Origin: a virus
Lineage: Duplodnaviria; Heunggongvirae; Uroviricota; Caudoviricetes
Length of the DNA stretch: 64,000 bases
IMG/VR virus record: IMGVR_UViG_3300044991_001838
Location: 1-64,000 of that record
Strand: one strand, 5' to 3'
Shown here: one piece after another, positions 1-64,000 of the stretch
How positions within the stretch are numbered: the stretch's first letter is position 1
Layout: each line of letters begins with the position of its first letter
Notes under the pieces: generated by a model
Seen by the model: the letters and a program-made list of their open reading frames with translations, nothing else
Databases searched by the model: none
What the model was told of the DNA's origin: nothing
Made by a program: the position numbers and the translations under genes

Positions 1-208
1 GTTCTTCTTTACCATCGTTCCAAACGATTTTACTTGTTTTACTTATTAAATCCGTAATAATTTTATAAAAAGGTGAGTCACTTCTTTTTTGGGTTACGGT
101 TTGATTTTTATCGTCATAGATATAACTCCAAATGGAATTATAGTAAGAACCTGTTATTTTCTTTTCAACAACTCTACCTTTATCATCCACCTTTTCGTTA
201 ACTATCAT
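1..208 (-). CDS. hypothetical protein, N-terminal part only (ORF runs off left edge)
   Basis: Minus-strand ATG at 206-208 opens an ORF (MIVNEKVDDKGRVVEKKITGSYYNSIW...) with no stop before position 1; 4-nt ATGA overlap with next gene. Confidence 0.45.
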   Translation of the reverse strand, partial: MIVNEKVDDKGRVVEKKITGSYYNSIWSYIYDDKNQTVTQKRSDSPFYKIITDLISKTSKIVWNDGKEE

Positions 209-411
209 AATAGTATTTGATATTTAATCCAAATTTCTGTTTGTTCAGGTAATGTAAATATGGAATGAATGAATAATTTTGTTTTACCTAATTTTTCCTT
301 TCTTTCCAAGTAATTTTGAAAATCATTAAAATCTATAAACCTTCGGATAAATACACTATATTTTTCACCGTCATATTCAAAAGTAGGTGTCGTTATTTGT
401 GTTATAGTCAT
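205..411 (-). CDS. hypothetical protein
   Basis: 68-aa ORF, overlapping-stop coupling with neighbours in a minus-strand operon. Confidence 0.5.
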   Translation of the reverse strand: MTITQITTPTFEYDGEKYSVFIRRFIDFNDFQNYLERKEKLGKTKLFIHSIFTLPEQTEIWIKYQILL

Positions 412-644
412 AATAATATTTCAATTGTTATACCTGCTGGTCCTAATGATAGGTTGTAGGTGTTAAATCTGTTATCGTTTAACCATCCATACTTTTTGAA
501 GTTAAAGATTATTACATCTTTTCCTTCGTATTGTGCGTGGATGGCATTTGTTTGGTAATCAATCGCCGGATGAGACACAAACCCATTTTTAACCGGATTT
601 ATAAACTCTTTTTCCAATTCCCGTGTCTGAATATGAATTAACAT
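408..644 (-). CDS. hypothetical protein
   Basis: 78-aa ORF, tightly packed between thyA-like gene and downstream ORF. Confidence 0.5.
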   Translation of the reverse strand: MLIHIQTRELEKEFINPVKNGFVSHPAIDYQTNAIHAQYEGKDVIIFNFKKYGWLNDNRFNTYNLSLGPAGITIEILL

Positions 645-646
645 TT

Positions 647-2071
647 TTAATTGCTTAAAGGTGCTTTAATTGTTGGATGTGATTGATAGTTTACAAGTTT
701 TAAATTATCATAAACATATTCATCAAACTTTAAATCGGGGTTAGTAACCATTACTAATGTTGGTAATCGATAAGGTTCTCTTGTTTTATAAGGAATTTTA
801 TATGAATCATAATATTCACTTAATCCACCACCAAACGGCATTAATTCATCAACCGCTTTATTATAATTTTCTTCACCCATCGCTTGTTTTAACAATTCTG
901 TTCTTTCTTCGTGAGTGTATTTTCTTCCAATCTGTTCTTTTGCTTGTTCAATATGATTTGAATATAAATGAACATCTCCTAGATTTCCAATCAACTCTTC
1001 AGGAACCATATTAACTTCTTTTGCAATTATTTCTAATAATAAACCATATGAAGCAATGTTGAATGGTAAACCTAAGAATGTATCTACTGAACGTTGATTC
1101 CACATTAACGAGATTGCTCTGGTTGGGATGTTACTTCTATCCCAAGATTCAACCGTCATAGGTGATACAAATTCAGAATCATAATTAGCTAATTTTTTTC
1201 TTTCTTCTAAACTCAACTCTCTTGTATAAACTTGAAATCCATAATGACAAGGTGGAAGAACCATTTGGTCTAATTCTCCAACATTCCAAGCATTAACCAT
1301 TAATCGTCTTGAGTCTGGATTTGTTTTAAGGTCGTTGATTAGGTTTTGGATTTGGTCTTTCCCACCAATATATTTGTCAAATTTATCATCAATTACTTTA
1401 GCAACTTGAACTGGGCAAAAAGATTCATTATAACCAAGTGTTATGTTTTTATAGTAAACTTTTTTACCTTCATCTTCATCACTGTAAAGAGATTGGTCAG
1501 AATCCTGTATCGGTGTTGTTAACCACTCAGTACCATTAGCAAATGAATGTAAATCACTCCACTTAATAGTCCAACCATTATCAGTTTTGTGTAAAAAACC
1601 CGTTTGTTTGGTATCTGTCCATCCACCCCAATTTCTCCATTGCTTACCATAAATTGGCCCTAATTCACCCCACTTGTTAGCAAACTCATCACTATTTATA
1701 ATTCGTTTTTCAAATTCTTTAGTAGAAATATTAGCAAACTTTGGTGAATTGTTTCCTGCAGTCCAGTACTTTGAATAGTTTTCATCATATCTTTTTTTAG
1801 CATCTCCTGTCCAAATATGACAACCATTTTCAATTAAATACTTAATATTTGTATCACCTCTAAGGAACCAAAGTAATTCTGTTACGATTGTTTTCCACGG
1901 CATTTTTTTGGTGGTGAGTAAAGGAAACCCATCTTTCATATTGTGACGGATTTGTCTTCCGAATACTGAGATTGTTCCTGTACCAGTACGGTCAGATTTA
2001 GGGGTTCCATTATCCAAGATGTCTTGTAATAGCTCTTGATATTTTTTATCTATATTGTTCATAAATCCCAA
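647..2071 (-). CDS. thyA: thymidylate synthase (ThyA/dUMP-pyrimidine C5 transferase family) with large insertions
   Basis: N-term DRTGTGT, FPLLTTKK...ELLWFLRGDTN, catalytic PPCHYGFQ, LGLPFNIASYGLL, LGDVHLYSNH, C-term HPTIKAP all match ThyA; about 30-aa and about 100-aa inserts plus a C-terminal insert relative to the E. coli ThyA remembered. Confidence 0.85.
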   Translation of the reverse strand: MGFMNNIDKKYQELLQDILDNGTPKSDRTGTGTISVFGRQIRHNMKDGFPLLTTKKMPWKTIVTELLWFLRGDTNIKYLIENGCHIWTGDAKKRYDENYSKYWTAGNNSPKFANISTKEFEKRIINSDEFANKWGELGPIYGKQWRNWGGWTDTKQTGFLHKTDNGWTIKWSDLHSFANGTEWLTTPIQDSDQSLYSDEDEGKKVYYKNITLGYNESFCPVQVAKVIDDKFDKYIGGKDQIQNLINDLKTNPDSRRLMVNAWNVGELDQMVLPPCHYGFQVYTRELSLEERKKLANYDSEFVSPMTVESWDRSNIPTRAISLMWNQRSVDTFLGLPFNIASYGLLLEIIAKEVNMVPEELIGNLGDVHLYSNHIEQAKEQIGRKYTHEERTELLKQAMGEENYNKAVDELMPFGGGLSEYYDSYKIPYKTREPYRLPTLVMVTNPDLKFDEYVYDNLKLVNYQSHPTIKAPLSN

Positions 2072-2231
2072 ATACTTTTTCTTTTTCGTTTTATTTTATT
2101 CAGTAGTAATTTCAGTATCATCACTATCACTTGTATTTTCTTCCTCATCTTTTATTCCTTCAATATGTTGATACCACATTGGATTTGGTAACCCACTGTA
2201 ATAGTCCCACAATTCATCGTCGGTTTGTGGA

Positions 2232-2423
2232 TTACTCATTCAAATATTTGTTAAATGTTTCCTTTGCTTTATCTAAATTTTCAACATCTTCATCAAAAAT
2301 GGTGTTAATAATAAATTCCGCTTCTTCTTCAGTACATTTTTCAATTATATCAATGTAAGTTTCTACTGAGACACCCAATCCCTGAGCAATACCCAAATCA
2401 ATTAATTCATATAATCCACCCAT
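2232..2423 (-). CDS. hypothetical small acidic protein
   Basis: 63-aa ORF, ATGA overlap with upstream gene. Confidence 0.4.
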   Translation of the reverse strand: MGGLYELIDLGIAQGLGVSVETYIDIIEKCTEEEAEFIINTIFDEDVENLDKAKETFNKYLNE

Positions 2424-2653
2424 TATTCTTCGTCAAACCCCCCATCTAATTCAAAATTTTCACCTTCTTCAACTTTACTATCAATGTATTCACGAAGTTC
2501 TTTCATAGATTGTAAGAATCCTAATCTTAATCTGTGAAATTCCTCATCTTCAATTTCATCCCAATTGGAATAACTTTCAAAGCAGTAGTCAAAACCTTCT
2601 TCATCCATTCTGTATTGGACTGATTGCCAAATTTCTAATTCATCGTATGTCAT
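2423..2653 (-). CDS. hypothetical acidic protein
   Basis: 76-aa ORF in operon. Confidence 0.45.
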   Translation of the reverse strand: MTYDELEIWQSVQYRMDEEGFDYCFESYSNWDEIEDEEFHRLRLGFLQSMKELREYIDSKVEEGENFELDGGFDEE

Positions 2654-3041
2654 CTGTATGTGTTTTAATTTTTTTTAGTCCGCTTATTAATAAAGACGCT
2701 GTGGAATAATTTGTTGCCAATGGTATATTATAAACATTACAAATTCGTAATAACATATTCACATCTACCTGATGGGGATGAAGACCTAGTGGGTCAATAA
2801 AAAATATAACAGCGTCTATTTCACCATCAGATATTAACGAAGCAATTTGTGCGTCACCACCTAAAGGACCTGATTTAAGACAATTTACATCAAGTCCTGC
2901 GTGTTCAATATGTTTTCCAGTTGTACCTGTCGCCATAACATCAACCTCTCTAAAGAAATCTAATCTCTTCATAATAAAGGCAACCATATCCGCTTTTTTC
3001 CCGTCGTGAGCAATTACCGCTATTCGTGTATTTTTTTTCAT
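2640..3041 (-). CDS. mgsA: methylglyoxal synthase-like protein
   Basis: IAVIAHDGKK...ATGTTG...LKSGPLGGDAQI...IFFIDPL...HPHQVDV...NIPLATN matches MgsA signature blocks. Confidence 0.75.
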   Translation of the reverse strand: MKKNTRIAVIAHDGKKADMVAFIMKRLDFFREVDVMATGTTGKHIEHAGLDVNCLKSGPLGGDAQIASLISDGEIDAVIFFIDPLGLHPHQVDVNMLLRICNVYNIPLATNYSTASLLISGLKKIKTHTDDIR

Positions 3042-3047
3042 CTTATC

Positions 3048-3479
3048 CTAATTTTGTATTTCGTTAGTTTTCAAATAATCTTCAATTAATAATTCTATTT
3101 TTTTTCTACCTTTTTCATTGATTGGTATTGGATTTCCTTCTTCGTCAATACGAACAAATCGTATATTAGTTTTTAAGACAATTACTTGATTACTCGTGTA
3201 AACATTATGTGCTCTCGCCTCCATGTATAATGTTACAGAGGTGATACCCAATTTAGAAGGTCTACCATATATTTTAAGTAATTGTCCTTCTTTAGCTGGT
3301 TTTTCAAAATAACATTTATCTATTGAAACTGTAACCATTCTTGGTGTATCACATAATTGCATAGAATACCCCGCAGCAGCGGCATCAATCCATGCGAGTA
3401 GTTTTCCACCAAACAAATTTCCATGAAATCCTAAATCCGATTTTTTAATCGGGTGTGTATTTAATAACTCCATACCCAT
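3048..3479 (-). CDS. hotdog-fold acyl-CoA thioesterase (YciA-like)
   Basis: GNLFGGKLLAWID...MVTVSID...F.KPAKEGQLL pattern typical of YciA/4HBT thioesterases. Confidence 0.65.
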   Translation of the reverse strand: MGMELLNTHPIKKSDLGFHGNLFGGKLLAWIDAAAAGYSMQLCDTPRMVTVSIDKCYFEKPAKEGQLLKIYGRPSKLGITSVTLYMEARAHNVYTSNQVIVLKTNIRFVRIDEEGNPIPINEKGRKKIELLIEDYLKTNEIQN

Positions 3480-3668
3480 TTATTTATTATTAGTTATTTC
3501 TTTTAACCATTCTGATTTAACCTCATCACAAACAATATCATATAAATCATATTTGTCTAATTTTGGGTATTTCATTTGCATTTCTTTCATTCGGGTCATT
3601 ACTTTGTTGTAATAACCTCTTTCATGGGCGTGTACTAAACGCTCCTCAACTCTTTCTTCATTTGTCAT
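3480..3668 (-). CDS. hypothetical protein
   Basis: ORF 3480..3743; internal Met (MTNEERVEERL) at 3668 is preferred because it couples with the upstream gene. Confidence 0.35.
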   Translation of the reverse strand: MTNEERVEERLVHAHERGYYNKVMTRMKEMQMKYPKLDKYDLYDIVCDEVKSEWLKEITNNK

Positions 3669-3910
3669 AGTATTCCTGCCTCCTCTCTCCACATTTCTTC
3701 CATATGGTTTCTTGACGCGTTGTAGTTTCCGTAGTCGCCCCAATAATCCAATAGGGACTCAAACGCCAATTTAAGTTTATTATATTTTTGTTCGGATTCA
3801 TTTATACCAAAGACATAAGATTCTGTCATTGCGTCAATAACAGAATCTTTATCTAAGAATGAATTATGTACGATTTTTGATTCGTAAATTTCTTCTAATT
3901 TATTTTTCAT
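3665..3910 (-). CDS. hypothetical protein
   Basis: 81-aa ORF, ATGA overlap with RNA ligase gene. Confidence 0.45.
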   Translation of the reverse strand: MKNKLEEIYESKIVHNSFLDKDSVIDAMTESYVFGINESEQKYNKLKLAFESLLDYWGDYGNYNASRNHMEEMWREEAGIL

Positions 3911-4989
3911 GGTTCAATTTCTTTTTGCCAAAACGGTTTACTATATTGTGGTTTAATCAATTTCCAAATAATCTCATCATATGGTTTTTTATCCCACATG
4001 GCAAACATTATTGGTCGTAATACTTCTTGTTGTTTTAATACAAACTCCGCAAATTCTTTTTTTGTTGGTTCAGGGTCCACATCACCATATTTTCCATAAC
4101 GGAATCCATCGTGAAGTTTACCAGCTCTTTCAGATATTTGAAAAAACCCATATCTTAAATCTCTAATGGTATTTTTAACCCATTTATCAAATTCATCAGG
4201 GACTTTATCTAATAGTTCAGAGACATCTTTACCATCTTTTAGATATTCCCATATGTCAACATTTGAGAATCCAGTTAAGATTCTATGTAAACGAACATAT
4301 TCTTCCCCTTTTATTTTCATACGAAATCCGTTTCTAAAACGAATAACATAACCTTCGCGGTTTTGAGTTATTTGAGATTTAAGTATGTCGTAATCGGTTA
4401 CATCATCGTATTTTTTAACGGTTGGTAAACCACTTACTTCATTGATGGATAACATTGAAGTATAATCTAATTCTTTACCTGAGACATTACTTATCATACA
4501 TAATACAACCAATTCTTCATCATCACCATAATCACAAACAATACGATTTTCAGGGTAAATAATCTCTACAACGGTAGTATAACCTTTTGGTAAAACTTCA
4601 ACATTGTATTTTTCATTTAATATCTTAGTCCCTCTAATTGATTGGTCAGAAATAAACGAACCTTTACTTGCCAAAATCCAATTTCCTCTAAACCAAAATA
4701 AAATACCTAAAGAACCATCTAATTTTTCATATACTTCAAAAGTTTCTTCGGGGATGTCTTTAAAGGTTAATTCTTCGTAGTTGAAAAACTTATTAAATGA
4801 TTTTGCAACAACATTACCTTCATTATCCAAGATAAGCCCTCGGCAAATTTTAGTAACACTATCCCAGTTATTCTCATACTGACAAGTACGAGAATAATTG
4901 TATATTGAAATAGGAAGGGTTGGGTGGTCATTTTTAACCACCAACCCTCTTTCTATGTAATCGTTTAATATGTTTATATCTACGGTCAT
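3907..4989 (-). CDS. rnlA: RNA ligase 1 (T4 RnlA-like)
   Basis: YNYSRTCQYENNWDSVTKICRGLILD, KxDGS motif I (EKLDGSLG), EGYVIRF...KIKGEEYVRLH resemble T4 Rnl1 blocks. Confidence 0.75.
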   Translation of the reverse strand: MTVDINILNDYIERGLVVKNDHPTLPISIYNYSRTCQYENNWDSVTKICRGLILDNEGNVVAKSFNKFFNYEELTFKDIPEETFEVYEKLDGSLGILFWFRGNWILASKGSFISDQSIRGTKILNEKYNVEVLPKGYTTVVEIIYPENRIVCDYGDDEELVVLCMISNVSGKELDYTSMLSINEVSGLPTVKKYDDVTDYDILKSQITQNREGYVIRFRNGFRMKIKGEEYVRLHRILTGFSNVDIWEYLKDGKDVSELLDKVPDEFDKWVKNTIRDLRYGFFQISERAGKLHDGFRYGKYGDVDPEPTKKEFAEFVLKQQEVLRPIMFAMWDKKPYDEIIWKLIKPQYSKPFWQKEIEP

Positions 4990-5000
4990 TTTTTATTGTT

Positions 5001-5546
5001 TTATTCCCAAGTTATCATGGGACATACTTTATTTTTTATTGAATATGACATTCCTTTAATCATTTTCCAACTATCAGTTTCAAAAAAAGAGATAATACCC
5101 CATATTGATAATACTGATGTGGTTAATGCTCCAATCCCTGCAAAGATATAAATTAATCCCATTAAAAACCCTTTAGTTGAAAATAAATCATATAGACCAG
5201 CGGTAATCATAAGAACTAATAATCCACCCATAAGTCCAAAATACAAATATTGAAACCCTTTTGTTATTTTTGAATCATTTCTTTGACACCATTTTATGAA
5301 CTTAGTTGGTTCTTTATATGGTTTGTTTTTTGGTTCTTTTTTTGTGATTTTCACAATCTTTTTGGTTGGAGAAACTATTAAAGTTTTAAACCCTTTCCAA
5401 ATCAAAATTACAGGTAGTAACAAAATTAATGTTACTATTGTCCAAAAATATGGACATAAACTTTTAAATTCGTAAGTAGGATAATATCCTTTAACGAAAT
5501 TATAATACTTTGAGTGCCAAGAACTTCTACTAAGATTTACTAACAT
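5001..5546 (-). CDS. membrane protein
   Basis: Multiple hydrophobic segments (4 or more predicted TM helices). Confidence 0.5.
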   Translation of the reverse strand: MLVNLSRSSWHSKYYNFVKGYYPTYEFKSLCPYFWTIVTLILLLPVILIWKGFKTLIVSPTKKIVKITKKEPKNKPYKEPTKFIKWCQRNDSKITKGFQYLYFGLMGGLLVLMITAGLYDLFSTKGFLMGLIYIFAGIGALTTSVLSIWGIISFFETDSWKMIKGMSYSIKNKVCPMITWE

Positions 5547-5550
5547 ATTT

Positions 5551-6402
5551 TTAGTTTCTATTAATTAATAATCCTGATGTAGTCCCAAAAACATTGTTTT
5601 GTCCGTAAGGAGATTTACCTTTTTGTGCCCATATTCTATCCGTCTCTGCTCTGTATAATTCCAACATTTTTGGTTGAGACATAATTTCTTTTGTTTTGGC
5701 ATCGTAAATGGCTGCCTCGTAATTACCTTTCGCCTCCGCAACTTTTCTTTGAGCCGTTTGCTCGGCTTGAATTGTTTGAGATTTAATTGTTGCAGTTTCT
5801 TGAATAACTTTAATTTTATTTTCAATAGCTTTTCTATATGATTCAGGAATCGCCATTTTTAAGATTGCAATATTATTCAGAACAAACCCTTCTTTATCTA
5901 AAGATGTTGATAATGATTTTGTGACATTTGCTTCATATACATTTCTATGTTGTAATAAACTATCAGAAGCGAATGACACAGCATTATCTAATAACTCTTT
6001 TCTTACAATATTACGAACTCTTGTATTAATTAACTCATCCATCTCTACTCTATATTTTGTAAATAAAGTTGGTGCCATTTCTCGTTTTAATTGTAAGTTA
6101 ATTGCTACGTCTAAACCAAATGTTGCACCATCTCCTGATGTTACATCAATGTGTTCATCTGTTGGAGAATCCTCATCTACTGATGCAGTCCACACTTTAT
6201 GTTGAACTGATGTTGGGTACATGTATACATCTTGAGTTGGAGGGAAATAGAAAATAAATCCCGATTTCATCTCAATGTTTGGAACCCCTTTGTCGTTACC
6301 TATTTGGTCAACAACTAATGCGACTTCTGAAGAATCTGCTGTTGTACAAGATGTTGCCGACAACATTAATAACCCTAATAATCCTAATACTACTTTTTTC
6401 AT
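5551..6402 (-). CDS. SPFH/band-7 domain lipoprotein
   Basis: Lipoprotein signal (LLMLSATSC) and C-terminal region with HflC/prohibitin-like pattern. Confidence 0.5.
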   Translation of the reverse strand: MKKVVLGLLGLLMLSATSCTTADSSEVALVVDQIGNDKGVPNIEMKSGFIFYFPPTQDVYMYPTSVQHKVWTASVDEDSPTDEHIDVTSGDGATFGLDVAINLQLKREMAPTLFTKYRVEMDELINTRVRNIVRKELLDNAVSFASDSLLQHRNVYEANVTKSLSTSLDKEGFVLNNIAILKMAIPESYRKAIENKIKVIQETATIKSQTIQAEQTAQRKVAEAKGNYEAAIYDAKTKEIMSQPKMLELYRAETDRIWAQKGKSPYGQNNVFGTTSGLLINRN

Positions 6403-6416
6403 AATTTGTTTTTTTT

Positions 6417-6626
6417 TTAATTTTTCTTTGATAATTGATTTTGTACGTATTTTACAACAAACATACCTGTTAATATTAATGTCAATACCGATATTACATT
6501 TAATACAATGTTTGCCGCGGTTAATCCCGGAAATACAACATACATTAAAATAAGAATGACCGAGATTGTAAGTAATGAACCTTTTAGGAAGGGCACATTA
6601 ACATAATTTTTGATAAAATTTTTCAT
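6417..6626 (-). CDS. small membrane protein
   Basis: 69 aa with two hydrophobic helices. Confidence 0.4.
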   Translation of the reverse strand: MKNFIKNYVNVPFLKGSLLTISVILILMYVVFPGLTAANIVLNVISVLTLILTGMFVVKYVQNQLSKKN

Positions 6627-6629
6627 ATG

Positions 6630-6851
6630 TTATTTTGCAATTAACATGTTTGTGTTGGCAATTGGGAATCTTGCAACAGGAACTCTTTTTTCTTCTGTGG
6701 AGGTGTTATCCAATTGTAATACTTGGTAGAAACCATCTTCTACTTTTACTGTTGGTACATTAGTAAATTCATAAAGAATTTCCGAATCTTGAGCTTTATT
6801 TAAATAAAGTTTTGCTGTTTTTGTTGCTGTGTTAAATAATAGTGTTTGCAT
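6630..6851 (-). CDS. hypothetical protein
   Basis: 73-aa ORF in operon. Confidence 0.4.
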   Translation of the reverse strand: MQTLLFNTATKTAKLYLNKAQDSEILYEFTNVPTVKVEDGFYQVLQLDNTSTEEKRVPVARFPIANTNMLIAK

Positions 6852-6870
6852 GTTTTTTTTGTTTTTGTTT

Positions 6871-7281
6871 TTATAATTTAATTTCCATTCTTTTTCTCAT
6901 CACATCTACCTTATCTTCAGGTACTCCGTGTTTATTTACGCCACCATGACGATTTTCAACAATAACGGTATAAACTGTATATCCGTATTTTTTTGCAATT
7001 GTCTGATAAAACTTCATTTCCCATTCTTGGGTAAATGTATTTGAGACTACAATATTACGATAAAATATTGAGTTAAACAAACTTGGTATCATTGATTTAT
7101 GAACTTTTCTTTTACAAGAATTGTGAGCGTCTCTCAAATGACTAAAGTTGAATTCGTATTTACCATTTTTAACAAAATAATCATCCGCCTCAAATATTTG
7201 CCACGATTTGGCAATTGATTTCGCAAAGGTTGATTTACCTGAACCAGGAACTCCTCTTACTATGTATAATTTTTTTTCCAT
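6871..7281 (-). CDS. P-loop nucleotide/polynucleotide kinase-like protein
   Basis: Walker A GVPGSGKST near N-terminus; size and context like the PNK kinase domain. Confidence 0.6.
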   Translation of the reverse strand: MEKKLYIVRGVPGSGKSTFAKSIAKSWQIFEADDYFVKNGKYEFNFSHLRDAHNSCKRKVHKSMIPSLFNSIFYRNIVVSNTFTQEWEMKFYQTIAKKYGYTVYTVIVENRHGGVNKHGVPEDKVDVMRKRMEIKL

Positions 7282-7293
7282 ATTATTTTTATT

Positions 7294-7515
7294 TTACCAT
7301 GAATCTGAATCGGTTAAATCTAAGTCTACTTGAGCTAATTCACTGTAGACAGATATTGTTTGACCAATACCACAATCTGATACAGACCAAGTCATTTTTC
7401 CGTATTTGCCATATAATCCTTTAACGTGTGACATCCACTCGTCATACATTTCTTGTTGTTTATCGTTTAATTCAATTGTTATTTTTGTATTCCGTTTCAA
7501 ATTTTTTTCTGCCAT
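7294..7515 (-). CDS. hypothetical protein
   Basis: 73-aa ORF. Confidence 0.4.
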   Translation of the reverse strand: MAEKNLKRNTKITIELNDKQQEMYDEWMSHVKGLYGKYGKMTWSVSDCGIGQTISVYSELAQVDLDLTDSDSW

Positions 7516-7681
7516 TACAAATATTTTTTTCTTTTTTTATTTCCCACAACCCCCCTCTTTTATCAGGGGATATCATATGACAATTGTGAGGTTTATTATG
7601 TTTTTTGGAATGATTAATAATCATATCGTTAAAATGATTTCTAATCGTCCAAGGGCATTCTTTACAAGGTTTCTTACACAT
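7472..7681 (-). CDS. hypothetical Cys/His-rich protein
   Basis: CKKPCKECPW...HNKPHNCH; start uncertain (overlaps downstream ORF). Confidence 0.3.
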   Translation of the reverse strand: MCKKPCKECPWTIRNHFNDMIINHSKKHNKPHNCHMISPDKRGGLWEIKKEKNICNGRKKFETEYKNNN

Positions 7682-7685
7682 AATC

Positions 7686-8012
7686 TTAATATAGGTCTTC
7701 CGAATATAATGTTATTCTTAAATCATCTGTTTGACCAGCATCAAATGCTATTTGCCCACCTTCTTCTCTGTCCACAAATCTATTTGTGTTTGTTAAGAAT
7801 CCTTGTTCGTGTTCTCCGGAACAATCTTCACCAAATGTGCAAGTTCTTAATCCTGTCAAACTACCCATCGTCCATAATGCCTGCCCGTGTCTATGCCCTA
7901 ATACCACCAATCCCCTATCACAATTTTTTGGGAGAACACCATTAATAACCTTTTTCAGAGGTATGTCTTTATACCAAATTGCAGCACATAAAATATATTC
8001 TTTTTTCATCAC
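7686..8012 (-). CDS. hypothetical protein
   Basis: 108-aa ORF. Confidence 0.45.
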   Translation of the reverse strand: MMKKEYILCAAIWYKDIPLKKVINGVLPKNCDRGLVVLGHRHGQALWTMGSLTGLRTCTFGEDCSGEHEQGFLTNTNRFVDREEGGQIAFDAGQTDDLRITLYSEDLY

Positions 8013-8308
8013 TCTTCATAATTATCTTTTGGTAATTCATCCCAAATTTCTTGAGATGTTTTTGTTTCACACATTTCTCCGGTGAATCCTTTAACACCAT
8101 TTTTAGTTGAGAACCATTCACCCTTACCATTTAATCTAATAAATGTTGCAAAGGAGTTTAGATTCCAATTGGATTTTATATCTCTGTTTGGATTATCGGC
8201 ACAATCACCACTCCAAATATCAATACACCCTTCGGTACAATTAAATCGTGAATATTTTACCCACCCTTCTTGTAATTTTTCCGGTGTTCTCATTACTTTC
8301 TCATCCAA
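8009..8308 (-). CDS. hypothetical protein
   Basis: 99-aa ORF, ATGA coupling. Confidence 0.45.
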   Translation of the reverse strand: MDEKVMRTPEKLQEGWVKYSRFNCTEGCIDIWSGDCADNPNRDIKSNWNLNSFATFIRLNGKGEWFSTKNGVKGFTGEMCETKTSQEIWDELPKDNYEE

Positions 8309-8604
8309 ATGTTAAACGAATCATATTCTTCCGAATACCCACCTGCAATCATTCTAATACTAATGTCATTTGACGCCTCCAAAGATAACATTTTTGATAG
8401 TTTTATCTTATTCCAATGGTCAAATTGTGATACAATAAACATAAGATTATCCCCAACATTCTTAAGGTCTTTAATACCATTGACTTTTTCGGTTGCATAT
8501 CCATACTCATCATCATAAGTTTTCCAAATTTCAATTGCCTTTTCTTTAACTTCATTGAAAGTGGTGTCTCTTGCAGGTGTATAATATAATTTTGTATTAT
8601 CCAT
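8293..8604 (-). CDS. hypothetical protein
   Basis: 103-aa ORF. Confidence 0.45.
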   Translation of the reverse strand: MDNTKLYYTPARDTTFNEVKEKAIEIWKTYDDEYGYATEKVNGIKDLKNVGDNLMFIVSQFDHWNKIKLSKMLSLEASNDISIRMIAGGYSEEYDSFNIWMRK

Positions 8605-9250
8605 TGTCTTTATTTATTATTTCATCTGTGTGGTGGTCAAATAACATATCCGACACAATTTCACGTTTGATTATCATTCTTACAATATCGTCCATGTCAT
8701 AAACACCAAAATTTGGATTACCATCAATCCCAACATCCATTTTTTTACCTTTTCCAAATCTAAGATTTGTTGGAAGGTGTACGTGTCCGTGAAGGTGTAC
8801 GTGTCCTTTATTTAAACCATCCCACGATGCCATCGGATAGTGCATCAAAACAAAAGTTCCAAACTTATACATCAATTTTGTGTAGTGATTAACGCTTGCA
8901 AACAATTCTTGACAATCCCCTCGGTTATTTTCAATGTGGTGGTCGTGATTACCTAATATAAGGTGTATCTCTTGACATACAATTCTATCTCTAAAAATTT
9001 TTACATTTTCAAACCCTCCAAAACTCCAATCACCCAAGTGAATCAAAACATCATCTTGACCAACAACACTATTAATATTGTTTACAATAGATTCGTTCAT
9101 TTGTTCAATAGTTTTGAAATCTCTGGTTTGGGATAATGGGATACTACCGTCAGGTAATCTCCATGCAGTCACACCACGACATATATTCTTATGTCCATAG
9201 TGCGTATCGGAGATTATCCATACCTTTCTATCTTTATCTATTTTTATCAT
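8597..9250 (-). CDS. calcineurin-like metallophosphoesterase
   Basis: DTHYGH, GDWSFGG, GNHDHH, HGHVHLP motifs of the MPE superfamily. Confidence 0.7.
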   Translation of the reverse strand: MIKIDKDRKVWIISDTHYGHKNICRGVTAWRLPDGSIPLSQTRDFKTIEQMNESIVNNINSVVGQDDVLIHLGDWSFGGFENVKIFRDRIVCQEIHLILGNHDHHIENNRGDCQELFASVNHYTKLMYKFGTFVLMHYPMASWDGLNKGHVHLHGHVHLPTNLRFGKGKKMDVGIDGNPNFGVYDMDDIVRMIIKREIVSDMLFDHHTDEIINKDNG

Positions 9251-9579
9251 ACCGATTCAATTTTTTTTAATTCGTCTTCTAATCGACTTAAGAATGAGTC
9301 CTCACCATCATCACCTGACAATAACCAATCCACCCTTTGTGCATATACTTGAGCAATCTTAAGAGCCTTAACAGCGTCTTTCATTTTCTCAATAATTTCA
9401 TCCGAATATTTGTAATGGAATTTATCCTCAGGGTATTTTTCATACCATTCATCATTATGCCAGTCGTTTTTTATCTCTTCTCGTGTTTTTTCACGACCAT
9501 TATTGAATACTGTCTCCTCTATTTGGTCTGCGATGTATCCAATTTTATATTGGTTGTAGTCAAATGCTCCTCCGCTCAT
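9247..9579 (-). CDS. hypothetical protein
   Basis: 110-aa ORF. Confidence 0.45.
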   Translation of the reverse strand: MSGGAFDYNQYKIGYIADQIEETVFNNGREKTREEIKNDWHNDEWYEKYPEDKFHYKYSDEIIEKMKDAVKALKIAQVYAQRVDWLLSGDDGEDSFLSRLEDELKKIESV

Positions 9580-9959
9580 ATCAATTCAAATTTTGTTAAT
9601 GTGTCTCTTCTTTCTTCTTTGTTAATTCCCAATAAATAATTTTTAACATTACTAACAATTGGTTTACTGTAAATTTGGACTATCTCACTAAAGGTTATTG
9701 TTTTCTTTACAATCTGAGTTGGGTCACCTTTTAATCTACCATTTTTGTAATCACTAATTGCGGTAAGAATAGTTTTCTTATATCCACTAGACCCATCAAT
9801 TAAATTTATGGTGTGGTTTGTGTATTGTCCGTTGATAATCAATCTAAGTAAATGAACCTTTCTCGCCTTACCATAGGTAATAACATATTCGTCATATCCA
9901 TTACGATTAAATCCTGTTTCAGTTTTTTCGTATTTGGCAACTTTAAAGATATTTTCCAT
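9576..9959 (-). CDS. hypothetical protein
   Basis: 127-aa ORF. Confidence 0.45.
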   Translation of the reverse strand: MENIFKVAKYEKTETGFNRNGYDEYVITYGKARKVHLLRLIINGQYTNHTINLIDGSSGYKKTILTAISDYKNGRLKGDPTQIVKKTITFSEIVQIYSKPIVSNVKNYLLGINKEERRDTLTKFELI

Positions 9960-9993
9960 AATTAAATAATTTTATGGGACAAAGATAATAAAA

Positions 9994-10251
9994 TTATTCT
10001 GAAATAGTAATTAAAAAAACAGGATTTTGTTCACCGGCATATAAACCTTTAATGTTGTAGTCATAAAACTCTTCAGCCTCACCCATAGTCATAAGGTCTC
10101 GTTCTTGTAGGATGTTAATAATTTTACTTTGGGAGTAAAGTATACGAGGACCGTGGAAATCCTCAACAATACCAACAATTGCTTCATCAAGGCCGTCTAA
10201 CATAACAGCTCCTTCACAGTAAGATTCTATATCGTAATTGTTGATTATCAT
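9994..10251 (-). CDS. hypothetical protein
   Basis: 85-aa ORF, last gene of minus block before divergent region. Confidence 0.45.
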   Translation of the reverse strand: MIINNYDIESYCEGAVMLDGLDEAIVGIVEDFHGPRILYSQSKIINILQERDLMTMGEAEEFYDYNIKGLYAGEQNPVFLITISE

Positions 10252-10373
10252 AGTAGTAAAATTAAAAAAACAAGTGAGTTTATAATTTAGGCGATAGGTA
10301 AATTACCAAGATACTATCAGATGAATTGTCAAACATCACTTGTCTTAATTAAAGATAGATAACCTATTTTGGT

Positions 10374-11513
10374 ATGTCAAACGAAAATTCAAAATTAAAA
10401 ACTATTTATATTAAAATAATAGTTATGAGAGGATATTTTGGATTAGGTCAATTATCAGCATCTGAGAAGTCAGATATTTTAGACCAACATAAAAGTGTTT
10501 ATAATGGTTACCAAACTATGCAGCCACAAGTGTCAAACACACAACCATTAACTGTGTATGATTTTGCAGGTGATAAAGAAGGTTTAGTCGTTAATAATAA
10601 GGGCGAAGTTAAAAGATATACAAACATGGGAATCAACGAACAAGTTGAAACTAATGAAGTTTGTGATGAATGTGGTGCAATGCAAATGAGTGAAGGAGAA
10701 TGTATGGAATGTGGTTACAGAGGTGGTGAAATGGGAGAAGGCAAAAAATTTCCTGATTTAACGGGTGATGGTAAAGTAACTTATGCCGATATTTTGAAAG
10801 GTAGAGGAGTAAAACCTAAAGGTTCAAAAACCGACAAAGCAATTAAAAAAGTAAATAAGATTTCTGCAAAACACGGAATGGAAGAAGAAACAGGCCATTT
10901 AGATGACATTTATAGTGTTAGAGATTTAAACTTAAAACATGGAGATTTTGACTATGTTGAAGGTGGTGGAAATGACTATGGTACTTTTGAAGGAATGCAC
11001 AAAAATCTTTATAAAGAAGATGAATCAGATGAATTTGTAAATTACGATGATAACTTTGAAGACCCTGATAATGAAAATGATGGATTTGAAGATTTAGAGG
11101 CAGGAGAAGAACTTGGAGAACAAGGTGGAAATGTTGATGATATGGATACTGATTCTGTTGAACCAGCTTACGATTTTGAATCAGAAGGACCTGGAGATGT
11201 TTATCCTGTAAAAGAATATGAAGCAATGGAATCTGCGTGGGCTGATGATGAGTTAGAAGAAGTGGATATTTCAGGTTCTCAAGGAATTTATGGAGACATG
11301 GACCCAGCATTTGATTTTGATAGTGACGGACCAGGTAAAGGTGGTCCATACCAAGAATTTTCTTATGGAACAACACATAACGATATGGACGATGAAGATA
11401 TGGAAGATATGGATGATGAATGGGAAGAAATTGACGATGATTTACAAGAAGACTTCAAAAATCAAAAAAATAAAATCATGGAAATGTTTAACAGATTTAA
11501 CAGATACAATTAA
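10374..11513 (+). CDS. hypothetical acidic protein with Cys cluster
   Basis: CDECGAMQMSEGECMECGY zinc-ribbon-like; very acidic C-terminal half; terminator follows. Confidence 0.55.
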   Translation: MSNENSKLKTIYIKIIVMRGYFGLGQLSASEKSDILDQHKSVYNGYQTMQPQVSNTQPLTVYDFAGDKEGLVVNNKGEVKRYTNMGINEQVETNEVCDECGAMQMSEGECMECGYRGGEMGEGKKFPDLTGDGKVTYADILKGRGVKPKGSKTDKAIKKVNKISAKHGMEEETGHLDDIYSVRDLNLKHGDFDYVEGGGNDYGTFEGMHKNLYKEDESDEFVNYDDNFEDPDNENDGFEDLEAGEELGEQGGNVDDMDTDSVEPAYDFESEGPGDVYPVKEYEAMESAWADDELEEVDISGSQGIYGDMDPAFDFDSDGPGKGGPYQEFSYGTTHNDMDDEDMEDMDDEWEEIDDDLQEDFKNQKNKIMEMFNRFNRYN

Positions 11514-11518
11514 TATCA

Positions 11519-11545
11519 AACCCCTCTAATCGGAGGGGTTTTTTA
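11519..11545 (+). terminator. rho-independent terminator
   Basis: AACCCCTC-TAATCG-GAGGGGTT followed by T6. Confidence 0.7.
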
Positions 11546-11620
11546 TTATTAAAAAAATATTTTAAGAAATAAAATGACTTTTACTATGTTTAAATATATT
11601 TCTTTATAAATTAACATATT

Positions 11621-11923
11621 ATGGAAATTAATGAAATTATATCATACTTCTTAAATCCTGATACAAATGTTTTAGATGTTTCGTTTAGAACAATTGAAGA
11701 TAGTGAAGAAGTTTTAAGAACTGACAGTATAGATTATACTCATGTTGAAGATTATGGATTTGACCTTGTGTCAGAATCATTTGATTTTTTTGGTGAAGAA
11801 TTTGAAGATGATGAAATCTTTGAAGAAGAAAAAATTGAATTGGACGAAGAAGAATTAGTAATATTTTTAAATGAATATTACACTGTTAATCCTAATGCAT
11901 TACCAAAGAGTGAGTTCTATTAA
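11621..11923 (+). CDS. hypothetical acidic protein
   Basis: 100-aa ORF. Confidence 0.45.
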   Translation: MEINEIISYFLNPDTNVLDVSFRTIEDSEEVLRTDSIDYTHVEDYGFDLVSESFDFFGEEFEDDEIFEEEKIELDEEELVIFLNEYYTVNPNALPKSEFY

Positions 11924-12453
11924 GGACCCACTCTTGTTAATGATAATGTCATAACTTGTTTTTGACCAAATTTTCCATTAAACCATGCACCTGAACTCTT
12001 CAACTGTAAGGTCTCAAACCCATCATCTTCAATCAAAAAGGTGACTAATCTTGAAGAACCATCATCGGTAACATAATTAAATTGCATATAACCATTATTA
12101 TATGCGTTACCCCCAAAAGTATTATAAAATATTTCATTAGGAGATGTACCATATCTCCATATGTCTTGTCCTGCAGGAGTTACACCTAATAATTTCATTC
12201 TAACCGTTGAATAATCAATATGGATATAAAAATGATTTATAGAAATTACGTCAAATGGTTTTGGTAATAAATTATTGTTATATGAGGTACCAACAAGATA
12301 TAATGAATCTCTTGTTTGATTTTGGTCAACATTTGTAATATCTAATTTAGAAACGACATATTTTCCACTTAAAGTAAGGGTTGGTTTTTCTGTGACATAT
12401 TGTTCACAAGATACCAAAAATAAAACAATGAATAATAAAAATAGTTTTTTCAT
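11920..12453 (-). CDS. lipoprotein
   Basis: Signal MKKLFLLFIVLFLVSC lipobox. Confidence 0.55.
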   Translation of the reverse strand: MKKLFLLFIVLFLVSCEQYVTEKPTLTLSGKYVVSKLDITNVDQNQTRDSLYLVGTSYNNNLLPKPFDVISINHFYIHIDYSTVRMKLLGVTPAGQDIWRYGTSPNEIFYNTFGGNAYNNGYMQFNYVTDDGSSRLVTFLIEDDGFETLQLKSSGAWFNGKFGQKQVMTLSLTRVGP

Positions 12454-12494
12454 AAAGTAAGATTTAGTTTATTAATTTCAATAAGGCAAATATA

Positions 12495-12776
12495 ATGTTT
12501 TTTTTCAATAAATCTAAAATATTTATTAGAATGAATTTAGATGTAGATTTTTTAATAGGGTTTTTTAACAAACATACCACTGACAACAACAAAGAAGAAA
12601 TGGGTGAACAAGATGCAGCAGCATCGGCAGCGCCATCCACAGGAGGTGGTGGAGGTTCAGTTCCTAAATGGGCCGACACATATACCTTAACAAGAGGTAA
12701 AGCAAATAAGTTAGGTCTTGCGGGAGAAAAATGGGAAACAGGAATAACACGAGGAGCAGCAAATCAAATTTGGTAA
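12495..12776 (+). CDS. hypothetical Gly/Ala-rich small protein
   Basis: ORF in coding direction of downstream genes; low complexity. Confidence 0.3.
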   Translation: MFFFNKSKIFIRMNLDVDFLIGFFNKHTTDNNKEEMGEQDAAASAAPSTGGGGGSVPKWADTYTLTRGKANKLGLAGEKWETGITRGAANQIW

Positions 12777-12808
12777 TAACAATATATTTATAATTAAAAT
12801 ACTTTCAC

Positions 12809-13774
12809 ATGGTACAACCAAAATATCGCCCTGAAGAGGCGTTACAAAGAATAAAGTTAATGATGGAATATGATTCATCTAAAACTTTAGATGAGAATAA
12901 AGAAATGATATCAGAACAAACCGCAGGTAACGTGGCAGACCCATTAACTTTAGGATATGGTGCGACAGGTGCTGCGTATGGAGCAACTTTAGCGGGTGGT
13001 GGTATTGCAGCAGCAACCGCAGCAGGAGCTACTGCGGGTAGTGTGTTTCCTGTTGTTGGTACAGCAATAGGCGCTTTAGCAGGTGTTGGAGTTGGTATGT
13101 TAATGCAATGGTACTCTAATAAAGATTATGGAAAATCTGGATTTGAACAAGTAATGAGTGCCTGTAAATCATCAGGGGCGTCTAAATTAGTTCCAAAAAT
13201 GTCAAAAAGTGAAACACGAGCTATTGCATATTCAATAGAAGATGCTAAAGGACAGTGGAATGATGACGAAAATGCAATTGCTTCGGCATTACAAAAAATT
13301 GAGTCTATTGCGGACCTTTGTGCTGTTGATAAGAAAGTTACAGGAGGTCTTCTTGAATTTTTAGATAATTTAACTGAAAGTCCTGACGAATGGAAAATGT
13401 TTACAAGACCTTTAGCTGGAATGATTGAAGATACTGAAGTAGTATTAACACCTCAAGAACAGAAAAAAGTTGGTGTTAAAACAGGTGGTAACAGTAGTGG
13501 AAAAACCAGTAAATATAAATCATGTTCTGGTACGTATTCTTACGGATGTAAAGCTAACGCAATTGCAGAAGTACAAGGATGTTTAGGGTTAACAACTGAC
13601 GGTAAATTTGGTCCAAAAACTAAAGCTGCCTTGAGCGGTAAAGGTTTTACAACATTTACAGATAAAGATATACCAAAAATATGTTCAACAACAACAACAA
13701 CAATAGAAAAACCTAAAGATGAATTCACTACACAAGTTGATGCTGATAATGTGGAGGATATTTTAAACATGTAA
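12809..13774 (+). CDS. membrane-anchored protein with peptidoglycan-binding domain
   Basis: Gly/Ala-rich TM segment; C-terminal GCLGLTTDGKFGPKTKAALS resembles the PG_binding_1 motif. Confidence 0.5.
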   Translation: MVQPKYRPEEALQRIKLMMEYDSSKTLDENKEMISEQTAGNVADPLTLGYGATGAAYGATLAGGGIAAATAAGATAGSVFPVVGTAIGALAGVGVGMLMQWYSNKDYGKSGFEQVMSACKSSGASKLVPKMSKSETRAIAYSIEDAKGQWNDDENAIASALQKIESIADLCAVDKKVTGGLLEFLDNLTESPDEWKMFTRPLAGMIEDTEVVLTPQEQKKVGVKTGGNSSGKTSKYKSCSGTYSYGCKANAIAEVQGCLGLTTDGKFGPKTKAALSGKGFTTFTDKDIPKICSTTTTTIEKPKDEFTTQVDADNVEDILNM

Positions 13775-13780
13775 TTTAAT

Positions 13781-14767
13781 ATGAAAAAGAATTTAATAAG
13801 CGAATTAGAAATAAAAGAAATTTTATCAATGCACAAGTCATTAAAAGAACAAGATGAAAAAAAATTGTCTTTAGATGTTACTAGTGATTTAGTAAAATTA
13901 CGTAAAGCAATTGATGCAGGATGTTTAAAAAATGGTAAAATTTTAACAAACGCCAACCAAACCAAATATGTTTACAGAGCAACTACTAAAAGTGGTAAAA
14001 CTGTAGATTTCACTGCGGATATGAATTATTCCTTTGGAGATGGTTCTAAAACAGGTAAATGGAAATGTGATAAAATTGCCCAAATGGCTGCGACCGCGGC
14101 ACAAACTGCGCAACAAACGGCTTCAGCTGCCGCAGACACTACTTTAGTACAACAAGAAGGTGGGTGGCAAGAAGCTAAAGACATTAAAACAACTCGTGAA
14201 AATTTAGAAAACCCATTAATGTTTGAAAAGAAAGTTGTTAATGGAGTTACATTGTACAGAAGTGTTCCTGAAAAAGGAATTACAGGAGGATTAACTTCTG
14301 ACCAAACAAAAATAATTGAAAAATGGAATAGTAAAGGTGCTAAATTAAGAAAAGATTTAGACCCTGAAGAGGCTAAAACTTGGACTTCAAGAGTTGTTAG
14401 TCCTGCTAGCGAAGGATATTTTTCCCAAGATTTAATTATGTTTTTTCCACCTGAAAATGTTGTAGGAACACAAGGAGGTAATGTTGAAGCCGAATTTAAT
14501 AAGGCTATTACAAATCAAACACCGACAAGTAAGAAAGATTGTAGAAACACTATTGAGGCTTACTACAAAGCGTTTAAAACTAAAAAACGAATTGAACCTA
14601 ACACTTTTGAACCAATGAAAGAAAAAGTTCAGGCATGTGCTAACGAATTTGACGGTAAATGGGGAGGTATTTTAAGTAATATTGACGATTATGTTGCAAT
14701 TCTTAGAGGAGATAAAGTTGGTGGACCATCATCATATGGTGCAGATTCAAAATGGAGAATTCAATAA
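13781..14767 (+). CDS. hypothetical protein
   Basis: 328-aa ORF. Confidence 0.5.
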   Translation: MKKNLISELEIKEILSMHKSLKEQDEKKLSLDVTSDLVKLRKAIDAGCLKNGKILTNANQTKYVYRATTKSGKTVDFTADMNYSFGDGSKTGKWKCDKIAQMAATAAQTAQQTASAAADTTLVQQEGGWQEAKDIKTTRENLENPLMFEKKVVNGVTLYRSVPEKGITGGLTSDQTKIIEKWNSKGAKLRKDLDPEEAKTWTSRVVSPASEGYFSQDLIMFFPPENVVGTQGGNVEAEFNKAITNQTPTSKKDCRNTIEAYYKAFKTKKRIEPNTFEPMKEKVQACANEFDGKWGGILSNIDDYVAILRGDKVGGPSSYGADSKWRIQ

Positions 14768-14771
14768 AAAA

Positions 14772-15464
14772 ACTATGTTAAAAAAAGATATAAAAAAGTC
14801 GTTATTAGAGACTAAAGAAAGAAAAGAAAAACAATTAATCGAGCAAAAATTGGTTAAAAGTAGAATCATGATGATTGTTGAATCTGAAGGTAATATGAAA
14901 AATTTTCATTTATTATCAGAAGAAAAACAATTTAAAATATCATACTCTATTTTTGAAGAAATTGGTTATCTTGAAGAACAAGGTTTAATGACCGAACAAG
15001 TTTGGGATTTTTTAGGTAAAATTTTTGGAAATTCCGTTGGTGGTGTTGCACAAACTATTGTTGAACCATTAGTTAATTCTTTATTAAGTTCAATTGGACT
15101 TGGAGGTTATTTTAAAGATTTCTTAGTGTCGTTTATTACATCAAACCCATTAAGACTTGCAAAAGCTCTTAAGAGTTGTGAAGAATTAACTAAATTAATA
15201 GCAGAATCTTTAACTGAAGCTGTTATTATGATGATACAAAGAGAAAAAGGATTATCCGGACAAGGATACACTTTTATTAGAAATGCCTTAGGTGGTGCGG
15301 TTAAAGACTATAAATTTGTTGAATCATTAGAAAAACAACTTAGTAGTACAGTATGTAGTCTTTTTGGAAAAATGAATGATAAAGCATCCGGAGTTTATGA
15401 CAAATTAAAAAGTAGTGTTACAAGTGACACCGGAATAGGTGGACTAATAGGAGCAACTGAATAG
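14772..15464 (+). CDS. hypothetical protein
   Basis: ORF 14682..15464; start moved to Met (MLKKDIKK) just after upstream stop. Confidence 0.45.
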   Translation, partial: TMLKKDIKKSLLETKERKEKQLIEQKLVKSRIMMIVESEGNMKNFHLLSEEKQFKISYSIFEEIGYLEEQGLMTEQVWDFLGKIFGNSVGGVAQTIVEPLVNSLLSSIGLGGYFKDFLVSFITSNPLRLAKALKSCEELTKLIAESLTEAVIMMIQREKGLSGQGYTFIRNALGGAVKDYKFVESLEKQLSSTVCSLFGKMNDKASGVYDKLKSSVTSDTGIGGLIGATE

Positions 15465-15558
15465 AACACAATTCTATTCTTAGCCGAGATGAAAGTAAAA
15501 AGTTGTCTCTATAAACTGACGAACAAAAATAAAGGGGGTGTTCTAAAGTCTAAAAAAA

Positions 15559-15586
15559 AAGAAGGGTTAAACACCCTTCTTTTTTG
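15559..15586. terminator. bidirectional terminator between convergent genes
   Basis: A-run, GAAGGGT-loop-ACCCTTC, T-run; overlaps clpP stop. Confidence 0.6.
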
Positions 15587-16247
15587 TTGTAACAACTTCA
15601 TCAATAATCCCGTATTCAAGTGCTTCATCCGCAGTTAACCACAAATCACGAGTAGCATCCAAAGTAACTTGTTCCTCAGTTTTACCACAATAAGAACCTA
15701 ACAAATCAAAAAGAATTTTATTTGTTTTTTCCCATTCCCTCATATTGATACGAGCATCTTGGATATTACCTCCTGCACCACCTGAAGATTGGTGTAACAT
15801 GGTTTTTGAGAATCTCAATGAACTTCTTTTACCTTTAGTTCCAGCCCCCAGCAATACGGACCCCATAGATGCCGCCATACCTGTGTTAATTGTTCTAATA
15901 TCACAAGAAATGTAATCCATAACATCTACCATTGAAAGTCCTGACTTAACACTTCCACCAGGAGAGTCGATATGCATCGTAATGTCCAATTTATCTGATG
16001 AATCTAAGAACATTAACTGAGCTTGGACTATTGTTGACATGTGGTCATTAACAGGTCCAGCAACCCATAAAATTCGGTCTCTCATTAATCTTGAAAAGAT
16101 ATCCATTTGAGTTACTCTCATTTCTCTTTCTTCCAAAATGTATGGAGTCATCGAATTCTCAATTTGAGAATTAAAATTATGTAAATCCAAAGATGGTTTA
16201 CCTAAATGTTTTACATAATAATTTTTAAAATCTTCGCCTATATTCAT
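15567..16247 (-). CDS. clpP: ATP-dependent Clp protease proteolytic subunit ClpP
   Basis: DSPGGSV, catalytic Ser (GMAASMGSVLL), His (MLHQS) and Asp (TRDLWLTADEA) in ClpP order; very close match to the E. coli ClpP remembered. Confidence 0.85.
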   Translation of the reverse strand: MNIGEDFKNYYVKHLGKPSLDLHNFNSQIENSMTPYILEEREMRVTQMDIFSRLMRDRILWVAGPVNDHMSTIVQAQLMFLDSSDKLDITMHIDSPGGSVKSGLSMVDVMDYISCDIRTINTGMAASMGSVLLGAGTKGKRSSLRFSKTMLHQSSGGAGGNIQDARINMREWEKTNKILFDLLGSYCGKTEEQVTLDATRDLWLTADEALEYGIIDEVVTTKKKGV

Positions 16248-16300
16248 ATTTTATATTTTTGACAAATGTATTTAAAAATAATTAATTATCCTAATTTTTT

Positions 16301-16633
16301 TTAAAATCCTTCGCCAGTTACGTCAGCGCCTGTAGATTCTCCTTCTTCTGCTGGGTTTGTTTCAGTTTGTTCGTTACTTTTCATATTAACGGCGCTTCCT
16401 TCAGGAATGTCTTCTTCACACTTATAAATGTGAACTTGGTCATTATGTTCAAAAACAATAACTTTCTTAATGTCTTCACCTAAATTCATATCTCCAACGA
16501 TATCAACAACAATACCTTCACCATCATTAAGGATTAACCCTAATGCTCTTGCAAAGATTAATGAAGCATTTAATAAATCTTGAGGGTCTTGTCCTTGACC
16601 TGCTTTTTCTGGATTTGTGTAATTTTCTTGCAT
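16301..16633 (-). CDS. hypothetical acidic protein
   Basis: 110-aa ORF. Confidence 0.45.
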   Translation of the reverse strand: MQENYTNPEKAGQGQDPQDLLNASLIFARALGLILNDGEGIVVDIVGDMNLGEDIKKVIVFEHNDQVHIYKCEEDIPEGSAVNMKSNEQTETNPAEEGESTGADVTGEGF

Positions 16634-16665
16634 TTGTATTTTTTTTTAAAATCTAATAAAGATTT

Positions 16666-17163
16666 TTAATAAACAAATGATTTTTGGTAATCAATCCAAA
16701 TTTTATGAAGTACTGCGTTTTCATTAATTAATGTTGGAGCGAAAGGTTTTGTTTTTAAATTCATTTTTGCTTCCTCAGGAGTTCTGTTCCCTTTCTTAAG
16801 GTTACATTTAAAACAAGATGTTACCAAGTTTGTCCATTCATTTTTTCCCCCTCTTGATTTAGGTAATACATGGTCTAATGTTAAATCTTTTTTTGAACCA
16901 CAATAAACACATTCTTGATTATCTCTTCTGTATATTCTTGACCTATTTGGTCTTAGTCCTCTTGCGTGGTATTTTATGTATTTTAAAAGTCGGATAATAA
17001 CGGGGCGTACATATTCATTGTATCCTGAGATAATTGGGTTTTCATCTGATTTTATAATTTCAGCTTTACCCTTATCTACCAATACAAATCCCCTCCTAAT
17101 GCTTGTGACATTCAAAGGAGTATAATCATAATTTAATACCAATACCGTGCTCATTCCTTTCAA
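16666..17163 (-). CDS. HNH endonuclease
   Basis: CVYCGS...LDHVLPKSRGGKNEWTNLVTSCFKCNLKKG HNH motif. Confidence 0.75.
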   Translation of the reverse strand: MKGMSTVLVLNYDYTPLNVTSIRRGFVLVDKGKAEIIKSDENPIISGYNEYVRPVIIRLLKYIKYHARGLRPNRSRIYRRDNQECVYCGSKKDLTLDHVLPKSRGGKNEWTNLVTSCFKCNLKKGNRTPEEAKMNLKTKPFAPTLINENAVLHKIWIDYQKSFVY

Positions 17164-17364
17164 TTTTTACAAACATAAGTGATTTAAAATATAAAAACAA
17201 AAAAAGGGTCAATATTGACCCTTTTATAAAACTAATAATTAGTATTTTTTTATGAATTGAAATTTTCCAAACCCCAAAACATCTAAGTTCTCATATGATA
17301 GGTTAGTTCCCAAAAGACACCTTATATTTTGTCTATTATCATACTAATAAATATCTGAAAAAAG

Positions 17365-17395
17365 TTTGGGAAGTCAAATTATTTAATTACTTTTG
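17365..17395 (+). promoter_or_regulatory. Bacteroidetes-type promoter (-33 TTTG, -7 TACTTTTG)
   Basis: TTTG at 17365-17368 and TAnnTTTG at 17388-17395, 19-nt spacing, 22 nt upstream of ORF 17418. Confidence 0.45.
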
Positions 17396-17417
17396 TAAAA
17401 AATTAAAACAAATTATT

Positions 17418-17681
17418 ATGCCAGAATTTGAATCTTATGTTGATGTAGATGTTGACGAATTTGTATCTTCTTGTAGTAAAAGAGAAATACAAGAATTAAT
17501 AGAGTGTTTAGTTGAGGATGGTTATCTTCCTAAAAACGTAATTGGAACAAATCCAAATGAAAATTTGGGAAGATATGAAACTGATTTTAATGAAAATTTA
17601 GATAAACTTAAAGAGAAATATTACTCTTTAAGTTCTGAGGATGAACAGGTAATTCAAAATATTTTTAAAAAATATTTATAA
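17418..17681 (+). CDS. hypothetical protein
   Basis: 87-aa ORF preceded by TTTG/TACTTTTG promoter-like motif. Confidence 0.5.
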   Translation: MPEFESYVDVDVDEFVSSCSKREIQELIECLVEDGYLPKNVIGTNPNENLGRYETDFNENLDKLKEKYYSLSSEDEQVIQNIFKKYL

Positions 17682-17842
17682 TTATTGGATTTTTGATATA
17701 TTTATTGTAATATTGTACTATGAAAACGATGAACACAAATACAAATCTTGACACACCGACAACTCCTAATGGGGATGCGGGCACTATTCGTATGAGTTCA
17801 GACATAATTTTTGAGTAATATTATATTAGCCAAAAATTTAAA

Positions 17843-17872
17843 ACCCTGAACTAATCCTTCAGGGTTTTTTTT
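17843..17872 (+). terminator. rho-independent terminator
   Basis: ACCCTGAA-CTAATCC-TTCAGGGT then T9. Confidence 0.7.
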
Positions 17873-17880
17873 ATTTATTA

Positions 17881-17954
17881 CGGGGTGTGGACTAAAGGTT
17901 AGTCGCCTGGTTTGGGACCAGGACATCGAGCAGATTCGATTTCTGCCACCCCGA
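17881..17954 (+). tRNA. tRNA-Pro (UGG)
   Basis: Acceptor CGGGGTG/CACCCCG, D-stem GACT/AGTC, anticodon arm CCTGG-TTTGGGA-CCAGG, T-arm GCAGA-TTCGATT-TCTGC; 7-nt variable region. Confidence 0.7.
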
Positions 17955-17960
17955 CATTAT

Positions 17961-18045
17961 TGACATGTTGCCATAGAGGTCGAATGGTCCAGACTGTTAA
18001 TCTGGTGAGTAAAATCCGACGTAGGTTCGAATCCTACCGTGTCAG
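17961..18045 (+). tRNA. atypical tRNA: Asn-type anticodon loop CUGUUAA (GUU) but 15-nt variable region
   Basis: Acceptor TGACATG/CGTGTCA, anticodon arm CCAGA-CTGTTAA-TCTGG, T-arm GTAGG-TTCGAAT-CCTAC; 85 nt; variable segment TGAGTAAAATCCGAC without an obvious stem. Confidence 0.45.
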
Positions 18046-18087
18046 CTTTACTTTTCGAATATTTGTGATAGTTATTATTAACTAATA

Positions 18088-18648
18088 ATGTTAATAATGA
18101 GTAAATACTTCGAAAAAATAATAGAATTAAGAAATCAGGGTAAAACCTATAAAGAAATTTGTAAAGAATTACATTGTGCAATTTCAACAGTATCATATCA
18201 CTGTAAACTCAATAAAATGGGTGGTCATAGTGATAGATTGACAGATGAACAAAAATTAGAATTACAAAAACTTTATGATGAAATTGGTTCTGTTAAAAAA
18301 ATTGCAAAATTAAAAGGACATGCAATTAACACTGTTTTAAAATATGTTGTAACAACAAATAAAAATAAAACAGTTTCAAAAACTGAAGCAGTTATTGAAT
18401 GGAGAAAACGAACAAAACAAAAATTAATTGACTATAAGGGTGGTGAATGTGAATTATGTGGATATAAAAAATGTAACAGAGCTTTACAATTTCATCATCT
18501 CAATCCTGAAGAAAAAGACTTTTCAATTTCAGGAAAAAGTGTTAGTTTTGAAAAACTAAAAGACGAGGTAGACAAATGTATATTAGTATGTTCTAATTGT
18601 CATTCTGAAATACACGACGGTTTAGTTGAATTATTACAAGTGGGGTAG
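18088..18648 (+). CDS. HNH homing endonuclease with N-terminal HTH
   Basis: CELCGY...LQFHHLNPEEK...CILVCSNCHSEIH HNH; inserted between tRNA genes. Confidence 0.75.
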   Translation: MLIMSKYFEKIIELRNQGKTYKEICKELHCAISTVSYHCKLNKMGGHSDRLTDEQKLELQKLYDEIGSVKKIAKLKGHAINTVLKYVVTTNKNKTVSKTEAVIEWRKRTKQKLIDYKGGECELCGYKKCNRALQFHHLNPEEKDFSISGKSVSFEKLKDEVDKCILVCSNCHSEIHDGLVELLQVG

Positions 18649-18719
18649 GTGGAAAATTTCCAATGTTGTGGTATCGTGGATGGAGTAATCCTGAAGCATA
18701 AACAGACAAAAAGAAAGAA

Positions 18720-19208
18720 ATGAAGTTAAAAACATTCTTATTGACTGGATTGTTATTGTTAGGAACATTAACAATCAAAGCACAAGAGAAGCAATTACAA
18801 AGTGAAACAACTATTGAAAATAGTATCACAAGACAAAATTTGTATGAGCAGATAATTAATCACGGAATTAAATTTCCTGATGTGGTATTCGCACAAGCGG
18901 TATTAGAATCAGGTCAATTTACTTCCAAATTGTTCAAATCAGCGAACAATCTATTTGGTATGAGAATACCAAAAAAACGAGAGTCATCCGCAAACGGTCA
19001 AACCAAAAGTGGGTATTCAAGTTATGAAGATTGGGTGTTTAGTGTGTATGATTACTCCTTATGGCAGAATTATATGTTAAAAAACAAGAATGATTTGACA
19101 AAAAAAGAGTACCTTGCGTTACTTGGTAAAATATACGCACAAGACAAAAGATATGTCAGTAGTTTAAAACGAGTAATCGAAGAACATAAGGACATATTAG
19201 TTAACTAA
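18720..19208 (+). CDS. secreted N-acetylglucosaminidase (FlgJ/GH73-like) peptidoglycan hydrolase
   Basis: Signal peptide; AQAVLESGQFTSKLFKSANNLFGM glucosaminidase domain motif. Confidence 0.6.
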   Translation: MKLKTFLLTGLLLLGTLTIKAQEKQLQSETTIENSITRQNLYEQIINHGIKFPDVVFAQAVLESGQFTSKLFKSANNLFGMRIPKKRESSANGQTKSGYSSYEDWVFSVYDYSLWQNYMLKNKNDLTKKEYLALLGKIYAQDKRYVSSLKRVIEEHKDILVN

Positions 19209-19330
19209 AAAGATTGGGTTGAGACTCCCCATAAAAAACAGAAAGACAGAATACGGGAAGTCACTACCCGAGAAACACGGTTCTTTCTCATTCAATTGTT
19301 ATAGGATTGTCACCTTTGAATTGAAATTTT

Positions 19331-19403
19331 GGTCCCGTGGTTGAATGGTTACAATTCCACCCTGTCACGGTGTGAGGTACGGGTTCGAATCCCGTCGGGA
19401 CCG
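19331..19403 (+). tRNA. tRNA-Asp (GUC), CCA encoded
   Basis: Acceptor GGTCCCG/CGGGACC, D-stem GTTG/CAAT, anticodon loop CUGUCAC, T-arm ACGGG-TTCGAAT-CCCGT, followed by genomic CCA at 19404-19406. Confidence 0.75.
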
Positions 19404-19409
19404 CCAAAT

Positions 19410-19481
19410 GCAGATATCGTATAGGGGTTATTACTCCAGACTTCCAATCTGGAGACGACGGTTCGATTCCGTCTATCTGCT
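19410..19481 (+). tRNA. tRNA-Gly (UCC)
   Basis: Acceptor GCAGATA/TATCTGC, anticodon arm CCAGA-CTTCCAA-TCTGG, T-arm GACGG-TTCGATT-CCGTC. Confidence 0.8.
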
Positions 19482-19532
19482 CAAGGGGTGTGTGGGAACC
19501 CAAGAATATGTGATGAGCATATACCCACAAAC

Positions 19533-19605
19533 GCCTCCTTAGCTCAGCAGGTAGAGCGCAACATTTGTAATGTTGATGTCGTTGGTTCGATTCCGACAGG
19601 AGGCT
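19533..19605 (+). tRNA. tRNA-Thr (UGU)
   Basis: Acceptor GCCTCCT/AGGAGGC, D-arm GCTC-AGCAGGTA-GAGC, anticodon arm CAACA-TTTGTAA-TGTTG, T-arm GTTGG-TTCGATT-CCGAC. Confidence 0.85.
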
Positions 19606-19612
19606 CAAATAA

Positions 19613-19687
19613 GGGGTTACATGTTCCAAGGCTTGGCGAGAAACACTTGCAATGTCTCTGAGGTGAGTTCGATTCTCACTAGCTCCA
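19613..19687 (+). tRNA. tRNA-Ala (UGC)-like with non-canonical D-arm
   Basis: Acceptor GGGGTTA/TAGCTCC with G3:U70, anticodon loop CUUGCAA, T-arm GTGAG-TTCGATT-CTCAC; D region (CATGTTCCAAGGCTTGGCGAG) does not form a standard D-stem and position 8 is C. Confidence 0.45.
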
Positions 19688-19700
19688 CAAAAATAAAACT

Positions 19701-20048
19701 ATGGCACATCCAAATTTACATGCAAAATCATCCGCTAAGAAATTTGGTGGAAAACCTGAAGATTATATCCATTTACACGAATGGTTAGATGAAACCAAAT
19801 CTTGGTTTGGTGACTCACTCCACAGAATGTTTAGACATCATAGTGAAGGGATTTTTGAAATGGAAAAAAGATTTGGTACGGAATTCACCAATAGTGATGG
19901 TAAAATAGTTTACACAAGATATGTTGGTGAACAACATGTAAAAGAAGACTGTAATAACTATATCCCATCGGCCAAAGAGTGGGTTAATAACCTTTCCGAG
20001 AATAAACGACCACAATGGATGTTAAGAACATTAAAAATAGATGATTAA
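19701..20048 (+). CDS. hypothetical protein
   Basis: 115-aa ORF immediately after tRNA run. Confidence 0.5.
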   Translation: MAHPNLHAKSSAKKFGGKPEDYIHLHEWLDETKSWFGDSLHRMFRHHSEGIFEMEKRFGTEFTNSDGKIVYTRYVGEQHVKEDCNNYIPSAKEWVNNLSENKRPQWMLRTLKIDD

Positions 20049-20064
20049 AGGATATTTATAGTTT

Positions 20065-20781
20065 ATGAAAGGAATTTTAACACCAGAAGAAAAAAAATAT
20101 TTACGAAGAGTTACCAATTATCTTAATTCATTAGGGATGTATGATGGTAATATTGAGTTTGATATTGATAGTTATTCAGTATTTGACCCCAACGATATTG
20201 ATTGGGATGAAATAACCCATTTTTCAAACAATTATAGAGCGGATATCCCATCAGGATTAATTCCAATACTTCAAAAGATTGTTAACTATGTTGATAATCA
20301 AAACAATTTTGAGCACCTTGATATGGATATGATTAATTACCAAAGAGTTGAGTTTGATATTGATGTAAAAGATAAAAAAATCGTGTTTAGTAAATGGTGG
20401 TCTTTTTATGAAAGAGGTGATGGAAGTTCGATTGAGTTCGATTCTGATGAAGACATTGAAAAATTTAAACGATGGGAAGGAAACGAGTTTTCCGATGTTG
20501 AAATACCAAATGATGGTATTTTAACCGTAACATATAATGGGTCTGGAGATTCAGGATATTTGGAAGATAGATTTGACCAAAATGGTAGTGCGGTACCTGC
20601 GGGAATTGAAGATTGGTGTTACACTCAACTTTCAACAAATTTTGGTGGTTGGGAAAACAATGAAGGGTCTGATGGTCAATTTATATTTGACTTTAATAAT
20701 AAAATTGTTACATTAGACCATACTGACAATATTGAATCAAACGATAGTAATACTTTATATGAAGAAAGTTTTACAGAATAA
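20065..20781 (+). CDS. hypothetical acidic protein
   Basis: 238-aa ORF. Confidence 0.5.
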   Translation: MKGILTPEEKKYLRRVTNYLNSLGMYDGNIEFDIDSYSVFDPNDIDWDEITHFSNNYRADIPSGLIPILQKIVNYVDNQNNFEHLDMDMINYQRVEFDIDVKDKKIVFSKWWSFYERGDGSSIEFDSDEDIEKFKRWEGNEFSDVEIPNDGILTVTYNGSGDSGYLEDRFDQNGSAVPAGIEDWCYTQLSTNFGGWENNEGSDGQFIFDFNNKIVTLDHTDNIESNDSNTLYEESFTE

Positions 20782-20898
20782 GATATATTTATAAAAACAA
20801 TGAGAACAATATTATTACATACATTATTACTTAATAGACAAGGTCTGTTAAGAAGACTTATGCGGTAATTTGTTCAGAGCCATTCTATTTATAGAGAC

Positions 20899-20931
20899 TT
20901 AACCCTGAACTGAAAAGTTTGGGGTTTTTTT
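20899..20931 (+). terminator. terminator-like hairpin
   Basis: AACCCTGAAC...GTTTGGGGTT with internal mismatches then T7. Confidence 0.45.
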
Positions 20932-20953
20932 ATGGTTATATCAAAGATTTTAC

Positions 20954-20961
20954 TATCTTTG
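20954..20961 (+). promoter_or_regulatory. Bacteroidetes -7 element TATCTTTG upstream of tRNA-Leu(UAA)
   Basis: TAnnTTTG 11 nt before tRNA 5' end; same decamer recurs at 22447, 26827, 32926. Confidence 0.4.
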
Positions 20962-20971
20962 TAGAAGAAAT

Positions 20972-21052
20972 ATCGAGGTGGTGAAATGGTAGACACGAGG
21001 GGCTTAAGACTCCTTGCCATAAGGCGTGAGGGTTCGACTCCCTCTCTCGATA
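20972..21052 (+). tRNA. tRNA-Leu (UAA), class II
   Basis: Acceptor ATCGAGG/TCTCGAT, disc A, 3-bp D-stem, anticodon arm AGGGG-CTTAAGA-CTCCT, 12-nt variable arm, T-arm GAGGG-TTCGACT-CCCTC. Confidence 0.7.
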
Positions 21053-21120
21053 CAAAATTTAAAATTATGAAAAAGGTATTTGATAATCTTTGAGGTCTGC
21101 TAAACAACAGACTCAAGATT

Positions 21121-21309
21121 ATGAGTGTGAATACAAACAGAATGAAATTGAAGAAGGCAACTTGTTCAAAAGATTACAGATTGATTTGGTTAAAGTTTGA
21201 ATACCCTTCTTATTGGGATGAGGGTGTTCATTACAGAAAAGGACAATTTTCTCACAAATACAGAGAACATAAAACTTGGAAGTATAACCGAAAAACTCAG
21301 TGGAAGTAA
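21121..21309 (+). CDS. hypothetical basic small protein
   Basis: 62-aa ORF between tRNA genes. Confidence 0.3.
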   Translation: MSVNTNRMKLKKATCSKDYRLIWLKFEYPSYWDEGVHYRKGQFSHKYREHKTWKYNRKTQWK

Positions 21310-21417
21310 AATGTGTTGTTCCTGTGAGATAGGAATGAAATAGTCGGGTGAGATTATAAATTTTGAAAAGATTTATGTCTATATTTGCACAACACGAGGA
21401 GTTCTCAACCTCAAAAT

Positions 21418-21507
21418 AGTTAGGTGGCGGAATTGGTAGACGCTTTAAGGTACTTTATCATTGCTGAAGTTTAAATATCCTCACAGGTTCGAGTCCTGTC
21501 CTGACTA
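21418..21507 (+). tRNA. Leu-type class II tRNA-like gene with aberrant, extended anticodon region
   Basis: 5' half AGTTAGG-TG-GCGGAATTGGTAGACGC and 3' half ACAGG-TTCGAGT-CCTGT-CCTGACT-A match the Leu tRNA frame (E. coli tRNA-Leu has GGTGGCGGAATTGGTAGACGC), but 39 nt between D- and T-arms give no 5-bp stem plus 7-nt loop; the region folds as TTTAA-GGT-ACTT-(11-nt loop)-AAGT-TTAAA. Confidence 0.4.
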
Positions 21508-21646
21508 CTAAATTCAATTAAAGACAAGACCCTGACATATGTTTATGGTGCGTCCCGATGTGTCTAAGCTAGAAGTACAATAGCACAAATCACATTGACA
21601 ACAGTTATCGGAGTGGAAATGGAAGTCCACAATTGAATTTTAAAAT

Positions 21647-21726
21647 AGTCGGGTGGCGGAATTGGATAGACGCGGCCCCGTTGAGGGGTTTAACCGGAAT
21701 TACAGGTTCGAGTCCTGTCCTGACTA
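21647..21726 (+). tRNA. Leu-type tRNA-like gene with 5-nt anticodon loop (probable pseudo- or non-decoding tRNA)
   Basis: Same conserved 5' and 3' halves as 21418-21507; middle GGCCCC-GTTGA-GGGGTT forms a 4-6 bp stem with 5-nt loop. Confidence 0.4.
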
Positions 21727-21944
21727 CGATTGAGATAGAGATACTCAATAGATTTGGCATCGTTACTTAAACAATGATGTAGCTGGTACTCCAAACGGTT
21801 TTACAGAGGGAGTCGTCGGAAAAACGGCAAGAGAACCATCTTGACCTCCGAGTATATGGTTGACTTTTAAGCGGTAAGACGCGATGGGTTTTGAATAGGA
21901 AAACTGTAGATATCTACACCAAAATAATCTCATTGGTGGAAAAT

Positions 21945-22018
21945 GGTTCGGTAGCTCAGCTGGATAGAGCACAAATCTTCTAAATTTGGGGTCATAGGTT
22001 CGAATCCTATCCGAATCA
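21945..22018 (+). tRNA. tRNA-Arg (UCU)
   Basis: Acceptor GGTTCGG/CCGAATC, D-arm GCTC-AGCTGGATA-GAGC, anticodon arm CAAAT-CTTCTAA-ATTTG, T-arm ATAGG-TTCGAAT-CCTAT. Confidence 0.8.
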
Positions 22019-22117
22019 CAATTATCATATCCTCAGGTACCCCTATCGCACAGGGTGGGCTAAGTAAGATGGAATTTCTGTTGGCGAGAACCAGAATGCC
22101 TGTACGATGTGATATAT

Positions 22118-22190
22118 GCCCCGATGGTGGAATGGCAGACACGCTTGTTTTAGATACAAGATTTTGAGAGTTCGAGTCTCTCTTGGGGTA
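22118..22190 (+). tRNA. tRNA with anticodon UAG (Leu, CUN) but class I architecture (5-nt variable loop)
   Basis: Acceptor GCCCCGA/TTGGGGT disc A, D-stem GTGG/ACAC, anticodon arm CTTGT-TTTAGAT-ACAAG, variable ATTTT, T-arm GAGAG-TTCGAGT-CTCTC. Confidence 0.6.
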
Positions 22191-22376
22191 CAAAAAAAAA
22201 TAATATTTGACAAATTGAAGATTTTGACTATCTTTGATATAATTATAGAAACAATGAAAACTACAATACAACATATGGTCTTTAGTAAACAACAAATAGT
22301 TTGTTGGTATGAGCGTATGCTGCTATGTAGTTCGGATGTAATCGTAGGATAATAATATAAATTTATATCATATCAG

Positions 22377-22412
22377 ACCCCGAACTTTTAATTAAGGTTC
22401 GGGGTTTTTTTA
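22377..22412 (+). terminator. rho-independent terminator
   Basis: GACCCCGAAC-loop-GTTCGGGG then T7. Confidence 0.7.
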
Positions 22413-22446
22413 TTCTATAATCTTTTGCTCTTTGAAATATTGATTG

Positions 22447-22454
22447 TATCTTTG
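22447..22454 (+). promoter_or_regulatory. Bacteroidetes -7 element TATCTTTG upstream of tRNA-Glu/Val/Phe run
   Basis: TAnnTTTG 16 nt before tRNA-Glu; follows terminator 22377-22412. Confidence 0.4.
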
Positions 22455-22470
22455 TAAAAGATTTATTTAT

Positions 22471-22542
22471 GGCCCTGTCGACTATCGGTTAGGTCGCCAG
22501 GTTTTCATCCTGGAAAGTCGGGTTCGACTCCCGGCAGGGCTA
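22471..22542 (+). tRNA. tRNA-Glu (UUC)
   Basis: Acceptor GGCCCTG/CAGGGCT, D-stem GACT/GGTC, anticodon arm CCAGG-TTTTCAT-CCTGG, T-arm TCGGG-TTCGACT-CCCGG. Confidence 0.75.
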
Positions 22543-22548
22543 CAATAC

Positions 22549-22620
22549 AGTTCCTTAGCTCAGTGGAAGAGTTCTTGCCTTACATGCAAGCAGTCGTAGG
22601 TTCGAATCCTACAGGAACTA
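22549..22620 (+). tRNA. tRNA-Val (UAC)
   Basis: Acceptor AGTTCCT/AGGAACT, anticodon arm CTTGC-CTTACAT-GCAAG, T-arm GTAGG-TTCGAAT-CCTAC. Confidence 0.75.
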
Positions 22621-22766
22621 CTAAGATAATGGTTCTAACCATTCAATGGAATGTCGACAATTCCGAATGGAGCAATAGTTCATCACCCTTTCTGCCGAGG
22701 CCTCATAAAACTCAGGAAAGCAGTTAAGATTGGAGCGAGACGGGTACTCCATCATTATCTTTATTT

Positions 22767-22839
22767 GGTAACGTAGCTCAGTCGGTAGAGCACTTGTTTG
22801 AAGAACAAGGTGTCGTCAGTTCGATTCTGACCGTTACCA
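22767..22839 (+). tRNA. tRNA-Phe (GAA)
   Basis: Acceptor GGTAACG/CGTTACC, D-arm GCTC-AGTCGGTA-GAGC, anticodon arm CTTGT-TTGAAGA-ACAAG, T-arm GTCAG-TTCGATT-CTGAC. Confidence 0.85.
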
Positions 22840-23243
22840 CGGAGTCCCGAATTAACGGGAAACCCCCACTCCCATATGGCAGCCAGTCCATTAACCTGGT
22901 GAAGTGGGGTTGTTAGTCGACTGTGTAATGAGGGAAGGTCCCAAACCCCCAAGACCAATAGTCACAGACACTTGTGTTGACTATGGAGTTGTAAGGTTGC
23001 CTTGTGCGGGTTCGAGTCCCGTGTCGACTACACGAGTCGAGTAGTATACGACTAGTTTGCTCCCGAACGATGAGAAGTGGTTTTACAACCATGGGGACCT
23101 GAGCCGATTACTTGAGTCTAAGTCGGTTGGTTAGTGTACCATTAACAGGAGTAAGTTAACACACAAGTTCTAACCCCTCACGTAAGTGGGTTGCCGCTGA
23201 AATTCGGTATTGGGGACAGTCAGAAATGATTGAACGAAAAAAA
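22840..23243 (+). ncRNA. candidate structured stable RNA(s) within tRNA island (tRNA-like 3' terminus)
   Basis: About 400 nt without ORFs, markedly more GC-rich than flanks; ends with T-arm GCGGG-TTCGAGT-CCCGT plus acceptor GTCGACT-A whose complement AGTCGAC lies about 110 nt upstream; multiple local hairpins. Confidence 0.35.
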
Positions 23244-23317
23244 GACCTCTTAGCTCAGTTGGCTAGAGCACTTCACTTTTAATGAAGGAGTCCCGAGTTC
23301 GAGTCTCGGAGGGGTCA
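23244..23317 (+). tRNA. tRNA-Lys (UUU)
   Basis: Acceptor GACCTCT/AGGGGTC, D-arm GCTC-AGTTGGCTA-GAGC, anticodon arm CTTCA-CTTTTAA-TGAAG, T-arm CCGAG-TTCGAGT-CTCGG. Confidence 0.85.
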
Positions 23318-23333
23318 CAAAAAAATAGAAATT

Positions 23334-23576
23334 ATGATACCAAAAAATGAAATGGTTGAAGGTTGGTACAATGGATTTTGTAGGAACAACCACATGGCAT
23401 ATTGGGACGGAGAAAAGTTCCAATACATCCGATATAAGTTCGGGTTCCAATTGGATACCATAGAACATTTTGAGGATGTTAAAGATAAAGGGTTTGACGG
23501 GTTTGTACCTGTTGAAAGAATTGAAAGAATTCCTATCGATAAACAATGGGAAGTTAAAAAAGAAATAGGATATTAA
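23334..23576 (+). CDS. hypothetical protein
   Basis: 80-aa ORF. Confidence 0.45.
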   Translation: MIPKNEMVEGWYNGFCRNNHMAYWDGEKFQYIRYKFGFQLDTIEHFEDVKDKGFDGFVPVERIERIPIDKQWEVKKEIGY

Positions 23577-23577
23577 A

Positions 23578-23856
23578 ATGAAAGAGATTGATTATTTCCG
23601 AAAAATATTAAAACATCAAAACCCAATTTATTATAGTGGGGTTAGAATTACCACTGAAGTTAAAAACATTTATGGGGAACCTGGAATTAATAACATTGTT
23701 GTTGGAAAATTGAGAAAAATTATAATCCAATTTCCTGGAAATTCAGGTAATCTTTATTCCAACATTAGTTCTTATATTAGGTTTGTTTGGGGAACTAATG
23801 ATGTAATTGCGGAATTTGATTTTGATGGAACTAATTATTTCAAATTTACAGTATAA
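23578..23856 (+). CDS. hypothetical protein
   Basis: 92-aa ORF. Confidence 0.45.
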   Translation: MKEIDYFRKILKHQNPIYYSGVRITTEVKNIYGEPGINNIVVGKLRKIIIQFPGNSGNLYSNISSYIRFVWGTNDVIAEFDFDGTNYFKFTV

Positions 23857-23870
23857 AAAAATAAAAAGAT

Positions 23871-24470
23871 ATGATAGATAATTTAGAGATAATAAAACCG
23901 TTGTTAAACTTTGAAGAAAAGGGTGATTTCTATATGTTGTATGTGTTTAAACGTAAGAAAGACCAACCTGAAAATGAAAGAGATAATCATCAATCGGTTA
24001 GAACAATTAAAACATATTGTATTGATTCAATTGACCATTTGGAAAGAAGGTACGATGAGGTAAAACAACTTTGTGAAATGTTTAAAGCAAGAGCTTATAT
24101 TCATATTCAAAAACAAAATCATAAAGATGTTTCTTTGGATATGTTGTCAAATTTGGCGGAAAGAATTAAGAATGGGGTTCAAAACCAAAAAGGGTTATTT
24201 GATTCAGTTGTTGGTCAAATAAAGACTAAAGAAAAAAGATGGATTGTTGATATTGATACTACTGACCCTGATTTTTTATATGAAGTCGCCGATTTTATTA
24301 AAGACCTTAGACCAATTGGATTTAAGGTTGAAAAAGTAATACCTACCAAAAATGGTAGACATTTAATTACATCTCGATTTGATGTCAAATCATTTAGTGA
24401 TAGATATCCTGAAATTGATATCCAAAAGAAGAACCCAACATTATTATATTACCCAAATAGTTTAGATTAA
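23871..24470 (+). CDS. hypothetical protein
   Basis: 199-aa ORF. Confidence 0.5.
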   Translation: MIDNLEIIKPLLNFEEKGDFYMLYVFKRKKDQPENERDNHQSVRTIKTYCIDSIDHLERRYDEVKQLCEMFKARAYIHIQKQNHKDVSLDMLSNLAERIKNGVQNQKGLFDSVVGQIKTKEKRWIVDIDTTDPDFLYEVADFIKDLRPIGFKVEKVIPTKNGRHLITSRFDVKSFSDRYPEIDIQKKNPTLLYYPNSLD

Positions 24471-24472
24471 TT

Positions 24473-24630
24473 ATGGCAACATTAGAAACACAATATAAAA
24501 ACTTTCTCTTGGAGAATCCAAATTCAAAGTTTACCTTTGACGAGTGGAAAGAATGGTTAGGAAAACAAATTGAGGAAGCCCTTAAGGATATTAAAATTAA
24601 AGAATATGGAAAAGAAATTAGGGAAAATTG
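24473..24630 (+). CDS. hypothetical small protein
   Basis: 52-aa ORF (MATLETQYKNFLLENPNSKF...) below the ORF-track cutoff, read directly from sequence. Confidence 0.3.
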
Positions 24631-24941
24631 AGTCGGTAAGTTTTGGTCTTGGTGGATATCAAGGAGCAATGTTAGGTCTTCACGTCACATTAAGTGGTGG
24701 AAGTTGGGGTGTTGGTGATTCAAGAGCCAATTGGGATTCAGAACAAATAAAATGGACGGAACACACCCAATGGTCTGAAGAAGATAGGGATGGATGGTAT
24801 TCTGAGATTATGAGATATGTTTCGACTTTACTGAAGGAAGCTAAGGTTGACTCTGTGGATAAATTAAAAGGGAAACCGGTTGAGGTTACCTTTGAAGGAA
24901 ACACATTAAAAGAATGGAGAATACTAACTGAAGTTCTTTAA
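24606..24941 (+). CDS. hypothetical Trp-rich protein
   Basis: ORF 24570..24941; start moved to MEKKLGKIE. Confidence 0.45.
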   Translation: MEKKLGKIESVSFGLGGYQGAMLGLHVTLSGGSWGVGDSRANWDSEQIKWTEHTQWSEEDRDGWYSEIMRYVSTLLKEAKVDSVDKLKGKPVEVTFEGNTLKEWRILTEVL

Positions 24942-24950
24942 ATTAGATAG

Positions 24951-25022
24951 GGTCGGTTGGCCGAGTGGCTTAGGCGGTAGTCTGCAAAACTATTCACACA
25001 GGTTCAAATCCTGTACCGACCT
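24951..25022 (+). tRNA. tRNA-Cys (GCA)
   Basis: Acceptor GGTCGGT/ACCGACC, anticodon arm GTAGT-CTGCAAA-ACTAT, T-arm ACAGG-TTCAAAT-CCTGT. Confidence 0.8.
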
Positions 25023-25028
25023 CAAAAA

Positions 25029-25073
25029 TCTTAAATTTGAGCAGTAAATACTCTTAAATTTGAGCAGTAAATA
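25029..25073 (+). repeat. perfect tandem duplication of 22-23 nt between tRNA-Cys and tRNA-Trp
   Basis: TCTTAAATTTGAGCAGTAAATA twice (25029-25050, 25052-25073). Confidence 0.8.
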
Positions 25074-25076
25074 AAT

Positions 25077-25147
25077 ACGTTTGTAGTGCAACGGTAGCAT
25101 CACGGTCTCCAACACCGTTGGTGGGGGTTCGAATCCCTCCAAGCGTG
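25077..25147 (+). tRNA. tRNA-Trp (CCA)
   Basis: Acceptor ACGTTTG/CAAGCGT, D-arm GTGC-AACGGTA-GCAT, anticodon arm ACGGT-CTCCAAC-ACCGT, T-arm GGGGG-TTCGAAT-CCCTC. Confidence 0.75.
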
Positions 25148-25449
25148 CAAAAGGTTGATTGGGGAATGATTGTACTAATAGTTCGAGAGTGAATGCCGGC
25201 TAGTACAATCGGAGTTGGGAGGTATTCACCTAAGTAACGCTAATCGTAAAAACAGATGTCCACGCAACCATCTTCTGTTTTCCTAAAAGAATTAAGACAG
25301 ACCTATAACTTACGTCAGTGGTAGTGTAGGGGTGAGGTTCGGAGTAATCAACCAAACCAAGAGACCGCCGAGGGTAAACACGGGTATGATGCCCGTCTAG
25401 TCCCCTAAGACTGAAATATCGGAGAATCCTCATTGTCTGTTTTATAATT
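25148..25449 (+). ncRNA. candidate structured stable RNA within tRNA island
   Basis: GC-rich ORF-free 300 nt; 10-bp stem GATTGTACTA/TAGTACAATC (25168-25212), hairpin ACAGATG...CATCTTCTGTTTT with U-tract, hairpin ACGGGTATGATGCCCGT. Confidence 0.35.
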
Positions 25450-25530
25450 GGGAGTGTTGAGCAATTGGTCGCTTAGCAGACTGTAAATCTGTGGTCTACG
25501 ACATTGGGGGTTCGAATCCCTCCACTCCCA
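25450..25530 (+). tRNA. tRNA-Tyr (GUA), class II
   Basis: Acceptor GGGAGTG/CACTCCC, anticodon arm GCAGA-CTGTAAA-TCTGT, 13-nt variable arm, T-arm GGGGG-TTCGAAT-CCCTC. Confidence 0.8.
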
Positions 25531-25679
25531 CAAACAAGGAAACAACCCCTGAGTTGGTAAGCGCTTATCCGGACTCAAGAGAAGTAAAGTTATCAGATGG
25601 GTGCGTAACGCCTTGGACTACTATTATTGAATGATACGAGCCTGCAAAGTTCGAAAGGAGTCAGGTAGTAGTCAATTTT

Positions 25680-25753
25680 GGACCTTTAACTCAGTCGGTT
25701 AGAGTAGCTCGCTCATAACGAGAAGGTCCCAGGTTCGAGTCCTGGATGGTCCA
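25680..25753 (+). tRNA. tRNA-Met or Ile2 (CAU), elongator-type
   Basis: Acceptor GGACCTT/ATGGTCC (one mismatch), D-arm ACTC-AGTCGGTTAGAGT, anticodon loop CUCAUAA, T-arm CCAGG-TTCGAGT-CCTGG; 1:72 paired so not initiator. Confidence 0.65.
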
Positions 25754-25759
25754 CAGTAT

Positions 25760-25830
25760 TGCCCGATGGTGTAATGGTAACACAACTGTTTTTGGTACAG
25801 TCGTTCCAAGTTCGAGTCTTGGTCGGGTAA
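25760..25830 (+). tRNA. tRNA-Gln (UUG)
   Basis: Acceptor TGCCCGA/TCGGGTA, D-stem GTGT/ACAC, anticodon arm ACTGT-TTTTGGT-ACAGT, T-arm CCAAG-TTCGAGT-CTTGG. Confidence 0.75.
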
Positions 25831-25912
25831 CTAAATAAATAAAGTATGTGGTTTTTAATTTTGTGGATTGTTTTGATGATAATTGTTAAATGGGACAATA
25901 ATCGGTAATTAG

Positions 25913-25985
25913 GGTTTTATGGTGTAACGGATTAGCACACGAATCTACGGAATTCGGAGTTTAGGTTCGAATCCTAATAGAACCT
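25913..25985 (+). tRNA. tRNA-Arg (ACG)
   Basis: Acceptor GGTTTTA/TAGAACC, D-stem GTGT/GCAC, anticodon arm CGAAT-CTACGGA-ATTCG, T-arm TTAGG-TTCGAAT-CCTAA. Confidence 0.75.
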
Positions 25986-26066
25986 CTAAACTGCGTGACT
26001 TAGAGGAAAAGAACTATCTCTCATAAGGATGGTCAATTGGGTTCGAAACCCAAACACGCAACATAT

Positions 26067-26140
26067 GGTGGCTATAGCTCAGTTGGTAGAGCGCTTGGTT
26101 GTGGTCCAAGTTGTCACGGGTTCGATTCCCGTTAGTCACC
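26067..26140 (+). tRNA. tRNA-His (GUG) with encoded G-1
   Basis: Extra 5' G pairing with discriminator C73 (His identity), acceptor GTGGCTA/TAGTCAC, anticodon arm CTTGG-TTGTGGT-CCAAG, T-arm ACGGG-TTCGATT-CCCGT. Confidence 0.85.
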
Positions 26141-26175
26141 CTAATATTTTTCATCTATACCGACTATTTATTAGT

Positions 26176-26754
26176 ATGGAAAAGAAATTAACATTAACAA
26201 AGGAACAATTATTTAAAGTGATGCACTTGAATGAGGCGGAAAACAAACCAGGTTTAACAAAGTCACCTAAATTATACTCGTTATCAGATAAGACAATTAA
26301 AATCTTAACTGATAGAATCAAAGACGAATATACTGCACATTATTATTACAGAGCGGCAACTAACTGGTGTGCGGATATGAACTACAAAAAAGCGGCAGCG
26401 TTTTTTGAAAATGAGGCAAAAGATGAATTAGGTCATTCTGAGATTTTACAACAATATATGACCGATTTCAATATTATCCCTGAAATCCCATCAGCAAAAA
26501 TTAGTCATACTTTCAATAGTTTGGAAGAAATTATTAATGGAGCTTATGAAATGGAATTGGCATTAATGAAAGCATATAACAAAGATTCACAAACAGTATT
26601 TTCTGATGATATTACAACATTTGATGTTTTAACTAAATTTAGAAAAATTCAAAAAGGTGCCGTAGTTGAGTATAACGACTTAATTAATGCATTGAGTTTA
26701 ATTGATAGTAAAGATAAGTTCCAAGTATTATACTTTGAACAAACATACTTTTAA
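26176..26754 (+). CDS. ferritin-like (non-haem ferritin) protein
   Basis: AATNWCADMNYKKAAAFFENEAKDELGHSEILQQYMTDFNIIP parallels FtnA [42 protein letters not shown]; tracked ORF start 26029 lies inside tRNA-His, so start reset to MEKKL at 26176. Confidence 0.65.
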   Translation: MEKKLTLTKEQLFKVMHLNEAENKPGLTKSPKLYSLSDKTIKILTDRIKDEYTAHYYYRAATNWCADMNYKKAAAFFENEAKDELGHSEILQQYMTDFNIIPEIPSAKISHTFNSLEEIINGAYEMELALMKAYNKDSQTVFSDDITTFDVLTKFRKIQKGAVVEYNDLINALSLIDSKDKFQVLYFEQTYF

Positions 26755-26776
26755 TATAGAAGAGATTTAAATACTA

Positions 26777-26812
26777 AATCCCTCTGATTAAAAGTCAGGG
26801 GGATTTTTTTTA
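26777..26812 (+). terminator. rho-independent terminator after ferritin gene
   Basis: ATCCCTCTGA-TTAAAAG-TCAGGGGGAT then T8. Confidence 0.7.
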
Positions 26813-26826
26813 TGGGATAAATTAAC

Positions 26827-26834
26827 TATCTTTG
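26827..26834 (+). promoter_or_regulatory. Bacteroidetes -7 element TATCTTTG upstream of tRNA-Ile
   Basis: TAnnTTTG 12 nt before tRNA 5' end; follows terminator. Confidence 0.4.
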
Positions 26835-26846
26835 TAAAAATAATAA

Positions 26847-26920
26847 TGGAATATAACTCAGTTGGTTAGAGTGTCATCCTGATACGGTGAAAGTCGATGG
26901 TTCGAGTCCATCTATTCCAA
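26847..26920 (+). tRNA. tRNA-Ile (GAU)
   Basis: Acceptor TGGAATA/TATTCCA, D-arm ACTC-AGTTGGTTAGAGT, anticodon arm TCATC-CTGATAC-GGTGA, T-arm GATGG-TTCGAGT-CCATC. Confidence 0.75.
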
Positions 26921-26921
26921 C

Positions 26922-27266
26922 ATGGAAACAACAGAAATAATAGAAAAAAAGAAAAAGGGGCATAAAGCCCAATTCAAAAAGATTGTAAAAGAATATAAAA
27001 GTGCATCAACTAAAGAAGTTTGGGAAGGTGTAAGGGATAATTTTACTTTTGGGTTCTTAGGGGCCACTTTAGTAGTTTTTATTGCAACACGTACAGATAT
27101 TGCGGTTTTAATGGGTTATTTAATATATTACTTTTTTATGGGTAAAATTGTAAATAGACCAAAATACGTAACTGATTTAGGTAAATTAATTGTATTCCCA
27201 ATACCATCCGCATTGGGCGCTTTTACAGGATATAAATTGTCATATATCTTACTACACCTAATATAA
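26922..27266 (+). CDS. membrane protein
   Basis: Two or three hydrophobic helices; possible holin-like. Confidence 0.45.
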   Translation: METTEIIEKKKKGHKAQFKKIVKEYKSASTKEVWEGVRDNFTFGFLGATLVVFIATRTDIAVLMGYLIYYFFMGKIVNRPKYVTDLGKLIVFPIPSALGAFTGYKLSYILLHLI

Positions 27267-27271
27267 TATAA

Positions 27272-27356
27272 GGAAGGTTGGCAGAGTGGTAATGCAGCGG
27301 TTTGCTAAACCGTACATCGATAAAATGATGCGAGAGTTCGAGTCTCTCATTTTCCG
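27272..27356 (+). tRNA. tRNA-Ser (GCU), class II
   Basis: Acceptor GGAAGGT/ATTTTCC disc G, anticodon arm GCGGT-TTGCTAA-ACCGT, 17-nt variable arm, T-arm GAGAG-TTCGAGT-CTCTC. Confidence 0.75.
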
Positions 27357-27440
27357 CAGAAAAAATATGTAAGAAAAATTGACATATCAGTATAGTTCTT
27401 GTATATTTATAATCTAATAATAAATAAAACAAAAAAAATT

Positions 27441-27638
27441 ATGAAAAAAATCGTAGCATTATTTGCAATTGTTGCAATCGTATCGTTATCCTCTTGTGGA
27501 AACAAAAAATCAAGTGAAACTAACTCTGACTTAACAGACTCAACTACAGTAACTGTAGACTCAGTAAAAGTGGATTCTACATCAGTAATTGTGGACTCAG
27601 TAAAAGCTGAAACACCAGCCGTAGAAGTAAAAAAATAA
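27441..27638 (+). CDS. lipoprotein
   Basis: MKKIVALFAIVAIVSLSSCG lipobox; Thr/Ser/Val-rich. Confidence 0.5.
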   Translation: MKKIVALFAIVAIVSLSSCGNKKSSETNSDLTDSTTVTVDSVKVDSTSVIVDSVKAETPAVEVKK

Positions 27639-27657
27639 TTACATTCTATTAGGAAAG

Positions 27658-27688
27658 AAAAAACCCATCAATTGATGGGTTTTTTTAT
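27658..27688. terminator. palindromic bidirectional terminator (copy 1)
   Basis: AAACCCATCAATTGATGGGTTT perfect palindrome flanked by A-run and T-run; identical core at 31267-31292. Confidence 0.65.
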
Positions 27689-28926
27689 TATAATAATTTT
27701 TTAATTCTTTTTATATTTTCAGTAACTTTCTTTTTAAAAGGACTTTTAACTAAATCTAAAAGCCAAGGGTCAACAGGTTCTTTATCTGCAACACCGCCCC
27801 ACCTTTTTTGAGTTCTATTACCATTTTTATCGTATTTGTCTCCAAGTACTTTATTAAAAATTTTTCCAGGTACAGATGCCATCATAGCGGTTAATGGGTC
27901 AGAAAATGACTGTCCTGAATTTCTATCTTTTTTCTTAACGTCATCATATTCTTTAGTGTTTGAGTTGTCACTAATTTTAATTGTATTCCAAGTATCATCA
28001 TACATTGTTACTTCAACATCTGTATCAGTTTTACCTAATATATCACCATTTGATATTGATTGTCCAACTCTGACAGAAGGGTGACTTATTCCACAAAATT
28101 GTAGGTAAGTTGTTTTTTTACCGTTACTTTTTACTGTAATTTGGTTTTTACAACTTGGTGAATATTTGTTAATAATTTCACCTGAAATTGGGCTTTTTAT
28201 TTTTGGGTTAGAATCTTTTGGGATAATTAATCTACCATATCTATTTGATATGTTGTTACCAAAATGTTTATTTTCTTTAATTTGGCGAGTTTCATTTGCT
28301 AAATTCTTTAGGGATTTTACTTGTGAACTAGGGTCAAGTAAAAGAGTGTCTGTTGCCGCATTAGGGTTATTAAATGCCGAAAATGTTGCTTGACTAACTC
28401 CTTCAGGTTTGGTTGCCGCTTTATATGCTGTATCTGATGCGGTATCTCCTGATGGTGTTACTGATGATGCACCACCTTTATTTGAAACATGTACATGATT
28501 GTTATGTCCTGGAAATCCAAAAGTTAAAACCGCTTTTTCGTTACCAGACTCAACATTTTTTTTGTATCCCATTTGAACTAATACCCCAACTAACTTATCG
28601 GCGTCGGCTCTGTTAGAAGTACTTACCGCCCTACCATTAATCATTGCAATGTCCACAGCATTACCCGATTCGTGTCTTGTTCCTGTATCATGACCACTAA
28701 CCGCAGTTGTAATATCTACTTTAAGTCCTGCAGATTTTGCTGCTGTTTGTATATCTTGTAAAAGTGCGGTGTTAATATTATCTTTTGAAGGAGTACTTTT
28801 CCCAACAACATTATCTTTAAAATCTACATTATCATATACATCAGAAGCTTCAACCAATTCTTTGTTTTCTAAAATGGTTTTATACAATGATAAAATTTCA
28901 TTGACTAATTTTGATTCTTTTCCCAT
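27688..28926 (-). CDS. peptidoglycan peptidase, M15 (VanY/L-Ala-D-Glu endopeptidase) family with C-terminal beta-barrel domain
   Basis: SGHDTGTRHESGNAVDIAM matches the M15 S-x-H-x(3)-G-x-A-x-D zinc site, second His cluster GHNNHVHV; C-terminal LytM-like segment lacking HxH. Confidence 0.6.
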   Translation of the reverse strand: MGKESKLVNEILSLYKTILENKELVEASDVYDNVDFKDNVVGKSTPSKDNINTALLQDIQTAAKSAGLKVDITTAVSGHDTGTRHESGNAVDIAMINGRAVSTSNRADADKLVGVLVQMGYKKNVESGNEKAVLTFGFPGHNNHVHVSNKGGASSVTPSGDTASDTAYKAATKPEGVSQATFSAFNNPNAATDTLLLDPSSQVKSLKNLANETRQIKENKHFGNNISNRYGRLIIPKDSNPKIKSPISGEIINKYSPSCKNQITVKSNGKKTTYLQFCGISHPSVRVGQSISNGDILGKTDTDVEVTMYDDTWNTIKISDNSNTKEYDDVKKKDRNSGQSFSDPLTAMMASVPGKIFNKVLGDKYDKNGNRTQKRWGGVADKEPVDPWLLDLVKSPFKKKVTENIKRIKKLL

Positions 28927-28966
28927 AATAATAAATACCTTAATTACATAAAAAAAAGACCAACTA

Positions 28967-29308
28967 TTAATTGGTCTTTTTAGAATAAGTTAATCTTTTA
29001 ATTTTTTCTTGAGTTTTTTCAGGTAATCCCGTTAATAACGTAGATTCCTTCGGGGTCTTTTTTTCAGATTTAATTTTTCTAATAGGTTTATCTTCAACTA
29101 AACCGAACTTAATAAAACGGTACCAAACTCTTTCATGAATATAATATTGAATAGGTTTGTACAATAATTCGGCAACCCCAAAAGCGGCACCAAATGTTAT
29201 ATTACCTGTTGCCCACCACATGATTAAAAATCCAACTGCGGTACTGATTATTCTATAACTAATTGTTTTTGCTAAATGTCGTTTAGCGGATACTTTAATT
29301 TGATTCAT
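28967..29308 (-). CDS. membrane protein
   Basis: 113 aa, two TM helices then basic tail. Confidence 0.45.
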   Translation of the reverse strand: MNQIKVSAKRHLAKTISYRIISTAVGFLIMWWATGNITFGAAFGVAELLYKPIQYYIHERVWYRFIKFGLVEDKPIRKIKSEKKTPKESTLLTGLPEKTQEKIKRLTYSKKTN

Positions 29309-29690
29309 AAGGACTAATATTAGATGGTATTTGGATATCTTTCAAACCTTCATCTCTTTTTAAGTTTATACCAATAGCTCTTGGTAATTCTGGTTTGTCA
29401 GGGTCAACGTCATTTAAAACAACTCTTGTCCCTCGGCCACAATTCATAACTATTTGATTAAATTTAATCCCAAGGATGTTTAGTTCGTTTTCTGTAAATT
29501 CTCTATATGATTCAGGGCGAGCAGTTGTGATAATAATAACAGCTCCTGAGTTAAAATGACCATTAACAAAATCAATAACATCTTGGATTGGAGTTAATAC
29601 TGACTCCGCAAGTTCACTGAATTTTCTGTACTTAACTAAAGTACCATCAATATCAACAAAAAGGGTTGGATTTTTAATTACCGTACTCAT
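29295..29690 (-). CDS. HAD-family phosphatase (PNK 3'-phosphatase-like)
   Basis: LFVDIDGTLV motif I, IITTAR motif II-like, VLNDVD region. Confidence 0.6.
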   Translation of the reverse strand: MSTVIKNPTLFVDIDGTLVKYRKFSELAESVLTPIQDVIDFVNGHFNSGAVIIITTARPESYREFTENELNILGIKFNQIVMNCGRGTRVVLNDVDPDKPELPRAIGINLKRDEGLKDIQIPSNISPYESN

Positions 29691-29691
29691 A

Positions 29692-29877
29692 TTAAATTTT
29701 TGGTTCTTTTGGTATTACCATCCAAAGTACAAGATAAGTAAAAATAATTGGGATTGGGGTAAAAATTGCAACTATAAAAATAACTTTTACCACACTTTCA
29801 TCAATGCCTAAATAATCTGCAAGACCTGAACAGATACCTGCAAATTTTGAATTTCTTTTTCTAAATAATTTTTTCAT
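29692..29877 (-). CDS. PspC-domain membrane protein
   Basis: FRKRNSKFAGICSGLADYLGIDESVVKVIFIV then TM helix, classic PspC N-terminal domain. Confidence 0.65.
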   Translation of the reverse strand: MKKLFRKRNSKFAGICSGLADYLGIDESVVKVIFIVAIFTPIPIIFTYLVLWMVIPKEPKI

Positions 29878-29884
29878 ATTTTTT

Positions 29885-30060
29885 TTTGATATAAAAGTGG
29901 TCAGGGACTAGTGGGATTAACCCTAAGAGTGCACTTCCGTTCATCGCTGCAGCAAATTACACTAGTTTGACCACCATACGTTGAAGTGTTATGATTTACC
30001 TTGTTAGGTTCTACCCCAATTCAAGTGCTCATAAACCCAACGATTTTAATTATGACACAA
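29885..30060 (-). ncRNA. structured intergenic element upstream of pspC-domain gene
   Basis: Nested long-range pairs GTGGTCA...TGACCAC and CTAGTG...CACTAG around GGGATTAACCC hairpin; between two minus-strand genes. Confidence 0.25.
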
Positions 30061-30072
30061 TGATAATAATGT

Positions 30073-30264
30073 TTATATTTTATCAAAGTGTTTATTGTTT
30101 AATTCCTCAATAGAAATTTGATTATTTTTCCATTCTTTCCAAACTTCAAAATCTTTTAATTCTGTTAAAGTATCTTCATGAACCAATAGAAATCCTTCAG
30201 GTGCAATACCTTTTAATTTACCCATTGGTCCTCTTTCCTCAATAATTTTTTTTATATCAATCAT
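30073..30264 (-). CDS. hypothetical protein
   Basis: 63-aa ORF coupled to upstream gene. Confidence 0.4.
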   Translation of the reverse strand: MIDIKKIIEERGPMGKLKGIAPEGFLLVHEDTLTELKDFEVWKEWKNNQISIEELNNKHFDKI

Positions 30265-30958
30265 TATTAGTTAAATATTCCAATAATTTTTCTTTAACAC
30301 CAGATTGTTTGATTCCTTCATTTTCTCTTGGTGTATGAACAAAGTTAGATAATCCCCATACTTGTTCATAACCATAAGAATCTTTCCCTCCTAACTGTAA
30401 ATCGTCAATACAAGCCCAATGTGTGATTTCGGGATGGTCTGTTAGATATTGTCTAACCTCAATACATCTTTGTTGTTCATGCATTGTACTTCGTCTCCAT
30501 ACAAACTCATCAGGTTTATCACAACCGATGTATCGTTTGGTGAATGCTATTGGTGCCTTTGAGATTCCTTTTGACAGGTAATATTCACCAATTTCTTCCA
30601 ATGTTGCGTGTAATCTCCAATCAGAAGAAACAACAAGTTCAGCACCTGTTAATTCTAAGACATCATTTAATACTTTAACGGCTTTCTTATCAAAATCATC
30701 AAATCGTACTTCAACGGGTGCTACAGTGTCGCTAGTTGCTTCAGGATTAAGTTTCTTATACTTCTTCCATTTTTTGGCTCGACCACCCCAATTATTGGAG
30801 AGACAGATTACCCCGTCATTATCCAAAAATATTACCTTATTTGTTTTCATTTTATTTAATAATTTAATTGATTCAAATCTAATAGCGTCAGTTAATTCTT
30901 GGCATTCCCAGCACCAATCATTATTATCTATCCCAATATGCTTATAACACTTCAACAT
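30257..30958 (-). CDS. HAD-like hydrolase (nucleotidase/phosphatase-like) with N-terminal Cys pair
   Basis: VIFLDNDGVI DxDGV motif I. Confidence 0.5.
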   Translation of the reverse strand: MLKCYKHIGIDNNDWCWECQELTDAIRFESIKLLNKMKTNKVIFLDNDGVICLSNNWGGRAKKWKKYKKLNPEATSDTVAPVEVRFDDFDKKAVKVLNDVLELTGAELVVSSDWRLHATLEEIGEYYLSKGISKAPIAFTKRYIGCDKPDEFVWRRSTMHEQQRCIEVRQYLTDHPEITHWACIDDLQLGGKDSYGYEQVWGLSNFVHTPRENEGIKQSGVKEKLLEYLTNND

Positions 30959-31032
30959 AATACAAAGATACGATATTTATAAGAAAAACAAAAAGTCTTA
31001 CGACATAAATTTTAAATATCTGTAAATGGAGG

Positions 31033-31254
31033 ATGATGAAAAAAATGAAAACTTGGAGACGGAGCCTCCAAGACAACCTATCACAGGTATTTTTAATGCT
31101 CGCATTATTCTTCAATCCTTTTGGTTTCGATGCCGTACAATATTCCCTAATATTACTGACAGGAAGTTTATGGAAAGCGAACTTCGTGTTGTATGGTATT
31201 GCGGGATTATTTTTTGGACTGTATATCTACTTTCGAAAGTTATCTAATCGTTAA
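31033..31254 (+). CDS. small membrane protein
   Basis: Two hydrophobic helices; chosen over overlapping alternative frame 31026..31247. Confidence 0.4.
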   Translation: MMKKMKTWRRSLQDNLSQVFLMLALFFNPFGFDAVQYSLILLTGSLWKANFVLYGIAGLFFGLYIYFRKLSNR

Positions 31255-31266
31255 GTATAATAAAAT

Positions 31267-31292
31267 AAAAAACCCATCAATTGATGGGTTTT
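31267..31292. terminator. palindromic bidirectional terminator (copy 2)
   Basis: Same AAACCCATCAATTGATGGGTTT core as 27661-27682. Confidence 0.6.
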
Positions 31293-31299
31293 CTTTTTG

Positions 31300-31770
31300 G
31301 TGGAGATGTCGGCTTCGAAGCCGAGTGTTGTTCACCCTAATTGTTCAGGACTACACGTTTAGGATAACATTAGTTCTCAATGTTCCAAAATATCAGGTCT
31401 GATGTATGTGAGAAACCTACCTGCAAACAACTTGGTCTTAGAGTTATTTTAAACGAGCTCTAACCTGTCACCCGTATACTGAACTTCTGTTGCTAGGTTG
31501 AATGTTCTAACCGACCCCTTGTTGTTCCCTGAACTATGCAGTAACAACAGCTTCTTCTCTAGTCAAACCTAAAGCAGAAAGCTTAGCAAAAGTATTGCCA
31601 ATTGAATTTTACCATCACAGATTTAAGTCATAGATGATGTTTGACTACGTGCCCCAAATAAGTAGTAATGCCAGTCAATTCCATTTCATCCCCTTATTTT
31701 AACACTACAAAGATAGAAATAAATATGTAGATTCCAAACAGAAAAGGTATTTATATTAAAAATAGTTTTT
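31300..31770. ncRNA. GC-rich ORF-free segment, candidate ncRNA
   Basis: About 470 nt with no ORF of 60 aa or more apart from an edge overlap; perfect hairpin GTCGGCTTCGAAGCCGAG near its start; GC clearly above genome background. Confidence 0.25.
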
Positions 31771-31771
31771 A

Positions 31772-32917
31772 ATGGGTAAAATTAAATTAAGTGAGTCTGA
31801 ATTAATTCAGGTTATTAAAAGAATTGTTAAAGAATCTGATGATGAGTCAAATGGACCAAACGACAATTTTGTTATTGCCTTAAGAAATTATGCTAAAGGT
31901 AAAATCACTAAAGATGATTTATATGACATTGATGATTCCATATACTATATTGAACCCAAAACACCTTTAGGTCAAACAATGTTAACTATAGAGTTTAAAA
32001 ATGAAGAAGAACTTTTAAATTTACTTGAGATGAGTGATGATGACATATGGTTTATGAGAGCATTAAATGGATATGACGGTTATGACTTTATGGACTCATA
32101 TCAAATAGAGCAAGATTTTAAAGATGGGTATGGTGTGTACGGTGAGTTAGATGAAGAAAATGTAGATAAACTTAAAGACCTCTCTTCAATTCTTTTATCG
32201 GGTAAAGAATTTGATTTAACTAATGAAGATTTTAAAATTGCATTATCTCAAATTTTATTAGATGTGTTTCCAAAAGAAATTGACTACATCCTTGGTGATT
32301 TTGAAATGGAAAAAGAAAGTGAAATGAATGCTGTTGCCAATAAAGTAATTAAAGAAGAATTTGATGATGTTTTATTAAGTGTTGGAGCAAACATTAATAG
32401 TGGATTTGATAGGATTGATATAAAATTGTCGGATTTGTATGCTGCTGCTTTACAATCAAATTTATACAATGGTGATGCCAAAGAATTAGTTGCTAGTGTA
32501 CTTAAAAGGGCTAGTGATAATAACGGTGGAGGTGGTCAATTTGGTGGGTGGTATGAAAACAGTTATGAATATCAAGACCCTGAGTATTTTGATTCAAAAT
32601 CTTTCAATAACTATGTGGGTAGACAATTTGATGAAATGTTAGAAAGTTTGGAGTCAAACAGTGATGAGATTAATGGTGGAATAAAAGAATATTTAGATTT
32701 TAGAACTCGTATAACTTCTAAATTCAAATTAAATAGTTGGTACGACTTACCTAAAGACAAAAAATACAGATTTCAGATTAAAGAATTTGATAGAAATGAT
32801 ATGAAAATCATTGTTGAATTACAAACACCTCTTGGATTTAAAAAAGTTAAATTAAGTGAGGAAAATTTTAATCATTTATTATATCAACCTTCATTATTTA
32901 ATTTGGAAGAAATCTAA
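31772..32917 (+). CDS. hypothetical acidic protein
   Basis: 381-aa ORF. Confidence 0.5.
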   Translation: MGKIKLSESELIQVIKRIVKESDDESNGPNDNFVIALRNYAKGKITKDDLYDIDDSIYYIEPKTPLGQTMLTIEFKNEEELLNLLEMSDDDIWFMRALNGYDGYDFMDSYQIEQDFKDGYGVYGELDEENVDKLKDLSSILLSGKEFDLTNEDFKIALSQILLDVFPKEIDYILGDFEMEKESEMNAVANKVIKEEFDDVLLSVGANINSGFDRIDIKLSDLYAAALQSNLYNGDAKELVASVLKRASDNNGGGGQFGGWYENSYEYQDPEYFDSKSFNNYVGRQFDEMLESLESNSDEINGGIKEYLDFRTRITSKFKLNSWYDLPKDKKYRFQIKEFDRNDMKIIVELQTPLGFKKVKLSEENFNHLLYQPSLFNLEEI

Positions 32918-32933
32918 ATTTTTATTATCTTTG
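32902..32933 (+). promoter_or_regulatory. Bacteroidetes-type promoter (-33 TTTG, -7 TATCTTTG) for M20 peptidase gene
   Basis: TTTG 32902-32905 and TATCTTTG 32926-32933, 20-nt spacing, 4 nt before ATG 32938. Confidence 0.45.
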
Positions 32934-32937
32934 TGCT

Positions 32938-33780
32938 ATGACACAAAATATAGACTTACTAAAGGAAGTACTTAGCGTTCCTAGTAAAACATACAAAGAA
33001 GACCTTATGGTTGAATTTTTGGTTAATTGGTTAACTGAAAACAATATTGAACATTATGTTGATGAAAACAAAAATGTTTATGCGACAAAAAAAGAAAATT
33101 CGGAATTACCTGAAGATTTCTTTTTCCCATGCGTGATTTCCCACACAGACACAGTTCATGATTTAGATACAATCATTGTTCATGAAGAACAATTATTAAA
33201 TGCTCAAGGTGAAGTTAAAGATTCACTTAAAGCATACAATCTACACGGTCTTCCTACAGGGATTGGTGGTGATGATAAATGCGGAGTTTTTGCTTGTTTA
33301 ACATTACTTAAAGAATTACCGTATTTGAAAGCGGCATTCTTTGTATCTGAAGAAACTGGTTGTCATGGTTCTAAAAAAGCAGACCCTGAGTTCTTTACCA
33401 ATGTTGGTTATGGGATTCAATTTGACGCTCCTGAGAATTGGATGATTACTGAAAAATGTTTTGGTCAAATTTTATTTGATAGAGAAACAGAATTCTTTGA
33501 AAAAATTGACCAAGTATTAACTGAGGGAATGGTTAAAGAAGACATGCAATACATGGTCCATCCATATACCGATGTTTATGCCTTGAGAAACAAATTTGAT
33601 TTTTCTTGTATTAACTTCTCAATTGGATATTACAATTACCACACACCAAACGAGTATGTTGTTATTGAGGATGTATTCAATGGAATTGAAATGGGTAGAA
33701 AAATGATTGAGGGATTAGGTTATAGATTACACTATAAAAAGTCAGTTCAATATGACCCAATGAGTAGATTTGTTAGATAA
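32938..33780 (+). CDS. M20/M42-clan zinc exopeptidase-like protein
   Basis: VISHTDTVHD (HxD), GIGGDDKCGVFA (GxxDxKxG), FVSEETGCHGS (EE) metal-site blocks. Confidence 0.6.
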   Translation: MTQNIDLLKEVLSVPSKTYKEDLMVEFLVNWLTENNIEHYVDENKNVYATKKENSELPEDFFFPCVISHTDTVHDLDTIIVHEEQLLNAQGEVKDSLKAYNLHGLPTGIGGDDKCGVFACLTLLKELPYLKAAFFVSEETGCHGSKKADPEFFTNVGYGIQFDAPENWMITEKCFGQILFDRETEFFEKIDQVLTEGMVKEDMQYMVHPYTDVYALRNKFDFSCINFSIGYYNYHTPNEYVVIEDVFNGIEMGRKMIEGLGYRLHYKKSVQYDPMSRFVR

Positions 33781-34441
33781 AATTTTCTAACTTATCAATA
33801 TATCGTTTAACCATCGGGTGGTCTTGAATATCTTCATATTCTCCTCCCGATTTTTTTATGTCTTTAATTCCGTTAACAATTTGTTGTAAATGACCTCTGA
33901 CCATTTTAGACATTAAAGGATATTTTTCAATAAATAGGGAAAGTGAAAATAAATTTTTTGCAATATCTATTGGAATTTCTAATTTAATCACAATTTTTGC
34001 AACCATATTTTTTGCAAATTGGTCGGCATCTAATTCCATCTCCCAATATTGGTCGGCAAGATTCTCAAAATCTTCCAAGTCAAATTCAGTTAATGGGTTT
34101 AACATTTTTAAATCACGAACTTGATGCTCATGTCTAATTTCGTGAAAAATTGTGTAAAGAAAATCCCCAATAGTTGACATTTGTGTTGGAGAACAAATTA
34201 TAACTTGGTCCTTAGTTCTAACACCTGAAAACCCTGTTGAACAAGAATTAAGAAATTTAACATTAATATTATTTTTTTGGATATAATCTGAAATGAATTT
34301 ACCAATTATTGGTACTTTAGATTTTAAATCGTCAGGAAATTGGGATTTAAAATGATTCATTAATCTATCAAGATTTGATTGAGATTTTATCTCATTATTT
34401 TCAAATGTTTCTTTAATAATTTTTTTAATCAAATCTTTCAT
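33773..34441 (-). CDS. HExxH zinc metallopeptidase-like protein
   Basis: FHEIRHEHQVRDL HExxH with downstream acidic residue. Confidence 0.5.
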   Translation of the reverse strand: MKDLIKKIIKETFENNEIKSQSNLDRLMNHFKSQFPDDLKSKVPIIGKFISDYIQKNNINVKFLNSCSTGFSGVRTKDQVIICSPTQMSTIGDFLYTIFHEIRHEHQVRDLKMLNPLTEFDLEDFENLADQYWEMELDADQFAKNMVAKIVIKLEIPIDIAKNLFSLSLFIEKYPLMSKMVRGHLQQIVNGIKDIKKSGGEYEDIQDHPMVKRYIDKLENFI

Positions 34442-34453
34442 TATTATAAATAT

Positions 34454-34486
34454 AAAAAAAGGGGGAATTAAATTCCCCCTTTTTTA
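34454..34486 (-). terminator. terminator downstream of ClpC-like gene
   Basis: A7-GGGGGAATT/AATTCCCCC-T6 palindrome. Confidence 0.65.
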
Positions 34487-36499
34487 TTATCTACCTTTTT
34501 TCTGAATTTTAACCTCATCATTATCTACCTTGATAACATAAGATTTACCTTCAATCATTTTACCAAGAAGAACTTCTTCTGATAATAAATCCTCAACCTT
34601 ATCTTGAATTGCTCTTTTCAAAGGTCTTGCCCCGTATAATTCATCAAATCCAATTTTGGATAGGTAATCAACCAATGTTGAATCATAAGTTACTTTGTAC
34701 TTCATATCACTAAGACGAACAGTTAATTTTTTTAACTCAATCTCTGTGATTTTTTTGATATCATCAATAGTCAAAGAGTTAAATACGATAGTATCGTCAA
34801 TACGGTTAATAAATTCAGGTGAGAAAAAGTTTTTCATCTCTTTCATCAATACTTGTTTCTTTGCCTCTTCATTTGAATAAGGGTTATTAGAAAATCCAAT
34901 ACCTGTACCAAAATCTTGTAATTTCTTAACACCCAAATTTGAAGTTAGGATAATCAAAGTATTTTTAAAATTAATCTTACGACCTAAACTATCAGTCACA
35001 TGACCATCATCCAAGATTTGAAGTAAAACTGTAAACACATCTTTGTGTGCTTTTTCTACCTCATCAAATAAGATAACAGAGTAAGGTCTGTTCTTAACTT
35101 TTTCAGTTAATAATCCACCTTCTTCATAACCAACATATCCTGGAGGTGCTCCAACCAATTTAGAAATACTGTGTTTCTCTTGGTACTCAGACATATCCAC
35201 ACGAATAAGAGAATCCTCAGAGCCAAACATTTCTTTAGCTAATTGTTTGGCCAAGTGAGTTTTACCAACACCTGTTGACCCTAAGAACACAAATGAACCT
35301 ATTGGACGATTTGGGTCTTTGATACCCAAACGGTTTCTTTTAATAGATTTTGCAATTTTAATAACCGCTGCGTCCTGACCAATCACTTTACCTATCAACT
35401 CTTTATCCAAGTTTAATAAAGCCTTAGTATCATCAACATTCATTTTGCTTACAGGAATCTTAACCATATTAGAAACCACATCATAAACATCTTCCAAATT
35501 AACTTTTTGTTTATTTTCTGACATAGACTCTTCAAACTTAAGTTTTTCAGATTCCAATTTGGCCAAAACTTTTTTCTCTTTGTCCCTTAATTGGGCCGCC
35601 TGTTCGTAGTTTTGTTTTTTAACAACATCAATTTTTTGTTGTTTAATCTCCGAAGCATCCTTTTTTAATTTCTCAATTATTTCAGGAACCTTAAGCTCGG
35701 TTTGCATACGAGCACCAACCTCATCCAAGATATCAAATGCTTTATCAGGAAATTCTCTATCTGTGATATATCTATCCGCCAATTTAACACAAGCTTCAAT
35801 AACCTCATCGTTATAAATGACTTTATGAAATGACTCATACTTGTCACGAACATTTTTAAGGATTTCAATTGTCTCAACAACAGATGATGGTTCAACAATT
35901 ACTTTTTGGAATCTTCTTTCCAATGCTCCGTCTTTCTCAATATTCTTACGGAACTCATCAAGGGTAGTTGCACCAATACATTGAAGTTCACCACGAGATA
36001 ATGCGGGTTTGAAAATGTTTGAACCATCCATTGACCCTGAAGAATTACCAGAACCTACTAATGTGTGAATCTCATCAATAAACACAATAATGTTTGGGTT
36101 ATCACGAAGTTCTTCAATAATCACTTTCATTCTTTCTTCAAATTGACCACGATACTTTGTACCTGCAACAACTGAAGTTAAATCTAAGTTTACAATTCTT
36201 TTATCAACCAAGTTTCTCGGACATTCTCCGGTAACAATTTTAATTGCCAATCCCTCAACCAAAGCGGTTTTACCACAACCAGGTTCTCCAATGATAATAG
36301 GGTTATTTTTCTTTCTACGAGATAAGATTTGTGCAATTCTTAAAATCTCTTTGTCACGACCAATTACGGGGTCTAATTTACCTTCCTCAGCAAGTCTATT
36401 CAAATCTCTACTAAAGTTATCTAAAACAGGTGTACTGCTTTCTGATTGAGATTGTTTTTTACTCATTGTTTTGTCGTCGTCATCCATTAAGTCGTTCAT
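34487..36499 (-). CDS. clpC: Clp/Hsp100 AAA+ unfoldase, ClpC/ClpA-like, lacking N-domain, with ClpP-docking IGF loop
   Basis: D1 Walker A GEPGCGKT and B IVFIDEIH; linker with UVR-like motif YEQAAQLRD; D2 Walker A GSTGVGKT and B ILFDEVEKAH; GTGIGFSNNP IGF loop; C-terminal GARPLKRAIQ. Confidence 0.85.
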   Translation of the reverse strand: MNDLMDDDDKTMSKKQSQSESSTPVLDNFSRDLNRLAEEGKLDPVIGRDKEILRIAQILSRRKKNNPIIIGEPGCGKTALVEGLAIKIVTGECPRNLVDKRIVNLDLTSVVAGTKYRGQFEERMKVIIEELRDNPNIIVFIDEIHTLVGSGNSSGSMDGSNIFKPALSRGELQCIGATTLDEFRKNIEKDGALERRFQKVIVEPSSVVETIEILKNVRDKYESFHKVIYNDEVIEACVKLADRYITDREFPDKAFDILDEVGARMQTELKVPEIIEKLKKDASEIKQQKIDVVKKQNYEQAAQLRDKEKKVLAKLESEKLKFEESMSENKQKVNLEDVYDVVSNMVKIPVSKMNVDDTKALLNLDKELIGKVIGQDAAVIKIAKSIKRNRLGIKDPNRPIGSFVFLGSTGVGKTHLAKQLAKEMFGSEDSLIRVDMSEYQEKHSISKLVGAPPGYVGYEEGGLLTEKVKNRPYSVILFDEVEKAHKDVFTVLLQILDDGHVTDSLGRKINFKNTLIILTSNLGVKKLQDFGTGIGFSNNPYSNEEAKKQVLMKEMKNFFSPEFINRIDDTIVFNSLTIDDIKKITEIELKKLTVRLSDMKYKVTYDSTLVDYLSKIGFDELYGARPLKRAIQDKVEDLLSEEVLLGKMIEGKSYVIKVDNDEVKIQKKGR

Positions 36500-36667
36500 A
36501 TATTTCTAATTTTTTACAAAGTAATAACAAATATTATACTTATCCAAATTAATTGTCAAATTGTCAGATAAATATTTTTGGTATGACATATTGACATATT
36601 ATTTAATTTGGTATATTATTTGAATACCACAAAGGTAAGTAATAAAATTAAATAAAAAAAATAAATT

Positions 36668-37054
36668 ATGTTTGGAAACAGAAAAAACTTTAACGACCTG
36701 TTCAAATCATTTGACGATATGTTTGAACAATTAAACCTAAACACCGGTGAATGGAAAACAAAAACCAGAACATCCGAAGACGGTTCAATTAAAGTCACTA
36801 CGCATTATTGGAGTAATGACCCTAAAGAATCAAGACCATCAAATGAATTTGAGAAATTGCAATCTCAATTAAATGTCGCAATTGAAAATGAAGATTTTGA
36901 ATCTGCCGTTAAACTTAGAGATTCAATTAAAAAATTAGAATCAAACAAGAAGGTTATTGATAAACTTGAGTTAGAATTGAGAGAATCTATTAAAGAACAA
37001 AACTTTGAAAAGTCAATTGAACTTAGGGACAAGTTGAAAAACTTGAAAAAGTAA
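36668..37054 (+). CDS. tandem UVR-domain protein (candidate Clp adaptor)
   Basis: Two UvrB/C-type motifs: EDFESAVKLRDSIKKLE and QNFEKSIELRDKLKNLKK; divergent from ClpC-like gene. Confidence 0.55.
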   Translation: MFGNRKNFNDLFKSFDDMFEQLNLNTGEWKTKTRTSEDGSIKVTTHYWSNDPKESRPSNEFEKLQSQLNVAIENEDFESAVKLRDSIKKLESNKKVIDKLELELRESIKEQNFEKSIELRDKLKNLKK

Positions 37055-37058
37055 TGTT

Positions 37059-37086
37059 AAACCCTCACCAAACGGTGAGGGTTTTA
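37059..37086 (+). terminator. rho-independent terminator
   Basis: CCCTCACC-AAAC-GGTGAGGG then TTTT. Confidence 0.65.
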
Positions 37087-37097
37087 TATTTATTAAA

Positions 37098-37430
37098 ATG
37101 AAACCATTTGAAAATTTTTTAAATAGTAGTGTAGGGCTACAACGAATAATTGAAATATATGTTAAGATGAGACGATATTTTCAATCGGAAGGATGGAGTG
37201 AAAGGGATTTAGAAAAACCTCCATATTATTCACCTCAATTAATGTCTCTTCATCAAAATTTTAGTAATGAATTAAAAGATTTACTTCAACAAGTAAAAGA
37301 TTATGGTTTAGAAATAGATGGAGAAGAATTTAATGAATATTTAAAACCAATACTATCTAAAATAGATGAAATAACACCACTAAAAAATGGCAATTACAAA
37401 AGAGGAAATCAAAGGGACGAAGATTATTAA
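37098..37430 (+). CDS. hypothetical protein
   Basis: 110-aa ORF. Confidence 0.45.
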   Translation: MKPFENFLNSSVGLQRIIEIYVKMRRYFQSEGWSERDLEKPPYYSPQLMSLHQNFSNELKDLLQQVKDYGLEIDGEEFNEYLKPILSKIDEITPLKNGNYKRGNQRDEDY

Positions 37431-37629
37431 TGAAATCAAATCGTCAAACATTAGAAAAACAGAATACGATACTGAAACAAGTAGTTTAATCGTAGAATTT
37501 AACAATGGGCTGAGATATGAATATGAGTCTGTACCACATCAAGTCTACACTGCATTTAGAAAATCCGAGTCTCAAGGAAAACATTTTACAACAGATATAT
37601 CAAAAAAGTACAAGTATAAGAAACTGTAG
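37387..37629 (+). CDS. KTSC-domain protein
   Basis: YDTETSSLIVEFNNGLRYEYESVPHQVYTAFRKSESQGKHF fits the KTSC domain pattern. Confidence 0.5.
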   Translation: MAITKEEIKGTKIINEIKSSNIRKTEYDTETSSLIVEFNNGLRYEYESVPHQVYTAFRKSESQGKHFTTDISKKYKYKKL

Positions 37630-37641
37630 TATTTATAAAGG

Positions 37642-38373
37642 ATGAGCAACTTCCAACAAATACTTAATAGTTTTTCAATTAAGAAGACTTTAAACCCAAA
37701 AGTTTGGGAAAATTCCAATGACCCTGACAAAGCAACTATGGTTCCTAAGGTTAGAAAGGCTCTTGAACGTATTGCCGATGAATTTATTGAATATCTTGGA
37801 GATGACGTATTTGTTGAAGATGTTGTACTTACAGGTTCTTTGGCGAACTTTAATTGGTCTGAATTTTCAGACTTTGACCTTCATATCATTGTTGACATAC
37901 AACAATACGAAGATGATTCTGAATTATACAAAGAATTATTTAATTTAAAAAAACAAGTTTTCAACGATAAGCATAACATTAAAATATTTGGGTATGATGT
38001 TGAATTATACGCACAAGATTCCGAAGAATCTCACTACGCGTCAGGAGTTTATTCAATAATGAATAATGAATGGGTTACCAAGCCAAAACAATTTAAAATA
38101 GAGATAGATAAAGATTTGTTATCAAATAAAATTAAAAATTGGACTGAAAAAATTGATAAAGCTCTTGAGTCTGATGAACAAAAAACTTTAGATGATATTA
38201 AAAACAAATTAAAAGAATATAGACAATCGGGTCTTGAAAAAGAAGGAGAATTGTCTTATGAAAATTTAGTTTTTAAATTTTTACGAAGGTCTGGTCATAT
38301 TCAAAAACTATTTGATAAGGCAAATAATGTCGTAGATAAAGAACTTTCTATTGAGAGAAAAATGGAAGACTAA
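37642..38373 (+). CDS. nucleotidyltransferase (Pol-beta superfamily) protein
   Basis: LTGSLANFNWSEFSDFDLHIIVD: the G[SG] and DxD signature of minimal nucleotidyltransferases. Confidence 0.5.
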   Translation: MSNFQQILNSFSIKKTLNPKVWENSNDPDKATMVPKVRKALERIADEFIEYLGDDVFVEDVVLTGSLANFNWSEFSDFDLHIIVDIQQYEDDSELYKELFNLKKQVFNDKHNIKIFGYDVELYAQDSEESHYASGVYSIMNNEWVTKPKQFKIEIDKDLLSNKIKNWTEKIDKALESDEQKTLDDIKNKLKEYRQSGLEKEGELSYENLVFKFLRRSGHIQKLFDKANNVVDKELSIERKMED

Positions 38374-38428
38374 TAAATATTACTTACTAAATGTAAATAA
38401 TCATATATTTATAAAGAAAAAAACTTAA

Positions 38429-39790
38429 ATGGCTTTAGTTACATATCTTATAGGCGCTTGTACAGGCGGACCAGCAAAATTAATTGATTTTGATAGCTCA
38501 TCGTTACCTGCAGTTAATGGAAATTATTATTTAACATTTACTGGTGGTACAACACCTGGATGTTATGATATCATTGACAACGCAGAACCTAACACAGGTA
38601 CTGACACTGTATTAACTATATCAATTGATTATGGTGATTGTGTGACTTGTCAAGCGGTTGTTACACCAACACCTACCGTTACAACTACTAATACTGCAAC
38701 GCCTACTGTTACAACTACTAATACTGCAACTCCAACAAATACTACAACAAATACTGCAACTCCAACAAATACTACAACAAATACCGCAACTCCGACACCA
38801 ACAGTAACACCAACAAATACTCAAACACCAACTAACACATCAACTAGTACTCCTACACAAACTAAAACACCAACTCCAACTAACACTGCAACTAATACTG
38901 CAACACCAACTAACACTGCAACTAATACTGCAACACCAAGTAATACACCAACTATATCGGTAACACCAAGTAACACTCCTAATGTTTGTAAAACATATAA
39001 CTTATATGGTGGAACTGGTAATACAACTTTTATTTATAAAGACTGTGACGGATTTATAAATACAGTACAAGTACAAGCTTATCAAACATTGGTGGTTTGT
39101 TCTACAGAAATAACAATTATTAATGGTGATGGTTATTATGTTTCAATAGGGTCATGTCCATTACCGACACCAACACCAACAGCAACACCAACAAATACTG
39201 CAAGTAATACACCGACACCATCAGTTACTTCAACAGTAACTTCAACACCTACTCAAACACAAACTAAAACACCTACAAATACGCCTACTCAAACTCAAAC
39301 GCAAACTCAAACACCTACGCAAACTCAAACTCAAACTCAAACTCAAACACCTACACAAACTCAAACTAAAACACCTACAAATACACCAACTCAAACTAAA
39401 ACACCGACAAATACACCAACTCAAACTAAAACTCCAACAAATACACCAACTCAAACTACGACCCCAACGAATACACCAACAAAAAGCGGTACTCCTAATG
39501 TAACATCTACTAATACTGCAACACCAACAAAAACTCCAACAAATACACCAACAGGAACACCTGCAAATACACCTGCAGTGACTCCTTCACCAACACCAAC
39601 ATATTGGTTTACAGGATTCTCGGCTGACCAACAATACGCATACACTATTGAAATTTTAGGTGATTTTAGTGGTGGAACGGCGCCTGCAGGAGCAATTGCA
39701 CCTCACCCGATATTTACAAATAATGAGGGAATACCTGTAGCACAATTAAACGCAATCACTATTGGAGGTTTCCAAGGATTAAATAGTTAA
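38429..39790 (+). CDS. Thr/Pro-rich tandem-repeat (mucin-like) protein, probable virion fibre or decoration protein
   Basis: Dozens of TPTNT/TPTQTQTKTPTNT repeats flanking a Cys-containing globular insert and C-terminal domain. Confidence 0.55.
   Translation: MALVTYLIGACTGGPAKLIDFDSSSLPAVNGNYYLTFTGGTTPGCYDIIDNAEPNTGTDTVLTISIDYGDCVTCQAVVTPTPTVTTTNTATPTVTTTNTATPTNTTTNTATPTNTTTNTATPTPTVTPTNTQTPTNTSTSTPTQTKTPTPTNTATNTATPTNTATNTATPSNTPTISVTPSNTPNVCKTYNLYGGTGNTTFIYKDCDGFINTVQVQAYQTLVVCSTEITIINGDGYYVSIGSCPLPTPTPTATPTNTASNTPTPSVTSTVTSTPTQTQTKTPTNTPTQTQTQTQTPTQTQTQTQTQTPTQTQTKTPTNTPTQTKTPTNTPTQTKTPTNTPTQTTTPTNTPTKSGTPNVTSTNTATPTKTPTNTPTGTPANTPAVTPSPTPTYWFTGFSADQQYAYTIEILGDFSGGTAPAGAIAPHPIFTNNEGIPVAQLNAITIGGFQGLNS
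38680..39560 (+). repeat. coding tandem repeats (ACN/CCN-rich) in Thr/Pro-repeat protein gene
   Basis: Iterated acaccaacaaatact / actcaaactcaaac units. Confidence 0.75.
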
Positions 39791-39817
39791 ATAATTAAAT
39801 AATAAATAAATCATAAT

Positions 39818-41056
39818 ATGGCAGATTTAAAACCAATTGGAAGTGAAAAACTTCAAGGTCAAGATAAATTAAATAGAATAATGGAAATTGCTCGTTTTAA
39901 CGAGACAATTCCTAGTAGAATAAATGAAACTGCGAAAACTGAATATAACAGAACTTTAGCCGATGGTAATAACTATGAAATCGTGAAAGAAAGACAAGGA
40001 TATATTCTTAAAAGAACTATTACTGAATCTGGAACTGATTATATGGAACCGATGAAAAATAGAAAATATTATTCATCGTATTCTCAAGCGTTAAAAAGAT
40101 TAAATCTTGTTGCCGGAGAATTAAATAGGATTAATGAAAATGAGACTGAAGTTTCAATGTTTGGTGAACAAAAAAAATTCACATTAAAAACTCCAAAACC
40201 TGCACCTTCAATGGCTCCACCAATGGCTCCACCAATGGCTCCACCAATGGCACCACCAGCAATTCCTGCACCTGAATTACCTGCATCTCCAACTTCTGAT
40301 TTAGGAGGAGAAGATGATTTTAACATGGATATTGATTCTGAAGAAATGGGTCCTGAAGGAGACGTTGATGTTAATGATGATATTGACATTGAAGAACCAA
40401 GTGGGGATGACGATGTTGTTACTTTTAAAACAATTCAAAAACTTACAGGTAAGTTAACTCAAAAAATTAGAACATTAGAAAACGAAGAAGGAATGACTTC
40501 TGAAGATATCAAATATGTAATCAATATGGTTATTTCATCTTTAGAGTTAAGTTCTTTAAGTGAAGAAGATAAAGATGATATTATTGATAAATTTGAAGAA
40601 GATGAAACTGATGAATTTGGTCAAGAAGACGATATGGATGGTGAAGATTTTACCGATGATACTGAAGTTGAAGATATCCAATCTGACATGGACATTCCAA
40701 TGGAAGGTGAAGTGGATGAAGAAGATGATTTTGGAAATGGTGCAATATTAGACCATATTTTTGGAGAATCTAAAGTTGACAAAGTGTTGTCAAAATATTT
40801 TGAAGTTTCTAAAAAAGAAATTTTAGAAAATAGAGAAAAAAATGCTAATAAAAATTTAACAAAAATTTCTGAAGTTAGAAAAAAAATGGGTGAGGTTGTT
40901 AAATTAACTGAAACTATTGAACAAGAATTGGCTTCTCAAAAATTTTTAGAAAAAAATTCTTTGGCAAAAATTGTTGGTAAAACCAATAAAGATAATTTAG
41001 TATTTGAAAATAAAGGAAAACAAGTAAGAATAACACCTAAAGGACAAATTTTGTAA
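39818..41056 (+). CDS. hypothetical acidic protein with (APPM)n repeat
   Basis: SMAPPMAPPMAPPMAPPAIPAP then long D/E-rich region. Confidence 0.5.
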   Translation: MADLKPIGSEKLQGQDKLNRIMEIARFNETIPSRINETAKTEYNRTLADGNNYEIVKERQGYILKRTITESGTDYMEPMKNRKYYSSYSQALKRLNLVAGELNRINENETEVSMFGEQKKFTLKTPKPAPSMAPPMAPPMAPPMAPPAIPAPELPASPTSDLGGEDDFNMDIDSEEMGPEGDVDVNDDIDIEEPSGDDDVVTFKTIQKLTGKLTQKIRTLENEEGMTSEDIKYVINMVISSLELSSLSEEDKDDIIDKFEEDETDEFGQEDDMDGEDFTDDTEVEDIQSDMDIPMEGEVDEEDDFGNGAILDHIFGESKVDKVLSKYFEVSKKEILENREKNANKNLTKISEVRKKMGEVVKLTETIEQELASQKFLEKNSLAKIVGKTNKDNLVFENKGKQVRITPKGQIL

Positions 41057-41059
41057 TCT

Positions 41060-41455
41060 ATGAGTAATTTGATATACGTAAATGGATTAGGACCTAACTA
41101 TAAGGGAGATAATCTTTACGAATTCATTTTCTCAGATAGTCTTGATGTGTGGGGTGAATCTTGGGAAAGTAAACCATCTAATGGTTATCCAAATCCACCT
41201 GAATTAAAATATATTAATAAAGTAGGAGTTCTGAGAAATACTGATATAAAATTGGAATTGATTCAGAACTCCGATTTTTTTTCTATGATAGATGCAATTG
41301 ACGATGTTGTTGCATTAGCCTGGGAGCCCGATGAAGAAAACGGACAAAATCGTATGGTTTTTAGATTCGGAATGACCGAACAACAAATAAAAGATAAACT
41401 CTATGAAAGAGATTTAATTTTAGAATTTGAAAAGAAAGTAATTTATGAAAATTAA
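41060..41455 (+). CDS. hypothetical protein
   Basis: 131-aa ORF. Confidence 0.5.
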   Translation: MSNLIYVNGLGPNYKGDNLYEFIFSDSLDVWGESWESKPSNGYPNPPELKYINKVGVLRNTDIKLELIQNSDFFSMIDAIDDVVALAWEPDEENGQNRMVFRFGMTEQQIKDKLYERDLILEFEKKVIYEN

Positions 41456-42449
41456 TAAAAAAGCATTAGAACTTATTGAGAAAGGATTATCGTCTAAAAC
41501 GGTTAGTAAATTAGATGAATCTCAAATTAATATCCTGCATAAAAAATTATTTTTAGGGGAACAAGTTGAAGAAATACCTACTAAAAAAAGTTATAAAGTT
41601 GGACAAGACGGTGGAAATTTACCACCATCACCAAAAGGGTATAATGTAATGAAAACTCCAACAGGAGATGTTGTTGCAACTCCAAACGAGTCTGAATTAG
41701 AGGAAGATGACAATTTAGATGATTCTGCGGAAAAAGATAGTGGTTTTGACCCTTACGCAGGTAATAGTGTTGGAAATGACGACGGTCCATCTAGTGATGA
41801 TGGATTTGGTGGTGGAGATGACGGTATGGGTATGTTTGAAAGTGAAGCAGACCTTAAACCAGGACAACCAAACCCATGGGCTATATGTCACGCACAAGTT
41901 GGTCCTAAAAGAACAAGAAAATTTGAAAGATGTGTACAATCTGTAAAAAAACAGTTGGGAGAAGGAAAAAATCCTGTATCTTTGTTCATTGAAAATCAAA
42001 TTATGAAAATAGTAGAAAAAAACTTACCACCAAGAATTACAAAAGGAGATTTAGTAAAATATCTTTCGGAAGGAGAAAATTTTGCAACTAAACATTTACA
42101 ATCGTTTGGTAAAAGTTCAGGTACTGAAACCGCGCCTACAAAACCAAAAACAAGTCCAACAACAAAACCTGGTACAAAACCACAAAAACCTGCACACCCT
42201 GGAAAAAATCCTAACCCTGGTGAGAATCCTGCACCAAAGGCGGAAAAGAAAAAAAATGAAGTGGGTGAGGATACAAAAACCGCACCTACAAAACCAACAA
42301 CAAAACCTGGTACAAAACCACAAAGACCTGCACACCCTGGAAAAAATCCTAACCCTGGTGAGAATCCTGCCCCTAAGGCAAAAAAACCATCAGCAGAAGA
42401 AACAAAAGATAAAGTAATTGATGTAATATTAAACCTCCTACAAAAATAA
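41445..42449 (+). CDS. hypothetical protein with duplicated Pro/Lys-rich 50-aa unit
   Basis: APTKP..TKPGTKPQ.PAHPGKNPNPGENPAPKA occurs twice, from a 150-bp direct repeat. Confidence 0.5.
   Translation: MKINKKALELIEKGLSSKTVSKLDESQINILHKKLFLGEQVEEIPTKKSYKVGQDGGNLPPSPKGYNVMKTPTGDVVATPNESELEEDDNLDDSAEKDSGFDPYAGNSVGNDDGPSSDDGFGGGDDGMGMFESEADLKPGQPNPWAICHAQVGPKRTRKFERCVQSVKKQLGEGKNPVSLFIENQIMKIVEKNLPPRITKGDLVKYLSEGENFATKHLQSFGKSSGTETAPTKPKTSPTTKPGTKPQKPAHPGKNPNPGENPAPKAEKKKNEVGEDTKTAPTKPTTKPGTKPQRPAHPGKNPNPGENPAPKAKKPSAEETKDKVIDVILNLLQK
42129..42385 (+). repeat. 150-bp direct duplication inside ORF 41445-42449
   Basis: accgcGcctacaaaaccaa...cctggtgagaatcctgc repeated at 42129 and 42279 with few substitutions. 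Confidence 0.7.
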
Positions 42450-42450
42450 A

Positions 42451-43764
42451 ATGGCAAATAAGATTAAAGAACAGATAGAATACGGAGATAGACCCGAAAG
42501 AATGGACCCAAACTTAGAAAGAAAATTGGCTAGTCCTGAAAGTTTATACGCTCAAAATCCTGCCATGAAAAAAGGTGTGGAAGATGTTCAAAGATTAATT
42601 AGTAATAGATTTCAAAAAGTTGCTGAAAAGTTAAGTGAGGTTACAGGAATAAATGATTTAAGTTCTCAACAAGTTCAAGGAATGGTTTATCAAGAAATGA
42701 TGAGAAAACTTCCTGGTATTATGAGAATTGAGGCGGCTCATAGAGAAGAGTTAGAAGAGTTGGCTAAAGAAGCCGCTTTAGAAGAAACTGAAATTCCTGC
42801 TGATTGGTATGAAATTGAAGCGTTACTTAATAGACAACCTATTGATACTGGTAATTTTAGAATGAATCCTGAAGATGAAGAAGACGAAGAAGAAGAAGAA
42901 GACGAAAAACCAGAAATTCCATCATTTGATGTTGAAGATTTAACTGACGAAGAACTTCTTGAATTAGAAAAACACAAAAGAAATATTATTAATGCCATTA
43001 TTCAGGGAGCAGCAAAAAAAGGGCATTACCTTTTTCAAAAACCTGATATTAAAGCAAGATTAGATGCAATTGACCCATCTCTTTACAGAGATTATTTGGG
43101 GATTATGTCAATCAATGATTTCCTATATTTTACTATGGAACAAATGATTGAAATGATGAGTCAAACAGGACAAGGAGTTGCGGGAAAAGTTGAGTTAAAA
43201 AATAACGATGATGAAGACGGCGATGAAGGAGAAGAAGGTGAAGAAGAAAAACCAGACACAAAAATTGTTGCGGAAGGTATGATTTTTCCAATCCTATGTC
43301 ATGAAATCATCAAAGGTCTTGAAGAAGCTAAAGGAAGACACGGTTTACCTAAAGACCCTTCATTAAGACAAAAAGTTCAAGGTCAGGTAGATACATTATC
43401 TAACGAGCCAATGCAACTTAGAATAGGTCCTGAAATTGTAGAAAAACTTAGGTTTGCATTACCTGATGAAATGTACGATGAATCAAATAAAGGATTAATA
43501 AACTGGTTTCATACATTATTGTACCAAATACCAGCACAAGAATTTTTAGAAATTATTGGAAACGCCATTTCTCAAGACGAATCAAAAGTTAAAAGAGCAA
43601 CATCAAAATTCAAAGAGATAATGAGAGAAGCACAACAATTAAAAAGTGACTTTGAAAATTATCAAGAAGAAGAAGGTTCTGATTCAGACGATTATGGTGA
43701 CGATGACGATGAAGATGGTTTAGATGATTTCTTGGGTAGTTTAGGTATATCGAGGCCTAAATAA
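42451..43764 (+). CDS. hypothetical acidic protein (head-module, upstream of terminase)
   Basis: 437 aa, poly-Glu tracts. Confidence 0.5.
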   Translation: MANKIKEQIEYGDRPERMDPNLERKLASPESLYAQNPAMKKGVEDVQRLISNRFQKVAEKLSEVTGINDLSSQQVQGMVYQEMMRKLPGIMRIEAAHREELEELAKEAALEETEIPADWYEIEALLNRQPIDTGNFRMNPEDEEDEEEEEDEKPEIPSFDVEDLTDEELLELEKHKRNIINAIIQGAAKKGHYLFQKPDIKARLDAIDPSLYRDYLGIMSINDFLYFTMEQMIEMMSQTGQGVAGKVELKNNDDEDGDEGEEGEEEKPDTKIVAEGMIFPILCHEIIKGLEEAKGRHGLPKDPSLRQKVQGQVDTLSNEPMQLRIGPEIVEKLRFALPDEMYDESNKGLINWFHTLLYQIPAQEFLEIIGNAISQDESKVKRATSKFKEIMREAQQLKSDFENYQEEEGSDSDDYGDDDDEDGLDDFLGSLGISRPK

Positions 43765-43773
43765 CACCACATT

Positions 43774-45534
43774 GTGACTAAAGAACAATTAATGATAGAA
43801 GTAACGAAGTGTTTGAGGAATACTCCTTATGCACTTCGTACTTATTTACAGACTTACGATAACACCGTATCCAAATACGTTCCGTTAGACTTATTTCCAG
43901 ACCAAGTAACCCTTATAGAAGATTACGATAACCACAATGAAAATGTTGCCTTAAAGTACCGACAGGCAGGGGTTTCAACAGTTACTGCCGCTTGGGCATC
44001 AAAAAAACTAGCTTTTGCCAAAAAAACCAAACCTGAAAAAATTCTAATCATTGCCAACAAATTAGATACTGCTATGGAGATGGCAAATAAGGTTAGAGGA
44101 TTTACTGAACAATGGCCTGCTTGGGTTGGAGTTGGATTTTCTCAGGAAAAAAATGCTCAACGACATTTTAAATTAACAAATGGTTGTGAGGTTAAAGCCG
44201 TTGCAACATCCCGAGATGCCTTGAGGGGTTATACCCCAACCATTCTAATATTTGATGAGGCTGCGTATATTGAAGCTGACGGAGATTTTTGGGCGGCTTG
44301 TATGGCATCCTTATCCACAGGGGGTAAGGTAATTGTAGTATCCACCCCAAACGGATATGACCCAATTTATTATGAAATCTATGACCAATCATTGAGAGGA
44401 ATGAATGATTTCAAAATTACTGAAATGTTTTGGTACCGTGACCCAAGATATACAAAAGATTTGTATATGGTCAAAACAAACGATTTAGTCCATTTTTTAT
44501 TGAATAGAGAAGAATATAACCTTGATGAGGTAATCATTGATTTATCAATGAGTAATCCATACGAGAGGGACCATTCAATAGTAACCGATTATGTTGAGCA
44601 AGGATACAAACCATGTTCTGCTTGGTTTGAAGGAATGGTTAAAAAATTAAAATACGATAGACGTAAGGTTGCTCAAGAGTTAGAATGTAACTTTTTGGGT
44701 TCAGGGGATAATGTATTTGATTCTGAAATGATGACAGACATATCTAAAAACCAAGTTAAAGACCCAATTGCAAAAATGATGGGTGGTGGACTTTGGATTT
44801 GGAAAGAACCTGTTAATGGTCATAAATATGTTATGGGTGTTGATGTATCTCGTGGAGATTCTGAGGATTTTTCTTGTATTCAAATTATTGATTTTGATGC
44901 AAGAGAACAAGTTTTAGAATATGTTGGAAAAATACCACCAGATATTTTGGCGGAAATTGCTTATAAATGGGGTACAATGTACAATGCTTATTGTGTAGTT
45001 GATTTAACAGGAGGTATGGGAGTTGCAACAGCTAGAAAAATGCAAGAGATGGGTTATCAGGCAGGAATGTACGTTGATAACGTCGATACAACAAACAAAT
45101 GGAAGTTTGACCCTAAGATGAATGAGAAGATACCTGGTATTAACTTTAACAATAAAAGGGTTCAAATTATCGCATCGTTTGAAGAATCTATGAGACATAA
45201 ATTTAGAATTTATTCAAGTAGACTTTATAACGAGATGAATACGTTTGTTTACATTAATGGTAGACCTGACCACCAAAAAAATCATCATGATGATTGTATC
45301 ATGAGTATTTCTATGGCAATATACGTTGCGGAGAAATCTTTCCAATCTTTAGAAAAGGTTGTGAACCATACCAAAGCGATGTTAAATTCATGGTCAAGTG
45401 TTATGAATGAGAATAAAAACACATCAGAATATTTTAATCCACTTGTTCCTCAAATGGGAAGACAATTCCCAATAAATCAAGGTCCATCCCGAGCCGACTA
45501 TGAAAAATACTCTTGGTTATTTCATTCACGATAA
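43774..45534 (+). CDS. terL: terminase large subunit
   Basis: ATPase Walker B ILIFDEAAYI, VVSTPNG; C-terminal nuclease region GVDVSRGDSEDFSCIQII; T4 gp17-like organisation. Confidence 0.75.
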   Translation: MTKEQLMIEVTKCLRNTPYALRTYLQTYDNTVSKYVPLDLFPDQVTLIEDYDNHNENVALKYRQAGVSTVTAAWASKKLAFAKKTKPEKILIIANKLDTAMEMANKVRGFTEQWPAWVGVGFSQEKNAQRHFKLTNGCEVKAVATSRDALRGYTPTILIFDEAAYIEADGDFWAACMASLSTGGKVIVVSTPNGYDPIYYEIYDQSLRGMNDFKITEMFWYRDPRYTKDLYMVKTNDLVHFLLNREEYNLDEVIIDLSMSNPYERDHSIVTDYVEQGYKPCSAWFEGMVKKLKYDRRKVAQELECNFLGSGDNVFDSEMMTDISKNQVKDPIAKMMGGGLWIWKEPVNGHKYVMGVDVSRGDSEDFSCIQIIDFDAREQVLEYVGKIPPDILAEIAYKWGTMYNAYCVVDLTGGMGVATARKMQEMGYQAGMYVDNVDTTNKWKFDPKMNEKIPGINFNNKRVQIIASFEESMRHKFRIYSSRLYNEMNTFVYINGRPDHQKNHHDDCIMSISMAIYVAEKSFQSLEKVVNHTKAMLNSWSSVMNENKNTSEYFNPLVPQMGRQFPINQGPSRADYEKYSWLFHSR

Positions 45535-45571
45535 GTATTTATATTATCAGAGTAATAAGTAAATTTACATT

Positions 45572-47428
45572 ATGGCAGAAAACAATAATAATCTGACGGT
45601 TTGGCAAAGACTATCACAAACATTTGGACCTAATTCACTTTTAGGACAAGATTACCCTACTTTCACATTTGATAAGAAGGAACTTTTACGCACAAAAAGT
45701 AGAGAAGAATACGAGAAAGAAAAATTACAAGCACAACAAACTTTTTACTTAACAAACCAATGGGCTAAGGTTGAAAATAACCTTTACTCACAAGCAATAT
45801 ATTATGAACCATCAAGACTGTCTGCACAATATGATTATGAATCAATGGAATACACTCCTGAGATTTCAGCAGCCTTAGACATATACGCCGAAGAATCTAC
45901 AACAACAAATGAAGATGGATTCATCTTACAAATTTATTCTGAATCAAAAAGAATTAAAGGAGTACTTGCCGATTTATTTAACAATGCTTTAGATATTAAT
46001 ACCAACTTACCAATGTGGACAAGAAACACTTGTAAGTATGGTGATAACTTTGTTTACTTAAAATTAGACCCTGAAAAAGGTATTGTTGGGGTACAACAAC
46101 TACCAACAATAGAAATTGAAAGACATGAGGTTGGGGTTAGTGCAAAAATATCAGTTGATATAACACAAGAATTAGAGAAAGACAAAAAATCCCTTCATTT
46201 TACTTGGAAGAATAAAAATATGGAATTTCAATCATGGGAGATTGCTCACTTTAGATTATTAGGTGACGATAGAAAACTTCCTTACGGAACTTCAATGTTA
46301 GAAAAAGCAAGAAGAATTTGGAAACAATTATTACTATCAGAAGATGCGATGTTAATTTATCGTACATCAAGAGCTCCTGAGAGAAGAATGTTCAAAGTCT
46401 TTGTGGGTAATATGAATGATGATGATGTTGAGGCATACGTAAACCGTGTTGCAAACAAATTTAAAAGAGAACAAATTGTTGACAAAAATACAGGTAATGT
46501 CGATATGAGGTTTAACCAAATGGCGGTTGACCAAGATTATTTTATCCCTGTTAGAGACCCATCAGCTCCTGACCCAATTACTACTTTACCTGGTGCAACT
46601 AACTTATCAGAGATTGCTGATATTGAATATATCCAAAAGAAATTATTAACCGCTCTTCGTGTACCTAAAGCATTTTTAGGTTTTGAAGAAGTTGTTGGTG
46701 ATGGTAAAAACTTGGCATTACAAGACATTAGATTCGCACGTACAATTAACAGAATCCAAAAGAGTATGTTAGCCGAGTTAAATAAAATTGCTATTGTTCA
46801 TTTATTCCTATTAGGATTTGAAGATGAACTTTCAAACTTTACTATTGGTCTTACAAATCCATCTACTCAAGCGGATTTATTAAAAATTGATGTTTGGAAA
46901 GAAAAGGTATTATTATACAAAGACTTAGTATCAGACCCAGGAAATGGTATTCAAGCAACCTCATCTACATGGGCTAAGAAACATATTTTTGGATGGTCAG
47001 ATGAAGAAGTTCGTTTAGATTTACAACAACAAAGAATTGAAAGAGCAGTTGGGGAAGAACTTAAAGCGACTGCAACAGTTATTACTAAAACAGGATTATT
47101 TGATAACATAGACAAATTATACGGAAGTGCAACAGGTGCAACACCAGCAGTAGGTGCAGAAACAACACCAGGAGGAACTGAAGAATTAAGTTCACCACCA
47201 TCATTTGGGGGAGGAGAGGAATTACCTGACCTTGGAGCTGAAGCACCACCGGCAGGAGAAGCTCCACCGGGAGGGGAGCCTGAATTAGCTCCCGAATCTA
47301 AGAAAAAAGACTTAAATATTTTGATAGAAAACAATTTAATTGAGGGGTCTTCTATGATAAACTTAGGTCATGGACAAGATTCTTTAGGAGAAATTTCAAA
47401 AGAACTTGATAAGTTATTAAATTCGTAA
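45572..47428 (+). CDS. portal protein (gp20-like)
   Basis: 618 aa immediately after terL; size and position typical of a portal; acidic Pro/Gly C-terminal tail. Confidence 0.55.
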   Translation: MAENNNNLTVWQRLSQTFGPNSLLGQDYPTFTFDKKELLRTKSREEYEKEKLQAQQTFYLTNQWAKVENNLYSQAIYYEPSRLSAQYDYESMEYTPEISAALDIYAEESTTTNEDGFILQIYSESKRIKGVLADLFNNALDINTNLPMWTRNTCKYGDNFVYLKLDPEKGIVGVQQLPTIEIERHEVGVSAKISVDITQELEKDKKSLHFTWKNKNMEFQSWEIAHFRLLGDDRKLPYGTSMLEKARRIWKQLLLSEDAMLIYRTSRAPERRMFKVFVGNMNDDDVEAYVNRVANKFKREQIVDKNTGNVDMRFNQMAVDQDYFIPVRDPSAPDPITTLPGATNLSEIADIEYIQKKLLTALRVPKAFLGFEEVVGDGKNLALQDIRFARTINRIQKSMLAELNKIAIVHLFLLGFEDELSNFTIGLTNPSTQADLLKIDVWKEKVLLYKDLVSDPGNGIQATSSTWAKKHIFGWSDEEVRLDLQQQRIERAVGEELKATATVITKTGLFDNIDKLYGSATGATPAVGAETTPGGTEELSSPPSFGGGEELPDLGAEAPPAGEAPPGGEPELAPESKKKDLNILIENNLIEGSSMINLGHGQDSLGEISKELDKLLNS

Positions 47429-47435
47429 TATTTAT

Positions 47436-48149
47436 TTGAAAATGAGTAAAATGACTTTTGGAAAAATTAAATCCTTTATTGAGAATAATCTGCTAGAATC
47501 CTACAAAAATGAGAAGGATTTCAAGAAGACATTGAGAGAATTCAAACATAATGTTTTGAGTAATAAATCTATGTCAAAAGCTTATGACCTATACAACCAA
47601 TTGAGTACACCTCAAGGGTTAAGTGAGTCTGATGCCAAAGAATTTTTGGATGAAGGAATTTCTTTATTACAAAAAGTTTTACCGTCAATTAAATTACCAA
47701 GAACAATATCAGAATCGGTTAAAAACCGTTATAACGATATTGATACATTAGTTTATACTCAAAAGTTAAACTTAATAGAAAGAATTGAATCTAAAAAAAA
47801 TATAGTTTCTATCCTTACCTCTAAACCTAATACGGTTAAAGAATCCATTAATATTCCCATAAAATCTATGGTTAGTATCGCTAACCAAACATTAAGAAAT
47901 TATTTGGATAACTTAGATGAAAATTCTAAAAAAGAATTTATACAACTTGTTTCTGAAGACACTAAAGTTTTGGAAGATAAGTTTGAAGTTATTCGTGAAA
48001 GTGCGATTTCTAAACTTCAAACATTATTAGAAAAAGAAGAAGAAAATGAAATTAAAACAAGAATTTCTGAAACAATTAATAAATTAAAAGACGAAAAGTT
48101 TGACCAAATGAATTTTTTAAGATTAAAAAATCTTGAATCATCAATCTAA
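47436..48149 (+). CDS. hypothetical head-module protein
   Basis: 237-aa ORF. Confidence 0.45.
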   Translation: MKMSKMTFGKIKSFIENNLLESYKNEKDFKKTLREFKHNVLSNKSMSKAYDLYNQLSTPQGLSESDAKEFLDEGISLLQKVLPSIKLPRTISESVKNRYNDIDTLVYTQKLNLIERIESKKNIVSILTSKPNTVKESINIPIKSMVSIANQTLRNYLDNLDENSKKEFIQLVSEDTKVLEDKFEVIRESAISKLQTLLEKEEENEIKTRISETINKLKDEKFDQMNFLRLKNLESSI

Positions 48150-48332
48150 ATTATCTTTTTTACTTTGAATATATTTTGCCTTTAAAATCTGTGCTCTTTT
48201 AAGTACAGATTTTTTTGTATACTCTTTTCTCAGATTTAATTTTTGGTTTTGTTTTGTCTTAATGACTTTGGACTTAAGAGTCTTTAAAGCTCTTTCAATA
48301 TTATCCCCACTATTAATTTTTACTATTATCAT
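48141..48332 (-). CDS. rpsU: ribosomal protein bS21 homologue
   Basis: MIIVKINSGDNIERALKTLKSKV...RKEYTKKSVLKRAQILKAKYIQSKK aligns with S21 ([21 protein letters not shown]...REFYEKPTTERKRAK). Confidence 0.7.
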   Translation of the reverse strand: MIIVKINSGDNIERALKTLKSKVIKTKQNQKLNLRKEYTKKSVLKRAQILKAKYIQSKKDNLD

Positions 48333-48432
48333 ATAATATACAAATATCTTGTTGTTTTAAAAAAATTTTGACAATTTGAGATATATGTCTTATTTTTTTG
48401 TAGAACATAAACACATATAATAATGAAAATTA

Positions 48433-48870
48433 ATGAAAAAGGGAAAAAGTGTAAAGTTAAATTTATACAATCCAATTAAATCCGTCTACGGTACAGTAGA
48501 TTCTAAAAATCTAAAATCTGTTTACATAAACATACAATCATGGGTAACCCCAAAAGAAGATTATGATAATTGGAACCGAATTGTTTCTAATTTAGGAAGA
48601 GAAATAAAACATTCTGTCTATGACTCAATAAACACTAAATTATTTCAAGATAAAAGTATTGTGGATTTAGACCTTAGAACTAGTGGAATATCTCACGGAA
48701 AAAAATCTTTTTTTAATTTAGAAATCAACCTATACACAAACTCTGAATTAGATTTTAAATCAATTGAAATTAAAGATTCAATTAAAATAATTGTAAAATC
48801 AGTATTCAGAAACAACATACTACAAAACAAATATTTTGATTTTTCAACATCAAAAAAAACTAATGAATAA
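48433..48870 (+). CDS. hypothetical protein
   Basis: 145-aa ORF. Confidence 0.45.
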   Translation: MKKGKSVKLNLYNPIKSVYGTVDSKNLKSVYINIQSWVTPKEDYDNWNRIVSNLGREIKHSVYDSINTKLFQDKSIVDLDLRTSGISHGKKSFFNLEINLYTNSELDFKSIEIKDSIKIIVKSVFRNNILQNKYFDFSTSKKTNE

Positions 48871-48909
48871 TAAACTATTGATTACCGCATATTTATCATA
48901 AAAGATTAA

Positions 48910-49626
48910 ATGAAAAAGTTAAGAATATTAGAGGCAAGTGAGACTGGTCACGGAATTTTAATTGAAACAGATGCGGGTTGGGTTTCCCCTAAAGAGAAAC
49001 ACAATGAGATTGTTTTGAAAGAAGCTAAAGAAATGGATTATAGAAACCCATTTGAATTTTATGCAGTACTACAAAAATATGATACACCAAACAGAAATGG
49101 TAGGTCATACCCTGAAAGAATCCTTAAAAGAGAAGCAGATAACTACAAACAAACAATTGCTAAAGGGTTATCAACTTCTGAATTAAATCACCCTGAATCA
49201 TCTCTTATTGATTTAGATAGAGTAGCCCACATCATTACTGATATATGGTGGGATAAAAATATTTTAATGGGTAAGTTAAAATTATTAACTTCACCAGGGT
49301 TTCACGAAAGAGGGATTGTTTCAACTAAAGGAGACCAAGCAGCAAACTTAATGAGACAAGGAGTTACTTTAGGGATTTCATCTCGTGGGGTTGGTTCACT
49401 TAAAAAAGTTGGGGAAAGAAATGAAGTACAAGATGATTTTGAATTAATCTGTTTTGACTTAGTGTCATCTCCATCAACACCAGGAGCTTACTTATTTTCA
49501 AATGCTGAAGATAGAGATAAGTACGAAGAAAATTTAGACGAAGAAAAAAAATACAAACAAAATAATGGAGTTGTTGAAAAAGAAGTTGACTTAATGAGAA
49601 AATTAAACGATTTTTTAGGAAAATAA
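48910..49626 (+). CDS. prohead core protease (T4 gp21-like)
   Basis: Position immediately before scaffold and capsid genes; NGRSYPERIL...ELNHPE...GISSRGVGS blocks resemble gp21 family. Confidence 0.55.
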   Translation: MKKLRILEASETGHGILIETDAGWVSPKEKHNEIVLKEAKEMDYRNPFEFYAVLQKYDTPNRNGRSYPERILKREADNYKQTIAKGLSTSELNHPESSLIDLDRVAHIITDIWWDKNILMGKLKLLTSPGFHERGIVSTKGDQAANLMRQGVTLGISSRGVGSLKKVGERNEVQDDFELICFDLVSSPSTPGAYLFSNAEDRDKYEENLDEEKKYKQNNGVVEKEVDLMRKLNDFLGK

Positions 49627-49638
49627 AAAAACACAAAC

Positions 49639-49848
49639 ATGGAAGAAAAGTATTTTGTTGCAAAAATTCAGTATGATTTACCTGATGAGAATACAGGTAA
49701 GATTAGAAAAATCAGAGAAGAGAAGTTAGTTAAAGGTTATTCTGTAACAGATGTTGAGGCAAAAGTTACAAAAAAATATGAGGGGTTTACTCATGAGTGG
49801 AGAATAACGGCAGTATCGGAAAGTAAAATTGACGAAGTTATTGAGTAA
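49639..49848 (+). CDS. hypothetical small protein
   Basis: 69-aa ORF, terminator follows. Confidence 0.45.
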   Translation: MEEKYFVAKIQYDLPDENTGKIRKIREEKLVKGYSVTDVEAKVTKKYEGFTHEWRITAVSESKIDEVIE

Positions 49849-49870
49849 TTAATTAACAATTTAAAAAATA

Positions 49871-49898
49871 AAAAAGTGGTCTTAGGGCCACTTTTTTT
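49871..49898 (+). terminator. rho-independent terminator
   Basis: AAAGTGGTC-TTAG-GGCCACTTT then T7. Confidence 0.65.
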
Positions 49899-49984
49899 GT
49901 TTAGGTAATATTTATGTAATAAAATAAACTTTGTTTACAATATGGTCAAATTGAATTTTTATCATATTGGAACTATTTATAAGT

Positions 49985-49992
49985 TATAAATA
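49985..49992 (+). promoter_or_regulatory. T4-type late promoter-like TATAAATA upstream of scaffold gene
   Basis: Exact TATAAATA 12 nt upstream of ATG 50004 in a T4-like head module. Confidence 0.35.
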
Positions 49993-50003
49993 ATTAATTT
50001 TTC

Positions 50004-51632
50004 ATGCAAGAAAATAACAAATTAGTACAAGAGGCACTTATTCAAATGAGACAAGTTGAAGAAGCGATAGCCGAAAATGCAAAAGGAATACTTGCTTCAA
50101 CTATGAAGGAAGAAATCAATCAGTTAGTAAAAGAATCTTTATCTGAACAAGATGATGATGAGGTTGAATTAGATGTTGATATGGATGACGACGACATGGA
50201 AGATGTTGACGTTGACATTGATACTGATTATGAAGATGATGACGTAGACATGGATTTTGACATGGATACTGATTCTGAAGAAAGTCCGATAGACTTAACT
50301 GACGCTTCTGACGAAGAAATTCTTAAGGTGTTTAAAGCAATGGGTGAAGAAGATGGCATCATAGTAAAAAAAGATGGTAACGATATTCACTTAACTGACA
50401 ATGACTCTGATGAAGAATATCTAGTTAAGCTTGGTGAATCTGAAGAAGAATATTACGAAGATATGGATGGAGATATGGATGAAGAACACGATGTTGATAC
50501 AGAAGATGTAATTAACGCAATCTTTTCTAAAGACGGTGACGCTTCAGATATTGAAGTAGACCAAGACGACGAAGAAGTTATGTACGAAATCGAATTTGAA
50601 GAGGATGACGATATGTTAGACGAAGAGGATGACGATATGTTAGACGAAGAGGATGACGATATGTTAGACGAAGAGGATGACGATATGTTAGACGAAGAGG
50701 ATGACGATATGTTAGACGAAGAGGATGACGATATGTTAGACGAAGAAGACGAAGACGAAGATTTGGGCGAATCTTACAACCGAAGAAAAACTGTTAGAGA
50801 AGCAAAATCAACAATTAAACCTAAAGGTGTTGGAATTGGCTCAGGACCTAAATTCACTTACAAAGATAAAGCTGCGGGTGGATTTAAAGAGGACAAAAAA
50901 CAAGGTCCTAAATCAGTGGGTACTGGTAAAGCAAAATTTGAATACAAAGCGGGAGCAAATATGGAAGGAAAATCCAAAGTTGTTAAGGCAGAAACAAAAG
51001 AAGGTCAAGGATACAAAGACAAAGAAGATGAAAGGTTAGCAATGAAACATGGTAAAATTGCTTCAAAAGACCTTAAAACGACTAAAGCTCGTAGAGATGA
51101 CGCAGGTTTTGAAAAGAGAGAAACTAAAGAAGCTGCTAGAACTTATGGAATGGGTTCCAAAGAAGGTAGAGGACTTAGAAAAGGTATTACTAATAACAGA
51201 AATTATGTTTATGGTAATAGTGGAGTAAAAGTAGAATCTACTCAACAAGAAGTTAATATGTTGAGAGAGAAAAATGAAGAATACAGAAAAGCGTTAAATA
51301 TTTTCAGAGAAAAACTTAACGAAGTTGCAATCTTCAATTCAAACTTAGCGTATGCGACTAGATTGTTCACTGAACATTCGACTACTAAAAAAGAGAAAAT
51401 AAATATCTTAAGAAGATTTGACGATGTTGAAACTTTAAAAGAATCTAAAAATCTTTATCAGTCAATTAAAGGTGAGTTATCTAAACCAGATACAAAATCA
51501 ATTAATGAATCAGTAGAAACAAGATTAACAAAACAAGTTTCTTCAGGTTCATCATCTACACTAATTGAATCTAAAACTTACGAAAATCCTCAATTCATGA
51601 GAATGAAGGATTTGATGAGTAAATTAGGGTAA
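50004..51632 (+). CDS. scaffolding protein (gp22-like), highly acidic with tandem repeats
   Basis: Six EEDDDMLD repeats, extreme D/E content, located just upstream of major capsid gene; TATAAATA upstream. Confidence 0.6.
   Translation: MQENNKLVQEALIQMRQVEEAIAENAKGILASTMKEEINQLVKESLSEQDDDEVELDVDMDDDDMEDVDVDIDTDYEDDDVDMDFDMDTDSEESPIDLTDASDEEILKVFKAMGEEDGIIVKKDGNDIHLTDNDSDEEYLVKLGESEEEYYEDMDGDMDEEHDVDTEDVINAIFSKDGDASDIEVDQDDEEVMYEIEFEEDDDMLDEEDDDMLDEEDDDMLDEEDDDMLDEEDDDMLDEEDDDMLDEEDEDEDLGESYNRRKTVREAKSTIKPKGVGIGSGPKFTYKDKAAGGFKEDKKQGPKSVGTGKAKFEYKAGANMEGKSKVVKAETKEGQGYKDKEDERLAMKHGKIASKDLKTTKARRDDAGFEKRETKEAARTYGMGSKEGRGLRKGITNNRNYVYGNSGVKVESTQQEVNMLREKNEEYRKALNIFREKLNEVAIFNSNLAYATRLFTEHSTTKKEKINILRRFDDVETLKESKNLYQSIKGELSKPDTKSINESVETRLTKQVSSGSSSTLIESKTYENPQFMRMKDLMSKLG
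50598..50741 (+). repeat. six exact 24-bp tandem repeats in scaffold gene
   Basis: gaagaggatgacgatatgttagac x6 encoding EEDDDMLD. Confidence 0.85.
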
Positions 51633-51670
51633 AAAAATAAAAATAAATAAAATTAATAAAAACCAAAAAA

Positions 51671-53473
51671 ATGGGAGCATTATTAGAATCAGGTCTAGTT
51701 GGTAACATCGGGTTAAAACACCTTAAAGTTATCAAAGAAGACACAATCAACAAATGGGACAAATTAGGATTCTTAGAGGGTCTTAAAGGTCACATGAGAG
51801 AAAACGTAGCACAACTTTACGAAAACCAAGCATCGTATTTAATTAACGAAGCATCATCTACATCTGATACAGGTGCATTTGAAACTGTGGTTTTCCCAAT
51901 CGTTAGAAGAGTATTCTCTAAACTTTTGTCAAATGACATCGTTTCAGTACAAGCTATGAACTTACCAATCGGTAAATTATTCTACTTCGTACCAAATATT
52001 CAAGCATACACTGATGAATCAAACGCAAACACAGGTATCCACTACGCACCGTATGGTTCACCAAACGCGTCTGACGCACAAACACCAAACAGTGGTTATG
52101 ACTATAACAACACTAAAGACCTTTATGATAGATTCTACGAAGGTAATGAACCAGCTTTAGACCCACCAGGTTTATTTGACTATTCAAAAGGACAATTTTC
52201 TGCAATCACAGCTACGGTTACTACTGTATCATGGTTAGCGGACCAATTAGTTCCTTCAGGTTATAGTGAAGATAACTATAGAAAAGTTCTTATTGTAATG
52301 TCAGGTTTTGCATCTGATGGAGCAGGTAAATTAATCGGTCCTGACGGTCAACCGATGGATAACGAAGCGTTCTTATCTGATTTAACAGTTTATGGTGTTG
52401 CGGGTAACCCTACAACAGCAGCAAATGTTAATAACCCTTACTTATTTAGAGTTGTAACTCAAAGATATGGTAAAGGTATTGTTCAATATGGTAACAATAA
52501 CTCAACTTTAGTATTCCCTAACAGTAAAACTGATGGTGGTCAATATGACAACTTATGTGATGCTCAAGGTAAAATTTACTTAGAGGTTGATTTACAAGTA
52601 CCGGTTTGTATCACTTGTGGTGGTTCAATGGACGGTTATACAGGTTCAACTTTCTCATCTACAACAGCTTTAGATAGTGCGTTCACTGCTAAATATAGAA
52701 TCTACAAAAACTTAGAGTTTGAAGATAGAATCGGTGAGGTATCTTTCGACCTTATGTCAGTTACAGTTTCTGTAACAGAAAGAAAATTAAGAGCACAATG
52801 GTCTCCAGAAATGGCACAAGACGTTGCGGCATTCCACAACATTGATGCTGAAGCTGAATTAACGGCTTTATTATCTGAACAAGTTGCAGCTGAAATCGAC
52901 CGTGAAATCTTAAGAGATTTACGTAAAGGTGCAGCATGGAACTTACGTTGGGATTACAATGGTTGGAAACGTTTAGGTTCTTCTGCAGTTCCTTATACTC
53001 AAAAAGACTGGAACCAAACGCTTATCACAGCGATTAACCAAATCTCAGCTCAAATCCACAAATCTACATTAAGAGGTGGAGCTAACTGGATTGTTGTTTC
53101 TTCTGAAATCTCAGCTATCTTTGACGATTTAGAATACTTCCACGTATCAAACGCTTCTCCTGAGCAAGACCAATACAACATGGGTATTGAAAGAGTAGGT
53201 ACTTTAGCAGGTCGTTACCAAGTGTACAGAGACCCTTATTTCCCACCAAACCAAGTGTTATTGGGTCACAAAGGAACATCATTGTTAGACACAGGTTACA
53301 TCTACGCACCGTACGTACCTTTACAATTAACTCCAACAATGTATAACCCATTCAACTTCACACCAATCAAAGGTATCATGACTAGATACGCTAAGAAAAT
53401 GGTAAACAACCGTTTCTACGGTAGAATTACAGTTGATGGTGTAAGAACATTTGACTTAAGAGAGTTGAGATAA
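51671..53473 (+). CDS. major capsid protein (T4 gp23-like)
   Basis: VVFPIVRRVFSKLLSNDIVSVQAMNLPIGKLFYF parallels gp23 VMGMVRRAIPNLIAFDICGVQPMNSPTGQVFAL; C-terminal YAPYVPLQLTP...MTRYAKK parallels gp23 YYAPYVALTP...KTRYG; strong terminator follows. Confidence 0.8.
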   Translation: MGALLESGLVGNIGLKHLKVIKEDTINKWDKLGFLEGLKGHMRENVAQLYENQASYLINEASSTSDTGAFETVVFPIVRRVFSKLLSNDIVSVQAMNLPIGKLFYFVPNIQAYTDESNANTGIHYAPYGSPNASDAQTPNSGYDYNNTKDLYDRFYEGNEPALDPPGLFDYSKGQFSAITATVTTVSWLADQLVPSGYSEDNYRKVLIVMSGFASDGAGKLIGPDGQPMDNEAFLSDLTVYGVAGNPTTAANVNNPYLFRVVTQRYGKGIVQYGNNNSTLVFPNSKTDGGQYDNLCDAQGKIYLEVDLQVPVCITCGGSMDGYTGSTFSSTTALDSAFTAKYRIYKNLEFEDRIGEVSFDLMSVTVSVTERKLRAQWSPEMAQDVAAFHNIDAEAELTALLSEQVAAEIDREILRDLRKGAAWNLRWDYNGWKRLGSSAVPYTQKDWNQTLITAINQISAQIHKSTLRGGANWIVVSSEISAIFDDLEYFHVSNASPEQDQYNMGIERVGTLAGRYQVYRDPYFPPNQVLLGHKGTSLLDTGYIYAPYVPLQLTPTMYNPFNFTPIKGIMTRYAKKMVNNRFYGRITVDGVRTFDLRELR

Positions 53474-53492
53474 TCAATATCTTATTTAACAA

Positions 53493-53524
53493 TAAAAGGG
53501 TTCCTAATGGAACCCTTTTTTTTA
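53493..53524 (+). terminator. strong terminator after major capsid gene
   Basis: AAAAGGGTTCC-TAAT-GGAACCCTTTTTTTT. Confidence 0.75.
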
Positions 53525-53553
53525 TTATAGAGTATTTATAATAAAATAGTAAA

Positions 53554-54981
53554 ATGATTAAACAAAATTGGAATATAGATACGAAAGAAGTTAAAAGAAT
53601 ATTGATGATGCATGAGAGTGCAACAAAAAATTTATATTTAATAAAAGAACAAAACACTTCTGCAGTTCAATCTTCAACAAATCCCGATGAAATAACCCTC
53701 GAAGGAAAAAGTTTTTTCTCAAATGGAAAATGGAAATCTTTATCACCTGAAGGTAAAGAAGAATTAGATGGTCAATTAGCAAATGCTGCAAAATTTTTAA
53801 CATCAAAAAAAGGTAGAGTTGTTTATGTAAAAATTATTGCCGGAGAATCTCAGGTAACTAATACTGATAATGAAAACCCTGCACGCCCAAAAGTTGACCC
53901 TGGATATCTTTCAGAAAAAAGAGCAACAACAATGAAAGAATATTTGACCAAATATTTTGATAACTTAGTAAGTCAAGGTATTATTTCAAATAAACCAATA
54001 TTTGAGGCACCTGAAGTTATTATTGGTTCAGAGAAATACACTAAAGGAATTGATAATCCTAACGACGAAAAATATAAACCTGAAAGATTTGTTAAAGTAG
54101 AATTAAAATTAAAATCTCCTGCAGAATGTGTTGTTGGTTTAACTGTAGAGGTTATGTATAACTCAGTTGAAAACACAAGGTTTCCATGTAGAGGTGACCA
54201 TAGATGTAATGAAGCTGAATTTGCGATTAAATTAAATGGTGTTGAAATTGGTATTGCTAATTTAAATAATGAATATGATGGAAAGAGTAAGACCAGCGGA
54301 CCAATTGTTGTAACAGATGAACAAGCAAAACAAATTATAGGTGACAAAAGTAAAGATATTATAATTAGTTTACAATGTTTGTCAGGAAATAAATGCCATT
54401 CAAGTTCTCCTGAAGTTAAAATCAGTAAAGGAAATTCTATTATTTATTGGGGATGTTCTCCATCATTAACAGAATTTGGAGACACGGCTGATAAAATTAT
54501 TTTAGTTTTAGACAACTGTGGTAATTTGAAGAAAAAAGGGACTGAAACCGAAAATACAGGTGATGAAAAAACCCCGATTAATGTTAAACCTACAGGTAAA
54601 GTATTAGAATTCCCTATTGGGGTCACAACAGATATGGTGGAAAGAGTTAAATTTTTATCCGATAATAAATTTATAAAATCTACACCTGAAAAAGATGGTA
54701 GTTATTTGGTAATTCATAATAGATTTGGTAATAATCATGGTGTTAGTCTTGGAGATAGGGTTAAATTAGTTAAAAAACCACTTATCAGGTTTATTAAATG
54801 CCCTATAAATGAAACACCTGAATCTCTTGGTAAATCATTAATGGCTAGTAAAACAATAACACCAGTTACGGATAAAAGGTCTATAACTATACCAACTCAA
54901 GATGTGTATAAAGTATTACAAAGTGCACTTATAAATAAAGTAACCTATAAAGAGGGTGACTATATTAAACTTGTTAAGTAA
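53554..54981 (+). CDS. hypothetical virion-module protein
   Basis: 475-aa ORF after capsid gene. Confidence 0.5.
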   Translation: MIKQNWNIDTKEVKRILMMHESATKNLYLIKEQNTSAVQSSTNPDEITLEGKSFFSNGKWKSLSPEGKEELDGQLANAAKFLTSKKGRVVYVKIIAGESQVTNTDNENPARPKVDPGYLSEKRATTMKEYLTKYFDNLVSQGIISNKPIFEAPEVIIGSEKYTKGIDNPNDEKYKPERFVKVELKLKSPAECVVGLTVEVMYNSVENTRFPCRGDHRCNEAEFAIKLNGVEIGIANLNNEYDGKSKTSGPIVVTDEQAKQIIGDKSKDIIISLQCLSGNKCHSSSPEVKISKGNSIIYWGCSPSLTEFGDTADKIILVLDNCGNLKKKGTETENTGDEKTPINVKPTGKVLEFPIGVTTDMVERVKFLSDNKFIKSTPEKDGSYLVIHNRFGNNHGVSLGDRVKLVKKPLIRFIKCPINETPESLGKSLMASKTITPVTDKRSITIPTQDVYKVLQSALINKVTYKEGDYIKLVK

Positions 54982-54984
54982 GTA

Positions 54985-55230
54985 TTAGTTACCTGATAAG
55001 GTATCTACAGAAATCTTTACATCTTCAAACAATTTTTTGTCTTCTTTTGACATTTTACCAAAACTTTTTTTATAAGCTTTATGGCACATTCTTTTGAATT
55101 TTTTTTCGGTAACCATCTTACCGTTTGCTAATTCAATAGTTTTTTGACTTACACATGAAGTTAAAAATATTACTGTGATTAAAATTACGATTAAGTTTTT
55201 CATAGACTGTTTTATTTTTTTATTGTACAA
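54985..55230 (-). CDS. lipoprotein
   Basis: Signal and lipobox ILITVIFLTSC. Confidence 0.5.
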   Translation of the reverse strand: MYNKKIKQSMKNLIVILITVIFLTSCVSQKTIELANGKMVTEKKFKRMCHKAYKKSFGKMSKEDKKLFEDVKISVDTLSGN

Positions 55231-55378
55231 ATATACACATTTTTATTGATTCCAAAAATATTTTGAATATATTTATTATTAGATTTTAGTTTATCAGTCC
55301 CCAACCTTAAAGGTTGTTGAGTATTCACGGACACGAAGGTATTGGTAACATAGTCATTAACTATAATAAAATTAAAAA

Positions 55379-56185
55379 ATGAATTACTCAACTACGGTGG
55401 GCAAACCGACTGCACACATTACAAAGAAAAAGTCGCGTCTTAAGGTCTATAACGGCCACATTATCTTCTTAAATGACAAAGATAATTTCGAATTCGAAAT
55501 CCATAATCCAAAACAAAAATCGGTACTTGTAAAAATCAAATTGAATGGTCAATACATCTCAACAAGTGGGGTTGTATTAAGACCAGGTCAGAGGATGTTT
55601 TTAGAACGATTCTTGGACACTAACAACAAGTTTGAGTTCAGTACCTATAAAATTAAAAATACTCCTGAAAACATATCGGCAATCGATTTGAATGGGGATG
55701 TTAGAATTGAGTTTTATGATGAACAAGAACCTATTAGAAATAATTTCTATTATACAAATGGACTTACTTACACAAATTTACATCACTCAGGTACGGGTTC
55801 ATTCCAACCTATGGGTGTAACAACAACAAACATTCACAATTATTCTACAAATACAAGTAATTTAACTTCAGGTATTTCATCAACAGCGTTTAATACTTCA
55901 ACTAATACTGCTGGCGTTATAACCAATACATTTGCGGGACCAAACATTAGAAGTAAAAAATCTCTTGAAACCGGCAGAGTTGAGAAAGGTGATAAATCCA
56001 AACAAAATTTTACTAATTCATATGAGAATTTTAATTATCACACATCACATGAAATTAGTTTTAAATTACAACCATTAAGTACTAAGAATAAAACCACAGA
56101 AGACATTAGACAATATTGTACGGAATGTGGTACCAAGACAAAAACAAATTTTAAATTTTGTCCGTCTTGTGGAAATAAATTATAA
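55379..56185 (+). CDS. hypothetical protein with C-terminal zinc ribbon
   Basis: CTECGTKTKTNFKFCPSCGNKL. Confidence 0.5.
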   Translation: MNYSTTVGKPTAHITKKKSRLKVYNGHIIFLNDKDNFEFEIHNPKQKSVLVKIKLNGQYISTSGVVLRPGQRMFLERFLDTNNKFEFSTYKIKNTPENISAIDLNGDVRIEFYDEQEPIRNNFYYTNGLTYTNLHHSGTGSFQPMGVTTTNIHNYSTNTSNLTSGISSTAFNTSTNTAGVITNTFAGPNIRSKKSLETGRVEKGDKSKQNFTNSYENFNYHTSHEISFKLQPLSTKNKTTEDIRQYCTECGTKTKTNFKFCPSCGNKL

Positions 56186-56188
56186 ATA

Positions 56189-56217
56189 AAAAAAGGGTCC
56201 CGTGAGACCCTTTTTTT
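56189..56217. terminator. bidirectional terminator between convergent genes
   Basis: A7-GGGTC-CCGTGA-GACCC-T7. Confidence 0.65.
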
Positions 56218-56443
56218 ATTCTTCAGATTTGGTTAAATGAGTATTAACCATCCTAATTGATTTGGAAACTAGCTCAGTCTCCCTTAAATCGTACAATCTA
56301 GCTTTATGAGCATATTCTATTGCCTGAGCAAGGATGTAAAATGATTGTTCAATTGTTAAATTATCAGTTAATTTATCAATGTCTTCGGGAGTATAATATG
56401 CGATAGAATCAAATAATAACCCCATAGGTTCTTTTTCTGTCAT
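56216..56443 (-). CDS. hypothetical protein
   Basis: 75-aa ORF. Confidence 0.4.
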   Translation of the reverse strand: MTEKEPMGLLFDSIAYYTPEDIDKLTDNLTIEQSFYILAQAIEYAHKARLYDLRETELVSKSIRMVNTHLTKSEE

Positions 56444-56484
56444 AATTTTAATAATAAATGGATATTTATGGTTAAGTTAAATAT

Positions 56485-57186
56485 ATGAATAAAAAATCAA
56501 TAAGGGAAGCGACAGGGTCAGGTTCATCAGGACATTATAAAGTTCCAATTGTTCTTGCACCACAACAATGGAAACCAGACCAATTGGCGCCATTCAATAC
56601 CCCTGTTTACAAATACACTAATGCGGAATTGGCTTATGAAGAAGCTGATGGTGATTATTTAGAAAGTCCTGAAGAAAGAAAAAAAATAGAAGCTAATACT
56701 GAAAAATTATCTCGTATTGATACATATCTAAAAAGTTTTTATACAGGACAAAATGATGAAGACGGTAGTAGTATATCAGATGTCGAAAGTCCTGAAGAAA
56801 TAATTAAACGAGATGTTGGTCCACTTAAAGAATCTTTTTTAAAAGAAGATTTAGCGGTTTGGTTTGGAACTAAAAAGAAACCAAAAGGAAGTTCACAGCC
56901 AAAAGGACCATGGGTTAATATTTGTCGTAAAAAAGAAGGTGGGGGACATCCTCCGTGTGGTAGACCTGAGGCTAGTGATAAGGGATATCCTAAATGTCGT
57001 GCTGCCGGTGTTGCCAGTAAAATGACCGACTCACAAAAAAGGTCTGCATGTCAACAAAAAAGAAAGGCTGAAAAAACACACTCTAAATCAGGTACGGGTA
57101 ATAAGCCTAAAATGACTTCTTATAAACCAAAAAACGAACAGTTACAAGAGTTAATAAAAAAAGTTCTCAGAGAGAACTTTCGTTAG
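56485..57186 (+). CDS. hypothetical basic protein
   Basis: 233 aa, Lys/Cys-rich C-terminal half. Confidence 0.5.
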   Translation: MNKKSIREATGSGSSGHYKVPIVLAPQQWKPDQLAPFNTPVYKYTNAELAYEEADGDYLESPEERKKIEANTEKLSRIDTYLKSFYTGQNDEDGSSISDVESPEEIIKRDVGPLKESFLKEDLAVWFGTKKKPKGSSQPKGPWVNICRKKEGGGHPPCGRPEASDKGYPKCRAAGVASKMTDSQKRSACQQKRKAEKTHSKSGTGNKPKMTSYKPKNEQLQELIKKVLRENFR

Positions 57187-57592
57187 TAATTTTTTCTAAT
57201 ATTTTTGATAAAGAGTGTTGAATTTGTCCTTGCATCTCTATCTCAAATTCCATTCTATTTTTTTCAACTTTTTCATCAAATATTGAAGAGAGTTTATCAA
57301 ATAAATTTTGGCAAATATCAATATCATAATTATAAATGTGGTTTGTAATGTTTAATCTTAAACCATTTAATAAAATGAATATTCCTAATGGTTCGTTTTT
57401 AATATATCTTTTTTCGGATAATGGTGCAATTAAAAACGTGGAATCAGGATGGTTAATTAATTTTCTAAAAATTGCTGAAGATTTAATTTCATTACGATTA
57501 TAGTTTTTTTTACGATTTAAAAAATATTGTTTAAAAAGAATATAAATTTTTAATCTTAATCTTTTAAAAAGTCTGCTATAAAATTTTCTCAT
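57167..57592 (-). CDS. hypothetical protein
   Basis: 141-aa ORF. Confidence 0.45.
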   Translation of the reverse strand: MRKFYSRLFKRLRLKIYILFKQYFLNRKKNYNRNEIKSSAIFRKLINHPDSTFLIAPLSEKRYIKNEPLGIFILLNGLRLNITNHIYNYDIDICQNLFDKLSSIFDEKVEKNRMEFEIEMQGQIQHSLSKILEKITNESSL

Positions 57593-57660
57593 TAGTTTAT
57601 CCTTATTTTTTTATTCAACAAAGATAATTGTTTTTTTTATATTACAAACTATTTTAAATA

Positions 57661-57689
57661 AAAAAAAGAGTAATTAACTCTCTTTTTTT
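57661..57689 (-). terminator. terminator
   Basis: A-run, AGAGTAATTAACTCT palindrome, T-run. Confidence 0.55.
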
Positions 57690-57695
57690 ATCATA

Positions 57696-58160
57696 TTAAC
57701 AATATGCACCTGAACAATGTTTTTTCCCGTCAAGTCCTGCAATTGTTCCTTTACAAACTTGAACGGCAAAACCGTTAGAATAAGCTGAAGGGTAAACTTT
57801 ATATTTTGATTTTGCTGCGGCTAATCCACGAGCACATAATTTAGTACCTGTTTTTTTACGACCTTCTTCTACCATATCATATTCGTTATTCATCCCTCCT
57901 TTTTCTTCATTCATTAAAAAATCAAATACTTGGTCTATATTAGTTTTTGCTTCGGTTATATGGTCATCAGCCCAATCATGTCCATTTTGAATTATCTCAT
58001 CAATTTGGTCATGGTCCATCTCTAACATAATCTCACATTGTCTTTTTATTTGGACTAAATTACTAAAGAACATATAATTTACTCCTCTTTCTTCAGATAA
58101 AACTTTTTTAACTAATCTTGTTAAATCTGATTCTGTTAATTTTACTATTCTATTTGCCAT
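57696..58160 (-). CDS. hypothetical protein
   Basis: 154-aa ORF with terminator downstream. Confidence 0.45.
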   Translation of the reverse strand: MANRIVKLTESDLTRLVKKVLSEERGVNYMFFSNLVQIKRQCEIMLEMDHDQIDEIIQNGHDWADDHITEAKTNIDQVFDFLMNEEKGGMNNEYDMVEEGRKKTGTKLCARGLAAAKSKYKVYPSAYSNGFAVQVCKGTIAGLDGKKHCSGAYC

Positions 58161-58165
58161 TGTAT

Positions 58166-58546
58166 TTAAATTTTTATAAAAGTTATGTTAACATTACCAC
58201 CGTTTTCCATTAAGTTCCAAGGTTGTAATTCAATCCACCCATTTTGAGTGGCGTTAAAAAGAACACCGTTATAATCTCCACTAGCGGAAATTGTGAATGG
58301 TGATTGCCATCCTGGGTCAAATCCACTTCCACCACCTGACCAAGAAGAACCTGCAACATCTGTAAAAGTTCCTGGTGTTGATGGGTCGTAAAACCTAATG
58401 GCGTTAGTATTGTTTGTGAATGACGAATCAAATTCGTAATCAAATGTTTCATTATTATTACATCCTCCAATATTACCTATTTGACTATTCATTACAAGTA
58501 AACTTAAACCTGAATTATTTGTAATGTGAAATTTAACTGGCCCCAT
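58166..58546 (-). CDS. hypothetical virion protein
   Basis: 126-aa ORF coupled to large upstream ORFs. Confidence 0.45.
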   Translation of the reverse strand: MGPVKFHITNNSGLSLLVMNSQIGNIGGCNNNETFDYEFDSSFTNNTNAIRFYDPSTPGTFTDVAGSSWSGGGSGFDPGWQSPFTISASGDYNGVLFNATQNGWIELQPWNLMENGGNVNITFIKI

Positions 58547-58552
58547 ATTTTA

Positions 58553-60052
58553 TTATTTTCTATTTACGATATTAAATGTTAATTGTTTCTTATAAGTATC
58601 TTTTTCACCTGAAGTGTTCACTTGAATATCCACATAATATTGGTTAGGTATTTTATCTCTCATATCAAACATGAAAAAATATTCATTTGGTGTTCTACTA
58701 AGAGGTGTCCAATCTTGTACTTGTACTTCAGTTGTTCCTTCTTTAACATATACTCTGTAAAACGCCGAAACATCTAATAACATTTGTTGGGCGGTGTAAG
58801 CCTTTTTAATTGTCACCCCAACCTTTCTGATATCTGAGTTAAGAATTTGTTCGTTTTGTAAAATACCATAAAAATTAAACCCATAAATTTGTGGGTCTTT
58901 AGATACTGACCCAATTTGAATACCCGCTTTATATTCTTGTAATACAAATTGATTTGTTACATTTGAGATACCTTGACCATTAATTGTCAATCCTGACCAC
59001 ACATCATAATATTGACATGGTGTTGCTCCTGTAAATCCATTAGGGACAGTTACCTCATAGATTCCTTTTGTTTTTAAACAAGTAGATAAAGTTGCCATAC
59101 CGGAAACAGCATTTCCATTTCGGTCCTCAATTCTAACAATTGGTGTTGAATCTAAATTTACTAAATCACCGTTTTGATAAACATATAAATATAGTTTATT
59201 AATTTGACTCTTTAAAAATTGATTTCTATCGTCTTTTACAATATCATCATAGTTTGTTAAAAGGTATGGTTGGTAAAATGTTTGAGTATGTCTTGAGAAA
59301 AACGCTACACTATAACTTTCGGTTAAACCTGTAATATTTTCTATTTGGGGTAAATAAGCTACTCCCCATCCCGTAACTCCTGTCAATGTCCCATTAAGGA
59401 TACTATTAATTTCATTTGACATGTCCATGTTAAGGTCTTCATTACCTAACTCAAAATGTTGTCTTGCAACAATTGTAAGTCCTGAAAAATTAACATTTCC
59501 ACTATTTGTGTTACTATAAACACCTGGCTGTGACCAATCATTAATAGTAGTTGTTTGATACCAATTTGATGGTCTTGTGGAAAATGCTCTACTGTCAACA
59601 TATGTTAACGGTGCAGAACCACCCACACCACTATTTTTTGCGATATTAAAATCATTATAATCATACCCAACACCTTCATCCCAATACTGTGAGGTACCTG
59701 TTGTTCCTGAAGTTTTTGGTATTCTAAATAATATTAAATCAAATGATGTTGCTCTTCTTCTTTCATTTGACATAAACGAATTTAGTAATTCATTATCAAA
59801 TGAAGATGTGTTTGTCATCTTTAATGTATGAGTCATTGCTGAAGTACATCCTGTAGATATTACACCTGTAGCAACATTTTGTTCTAACAAAGATAAATCT
59901 AAGTTAAAGAGTAATCTTGAGTATCCATAGTTAGGAACTACTAAATCTGAAGCACCAAAGTTTAACTCAATAACAGGGTTTCTTCCTGTATTAACAAATG
60001 AGTTTGATACGATGGTATTATTTTTATCTATGTATGACCTTAAAATTGACAT
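58553..60052 (-). CDS. putative tail/baseplate structural protein
   Basis: 499 aa, Asn/Thr/Gly-rich, in minus-strand block of large ORFs. Confidence 0.45.
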   Translation of the reverse strand: MSILRSYIDKNNTIVSNSFVNTGRNPVIELNFGASDLVVPNYGYSRLLFNLDLSLLEQNVATGVISTGCTSAMTHTLKMTNTSSFDNELLNSFMSNERRRATSFDLILFRIPKTSGTTGTSQYWDEGVGYDYNDFNIAKNSGVGGSAPLTYVDSRAFSTRPSNWYQTTTINDWSQPGVYSNTNSGNVNFSGLTIVARQHFELGNEDLNMDMSNEINSILNGTLTGVTGWGVAYLPQIENITGLTESYSVAFFSRHTQTFYQPYLLTNYDDIVKDDRNQFLKSQINKLYLYVYQNGDLVNLDSTPIVRIEDRNGNAVSGMATLSTCLKTKGIYEVTVPNGFTGATPCQYYDVWSGLTINGQGISNVTNQFVLQEYKAGIQIGSVSKDPQIYGFNFYGILQNEQILNSDIRKVGVTIKKAYTAQQMLLDVSAFYRVYVKEGTTEVQVQDWTPLSRTPNEYFFMFDMRDKIPNQYYVDIQVNTSGEKDTYKKQLTFNIVNRK

Positions 60053-60072
60053 TTACCTTTTTAATATAAATA

Positions 60073-61608
60073 TCAATTAAGTCGGATATTGCTGTTAAGT
60101 ATTTTTTCTAATGAATTATTTAATTCTTCAAGAATTTTATCAGCGTTAGAACCGTCTTGTGTTATAGGTACTGGAGGTAATCCTGGGTATGAGTGTGTAT
60201 GTGTTAATAGGAATCTAACAATCATATCAATCAACTCTAATAACTCTTCTCCTCTAACCATACTTGATGTATTGGGCATTATATCGTTGGCAAATTTTTC
60301 AGAAGAAATACCATAAAGAGTGTTAGCAAAATTAATTCTTTCTTTACCAGGTATTTGAGAATTATGAGATAATAAAAATACTTTACTACTACCTAACGCA
60401 CCATATGAAGATTCGGCATTAACATATTTAAATTGAGGAACAACTTTTTTAATTGGTGTTCGTGGAATACCAACTTTATTTTTTGAGTAAATTAAACCGG
60501 ACCCACCTTTAAGTGCGGGACTAAGTTTAATACCTCGGTATATTTCACTAACATTATTGACAACCGCACTATTTGCAAACGCCCCTTCATCTGTTGATGG
60601 TACCAATAATGAGTACATAGCTTTACTTGGTCTATAAAACATAGGGAATTTATTATTATCATTGTTATCAGGAAATAATTGTACACCACTTTCAGTAACA
60701 TTAGTTTTATTACAAGTTTTAATAAAATCATTAATAAAATTAATAGTCTCTAATTTTGATAACGCCATAAATGGTACTGTCGCAACTAATTTTTTTAAAT
60801 TTTCAGATACTACGCTGGTTAAAGTTAAATTTTTTGAATTTGTTGTGGAGTCTGCTTTTAATTGGTATAAATAAACCGCCCCTGTAAATTTATCTAAAAG
60901 GTTTTCAGGGTTAATAACAACCCATTCAATTAAATATTTTGTAAGAACCACATCTTCTTTTAGTTCATAATAAACTTTGGGAGATAATTCTTCTTTTGTA
61001 GATTGAAATTTACTAAGTTGTAAAAACCCTCTTTGTTGATTTGCAACAGGAATAACATTTTCTTTTAAATATTGACCTTTAAATTTACCCGCTCTTAATA
61101 AAACTTCATTTTCTTTTACAATAAGGTCAGCACTACCTCTACCTAAAATTGCATTATCTCCAGGTTGGGGAAATACACCTTCATGAACACTATTATCAGT
61201 ATAGGAACCATCTTGATTTTTTAATGGTTTTGGGTTTTTAATTTGCGTACCCGTACCTGTGAATTTATTACCACCATAATAAAATTCTTTAAAGGTTGCT
61301 GTTGGAGTTGAAAAAGTGTTTTGAACATAATATTGATTTTGATATTTAAAATCTTTGTTCATAAAAATAACTTGGACTAATTCATCTACTTTAGGTATTG
61401 CGTAAACAAAATACGGTAATAAAGTATTAAAGACTAAAGGGTCTCTTGAAGTCCAAATATCTTTCTCTTCATTCCATGGTGGGTCAGTGACACTTTTTAA
61501 AATATCATCTATGTTATCTATTAGTCTAATACCTCTAATCCTACCTAACATCATAGGGTCTTCAGTATTTAATACTTTACATTGGAAAAATATTGAATTA
61601 TCAGCCAT
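60073..61608 (-). CDS. putative tail/baseplate structural protein
   Basis: 511-aa ORF. Confidence 0.45.
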   Translation of the reverse strand: MADNSIFFQCKVLNTEDPMMLGRIRGIRLIDNIDDILKSVTDPPWNEEKDIWTSRDPLVFNTLLPYFVYAIPKVDELVQVIFMNKDFKYQNQYYVQNTFSTPTATFKEFYYGGNKFTGTGTQIKNPKPLKNQDGSYTDNSVHEGVFPQPGDNAILGRGSADLIVKENEVLLRAGKFKGQYLKENVIPVANQQRGFLQLSKFQSTKEELSPKVYYELKEDVVLTKYLIEWVVINPENLLDKFTGAVYLYQLKADSTTNSKNLTLTSVVSENLKKLVATVPFMALSKLETINFINDFIKTCNKTNVTESGVQLFPDNNDNNKFPMFYRPSKAMYSLLVPSTDEGAFANSAVVNNVSEIYRGIKLSPALKGGSGLIYSKNKVGIPRTPIKKVVPQFKYVNAESSYGALGSSKVFLLSHNSQIPGKERINFANTLYGISSEKFANDIMPNTSSMVRGEELLELIDMIVRFLLTHTHSYPGLPPVPITQDGSNADKILEELNNSLEKILNSNIRLN

Positions 61609-61810
61609 TATTTCTTTCTTGGTATGCTTTTAACACATTATTATACAATTCTTCAAGTTTATCTAAATAAAGAGTTGTATTAATGATTGTTTGTTTAGTG
61701 GTTTCAAAATCTGATGATAATAAATCCATAAATTCAACTAACTTATTGTTAGGTAAAGTTTTTAAATTTTTTTGTTCGTTAATTATATTTTCAAATTCTT
61801 CGTTTTTCAT
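61601..61810 (-). CDS. hypothetical protein
   Basis: 69-aa ORF overlapping neighbours by 8 and 1 nt. Confidence 0.4.
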   Translation of the reverse strand: MKNEEFENIINEQKNLKTLPNNKLVEFMDLLSSDFETTKQTIINTTLYLDKLEELYNNVLKAYQERNNG

Positions 61811-61811
61811 A

Positions 61812-63893
61812 TTACATAAATTTTCCTGTTTGAGTAGCTAATCCAACAGTGTATACTTTACCATCTTCTGTTATGTTTGACGCCACTGATTTATTTGACG
61901 AAGAATTAAATTGTAACATCAAATTTGGACTACCATCGGGCATAGGTCCTGTTGGCATACCTGACGATTGTAACGCTTGTATTGTTTTCATGGTCATTTG
62001 TGTTGCGGATATACCAGGTAATGACCCTGCCAATGCTAAAAGTGGTAATGGTATTTCAGGTTGAGCAGTAGGTATAAGTTGTCCAATTGTTGTAAGTAAT
62101 AATAAAATATTATCTAATAAATTTTTACATTTTCTGTAATCATCAATTAATTGGGAAATAAGTAATGCAATTTGAATTAATCGTAAAATCATTGCGATTT
62201 TTTTTCCGTATCTTTCTTTAACAAGGTCAATAACTATTTCAGACATTAAATTAATAATCTCTTTTTTTAATATTTCAAATAACGCTTTTAAAAATTCTGA
62301 ATTAACTCTTGATATTACTTGTATTGAAAATGATTTGTATACTTTTAAAAAATCAGACGCATTTGTTACAACATTACTATTTGGTTGATTAACATTTGCT
62401 CCTGTGTTACCAATAGTGTTTACCGATTGTGTCGCAGTGTTTGCACTTGTAATTGCCTGATTATATGTGTATGTTGCCCCTGATTGAACTACGGATAATA
62501 ATGTGTATAGAGGTAATAATACTTTTGGGCTTAACACACTGGCTGCAACTGCTAACGGTATTTGTTTAATAATATTAGTGTTTATTGAAACTTTAACATC
62601 AAAATTTGCAGGAATGGCAAGTTTCCATTCTGGATTTTCAGAAATAGAATCTATCATTTGTTCAACAAATGCAACTTGTTGTGCAACCGTCTTCCCTGTT
62701 GACTCTCTAAATTCAATTAATTGACTAATAAGTGATTCACTATCGACAGGTAATTTAATATTATTACAGTCTTCAAATTCCATCACACCATTCTGAATGT
62801 TAGAAATTTTAACTTGAATATTTCTTAAATCAACTTCAGTTAATTCATAAAAACTATCATCAACACCATCTAATTCAGCGATTTTAGCTACCCCACTAAC
62901 ATCAATTTCTCTTCTATTATCAAAACATAATCCTAAAATTCTTTGTATTAATAATTCAAATTTAGTTGATTGCTCTAATTGTCCAAATCCTGCTTGTAGA
63001 TTAATACTAACCGCTCCTGAAATAAGGTTTATAAGATTTGCGGTAATATCAACATTATCTACTAATTTGATAGAACTATAATAATCAGATAAAAATTCTC
63101 CGACTTGGTTACCAACATTACCTGAATCATTTGTACGATTAAGTAATATAACTCTGTAATAATCTCCGGTAACTCCAAAACTATTTGTATTTGAATATTG
63201 GACATCAAATAAATTTTGACCTGATTTACCTAAATAATTTTGACCATTAATATCACTAAAAGACCTACCTTGATTATTTTGAGTCATCAAAGTATAAAGT
63301 TGTTTGTTCATTGGAAATGCTACATCACCACCATACGGTTTAAATTTTGAATCTGCTGAAGGTTGTTCTTTTTCGTAAAAAATTTTACCAAAATCAGTCT
63401 CAGGAGATTGTTTTAAATTTGAAAAAAGGTCAATTGAACTAACAGGTATGTAAATACCATCGGCTTGCGGTAACAAAGCCATTGGTGTTGATTGTAATGT
63501 CGCAGGGTCAGTTCCTTGAAATGTTTGTTCTATTGAACATCCTAAAGCCTTAATTGTTTCTTCTTTAACAATACCAGCAAGTTTTGGTTCTATTATGGCG
63601 GCAATCTCCAACATTTTTTTTTGTATAAATGAAGAAGTACCTGACCCAGAACCTTTAAGTTGATTTACAAATGCCAACATTTGGGACATTGAATTAGGTG
63701 GCTCCCTTTGAAATCTTTTTTGTTGGTCTTTAATCTTATTTAATTGTGTAGTTAACTGTGTTGTAGATTTTGTAGCAGAATTAGCGGCATTTTTAACTAA
63801 ATCCTTTCCAGCAGTAGAAACTTCTAAATAAGTTTTTGCTGATTGGATTTTACTTTGAATGGATTCCGCTGCCGAGTTAATATCTAATTCCAT
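61812..63893 (-). CDS. putative large tail structural protein
   Basis: 693-aa ORF. Confidence 0.45.
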   Translation of the reverse strand: MELDINSAAESIQSKIQSAKTYLEVSTAGKDLVKNAANSATKSTTQLTTQLNKIKDQQKRFQREPPNSMSQMLAFVNQLKGSGSGTSSFIQKKMLEIAAIIEPKLAGIVKEETIKALGCSIEQTFQGTDPATLQSTPMALLPQADGIYIPVSSIDLFSNLKQSPETDFGKIFYEKEQPSADSKFKPYGGDVAFPMNKQLYTLMTQNNQGRSFSDINGQNYLGKSGQNLFDVQYSNTNSFGVTGDYYRVILLNRTNDSGNVGNQVGEFLSDYYSSIKLVDNVDITANLINLISGAVSINLQAGFGQLEQSTKFELLIQRILGLCFDNRREIDVSGVAKIAELDGVDDSFYELTEVDLRNIQVKISNIQNGVMEFEDCNNIKLPVDSESLISQLIEFRESTGKTVAQQVAFVEQMIDSISENPEWKLAIPANFDVKVSINTNIIKQIPLAVAASVLSPKVLLPLYTLLSVVQSGATYTYNQAITSANTATQSVNTIGNTGANVNQPNSNVVTNASDFLKVYKSFSIQVISRVNSEFLKALFEILKKEIINLMSEIVIDLVKERYGKKIAMILRLIQIALLISQLIDDYRKCKNLLDNILLLLTTIGQLIPTAQPEIPLPLLALAGSLPGISATQMTMKTIQALQSSGMPTGPMPDGSPNLMLQFNSSSNKSVASNITEDGKVYTVGLATQTGKFM

Positions 63894-63896
63894 ATA

Positions 63897-64000
63897 TTAT
63901 CTCATTCTGTAAGTTTCTTCGTCATTTGAAACATCTTTATCTATTAGATTTTGAATTATATCATCATCTAAATCTGCCATTGAGAATGATTCAGTATTAT
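63897..64000 (-). CDS. hypothetical protein, C-terminal part only (ORF continues past right edge)
   Basis: In-frame minus-strand ORF ending TAA at 63897-63899 (...MADLDDDIIQNLIDKDVSNDEETYRMR) with no stop up to window end. Confidence 0.3.
   Translation of the reverse strand, partial: NTESFSMADLDDDIIQNLIDKDVSNDEETYRMR

Follow-up and report, generated by a model that had tools for sequence, protein, structure and literature searches.

A predicted short-type methylglyoxal synthase carried as a single-gene cassette by large freshwater phages of Bacteroidota

Phages encode auxiliary metabolic genes (AMGs) of carbon and phosphate metabolism, such as the cyanophage genes talC, zwf, gnd, CP12, pstS, and phoA. 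Methylglyoxal synthase (MgsA) is a bacterial enzyme that yields methylglyoxal and inorganic phosphate, and its pathway may bypass lower glycolysis while regenerating phosphate (PMC13641704). The physiology of bacterial MgsA has been called "largely unknown" (PMC13641704). The roles of the catalytic residues have been summarised, and an Arg-Glu salt bridge has been documented as R81-E90 and R79-E88 (PMC7843640). The MgsA of Thermus lacks the C-terminal tail and has a Hill coefficient of 1.5, compared to 3.4 in E. coli; a second allosteric route was defined in the same work (PMC4133812). The sole mention of a viral mgsA that we found is a KEGG-based listing for the Lake Baikal virome, where a 120-kb viral scaffold with mgsA was dominant in one oligotrophic sample (PMC8066274). 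Beyond this listing, a search of the literature on methylglyoxal in phage infection and on K01734 in viromes found nothing.

We analysed a 64,000-nt stretch of viral DNA, here called the window, from a genome that is at least 130 kb long. The window is from a large freshwater phage of Bacteroidota related to Immutovirus, and the Flavobacterium phage immuto is a distant relative. It encodes 22 tRNAs and, on the plus strand, a structural module (43774..53473) that marks it as a phage genome. Large terminase (43774-45534), portal (45572-47428), and major head protein (51671-53473) were all identified by PHROG matches (phrog_2, phrog_213, and phrog_138), and close relatives of the head protein are found on more than 600 IMG/VR contigs. 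The mgsA gene is thus phage-encoded, as the first-pass annotation had claimed, and it has phage neighbours in another lineage too.

The mgsA gene (2640..3041, minus strand) starts with ATG and encodes 133 amino acids. It lies 6 nt from a thioesterase gene (TE; 3048..3479, minus strand) in a tightly packed co-directional array. Upstream in this array is a backbone gene for a T4 RnlA-like RNA ligase (3907..4989, minus strand; Pfam RNA_lig_T4_1, 69 bits; phrog_562, 226 bits), which is syntenic in the related contigs L001, L002, L168, and L169. The stop codon of the ligase gene overlaps the start of orf81, and TE begins right after the upstream stop. The 3' end of mgsA overlaps the start of orf76 (2423..2653, minus strand; a putative 76-aa protein, phrog_17752) by 14 nt. 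The backbone anchor of the region is thyA (647..2071, minus strand), which encodes 474 amino acids with a large internal insertion (Pfam Thymidylat_synt, 289 bits), and mgsA is inserted in the interval between TE and thyA. Because of the tight co-directional packing with overlaps, the HMM scores, and recurrence in databases, the MgsA and TE ORFs are not chance. An Rfam scan found neither a riboswitch nor an intron close to the two genes. A scan of the window for sigma-70 promoters and terminators did not exceed the shuffled expectation, and the sigma-70 consensus is uninformative for a Bacteroidota host. A Bacteroidota-type promoter motif is enriched across the window, with no copy near the mgsA/TE pair, which has no intergenic space and no recognisable adjoining promoter.

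By homology, the 133-aa ORF is a genuine short-type methylglyoxal synthase with intact active-site residues, predicted to convert dihydroxyacetone phosphate (DHAP) to methylglyoxal and phosphate. It passes the cut-offs of both NCBIfam equivalog models for MgsA, NF003559 (168.7 bits, cut-off 84) and TIGR00160 (155.7 bits, cut-off 146.9), and its Pfam MGS domain scores 57 bits. In the PDB, the protein matches 11 crystallised MgsAs (E 1e-32 to 1e-27); at E<=1e-3 the search returned MgsA entries only, with PurH and CarB absent. The stand-alone, single-domain form with a length inside the range of about 120-155 aa expected for MgsA, the equivalog scores, and the PDB matches uphold the initial identification as MgsA over an MGS-like domain of the PurH/CarB type. 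Identity to E. coli MgsA is 46% over 116 amino acids. The protein retains all 13 residues that form the active site or bind phosphate (H12, D13, K16, T38, T40, T41, S57, G58, D63, D83, H90, D93, and R99, equivalent to E. coli H19, D20, K23, T45, T47, T48, S65, G66, D71, D91, H98, D101, and R107), and all are invariant across 47 distinct phage copies. They include the catalytic D63 and H90 (Asp71 and His98 in E. coli) and the supporting H12, D13, D83, and D93 (His19, Asp20, Asp91, and Asp101). Every catalytic Asp and His, whose loss had been named as what would refute the reading, is therefore in place in the alignment. Phosphate-binding K16, T38-G42, and S57-G58 (Lys23, the TGTTG motif Thr45-Gly49, and Ser65-Gly66 in E. 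coli) are also invariant. MgsA enzymes are homohexamers with a flavodoxin-like three-layer fold. For the phage protein, an AF2 model built from a shallow alignment (at least 89% identical) has an alternating strand/helix order and is unreliable (pLDDT 52, pTM 0.49). We infer that the enzyme is catalytically active in vivo.

The residues related to regulation are only partly kept. The C-terminal tail with Arg150 is absent from all phage copies, in which the protein stops about 12 residues past the core. Tail-less MgsA is not a phage innovation, because bacterial relatives share the short form. The second allosteric route is retained, with P84, R99, and V103 equivalent to Pro92, Arg107, and Val111. 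Among 80 bacterial relatives, 95% have R where the phage clade has I82 and 100% have E/D where it has Q91, and N102 replaces a D at a position within the same 95-100% range of conservation. With I82 and Q91, the Arg-Glu bridge that neighbours the catalytic His has lost both of its residues. The three replacements could signal altered enzyme properties. Since the Arg150 tail is absent and the Arg-Glu bridge is lost, cooperative phosphate inhibition is expected to be weaker than in E. coli. An Arg80-Asp100 allosteric bridge in the Thermus enzyme was considered and dropped, as it is unsupported (PMC4133812) and the documented pair is Arg-Glu (PMC7843640).

Relatives of this MgsA are found on at least 166 IMG/VR contigs of up to 298 kb, and public freshwater assemblies contain the identical protein in about 100 blocks. 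Freshwater metagenomes are the source of the mgsA records. One clade holds 45 of the 47 distinct sequences (196/200 bootstraps) and is nearest to the chromosomal mgsA of low-GC Bacteroidia. The sister group includes L128 and L153, both of them true Bacteroidia chromosomes, where the neighbours are BamA, UppS, OmpA, and a TonB receptor. No cellular sequence found exceeds 65% identity to phage MgsA, and the GC3 of the gene, 0.21, equals that of the neighbouring phage genes (bacterial median, 0.44). The gene was captured once, by an ancestor of a large group of freshwater Bacteroidota phages related to Immutovirus, from a low-GC Bacteroidia host chromosome, and has been under strong purifying selection since (median dN/dS 0.078, 442 pairs). 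As a conserved gene of host origin that lies among phage genes and is subject to purifying selection, mgsA qualifies as a phage AMG. It had been suspected to be a non-standard one, and it does have no PHROG match, no verified isolated phage, and a single passing mention in the literature. Matches in the isolated-phage collection were considered as independent phage acquisitions and rejected: the largest is a bacterial chromosome, and the rest are short unannotated contigs. In MT835478.1, mgsA lies among mreC, pbp2, minCD, and rodA, which is bacterial DNA. The gene is accessory, with approximately 166 loci versus more than 600 contigs carrying the head protein of this phage group, and it is absent from the cultured relative immuto; its benefit must therefore be conditional.

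Within these phages, mgsA is a single-gene cassette that changes its place in the genome, and at least four distinct sets of neighbouring genes surround it. In another lineage it is three genes from the major head protein; thyA is nearby in 19 of the best 80 of at least 166 loci, and a gene for SHMT is nearby in L167. Relative to L168 and L169, where orf76 directly follows TE, mgsA is a clean indel of about 380 nt. The left junction of the cassette (3042..3054, minus strand) is AAATTAGGATAAG, which is directly 5' of the mgsA ATG and contains the stop codon of TE. The window and L002 agree at all 13 nt despite different upstream genes. The right junction is formed by orf76, and L168 lacks everything between the left junction and the orf76 start. 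In L001 and L002, a 50-nt direct repeat flanks mgsA, with a copy of the orf76 5' end (48/50 identical) also upstream of the gene. A constant small partner gene beside mgsA was sought and rejected: the flanking genes differ and seem unrelated between lineages, and orf76 occurs without mgsA.

TE encodes a predicted hotdog-fold acyl-CoA thioesterase of 143 amino acids (ATG start) in the YciA/Acot7/Acot12-like group. It matches Pfam 4HBT (PF03061; 56.1 bits, cut-off 20.6) and phrog_18230, and its best PDB matches are the acyl-CoA hydrolases 1vpm (E 4.6e-14), Acot12, Acot7, and YciA HI0827. Of the earlier description as a YciA-like thioesterase, the fold and the wider group stand, and YciA itself does not, as the YciA equivalog NF007970 gives 32.5 bits where 162 are required. 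TE is 68% identical to a "hydrolase/thioesterase" of immuto and has relatives at 358 IMG/VR loci. Across 46 distinct copies, neither D32 nor the FGG motif (F23-G24-G25) varies, and the median dN/dS is 0.067. By analogy with YciA and Acot7, we take D32, where the central helix begins, to be the putative catalytic Asp. In 25 of the best 80 of 358 TE loci, thyA is 0.4-2.6 kb downstream. TE belongs to the phage backbone as a separate accessory gene, more widespread than mgsA and independent of it.

The mgsA gene is most likely an AMG that acts on host DHAP. During infection, MgsA would turn this DHAP into methylglyoxal and inorganic phosphate, and the phage would have adopted the classical bacterial role of the enzyme as a valve on the triose-phosphate pool. 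By analogy with bacterial physiology, such a valve could free phosphate and ease a sugar-phosphate backlog under phosphate scarcity. Upper glycolysis and nucleotide synthesis would then be sustained for a genome of 130-270 kb in phosphorus-poor lakes, and damage by methylglyoxal might be limited by host detoxification or a short latent period. Against this explanation, the 64-kb window holds neither phosphate-stress genes (phoH, pstS) nor genes for handling the product (glyoxalase, DJ-1, aldo-keto reductase). A single, old, and strongly conserved mobile acquisition suggests that conversion of DHAP to methylglyoxal and phosphate pays off during infection, and a phosphate benefit is the probable selected advantage. 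The best explanation overall is an intact, once-captured cassette MgsA that gives the phage a phosphate benefit, with reduced allostery and TE separate; we give it an even chance of being right.

The adjacency of mgsA and TE had been read as a sign of joint function. MgsA and TE could form a two-step unit in which TE, like glyoxalase II, hydrolyses a lactoyl-thioester (from methylglyoxal and CoA, a bacillithiol-type thiol, or glutathione). The genes are 6 nt apart, all contigs with the identical MgsA have TE directly upstream, and both genes occur on four contigs. They are also adjacent in one further lineage (L012, L007), in the opposite order; however, the window population and this lineage are the only cases. 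Within 8 kb, mgsA accompanies none of the 80 closest TE loci (best 80 of 358), and TE accompanies 2 of 80 mgsA loci (best 80 of at least 166), leaving 78 without it. The same syntenic region exists in TE-only (L168, L169) and mgsA-only (L001, L002) variants, 19-70 kb separate the genes on shared contigs, and immuto has TE without mgsA. The two are gained and lost independently, which removes the basis of the joint reading, and their adjacency is an accident of mgsA insertion in the TE-thyA interval. Because each independently tends toward thyA, occasional adjacency is sufficiently explained, and a two-step unit is very improbable. In hyperplastic phage regions, neighbouring genes should not be assumed to be functionally coupled. 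The gene could instead be an artefact or neutral passenger, that is, mis-assembled host DNA, a moron in decay, or a functionally different MGS-like domain, and the mgsA matches in the isolated-phage collection, such as MT835478.1, did prove to be bacterial. This possibility is largely refuted and scarcely credible here: dozens of independent assemblies have phage genes on both sides of mgsA, the gene has fully ameliorated to phage composition, dN/dS is 0.08 with invariant active-site residues, the phage clade is monophyletic, and the MgsA equivalog thresholds are passed.

The remaining alternatives accept an active phage MgsA and differ in what it is for. Methylglyoxal itself may be the point, as an electrophile that arrests host growth or macromolecular synthesis, inactivates defence proteins, or harms competitors or superinfecting phages. 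Methylglyoxal is toxic to cells and reacts with Lys, Arg, and Cys residues (PMC13641704), and the lack of both Arg150 tail and Arg-Glu bridge could loosen control of the phage enzyme. One lineage carries mgsA as a lone opposite-strand moron in the late/structural block, and a detoxification gene was not found in the inspected 64 kb. We consider this use unlikely, as phage DNA and proteins would also be damaged, the short tail-less form is common to bacterial relatives, the second phosphate-sensing route keeps its residues, and no literature was found tying methylglyoxal to phage infection. A bolder version is somewhat less probable still. Here, the deregulated MgsA, without tail and bridge, would deliberately flood the cell with electrophile and free phosphate as a host-takeover or anti-defence device, its presence or absence would track lake phosphorus stress, and TE, where adjacent, may mop up lactoyl-thioesters. 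Equally doubtful is a carbon and energy bypass, in which MgsA and host glyoxalases lead to D-lactate and pyruvate, so that glycolytic flux is uncoupled from ADP/Pi and GAPDH and precursor supply is kept in a collapsing host. The route from methylglyoxal to lactate to pyruvate is established (PMC7843640, PMC13641704), and mgsA is often near nucleotide and one-carbon genes (the thyA and SHMT loci above). However, the ATP yield is zero, and phage-encoded downstream enzymes were not found in the 64-kb window. The bypass also overlaps largely with the phosphate explanation, and sequence cannot separate the two.

An enzyme with a toxic product, whose purpose in bacteria is still debated, is here a conserved mobile gene across very abundant freshwater phages of Bacteroidota. 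Near-isogenic natural genotypes with and without mgsA (the window type, L168/L169, and L001/L002) share lakes. These genotypes bear on whether phages tap the phosphorus of host sugar phosphates and on the purpose of the methylglyoxal bypass.

Among thioesterases, TE shares the hotdog 4HBT fold, the FGG motif, and the helix-start Asp with enzymes of the YciA/Acot7/Acot12 type (PDB 1VPM, 1YLI, 4MOB, 4ZV3). It differs from YciA in that the equivalog score is not reached and the gene sits in the phage backbone by thyA. Phage homologues are found in the Flavobacterium phage immuto and the Xanthomonas phage XacN1. The closest described systems for mgsA are the bacterial MgsAs (EC 4.2.3.3; 1B93 of E. 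coli, 2X8W/2XW6 of Thermus sp. GH5, 6F2C, 1WO8, 1VMD), which likewise have a single MGS domain, are of similar length, and are 46-53% identical. The window MgsA, in contrast, is phage-encoded, belongs to its own clade, and has three conserved charged positions replaced. The allosteric MgsA of the E. coli type has a C-terminal helix whose Arg150 forms a bridge with Asp20 in the adjacent subunit, a helix that the window MgsA lacks; the Thermus enzyme is tail-less, like the window MgsA and its Bacteroidota relatives. With AMGs of central carbon and phosphate metabolism, mgsA shares host derivation of the enzyme, purifying selection, lytic phage genomes, a patchy, moron-like occurrence, and a plausible redirection of host flux to nucleotide production. 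Unlike those AMGs, its product is a toxic electrophile, and its reaction draws carbon off energy-yielding glycolysis.

The gene mgsA (2640-3041, minus strand) encodes a 133-aa ORF that is, on every available sequence test, a true methylglyoxal synthase (MgsA). The protein scores above both NCBIfam equivalog cut-offs (168.7 bits against 84, and 155.7 against 146.9). A PDB search matched 11 distinct MgsA sequences at E-values of 1e-32 to 1e-27; all were MgsA entries, with no match to PurH or CarB. Identity to E. coli MgsA is 46% over 116 residues; the reference sequence used matches the 1B93 PDB hit in length and residue numbering. H12, D13, K16, T38, T40, T41, S57, G58, D63, D83, H90, D93, and R99 correspond to E. 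coli H19, D20, K23, T45, T47, T48, S65, G66, D71, D91, H98, D101, and R107, and these 13 active-site and phosphate-binding residues are invariant in 47 of 47 distinct phage copies. The HMM scores, the MgsA-only PDB matches, and the intact active site bear out the phage methylglyoxal synthase called in the first-pass annotation. Because the catalytic residues are invariant in all 47 copies, the loss of the catalytic Asp and His that it had named as the way the call could fail is not seen.

The window is a phage genome. It encodes a large terminase, portal protein, and major head protein, together with the T4-type genes RnlA, thymidylate synthase, a Y16D-family protein, and a small AAA_33 kinase. 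Close relatives of the head protein occur on more than 600 IMG/VR contigs, and records with an identical MgsA originate from freshwater metagenomes. At the nucleotide level, the best match in an isolated phage is 146 nt within thyA, to Flavobacterium phage vB_FspM_immuto (genus Immutovirus), and isolated phages gave no match to the window outside those 146 nt. The analysis covered 64 kb of the genome, which is at least 130 kb long, and 8 kb of flanking sequence on related contigs. The first-pass annotation had placed mgsA and a hotdog thioesterase (TE) at 2640-3479, and two minus-strand ORFs span exactly this interval, with the 143-aa TE at 3048-3479 (-) and a gap of 6 nt between them. Both lie in a dense co-directional array that extends from position ~10.3 kb to the start of the window. 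In this array, the stop codon of the RnlA-like ligase overlaps the start of the next gene, the TE start directly abuts the stop of the gene upstream, and orf76 (2423-2653, minus strand), directly 3' of mgsA, shares 14 nt with the mgsA 3' end. A window scan found neither intergenic space nor a terminator or recognisable promoter between the pair and its neighbours.

The Bacteroidota-type promoter motif TTTG-N17-23-TAnnTTTG is enriched in the window, with 17 matches against 6.8 expected, a count attained by 0 of 100 shuffles; several matches lie immediately upstream of gene starts. The box TATCTTTG recurs window-wide in short intergenic gaps preceding gene or tRNA starts (for example 9980-9987(-), 22229, 22447, 26827, 30963(-), 31708(-), 32926, and 57619(-)), often with TTTG 17-23 nt upstream, and is likely the Bacteroidota-type promoter consensus of this phage. 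In a window-wide scan, no such box was present on the minus strand near mgsA or TE. A cluster of 22 tRNA genes (17881-27357, plus strand), with small ORFs scattered among them, serves most amino acids. At 31298-31693 (-), a full-length Rfam tmRNA match only just reaches the gathering threshold (47.9 bits, threshold 47; E 7.5e-16), ARAGORN makes no tmRNA call, and a promoter motif match (31708-31738, minus strand) lies directly upstream; this is possibly a phage-encoded tmRNA. Accessory genes at 8000-38400 include a ferritin/rubrerythrin-like protein, a HAD_SAK_2 RNA-repair-type domain, DUF6915, a glucosaminidase, and HNH endonucleases.

At least 166 IMG/VR loci encode MgsA relatives with 60-97% identity, and the contigs reach 298 kb; locus counts are lower bounds, coming from pattern-based scans of fragmentary contigs. 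Protein database matches number in the thousands, with identity of 92% or more throughout the best 120. Among the matches listed, the nearest cellular MgsAs are at most 62-65% identical (pattern-based genome scan). Bacteroidota predominate in these listed cellular sequences (Saprospiraceae, Cyclobacteriaceae, Lewinellaceae, Sphingobacterium, and Flavobacteriales). In a neighbour-joining tree of 47 distinct viral MgsAs and 80 listed cellular sequences, with E. coli as outgroup, one clade holds 45 of the 47 viral proteins (196 of 200 bootstraps). The adjacent branch contains two viral contigs (L074 and L079) together with three MAG sequences of low-GC Bacteroidia. Two of these MAG loci clearly lie on bacterial chromosome, near BamA, UppS, OmpA, and a TonB-dependent receptor. 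Median pairwise dN/dS in phage-clade mgsA is 0.078 (442 pairs), and GC3 is 0.21, compared with 0.21-0.29 for phage neighbours and a median of 0.44 for bacterial homologues. Taken together, the clade, its sister group, dN/dS, and GC3 indicate that mgsA was captured once, long ago, from a Bacteroidia host and has since been a long-term phage resident under purifying selection. On the two Bacteroidia chromosomes nearest the phage clade (L128 3309-4384 and L153 3272-4396), mgsA lies directly downstream of a 3-hydroxyacyl-CoA dehydrogenase-like gene, overlapping or abutting it, and therefore has an acyl-CoA-metabolism neighbour in the bacterial context too.

The C-terminal helix bearing E. coli Arg150 is absent from every phage copy. 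In E. coli MgsA, an Asp20-Arg150 bridge transmits phosphate allostery, and the Hill coefficient is 1.5 for the tail-less Thermus enzyme versus 3.4 for E. coli (PMC4133812). The residues of a second proposed allosteric route, Pro92, Arg107, and Val111 (PMC4133812), are kept in phage MgsA as P84, R99, and V103. The tail-less form is common to bacterial relatives and is therefore no phage innovation. Three phage-specific substitutions fall at sites nearly fixed in the 80 listed bacterial relatives: I82 (R in 95%), Q91 (E or D in 100%), and N102 (D in 95%). In O. profundus and C. difficile MgsA, an Arg-Glu salt bridge (R81-E90 and R79-E88) joins the loop after beta4 to helix alpha5 (PMC7843640). 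I82 and Q91 occupy the positions of its partners, which flank catalytic Asp91 and His98 (E. coli numbering). Active E. coli MgsA has W at the I82 site and T at the N102 site, so the first and third sites tolerate change.

The neighbouring thyA (647-2071, minus strand, 474 aa) is interrupted by some 85 inserted residues (about 150-235), variable between relatives. Immediately beyond this insertion, 146 nt (1213-1358) match immuto thyA at 96.6% identity, with no other megablast match in the surrounding 12 kb, and thyA is in fragments in several related loci (L164, L037, L038, and L080). The variable insertion, isolated match, and fragmented relatives suggest that thyA is subject to recombination or to a mobile element (intron or homing endonuclease). 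Proteolytic genes also occur, including ClpP (15567-16247, minus strand), which is 73% identical to ClpP of viral contig L074, and a 670-aa ATP-dependent protease/ATPase (34487-36499, minus strand; phrog_4871). In L074 (5992-9043), mgsA is directly flanked by a ClpA/B-like ATPase and ClpP, and several further loci also have ClpP within five genes of mgsA. Three loci (L001, L002 8780-9352, and L012 5941-6507) have, two genes away from mgsA, a 190-aa ORF with no PHROG match that, judged by eye, looks like a putative flavodoxin-like NAD(P)H quinone-oxidoreductase; a tie to electrophile or quinone stress is speculative.

TE is a 4HBT hotdog protein by profile search, and its nearest solved relatives are the acyl-CoA hydrolases 1VPM, Acot12, Acot7, and YciA HI0827. 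Its score is far below the NCBIfam YciA equivalog threshold; thus, the earlier YciA-like label holds for the group and not for the family. The FGG motif and the Asp heading the central helix (D32) are invariant, and a median dN/dS of 0.067 reflects purifying selection. One explanation of the pair is that MgsA and TE form a coupled pathway. Their adjacency, read as meaningful in the first-pass annotation, is kept in 6 of 6 contexts retrieved for the window population. Elsewhere the two genes are mostly unlinked, which counts against coupling. A TE homologue lies within 8 kb of mgsA in only 2 (L007 and L012) of 80 mgsA loci drawn from the at least 166, in both cases downstream rather than upstream as in the window. 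TE is carried by at least 358 viral loci. Among the best 80 (80-98% identical), mgsA never lies within 8 kb of TE, whereas 25 of them have thyA 0.4-2.6 kb downstream of TE. At least four contigs have both genes, separated by ~19 to 70 kb. A coupled pathway is accordingly disfavoured, and the adjacency is best explained as incidental.

mgsA itself occurs in at least four gene contexts: the RnlA-thyA region seen in the window; next to genes for an HNH endonuclease and a carbamoyltransferase; in assorted thyA-proximal arrangements; and near the major head protein gene of a large lineage, three genes away and oriented against its neighbours. Two related contigs (L168 and L169) share the window's gene order (RnlA, orf81, TE, orf76, orf47, thyA), with TE 98% identical, and lack precisely the ~380 nt of mgsA. 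Two others (L001 and L002) have mgsA (97%) and orf76 without TE, and in both a 50-nt direct repeat of the orf76 5' end (48 of 50 identical) flanks mgsA on either side (L001 2032-2081 and 2515-2564; L002 7907-7956 and 8389-8438). The repeat, whose upstream copy reads as a truncated pseudo-start, MTYDELENRQSVQYRMD*, is likely the footprint of insertion of an mgsA cassette by homologous recombination. In immuto, TE (68%) lies two genes from thyA, and mgsA is absent. Since adjacency fails in both directions and TE-only and mgsA-only variants exist, the TE-thyA interval is a plastic stretch of backbone into which mgsA was inserted. In one window-population variant (L167 11338-12489), serine hydroxymethyltransferase (SHMT) replaces thyA downstream of TE-mgsA, another one-carbon/nucleotide gene swapping into this region. 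A 7-deazaguanine DNA-modification set (FolE, QueD, QueE, and DpdA) adjoins the thyA-TE region of immuto (22513-34887) and was not found among the window ORFs scanned.

This phage has a resident MgsA that is conserved, under selection, and intact at its active site, and an artefact as the source of the finding is effectively excluded. During infection, the enzyme would, with high confidence, convert DHAP to methylglyoxal and Pi. The benefits proposed for bacterial MgsA are Pi regeneration and relief of sugar-phosphate imbalance (PMC13641704), and by analogy we hold with moderate confidence that the phage gains the same. The freed phosphate would feed the nucleotide synthesis that a phage with a genome of 130 kb or more needs to replicate in phosphorus-poor lakes. 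The frequent proximity of mgsA to thyA, and to SHMT in one variant, is consistent with a phosphate/nucleotide benefit without proving it. The same can be said of a 120-kb viral scaffold bearing mgsA that was dominant in one oligotrophic Lake Baikal sample (PMC8066274). That methylglyoxal instead acts as a toxic electrophile in takeover is less likely, and so is a pure carbon bypass via MgsA. Natural genotypes with and without mgsA make the function directly testable.

PHROG has no family for phage MgsA, and in the isolated-phage collection no verified isolated phage carries mgsA. INPHARED records with mgsA (MT835478.1 and H5-H26), labelled 'Bacteriophage sp.' or 'Listeria/Enterococcus phage', were rejected as phage genes; they are unannotated fragments, and the largest is plainly bacterial chromosome. 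In MT835478.1 (79173-93541), mgsA sits among mreC, pbp2, minC, minD, rodA, and a dacA-like gene. Such contamination of the phage collection by bacterial DNA should be borne in mind when phage genes are counted. No trace of phage mgsA was found in the published literature beyond a KEGG-based listing in the Baikal virome study (PMC8066274). Phage mgsA is of note for its toxic product and its large, old clade. It falls within the well-known category of auxiliary metabolic genes, and, compared with the MgsA family, the window protein has all of the testable defining features.

Follow-up and report, generated by a model that had tools for sequence, protein, structure and literature searches.

In tmRNA, the two ends of the molecule form an acceptor stem and a T arm, a functional segment lies between them, and there is no anticodon. 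YrlA and other bacterial Y RNAs, which are linked to RNA repair and quality-control contexts, join a tRNA-like module to another structured module. In the t-elements of plant mitochondria and in mascRNA/MALAT1, tRNA-like folds punctuate a polycistronic transcript and free stable neighbours; the transcript of the T4 tRNA cluster also yields the species I and II RNAs (PMC2330249). Allo-tRNAs combine one aminoacylation framework with many lower halves, and occur on mobile elements and in phages (PMC5389517). For tRNA-Leu, the determinants of Escherichia coli LeuRS are A73, A15-U48 and G18G19—the anticodon and the variable arm are not among them—and a tRNA-Leu without both lower arms is still charged (PMC9976931). 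In the engineered tRNA scaffold of Ponchon and Dardel, used for recombinant RNA expression, the anticodon arm is swapped for an arbitrary structured RNA, with tRNA-like processing and stability (PMC3753655). In principle its anatomy is the same as that of the RNAs described here, but that scaffold is man-made. We know of no description of a natural, evolving tRNA scaffold with hundreds of payloads.

The locus of interest lies in a 64,000-nucleotide stretch of a tailed phage genome (class Caudoviricetes), hereafter the window. It contains two genes, E1 and E2, in which an upper half resembling that of tRNA-Leu (the chassis) carries an insert (the cargo) between the D stem and the T stem.

The chassis D arm aligns closely with the canonical tRNA-Leu genes of the phage itself, and presumably also matches that of E. 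coli tRNA-Leu. Also kept from bacterial type II tRNA-Leu are A73, A14, A15-U48, G18G19, the T loop, the 7/5 acceptor/T geometry and the tRNA-type flanks. However, the chassis family has neither an anticodon arm nor a regular variable arm—unrelated inserts form the lower half—and its acceptor stem (A1-U72, AGUCAGG) is phage-specific. A tmRNA is encoded elsewhere in the window (31298–31693) and in locus L193 of the same phage group. E1 and E2 differ from it in that (i) position 3:70 is U-A rather than G3:U70, (ii) there are no pseudoknots and no tag reading frame, (iii) the D arm is intact, and (iv) the inserts are short (28 nt in E2, 39 nt in E1) and, across the family, of hundreds of kinds; the Rfam tmRNA model gave no match at either site. 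Whereas the termini of YrlA lie in the Ro-binding stem and its tRNA-like part is internal, the chassis termini are the acceptor stem. The YrlA Rfam model had no match in 21050–21950 and elsewhere only sub-threshold matches over ordinary tRNAs, and no rsr gene was seen among the scanned window proteins. The succession of E2, a conserved RNA (DS-218, below) and tRNA-Arg fits the punctuation seen with t-elements and mascRNA, but neither these nor the T4 cluster have a conserved variable payload or arrays of differently loaded copies. Finally, the anticodon loop is normal in allo-tRNAs, which presumably decode, while the chassis family is mostly devoid of an anticodon loop.

Anatomy of E1 and E2

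Both genes are on the + strand. E1 (21418–21507, 90 nt) is recognized from its sequence, by the Rfam tRNA model and by R1, a covariance model of the family. Its acceptor stem AGTTAGG/CCTGACT (21418–21424/21500–21506) is followed by TG and the D arm GCGGAATTGGTAGACGC (21427–21443). Next comes the 39-nt cargo, TTTAAGGTACTTTATCATTGCTGAAGTTTAAATATCCTC (21444–21482), an AU-rich bulged hairpin in the place of the anticodon and variable arms, and then the T arm ACAGG-TTCGAGT-CCTGT (21483–21499), with A73 at 21507. E2 (21647–21726, 80 nt) is recognized by the same two models, and its minimum free energy fold is a cloverleaf whose middle arm has a 6-bp stem and a 5-nt loop. It consists of the acceptor stem AGTCGGG/CCTGACT (21647–21653/21719–21725), the D arm GCGGAATTGGATAGACGC (21656–21673; one A more than in E1), a 28-nt cargo (21674–21701) made up of a GGCCCC-GTTGA-GGGGTT hairpin and then TAACCGGAATT, a T arm identical to that of E1 (21702–21718), and A73 at 21726. 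The 3'-terminal 25-mers of the two genes are the same. Their 5' acceptor strands differ twice (C4→T, A5→G), with G-U wobble preserving pairing. The sequences therefore confirm that, as originally predicted, the two genes share near-identical Leu-type acceptor, D and T arms and the discriminator A73.

Single-sequence thermodynamic z-scores were uninformative for both genes. E1 had been proposed to contain a 22-nt insertion folding into an extended hairpin; the insertion is real, but the fold is weak (−1.8 kcal/mol, z = +0.67). This weak fold of E1's own cargo counts against the view of cargos as payloads.

E1 and E2 compared with decoding tRNAs

With the Rfam tRNA model, E1 scores 37.5 bits and E2 35.6 bits, weak passes over a gathering threshold of 29. 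In the resulting alignments, the anticodon region of E1 has a 4–5 bp stem with a 22-nt 'loop', and that of E2 a 5-bp stem with a 5-nt loop, bearing out the claim that the middle sections lack a canonical anticodon arm. Covariance-model scoring, a check proposed with the original prediction, gave 77 bits each with R1 (E about 2e-17), while the 21 canonical tRNAs of the window reach at most 45 bits; the match is thus far above chance. Both genes have the 7-bp acceptor, D arm, 5-bp T stem and 7-nt T loop of a cloverleaf; what neither has is an anticodon stem of 5 bp closing a 7-nt loop that contains U33 and a position-37 purine.

ARAGORN does not call E1. On E2 it forces a 7-nt loop, labelled tRNA-Gln(ttg), in a register that lacks nucleotide 26, places G rather than U at position 33 and allows C32:G38 to pair. 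The forced loop of E2-type elements has G33 or A33 instead of U33, and among relatives the 'anticodon' is UUG, UCG or absent, never that of Leu; it is not conserved. The window encodes its own Leu-TAA, Leu-TAG, Gln-TTG, Arg-TCT and Arg-ACG tRNAs. When ARAGORN was run on 126 family elements, 87 were rejected and the remainder received scattered or impossible anticodons. A few members do resemble ordinary tRNAs (Lys-UUU, Thr-UGU) on the same acceptor and T arm, so the boundary to decoding tRNAs is not sharp.

The idea that these are intron-containing tRNAs found no support. Excising the 22 nt from E1 leaves TTTAA abutting TTAAA with zero loop, and splicing at the canonical 37/38 position yields a loop, GGUACUU, in which U33 is missing. 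Rfam matched no intron family even at E ≤ 10, and there is no group I core. Across the family, the inserts (11 to about 150 nt) have no common motif, and members of 55–63 nt have no anticodon arm. The broader description of E1 and E2 as Leu-framed, non-decoding tRNA-like genes holds for both.

A phage family with a conserved chassis

The constant halves of E1 and E2 recur in at least 230 IMG/VR contigs; exact searches returned at least 119 stretches for the 3' half and at least 120 for the 5' half, mostly in different contigs. Among the matches listed, 351 distinct elements of 55–230 nt were gathered. In species genomes, the 3' half was found in only two short MAG contigs (Flavobacterium, Amoebophilaceae) among 185,579. 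Among 50,697 GenBank phages, BLAST with the scaffold alone retrieved one unannotated, uncultured record, and BLAST of the whole locus at default settings retrieved none. Rfam returned nothing past weak tRNA matches. Neither Rfam, nor the annotation of GenBank phages, nor the literature that could be searched, with the scaffold sequences included as queries, yielded a description of the family; what comes nearest is a catalogue of candidate RNAs from IMG/VR, which refers to generic tRNA-like motifs (PMC10690425).

The consensus chassis comprises a 7-bp acceptor AGUYRGG/CCUGACU, U8, a Leu-type D arm (A14, A15, G18G19), usually U48, a T arm ACAGG-UUCGARU-CCUGU, and A73. This chassis, with a non-canonical insert separating the D stem from the T stem, defines a member; E1 and E2 have both, and both of their cargos recur in other members. 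Scaffold covariation was measured in 139 hits, a set whose low-scoring end contains a few canonical tRNAs: 99.2% of cells are paired, and both-side changes occur in 14 of 15 pairs. None of 500 shuffles scored as high, and slid controls were 30–42% paired. All three scaffold stems contain compensatory and wobble-preserving changes. Most elements were gathered via exact-match anchors, so the raw lists overstate scaffold conservation; the 5'-anchored set varies genuinely in its 3' half. The scaffold is under selection at the RNA level. It is much more conserved than the cargo, and there are minimal members (55–63 nt) with almost no cargo, from which it follows that the chassis alone can be kept.

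The LeuRS identity nucleotides (A73, A14, A15-U48, G18G19) are all present in E2, and E1 has C48 for U48. Across the family, A73 occurs in 95% of members (the search pattern admitted only A or G at this position), A14A15 in 83% and U48 in 83%. The nucleotides required by E. coli LeuRS are kept, and the RNAs are possibly leucylated.

Arrays of the elements reach eight copies. In locus L054, eight family copies with differing cargos, separated by short and non-conserved gaps, stand beside a complete set of 26 tRNAs. Since both L054 and the window encode their own Leu-TAA and Leu-TAG (and the window Gln-TTG as well), the family is not needed for decoding. Family elements run in the same direction as the genes around them, and at about half of the loci no further tRNA lies nearby. 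No neighbouring protein is conserved with the family (the best cluster covers 13 of 119 loci among the matches listed), which argues against a dedicated adjacent partner enzyme or integrase.

Three other kinds of element were considered and rejected: a CRISPR-like array (the units are unevenly spaced, folded tRNAs), targets of a diversity-generating retroelement (the variation is in length and in unrelated sequence), and a host tRNA or attachment site (absent from host genomes).

Cargos: diversity, structure and exchange

Among the matches listed, the 351 distinct elements fall into 270 cargo clusters, 223 of them singletons. In 169 unrelated cargos, the mean folding z-score is −0.64 relative to shuffles (p = 9e-15), and GC content is 40%, versus about 32% for the genome. 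One cargo type forms an 8-bp helix with five compensatory pairs. The E2-type cargo occurs in at least five upstream contexts (L004/L091, L042/L096, L080/L265, L114, L275 and L048); it is constant in at least five contexts while the adjacent DS-218 has diverged by 10–23%, and its few changes are confined to the loop (GTTGA/GTCGA/ATCGA) or yield a U-G pair. The E1 cargo keeps 36 of its 39 nt in two metagenome contigs, L285 and L286, whose D arms (differing more than the cargo) and acceptor 3' strands are unlike those of E1, and whose flanks are unrelated. In IMG/VR this cargo was not found: the exact search was null, and a degenerate pattern gave six chance hits in unrelated DNA. Of the metagenome scans, one exact scan had no match and another gave both real homologues.

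Cargo types are thus conserved, structured and covarying. The compensatory pairs, the conservation across contexts, the folding z-scores and the GC content together indicate that cargo is functional rather than drifting. Complementarity searches of both strands in 2.1 Mb of related loci revealed no antisense targets. At permissive thresholds in the window and the array-rich loci, no cargo, nor DS-218, nor the E1–E2 spacer matched an Rfam family, and a k-mer search for a motif common to the cargos gave weak enrichments only (GTTGAG, AAGGT). The few cargo matches in the 2.1 Mb of related loci are family members with diverged scaffolds, or relics.

Alignment to related loci, also proposed with the original prediction, proved the decisive test. 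Rather than canonical Leu tRNAs, related phages have the same scaffold at this locus with other non-canonical inserts. The E1 slot holds one cargo (X) in the window and an E2-type cargo in L114; L044 and L098 have still other cargos there. The E2 slot holds the E2-type cargo in the window and a different one in L098; L114 has no element there. The slot 5' of DS-218 contains at least seven different cargos among 11 distinct sequences. Related phages, then, differ in cargo at syntenic slots.

Flanking signals and neighbouring RNAs

In the family, 88% of elements have U at position −1 and 98% have C74, followed by A-rich sequence; all but one of the window's canonical tRNAs have the same trailer (N73 followed by C). 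The elements share 5' leader and 3' trailer signals with the true tRNAs of the phage. A match to the Bacteroidota −7 promoter motif (TAnnTTTG), TATATTTG, lies 30 nt upstream of E1 (21380–21387, + strand) and may promote transcription; motifs of this type occur 4–12 nt upstream of 8.2% of members, versus 4.4% in the background.

The 139-nt spacer between E1 and E2 (21508–21646, + strand) contains a conserved hairpin, GTGGA..TCCAC. Its identity is 98.6% in L114 and 86% in L098, with a compensatory change in the hairpin (GTGGG..CCCAT). The spacer is probably co-transcribed with its neighbours and freed by their tRNA-type processing. DS-218 (21727–21944, + strand) is a conserved, structured RNA that extends from just after A73 of E2 to the 5' end of tRNA-Arg. 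It was collected with a 16-mer that gave 49 loci, of which BLAST confirmed about 20; in 19 loci (10 distinct sequences) it shows 77–90% identity and some covarying pairs, and always follows a family element directly and precedes a tRNA. E1 and E2 are placed as expected of processing signals: DS-218 begins where E2 ends, the spacer is enclosed by the two genes, and relatives keep both arrangements.

Beyond the pair first noted, a third and more distant relative, E3, lies at 22915–23030 (+ strand), with acceptor AGTCGAC/GTCGACT, T arm GCGGG-TTCGAGT-CCCGT and A73. Its body is approximately 80 nt and has no Leu-type D arm; it scores 31.9 bits with R1 (fold z = −2.0) and is undetected by ARAGORN and Rfam. 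Both its acceptor and its T stem have changed in a compensatory way in the homologues from L114, L050 and L110.

Discussion

We propose, with belief and doubt about evenly balanced, that E1 and E2 (and, more distantly, E3) belong to a large, phage-restricted and unannotated family of non-decoding tRNA-like RNAs that derives from type II tRNA-Leu, cargo having replaced the anticodon and variable arms. The elements would be transcribed together with the tRNA cluster, cut at the 5' end by RNase P, and trimmed and CCA-completed at the 3' end as tRNAs are. The L-shaped upper half would supply maturation, stability and perhaps leucylation, and the cargo hairpins would do the work, by binding, mimicking or sponging up factors of the host or the phage. 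Recombination could make new combinations, with the 25–27-nt constant halves as homology arms, possibly assisted by homing endonucleases that cut tRNA genes. Against this reading stand the minimal members with almost no cargo, the blurred boundary to decoding tRNAs, and the searches of neighbouring proteins, of complementarity and of Rfam, which turned up no partner or target for any cargo.

The main competitor makes the constant upper half—acceptor stem, elbow and 3' end—the working part. As a decoy or sponge, it would occupy a host factor that recognizes or damages the upper halves or 3' ends of tRNAs (for example, a defence toxin that modifies the 3' end or cleaves the acceptor); alternatively, it would tie up LeuRS, RNase P or the CCA enzyme. 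Cargo would then serve only to tune stability or aid evasion of recognition. Conflict over tRNAs is plausible here because the phage has genes for an Rnl1-type RNA ligase and for an HAD protein of RNA repair, suggesting that its tRNAs are probably under attack. The chassis is conserved far above the cargo, can persist with almost no cargo, keeps the LeuRS determinants, and occurs in arrays of up to eight copies, suggestive of a dosage effect. Yet cargo types conserved over unrelated contexts with compensatory changes, cargos more structured than shuffles, and arrays that mix cargos instead of repeating one are all unexpected if cargo is irrelevant, and we consider this account unlikely, albeit the strongest of the alternatives. 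The specific form in which it was originally raised, a decoy for anticodon nucleases of the PrrC/RloC type, finds no support in the anatomy, as the inserts are unlike anticodon stem-loops and (among the matches listed) fall into 270 unrelated types; a decoy role of some other kind is a plausible, live rival. Somewhat less probable again is that the elements are punctuation—cut sites for RNase P and a 3' endonuclease that release the spacer RNA, DS-218 and mRNAs—for which the upper half would suffice. A73 of E2 adjoins the first base of DS-218, which in 11 of 11 distinct sequences stops at a tRNA 5' end; E1 and E2 flank the conserved spacer; leader and trailer are tRNA-like; and the many loci remote from tRNAs, with elements co-oriented with neighbour genes, fit as well. 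Conserved, covarying cargos and dense arrays with short, non-conserved gaps are left unexplained, so that punctuation may well be a side function rather than the entire function.

The remaining readings are less probable still. At the DNA level, the constant halves might be sites of recombination or homing, propagating selfishly among the tRNA regions of phages, with an RNA that has no function of its own. Cargo is replaced at fixed slots with breakpoints within the constant halves, relics of scaffold ends are found (window positions 21342–21350, L178 and L066), an HNH endonuclease gene lies within the cluster, and in T4 the nuclease SegB, by cutting the T-arm motif of tRNA genes, brings about gene conversion across the tRNA region (PMC2330249). 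We nevertheless regard this as improbable: compensatory and wobble-preserving changes in all three stems, and retention of U8, A14, A15 and G18G19 along with tRNA-type leader and trailer, point to selection on a folded RNA. That E1 is a split or intron-bearing tRNA and E2 a decoding tRNA-Gln or tRNA-Arg is very improbable, even though ARAGORN calls E2 Gln(ttg), some members have canonical-looking Lys or Thr anticodon arms, and the phage RNA ligase could seal a cut loop. The forced E2 loop has G33 or A33, and its UUG becomes UCG between close relatives; Gln-TTG, Arg-TCT and Arg-ACG are already encoded in the window; E1 is loopless once its insertion is removed; the inserts are too short for group I introns, none of which were detected; and some members have no anticodon arm at all. 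Decay or assembly error would account for low tRNA scores and non-canonical anticodon regions, but every scaffold pair is kept across hundreds of independent contigs, and the E1 and E2 cargos are nearly unchanged in other assemblies. The conservation data effectively refute this last explanation, leaving it a negligible chance.

Returning to the cargo-bearing family, a bolder version, which we put forward only tentatively, is that phages of freshwater Bacteroidota run a natural 'RNA display': one chassis presenting hundreds of payloads in arrays, swapped between phages like cassettes, that mimic or sponge host RNAs or RNA-binding defence or regulatory proteins. A counter-defence role of the payloads is only a guess. 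If true, the system would be an RNA-level analogue of an integron or an anti-defence gene island, and the natural counterpart of the engineered tRNA scaffold.

Standard tools overlook these genes or give them wrong labels such as tRNA-Gln, tRNA-Arg or tRNA-Cys, which inflates and distorts phage tRNA repertoires and the codon-usage arguments built on them. With hundreds of elements on one chassis and at least 270 payload types, the family would be among the biggest classes of phage non-coding RNA still to be explored. With the LeuRS determinants kept, one may ask whether RNAs that do not decode become charged during infection, and tRNA halves that act as portable recombination arms would explain the mosaicism of phage tRNA regions. 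The family also offers a direct experimental route to the structured RNAs that phages deploy during infection.

Anatomy of the elements

The two Leu-framed tRNA-like elements, E1 (21418–21507, + strand) and E2 (21647–21726, +), have in common U8, a Leu-type D arm (GCGGAATTGGTAGACGC in E1, one A more in E2), an identical T arm, A73, and a 7 bp acceptor stem whose 5' strand differs at two positions between them, G-U maintaining the pairing with the same 3' strand. The D-arm region can be aligned with canonical tRNA-Leu genes of the window phage and of one related phage, and the Leu-type framework described in the original prediction is borne out. So is the predicted lack of a canonical anticodon arm: in the Rfam tRNA alignment, the site of the expected 7 nt loop is occupied by a 22 nt insertion in E1 and a 5 nt loop in E2. 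While the E1 insertion is indeed present, its description as an extended hairpin was too strong, because the insert alone folds weakly (−1.8 kcal/mol). Both elements pass the Rfam tRNA model weakly (E1 37.5 bits, E2 35.6 bits). ARAGORN makes no call for E1 and reads E2 as tRNA-Gln(ttg), in a shifted register that entails G33, a pairable 32:38 and the absence of nucleotide 26.

A third, divergent element, E3 (22915–23030, +), was overlooked by ARAGORN, Rfam and the original prediction alike. It combines an AGTCGAC/GTCGACT acceptor with a conserved body of ~80 nt, and is tied to the main family by homologues in two related loci (L050 and L110) that carry GTCAGG/CCTGAC in place of that acceptor.

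A widespread family with a selected scaffold

The constant part of the elements (acceptor stem, D arm, T arm and A73; hereafter the scaffold or chassis) recurs widely in IMG/VR: the exact 25 nt 3' half is found in at least 119 stretches and the 17 nt 5' anchor in at least 120, on largely different contigs. Of 185,579 species genomes only two contain the 3' half, both as short MAG contigs (Flavobacterium and Amoebophilaceae), and among 50,697 GenBank phages the scaffold occurs in a single, unannotated record. From the loci fetched for comparison, 351 distinct elements of 55–230 nt were extracted. A covariance model built from the family was used to score the window and loci, a check proposed with the original prediction: E1 and E2 score 77 bits each, and true window tRNAs no more than 45 bits. 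Over 139 model hits, the low-scoring end of which includes a few canonical tRNAs, 99.2% of scaffold stem positions are paired and 14 of 15 pairs vary on both sides; none of 500 shuffles scored as high, and slid controls were 30–42% paired. Sequence constancy is overstated by the exact-match anchors used for collection; in the 5'-anchored set the T stem varies (e.g., GCAGG/CCTGC, ACTGG/CCAGT, GTAGG/CCTAC). Rfam 15 holds no model for the family, the annotation of the 50,697 GenBank phages does not mark it, and the literature (subscription-only and very recent work being outside the search) offered nothing past generic tRNA-like candidates in IMG/VR.

Leader and trailer signals match those of canonical tRNAs: 88% of elements have U at −1 and 98% have C74, after which the sequence is A-rich; among the canonical tRNAs of the window, a single one lacks the same N73|C trailer. 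The elements thus resemble normal tRNA-maturation substrates, and look as though they are processed by that pathway, with CCA presumably added post-transcriptionally. At 30 nt upstream of E1, TATATTTG (21380–21387) fits the Bacteroidota −7 promoter motif TAnnTTTG; across the family, the motif is enriched 4–12 nt upstream in a minority of members. The E. coli leucine determinants are A73, A14A15, U48 and G18G19, the anticodon and variable arm not being among them, and E. coli tRNA-Leu continues to be charged when both lower arms are removed (PMC9976931). Since the family retains A73 (the search pattern admitted only A or G there), A14A15, U48 (C in E1) and G18G19, leucylation is plausible by analogy.

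Diverse cargos within a constant frame

The insert between D stem and T stem, or cargo, ranges from 11 nt to ~150 nt and falls into 270 similarity clusters, of which 223 are singletons; in members of 55–63 nt, the anticodon arm is entirely absent. Of 126 elements examined with ARAGORN, 87 are rejected, and the anticodons given to the others are scattered or impossible. Arrays are found at L054 (eight differently loaded copies), L129 (seven) and L098 (eight). The L054 array adjoins a full complement of 26 tRNAs, among them the phage's own Leu-TAA and Leu-TAG, so a need for decoding cannot explain such elements. Readings of the elements as intron-containing tRNAs, decoding tRNAs or pseudogenes are contradicted by the family-wide data.

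Additional variation was observed elsewhere in the scaffold. A second insertion site, between GGAA and GGTAGA of the D loop, holds hairpins of 20–45 nt independently of cargo type (L034, L095, L040, L045, L232, L019, L021, L068 and L078). In L138, L146, L178 and L213, the CCTGACT 3' acceptor strand contains 60–90 extra nt that include a strong hairpin (e.g., GAAGGAGGTAGAAATGCCTCCTTC); this extra segment may be a terminator or small mobile insertion directed at constant sequence. Finally, elements in L166 (13031–13101), L107 and L025 combine the same acceptor and T arm with type I D arms and with anticodon arms of canonical appearance, Lys-UUU or Thr-UGU, and score as high as 66 bits with Rfam, on which basis the chassis may also carry working tRNAs.

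The cargos are not junk. In one type (seven sequences), an 8 bp helix with five pairs altered on both sides adjoins invariant single-stranded GGTGGTATAAAT; in another, a 9 bp hairpin is retained across several paired substitutions. The E2 cargo (GGCCCC-GTTGA-GGGGTT, then TAACCGGAATT) occurs in at least five unrelated upstream contexts, and varies only in the loop (GTTGA, GTCGA, ATCGA) or by creation of a U-G pair; in the same lineages, the neighbouring RNA DS-218 is 10–23% diverged. These loop changes turn ARAGORN's Gln call into Arg, which argues against decoding. The E1 cargo was absent from IMG/VR; it recurs, 36 of 39 positions identical, in two metagenome contigs with different D arms and acceptor 3' strands and unrelated flanks. 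Overall, 169 unrelated cargos form more stable folds than their dinucleotide shuffles (mean z −0.64, p = 9e-15), and cargo GC is 40%, above that of the genome.

Cargo exchange at fixed slots

Alignment with related loci, also proposed with the original prediction, revealed the scaffold with other cargos at the E1 and E2 slots (L114, L044 and L098). Around E1, L114 is ~99% identical to the window, yet its E1 slot holds the E2 cargo, followed by the same 139 nt spacer and then directly by tRNA-Arg. The hairpin region upstream of E1 is common to L044 and L098, whose cargos there differ from E1's; in L098 the spacer is kept and the E2 slot carries still another cargo. L275 has two consecutive elements, both with E2-type cargo, and the slot directly 5' of DS-218 holds at least seven different cargos in 11 distinct sequences. 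Because breakpoints fall within the constant halves, these behave as homology arms. A relic of the scaffold 5' end (AGTCGGGTG, 21342–21350) stands with nothing after it.

T4 SegB cleaves tRNA genes at their T-arm motif, and the tRNA region undergoes gene conversion as a result (PMC2330249). With this precedent, exchange may be helped by HNH endonuclease cutting; an HTH-HNH endonuclease gene within the tRNA cluster (18088–18648, +) is a homing-enzyme candidate that might favour the mosaicism seen here. Sequences matching L060 and L084 cargos lie outside an intact scaffold or beside a scaffold relic in L066 (1008–1032) and L178 (4807–4824), a hint that payloads may also occur, or be mobile, as free-standing modules. 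In addition, tRNA-Arg(TCT) of the window (21945–22018) and of L114 (5096–5169) are near-identical, in ~99% identical context, save for an anticodon stem with several paired changes (CAAATC..TTTGG versus ACGCAC..GCGTA, respectively); this looks like a lower-half swap in a true tRNA.

Neighbouring RNAs and phage setting

DS-218 (21727–21944, +) is a conserved RNA of ~218 nt, in every case with a family element on one side and a tRNA on the other. It is present in 19 fetched loci (10 distinct sequences) at 77–90% identity, with an invariant CCUCC; a few of its pairs covary (e.g., CACCAA..TTGGTG versus CCCCAA..TTGGGG). Rfam returned no match to it, and its 3' part has partial matches in L050, L027 and L079. 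The 139 nt E1–E2 spacer (21508–21646, +) is conserved, at 98.6% identity in L114 and 86% in L098, with a compensatory hairpin change (GTGGA..TCCAC versus GTGGG..CCCAT), and may be a further small RNA set free by tRNA-type processing. Between tRNA-Leu(tag) and tRNA-Glu (22317–22420, +), a sub-threshold Rfam match to Pseudomon-1/ErsA (30.9 bits, E = 0.006) is probably due to chance; the gap may hold one more structured RNA.

The window is an AT-rich (~32% GC) piece of a large uncultured tailed phage with terminase, portal and major head protein genes; no cultured phage has a terminase more than 30% identical to its own, and Flavobacterium myoviruses are among the nearest named relatives. Its 21 canonical tRNA genes cluster at 17.9–27.4 kb, all in one direction. 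A Bacteroidota host is indicated by three findings: a tRNA in the window that matches one of a Flavobacterium phage at 93% identity, the scaffold in Flavobacterium and Amoebophilaceae MAG contigs, and the presence of TAnnTTTG promoter motifs. An Rnl1-type RNA ligase (3907–4989), the HAD domain of 'Swiss Army Knife' RNA repair proteins (30257–30958), ClpP (15567–16247) and a Lon-like ATP-dependent protease (34487–36499), all on the − strand, are the RNA-repair plus proteolysis toolkit of one phage. A tmRNA-like gene (31298–31693, −) narrowly passes Rfam (47.9 bits; threshold 47) and receives no ARAGORN call; L193 has a clear tmRNA (5724–6218, 68.5 bits) with family elements alongside. Given these genes, conflict over the integrity of tRNA and RNA is a reasonable setting, as context rather than evidence.

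Interpretation

The best-supported reading of these sequence comparisons is that a tRNA-Leu-derived chassis, with tRNA-like maturation and stabilization, would display an exchangeable structured payload. No conserved partner gene was found near family loci, no antisense targets of the cargos in 2.1 Mb of related DNA, and no Rfam match for the payloads. Were the elements decoys in which the constant part does the work, minimal members and arrays would be accommodated; conservation of the cargos speaks against this, and we consider it unlikely. Still less likely is that the elements serve primarily as tRNA punctuation, that is, as processing signals for neighbouring RNAs: E2 abuts DS-218 and the spacer is bracketed by E1 and E2, but the cargos are left unexplained, and such a role is probably secondary.

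The chassis-and-payload reading has a counterpart in the engineered tRNA scaffold, which has the same anatomy. tmRNA, YrlA, t-elements and allo-tRNAs are natural relatives in spirit, though at least one defining feature of each is lacking in E1 and E2. Among known kinds, the elements fall under tRNA-like non-coding RNA, as a new variant; the chance that their modular payload system is itself categorically new is substantial.

Follow-up and report, generated by a model that had tools for sequence, protein, structure and literature searches.

Leucine tRNAs that lack the long variable arm, termed type I and recognized by a variable loop of 4–5 nt, have precedents in animal mitochondria and in a single tRNA of Streptomyces. 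In Streptomyces coelicolor, a single leucyl-tRNA synthetase (LeuRS) charges the type I tRNALeu(CAA) together with the type II species (Fan et al. 2019, PMC6614811), and what matters in the 5-nt loop of the type I tRNA is its length, not its sequence (PMC6614811). For Escherichia coli LeuRS the determinants are A73, A14, A15:U48, G18G19 and A20a, the anticodon and the long arm are both dispensable, and tRNALeu variants without the variable arm stay active (PMC9976931). The variable loop of another isotype, tRNATyr, is cut by Septu and retron-Eco7, and the tRNATyr of phage T5 resists by means of a different variable loop (PMC13096335).

Here we describe a phage gene that is a type I tRNALeu of this kind. 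It lies at 22118-22190 (+ strand) of a 64,000-nt stretch of Caudoviricetes DNA (IMG/VR record IMGVR_UViG_3300044991_001838, positions 1 to 64,000; hereafter the window) and specifies a 73-nt cloverleaf tRNA with anticodon UAG, the 5-nt variable loop AUUUU and A73. It resembles the S. coelicolor tRNALeu(CAA) in its 5-nt variable loop, A73, Leu-type D arm and coexistence with type II Leu tRNAs, but differs in having a UAG anticodon and in being encoded by a phage, one with low GC content and a probable Bacteroidota host. The S. coelicolor enzyme, ScoLeuRS, has special features, so its mechanism of recognition may not transfer to the phage tRNA. Canonical class II tRNALeu(UAG) shares with the phage gene the acceptor stem, D arm, T arm, A73, identity set and anticodon (25 of 26 nt of the 5′ half in the copies of phage contigs L108 and L049), whereas AUUUU replaces the 11–17-nt variable stem-loop and A37 stands in place of G37.

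Work attributed to Su et al. 2011 is said to have found that the yeast mitochondrial tRNAThr(UAG) reassigns CUN codons to Thr; that tRNA is derived from tRNAHis and has an 8-nt anticodon loop. The phage gene is like it in combining a class I shape with a UAG anticodon, and unlike it in its Leu body, its 7-nt loop and the placement of CUN codons at Leu positions. With animal mitochondrial type I tRNALeu the phage gene shares the short variable loop and the identity elements A73 and A14 (PMC9976931); the mitochondrial tRNA is structurally relaxed and has a dedicated mitochondrial LeuRS, whereas the elbow of the phage tRNA is canonical throughout (G18G19 and the T loop UUCGAGU). The T5 tRNATyr is likewise a phage-encoded member of a class II family whose variable region departs from the host form (PMC13096335), but it is specific for Tyr, its arm is altered and not deleted, and its resistance has been demonstrated by experiment.

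A tRNA-Leu(UAG) gene with a five-nucleotide variable loop

ARAGORN called a tRNA-Leu(tag) at 22118-22191, a span that includes one base past the discriminator, so that the gene proper is 22118-22190. Over this interval the Rfam model RF00005 aligned end to end (model positions 1-71 of 71), scoring 56.3 bits where the gathering threshold is 29 (E = 3.7e-12 in a search of the local 131 bases only), and the minimum-free-energy structure computed with ViennaRNA was the identical cloverleaf. The gene also recurs in 12 related contigs, described below.

The acceptor stem, formed by GCCCCGA (22118-22124) and UUGGGGU (22183-22189), contains the wobbles G1.U72 and G6.U67, and its 5′ strand is followed by U8 and G9. 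The D arm (22127-22142) is of the Leu type, with a 3-bp stem GUG/CAC, a 10-nt loop GAAUGGCAGA, unpaired G13 and A22, and A14, A15, G18G19 and A20a all present; G26 follows it. The anticodon stem-loop CUUGU-UUUAGAU-ACAAG (22144-22160) has a 7-nt loop with U33 and places the anticodon UAG at 22151-22153. The variable loop AUUUU (A44-U48; 22161-22165) occupies 5 nt where class II Leu tRNAs have an arm of 11–17 nt, and its last base, U48, pairs with A15 and does not vary within the family. The T arm GAGAG-UUCGAGU-CUCUC (22166-22182) is common to the class II tRNA-Leu(UAG) of many phages, and the discriminator A73 (22190) is also a family invariant. CCA is not encoded, the sequence directly 3′ of A73 being CAAAAA. 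All of these elements are on the + strand.

A sequence-only reading of this DNA had described a class I-type gene of 73 nt with a 5-nt variable loop, anticodon UAG and A73, and ARAGORN, Rfam and the free-energy fold all agree with that description. Its further statement that the arms are canonical holds for the cloverleaf, which is well formed, but not for the D stem, which has 3 bp and not 4 (as in Leu tRNAs), nor for the acceptor stem with its two G.U pairs. We re-inspected the registration of the anticodon loop and found it correct; the agreement of two programs and the free-energy fold rules out a mis-registered loop.

Relationship to class II leucine tRNAs

We compared the 26-nt 5′ half of the gene (acceptor 5′ strand plus D arm), a part absent from every search pattern, with those of 1254 unique tRNAs predicted in the phage loci retrieved. 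Among these, 56 of the 60 nearest 5′ halves belonged to Leu tRNAs. The closest class II genes, the 84-nt Leu(UAG) of phage contigs L108 and L049, differ at 1 of the 26 nt and have the same D arm, T arm and, in all but one base, acceptor stem as 22118-22190. Their variable region is the 13-nt UGYCGAAAGGCGU, against AUUUU in the window gene, and the anticodon arm differs as well. Because these class II genes otherwise match, we read the window gene as a Leu tRNA in which a loop of class I size replaces the variable arm; as judged from the aligned bases, tRNA-Leu(UAG) at 22118-22190 is shown to be homologous to class II tRNA-Leu(UAG) except in the variable region. The 5′ end of phage tRNA-Gln superficially resembles that of tRNA-Leu(UAG). 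An origin from class I tRNA-Gln by anticodon change was rejected, the nearest neighbours including Gln in 4 of 60 cases and the D loop being of the Leu type.

The D arm is also nearly identical to that of the window's own class II tRNA-Leu(UAA), both having the Leu-type loop AAU(U)GGNAGA. This companion gene, called by ARAGORN at 20972-21052 (+) and equipped with a 13-nt variable arm, shares the cluster with tRNA-Leu(UAG), so that both structural types of Leu tRNA occur in one phage.

The E. coli LeuRS identity set is present in 22118-22190, namely A14, the A15:U48 Levitt pair, G18G19, A20a and A73. The variable stem-loop of more than 10 nt that marks class II tRNALeu is replaced by a variable region of 5 nt, which places the gene in type I, and the other testable hallmarks of a bacterial tRNALeu are all found: A73, the core and elbow set, a Leu anticodon (NAG or YAA) in a 7-nt U33 loop and relatedness of the body. 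An unusual Leu isoacceptor, one of two options that had been put forward for this gene, is thereby well supported, with a Leu body (56 of 60 neighbours) and E. coli-type identity nucleotides that are both present and invariant in the family.

The phage, its tRNA cluster and its probable host

The gene belongs to a tRNA cluster at 17881-27357 (+) that comprises 22 ARAGORN calls and one tRNA-like gene detected by Rfam only. The phage has a GC content of ~32%, and its TerL is at most 30% identical to that of any cultured phage, which leaves it with no close cultured relative; a megablast search of the region against 50,697 phage records returned no match. We counted 17 occurrences of the Bacteroidota-type promoter pattern TTTG-N17-23-TAnnTTTG, where shuffles gave 6.8 +/- 2.7, a 2.5-fold enrichment (0 of 100 shuffles reach 17), and TATCTTTG stands directly upstream of several tRNAs and ORFs. 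Examples of such sites are 20954-20961, 22206-22236, 22424-22454, 26827-26834, 30963-30992 and 32902-32933. The nearest cellular look-alikes of tRNA-Leu(UAG) are found in Flavobacteriia and relatives. The promoter-pattern enrichment and the resemblance of the tRNA to Bacteroidota copies together make Bacteroidota the probable phylum of the host.

The 98-nt spacer between tRNA-Arg(UCU) and tRNA-Leu(UAG) (22020-22117, +) is 99-100% identical in the 12 relatives, the downstream DNA being 94-99% identical. Its core, GGUACCC...GGGCUAAGUAAGAU..AAUU..UGUUG..AGAAUGCC, recurs in 20 IMG/VR contigs, and its outer stem covaries (CAGG/CCUG, UCGG/CCGA, UAAG/CUUA and UCAAG/CUUGA). No Rfam family matched this spacer, which is a candidate small RNA of phage tRNA clusters.

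Upstream in the same cluster, two tRNA-like genes at 21418-21507 and 21647-21727 (+) have Leu bodies, with one T arm and acceptor 3′ strand common to the two, and abnormal anticodon regions. One of the pair is the Rfam-only gene (37.5 bits, 90 nt), and the other is called 'Gln(ttg)' by ARAGORN and has G33 and an 11-nt variable region. Both fall within a segment of ~0.5 kb that is absent from the close relative L125, and they may represent pseudogenes, decoys or some other kind of element. The opposite departure is found in tRNA-Asn(GUU) (17961-18046, +; Rfam, 46.2 bits), an isotype that normally belongs to class I: its variable region reaches 15 nt, its D stem, oddly, has 5 bp, and the gene measures 86 nt. 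At the same place L125 has an ordinary 73-nt tRNA-Asn.

The thymidylate synthase (ThyA; 647-2071, −) has 474 aa, against 264-316 aa in solved homologues, with three insertions at about residues 150-238, 288-320 and 385-430. A ClpP protease (15567-16247, −) and a ClpC-like ATPase with two AAA domains (34487-36499, −) are both encoded; some 150 residues found at the N terminus of cellular ClpC are missing from the ClpC-like protein, of which metagenomes contain close homologues (88-100% identity) in great abundance.

Type I tRNA-Leu in related contigs, other phages and bacteria

Twelve related contigs carry the tRNA-Leu(UAG) gene (3 IMG/VR and 9 JGI metagenome records, some of them one contig present in both collections). 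Outside the anticodon loop, the sequence is unchanged in 10 of the 12; the loop itself is UUUAGAU (U32, A37, U38) in the window against CUUAGGA (C32, G37, A38) in the 12 relatives. The window copy is without G37, the usual m1G37 site of CUN readers, and this could affect decoding fidelity. We considered A37 as a trait specific to type I and discarded the idea, A37 being equally common in class II phage Leu(UAG). A distant lineage (L126/L130) shows compensatory changes in the acceptor and anticodon stems and has the variable loop AUAUU.

A scan of IMG/VR for a UAG anticodon with the identical T arm at any distance downstream gave at least 120 contigs. Among the matches listed, the length of the variable region in unique Leu tRNAs was bimodal, being either 5 nt or at least 11 nt: 28 UAG Leu tRNAs had exactly 5 nt against ~72 with at least 11 nt, and about a quarter of the Leu(UAG) genes with the identical T arm were arm-less. 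The same matches included 5-nt forms for the anticodons CAA (8), UAA (7) and AAG (1), A73 was found in 57 of their 58 short-loop Leu tRNAs, and the variable loop was exactly 5 nt in 44 short-loop Leu sequences.

We aligned 38 short-loop Leu tRNAs and found 98.6% of stem cells paired, against 70% in column shuffles and 38–48% with slid partner columns, and double-sided (compensatory) changes in 18 of 20 pairs. Invariant in all 38 were A14, A15, G18, G19, the A after position 20, U33, A35, U48, the T-loop invariants and A73, and the 1:72 pair was G-C in 26 and G.U in 12. Judged by this pattern of substitution, the type I Leu tRNA family consists of functional genes under purifying selection in phages and bacteria.

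Cultured phages also carry such genes, all annotated as plain tRNA-Leu, with the UAG form present among phages of Vibrio, Aeromonas, Cronobacter and E. coli K-12. The carriers include Aeromonas phage BUCT695, Vibrio phage 1.081.O, Xanthomonas phage X1 and the Cronobacter phages S13 and LPCS28, and Vibrio phage vB_ValS_X1 has type I tRNA-Leu for both UAG and UAA. The T5-like E. coli K-12 phage TrudiRoth (L258) has a type I tRNA-Leu(UAG) with an AUUUU variable loop (MZ501109, 78677-78753), which sits awkwardly with the report of E. coli LeuRS charging type II tRNALeu only. We found no account of a phage type I tRNALeu in the literature searched, where most subscription journals fell outside reach.

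Our scan of bacteria, with one genome per species, yielded loci L138-L257. Many Actinomycetota (Amycolatopsis, L141; Saccharothrix; Nocardioides; Ilumatobacteraceae, L142) have a lone chromosomal type I tRNA-Leu(UAG). The type I tRNA-Leu of Bacteroidota (Flavobacterium, Fluviicola, Tenacibaculum and Aquimarina) lies inside multi-tRNA arrays, as it also does in a few Proteobacteria, and the arrays that bear it often include duplicated tRNAs and tRNA-Ile(UAU). Type I Leu(UAG) and Leu(UAA) are among the 13 tRNAs of the Aquimarina array (L166), which lies between genes for an RF-1-domain protein and an SPFH protein; where we looked for prophage genes on either side of two Bacteroidota tRNA arrays, the sequence encoded an RF-1 domain protein, TPR and SPFH proteins and unknowns. 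The Bacteroidota copies match the window gene in G1.U72, the missing CCA, an AAUGG D loop and an AUUUU or UUUUU variable loop. The sequence-only reading took bacterial Leu tRNAs to be class II, a premise that overreaches in view of the type I forms in S. coelicolor (PMC6614811), Actinomycetota, Bacteroidota and phages. Type I tRNALeu is far wider spread than the literature suggests, its range taking in two bacterial phyla, phages and tRNA arrays of mobile appearance.

Predicted function

The gene is, very probably, a functional CUN Leu isoacceptor of rare type I architecture, charged by the host LeuRS without a variable arm. It would be transcribed together with the neighbouring tRNAs, and since CCA is not encoded, the host enzyme would add it. 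Leucylation by the host LeuRS would proceed via A73 and the elbow and core elements A14, A15:U48, G18G19 and A20a, which an E. coli-type LeuRS uses in place of the variable arm or the anticodon; loss of the arm would be tolerated because bacterial LeuRS does not need it. U34 would read CUA and CUG, and probably CUU if it is modified or superwobbling occurs, CUU being the commonest CUN codon in the window. The tRNA, as the only CUN decoder encoded in the window, would supply CUN decoding during infection, and the arm loss may also shield it from cross-recognition by SerRS or from host nucleases whose cleavage site in class II tRNAs is the variable arm. The S. coelicolor type I tRNALeu(CAA) was not a substrate of E. 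coli LeuRS (PMC6614811), so that acceptance depends on both the enzyme and the tRNA and is not to be taken for granted in any particular host.

A possible counter-defence role and changes in anticodon arms

The arm loss could itself be adaptive, the Leu tRNA escaping nucleases or other factors that target the class II variable arm, in which case the gene would serve counter-defence and not supplement codon usage. Septu, retron-Eco7 and the resistant T5 tRNATyr set a precedent by which deletion of the Leu arm could also be defence evasion, and escape from anticodon nucleases has been put forward for phage tRNAs (PMC10264068). Phages and accessory tRNA arrays, moreover, frequently carry type I Leu tRNAs.

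The cluster offers a further parallel. Three of its tRNAs differ from their counterparts in L125 only, or nearly only (0–2 changes elsewhere), in the anticodon stem-loop, which has 10 changes in tRNA-Arg(UCU) (21945-22019), 3 in tRNA-Leu(UAG) (22118-22190) and 4 in tRNA-Lys(UUU) (23244-23318), those in the stems being compensatory. The 11 other tRNAs compared have no anticodon stem-loop change, and 8 of them are identical throughout. This distribution suggests targeted diversification or swapping of anticodon arms, and it fits the idea of phage tRNAs diversifying to escape anticodon nucleases (PMC10264068). The phage also encodes an Rnl1-family RNA ligase (PF09511; 3907-4989, −) and, at 30257-30958 (−), a protein whose HAD domain (PF18143) is the one found in 'Swiss Army Knife' RNA-repair proteins; with these it appears equipped for tRNA repair, which would suit a phage engaged in counter-defence.

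We nevertheless regard counter-defence as an unlikely explanation of the arm loss, because no reported nuclease targeting the tRNALeu variable arm was found, because many Actinomycetota have a single-copy chromosomal type I tRNALeu, for which such a role is improbable, and because the phage retains a class II tRNA-Leu(UAA) along with class II Tyr and Ser tRNAs. The loss is perhaps neutral, with a LeuRS that ignores the arm. The broader proposition, that phages and mobile tRNA arrays have repeatedly deleted the Leu arm (for UAG, UAA and CAA) and so obtained spares that LeuRS can charge but that are out of reach of defence nucleases, or of other factors that recognize class II tRNAs by the long arm, is doubtful to the same degree. 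If true, it would provide a structural counter-defence in parallel with the anticodon-loop changes in the same cluster.

The improbable alternative of a decaying gene

It is very improbable that the gene is a Leu tRNA put out of action by the deletion of the arm and now decaying as a pseudogene. The two degenerate Leu-bodied tRNA-like genes nearby, at 21418-21507 and 21647-21727, would suit such a history, as would the three anticodon-loop changes of the window copy relative to its relatives. However, the stems pair perfectly, no universal tRNA invariant is missing, and the sequence outside the anticodon loop is the one left unchanged in 10 of 12 relatives. Distant phages and bacterial chromosomes maintain this architecture through many compensatory changes, and a loop of exactly 5 nt in 44 independent sequences corresponds to the class I core length, not to a random deletion size.

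CUN codons in phage proteins

The larger ORFs of the window contain 236 CUN codons (179 CUU, 41 CUA, 9 CUC and 7 CUG) and 790 UUR codons. We aligned the ClpC-like ATPase (34487-36499, −) with 150 diverse homologues at 45-55% identity, drawn from a library clustered at 50%. Close phage relatives (88-100% identity) were left out because, being translated with the identical code, they are useless for a codon test. At the 14 CUN codons, 46.5% of homologue residues were Leu, followed by I, M and V; at UUR codons Leu made up 54.9% across the 150 homologues, with an I/M/V tail as for CUN. Individual CUU positions were strongly Leu (93% at 214, 99% at 493 and 70% at 644), and the CUA position 613 was 61% Leu. 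All 8 aligned CUN codons of ThyA correspond to L, I, V or F residues of two solved structures, among them conserved leucines of the motifs GFPLLTTK, ELLWF and LPPCH. The test comprised 22 aligned CUN codons, 5 of them CUA and 0 CUG, a size at which rare or partial misreading may escape notice.

CUN codons at positions conserved for a non-Leu residue, the mark of a codon reassignment, were not found in the ClpC-like protein or in ThyA. The second option of the sequence-only reading, a tRNA recharged by another synthetase with recoding of CUA/CUG, is not supported, because the CUN codons of both proteins align with Leu or hydrophobic positions in homologues (46.5% against 54.9% Leu in the ClpC-like protein; L/I/V/F in ThyA), and we rejected CUN recoding on the strength of these Leu and Leu-like positions. 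As far as these alignments reach, a change of genetic code is not indicated and CUN codons continue to specify Leu in phage proteins.

Charging with a non-Leu amino acid, which would reassign or blur CUN as the yeast mitochondrial tRNAThr(UAG) does, is very improbable: the class I shape with a Leu anticodon is the general pattern of known sense-codon reassignments, but here the CUN codons align to Leu or Leu-like residues to the same degree as UUR, those of ThyA fall on strictly conserved leucines, the body is of the Leu type and 1 nt from class II Leu tRNAs, the tRNA is without the G3:U70 of Ala and without the long arm and G73 of Ser, A35 and G36 mismatch the anticodon-reading synthetases that use A73, and the anticodon loop has 7 nt against 8 nt in the yeast case.

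Implications

The long variable arm is in textbooks a fixed trait of bacterial Leu tRNAs, and the published bacterial exception, that of Streptomyces, is described as rare. Arm-less Leu tRNAs are common in phage tRNA clusters and are present in bacterial tRNA arrays and in E. coli K-12 phages. With the gene taken as a CUN Leu isoacceptor charged by the host LeuRS, its predicted function would be ordinary; the slight surprise to tRNA specialists would lie in the spread of the type and in its occurrence in coliphages. TrudiRoth provides an easy experimental system, and the coliphage type I Leu genes make charging directly testable. Arm-less genes make it practicable to test the way in which bacterial LeuRS manages when the variable arm is absent, and they give a concrete hypothesis for phage–host tRNA conflict.
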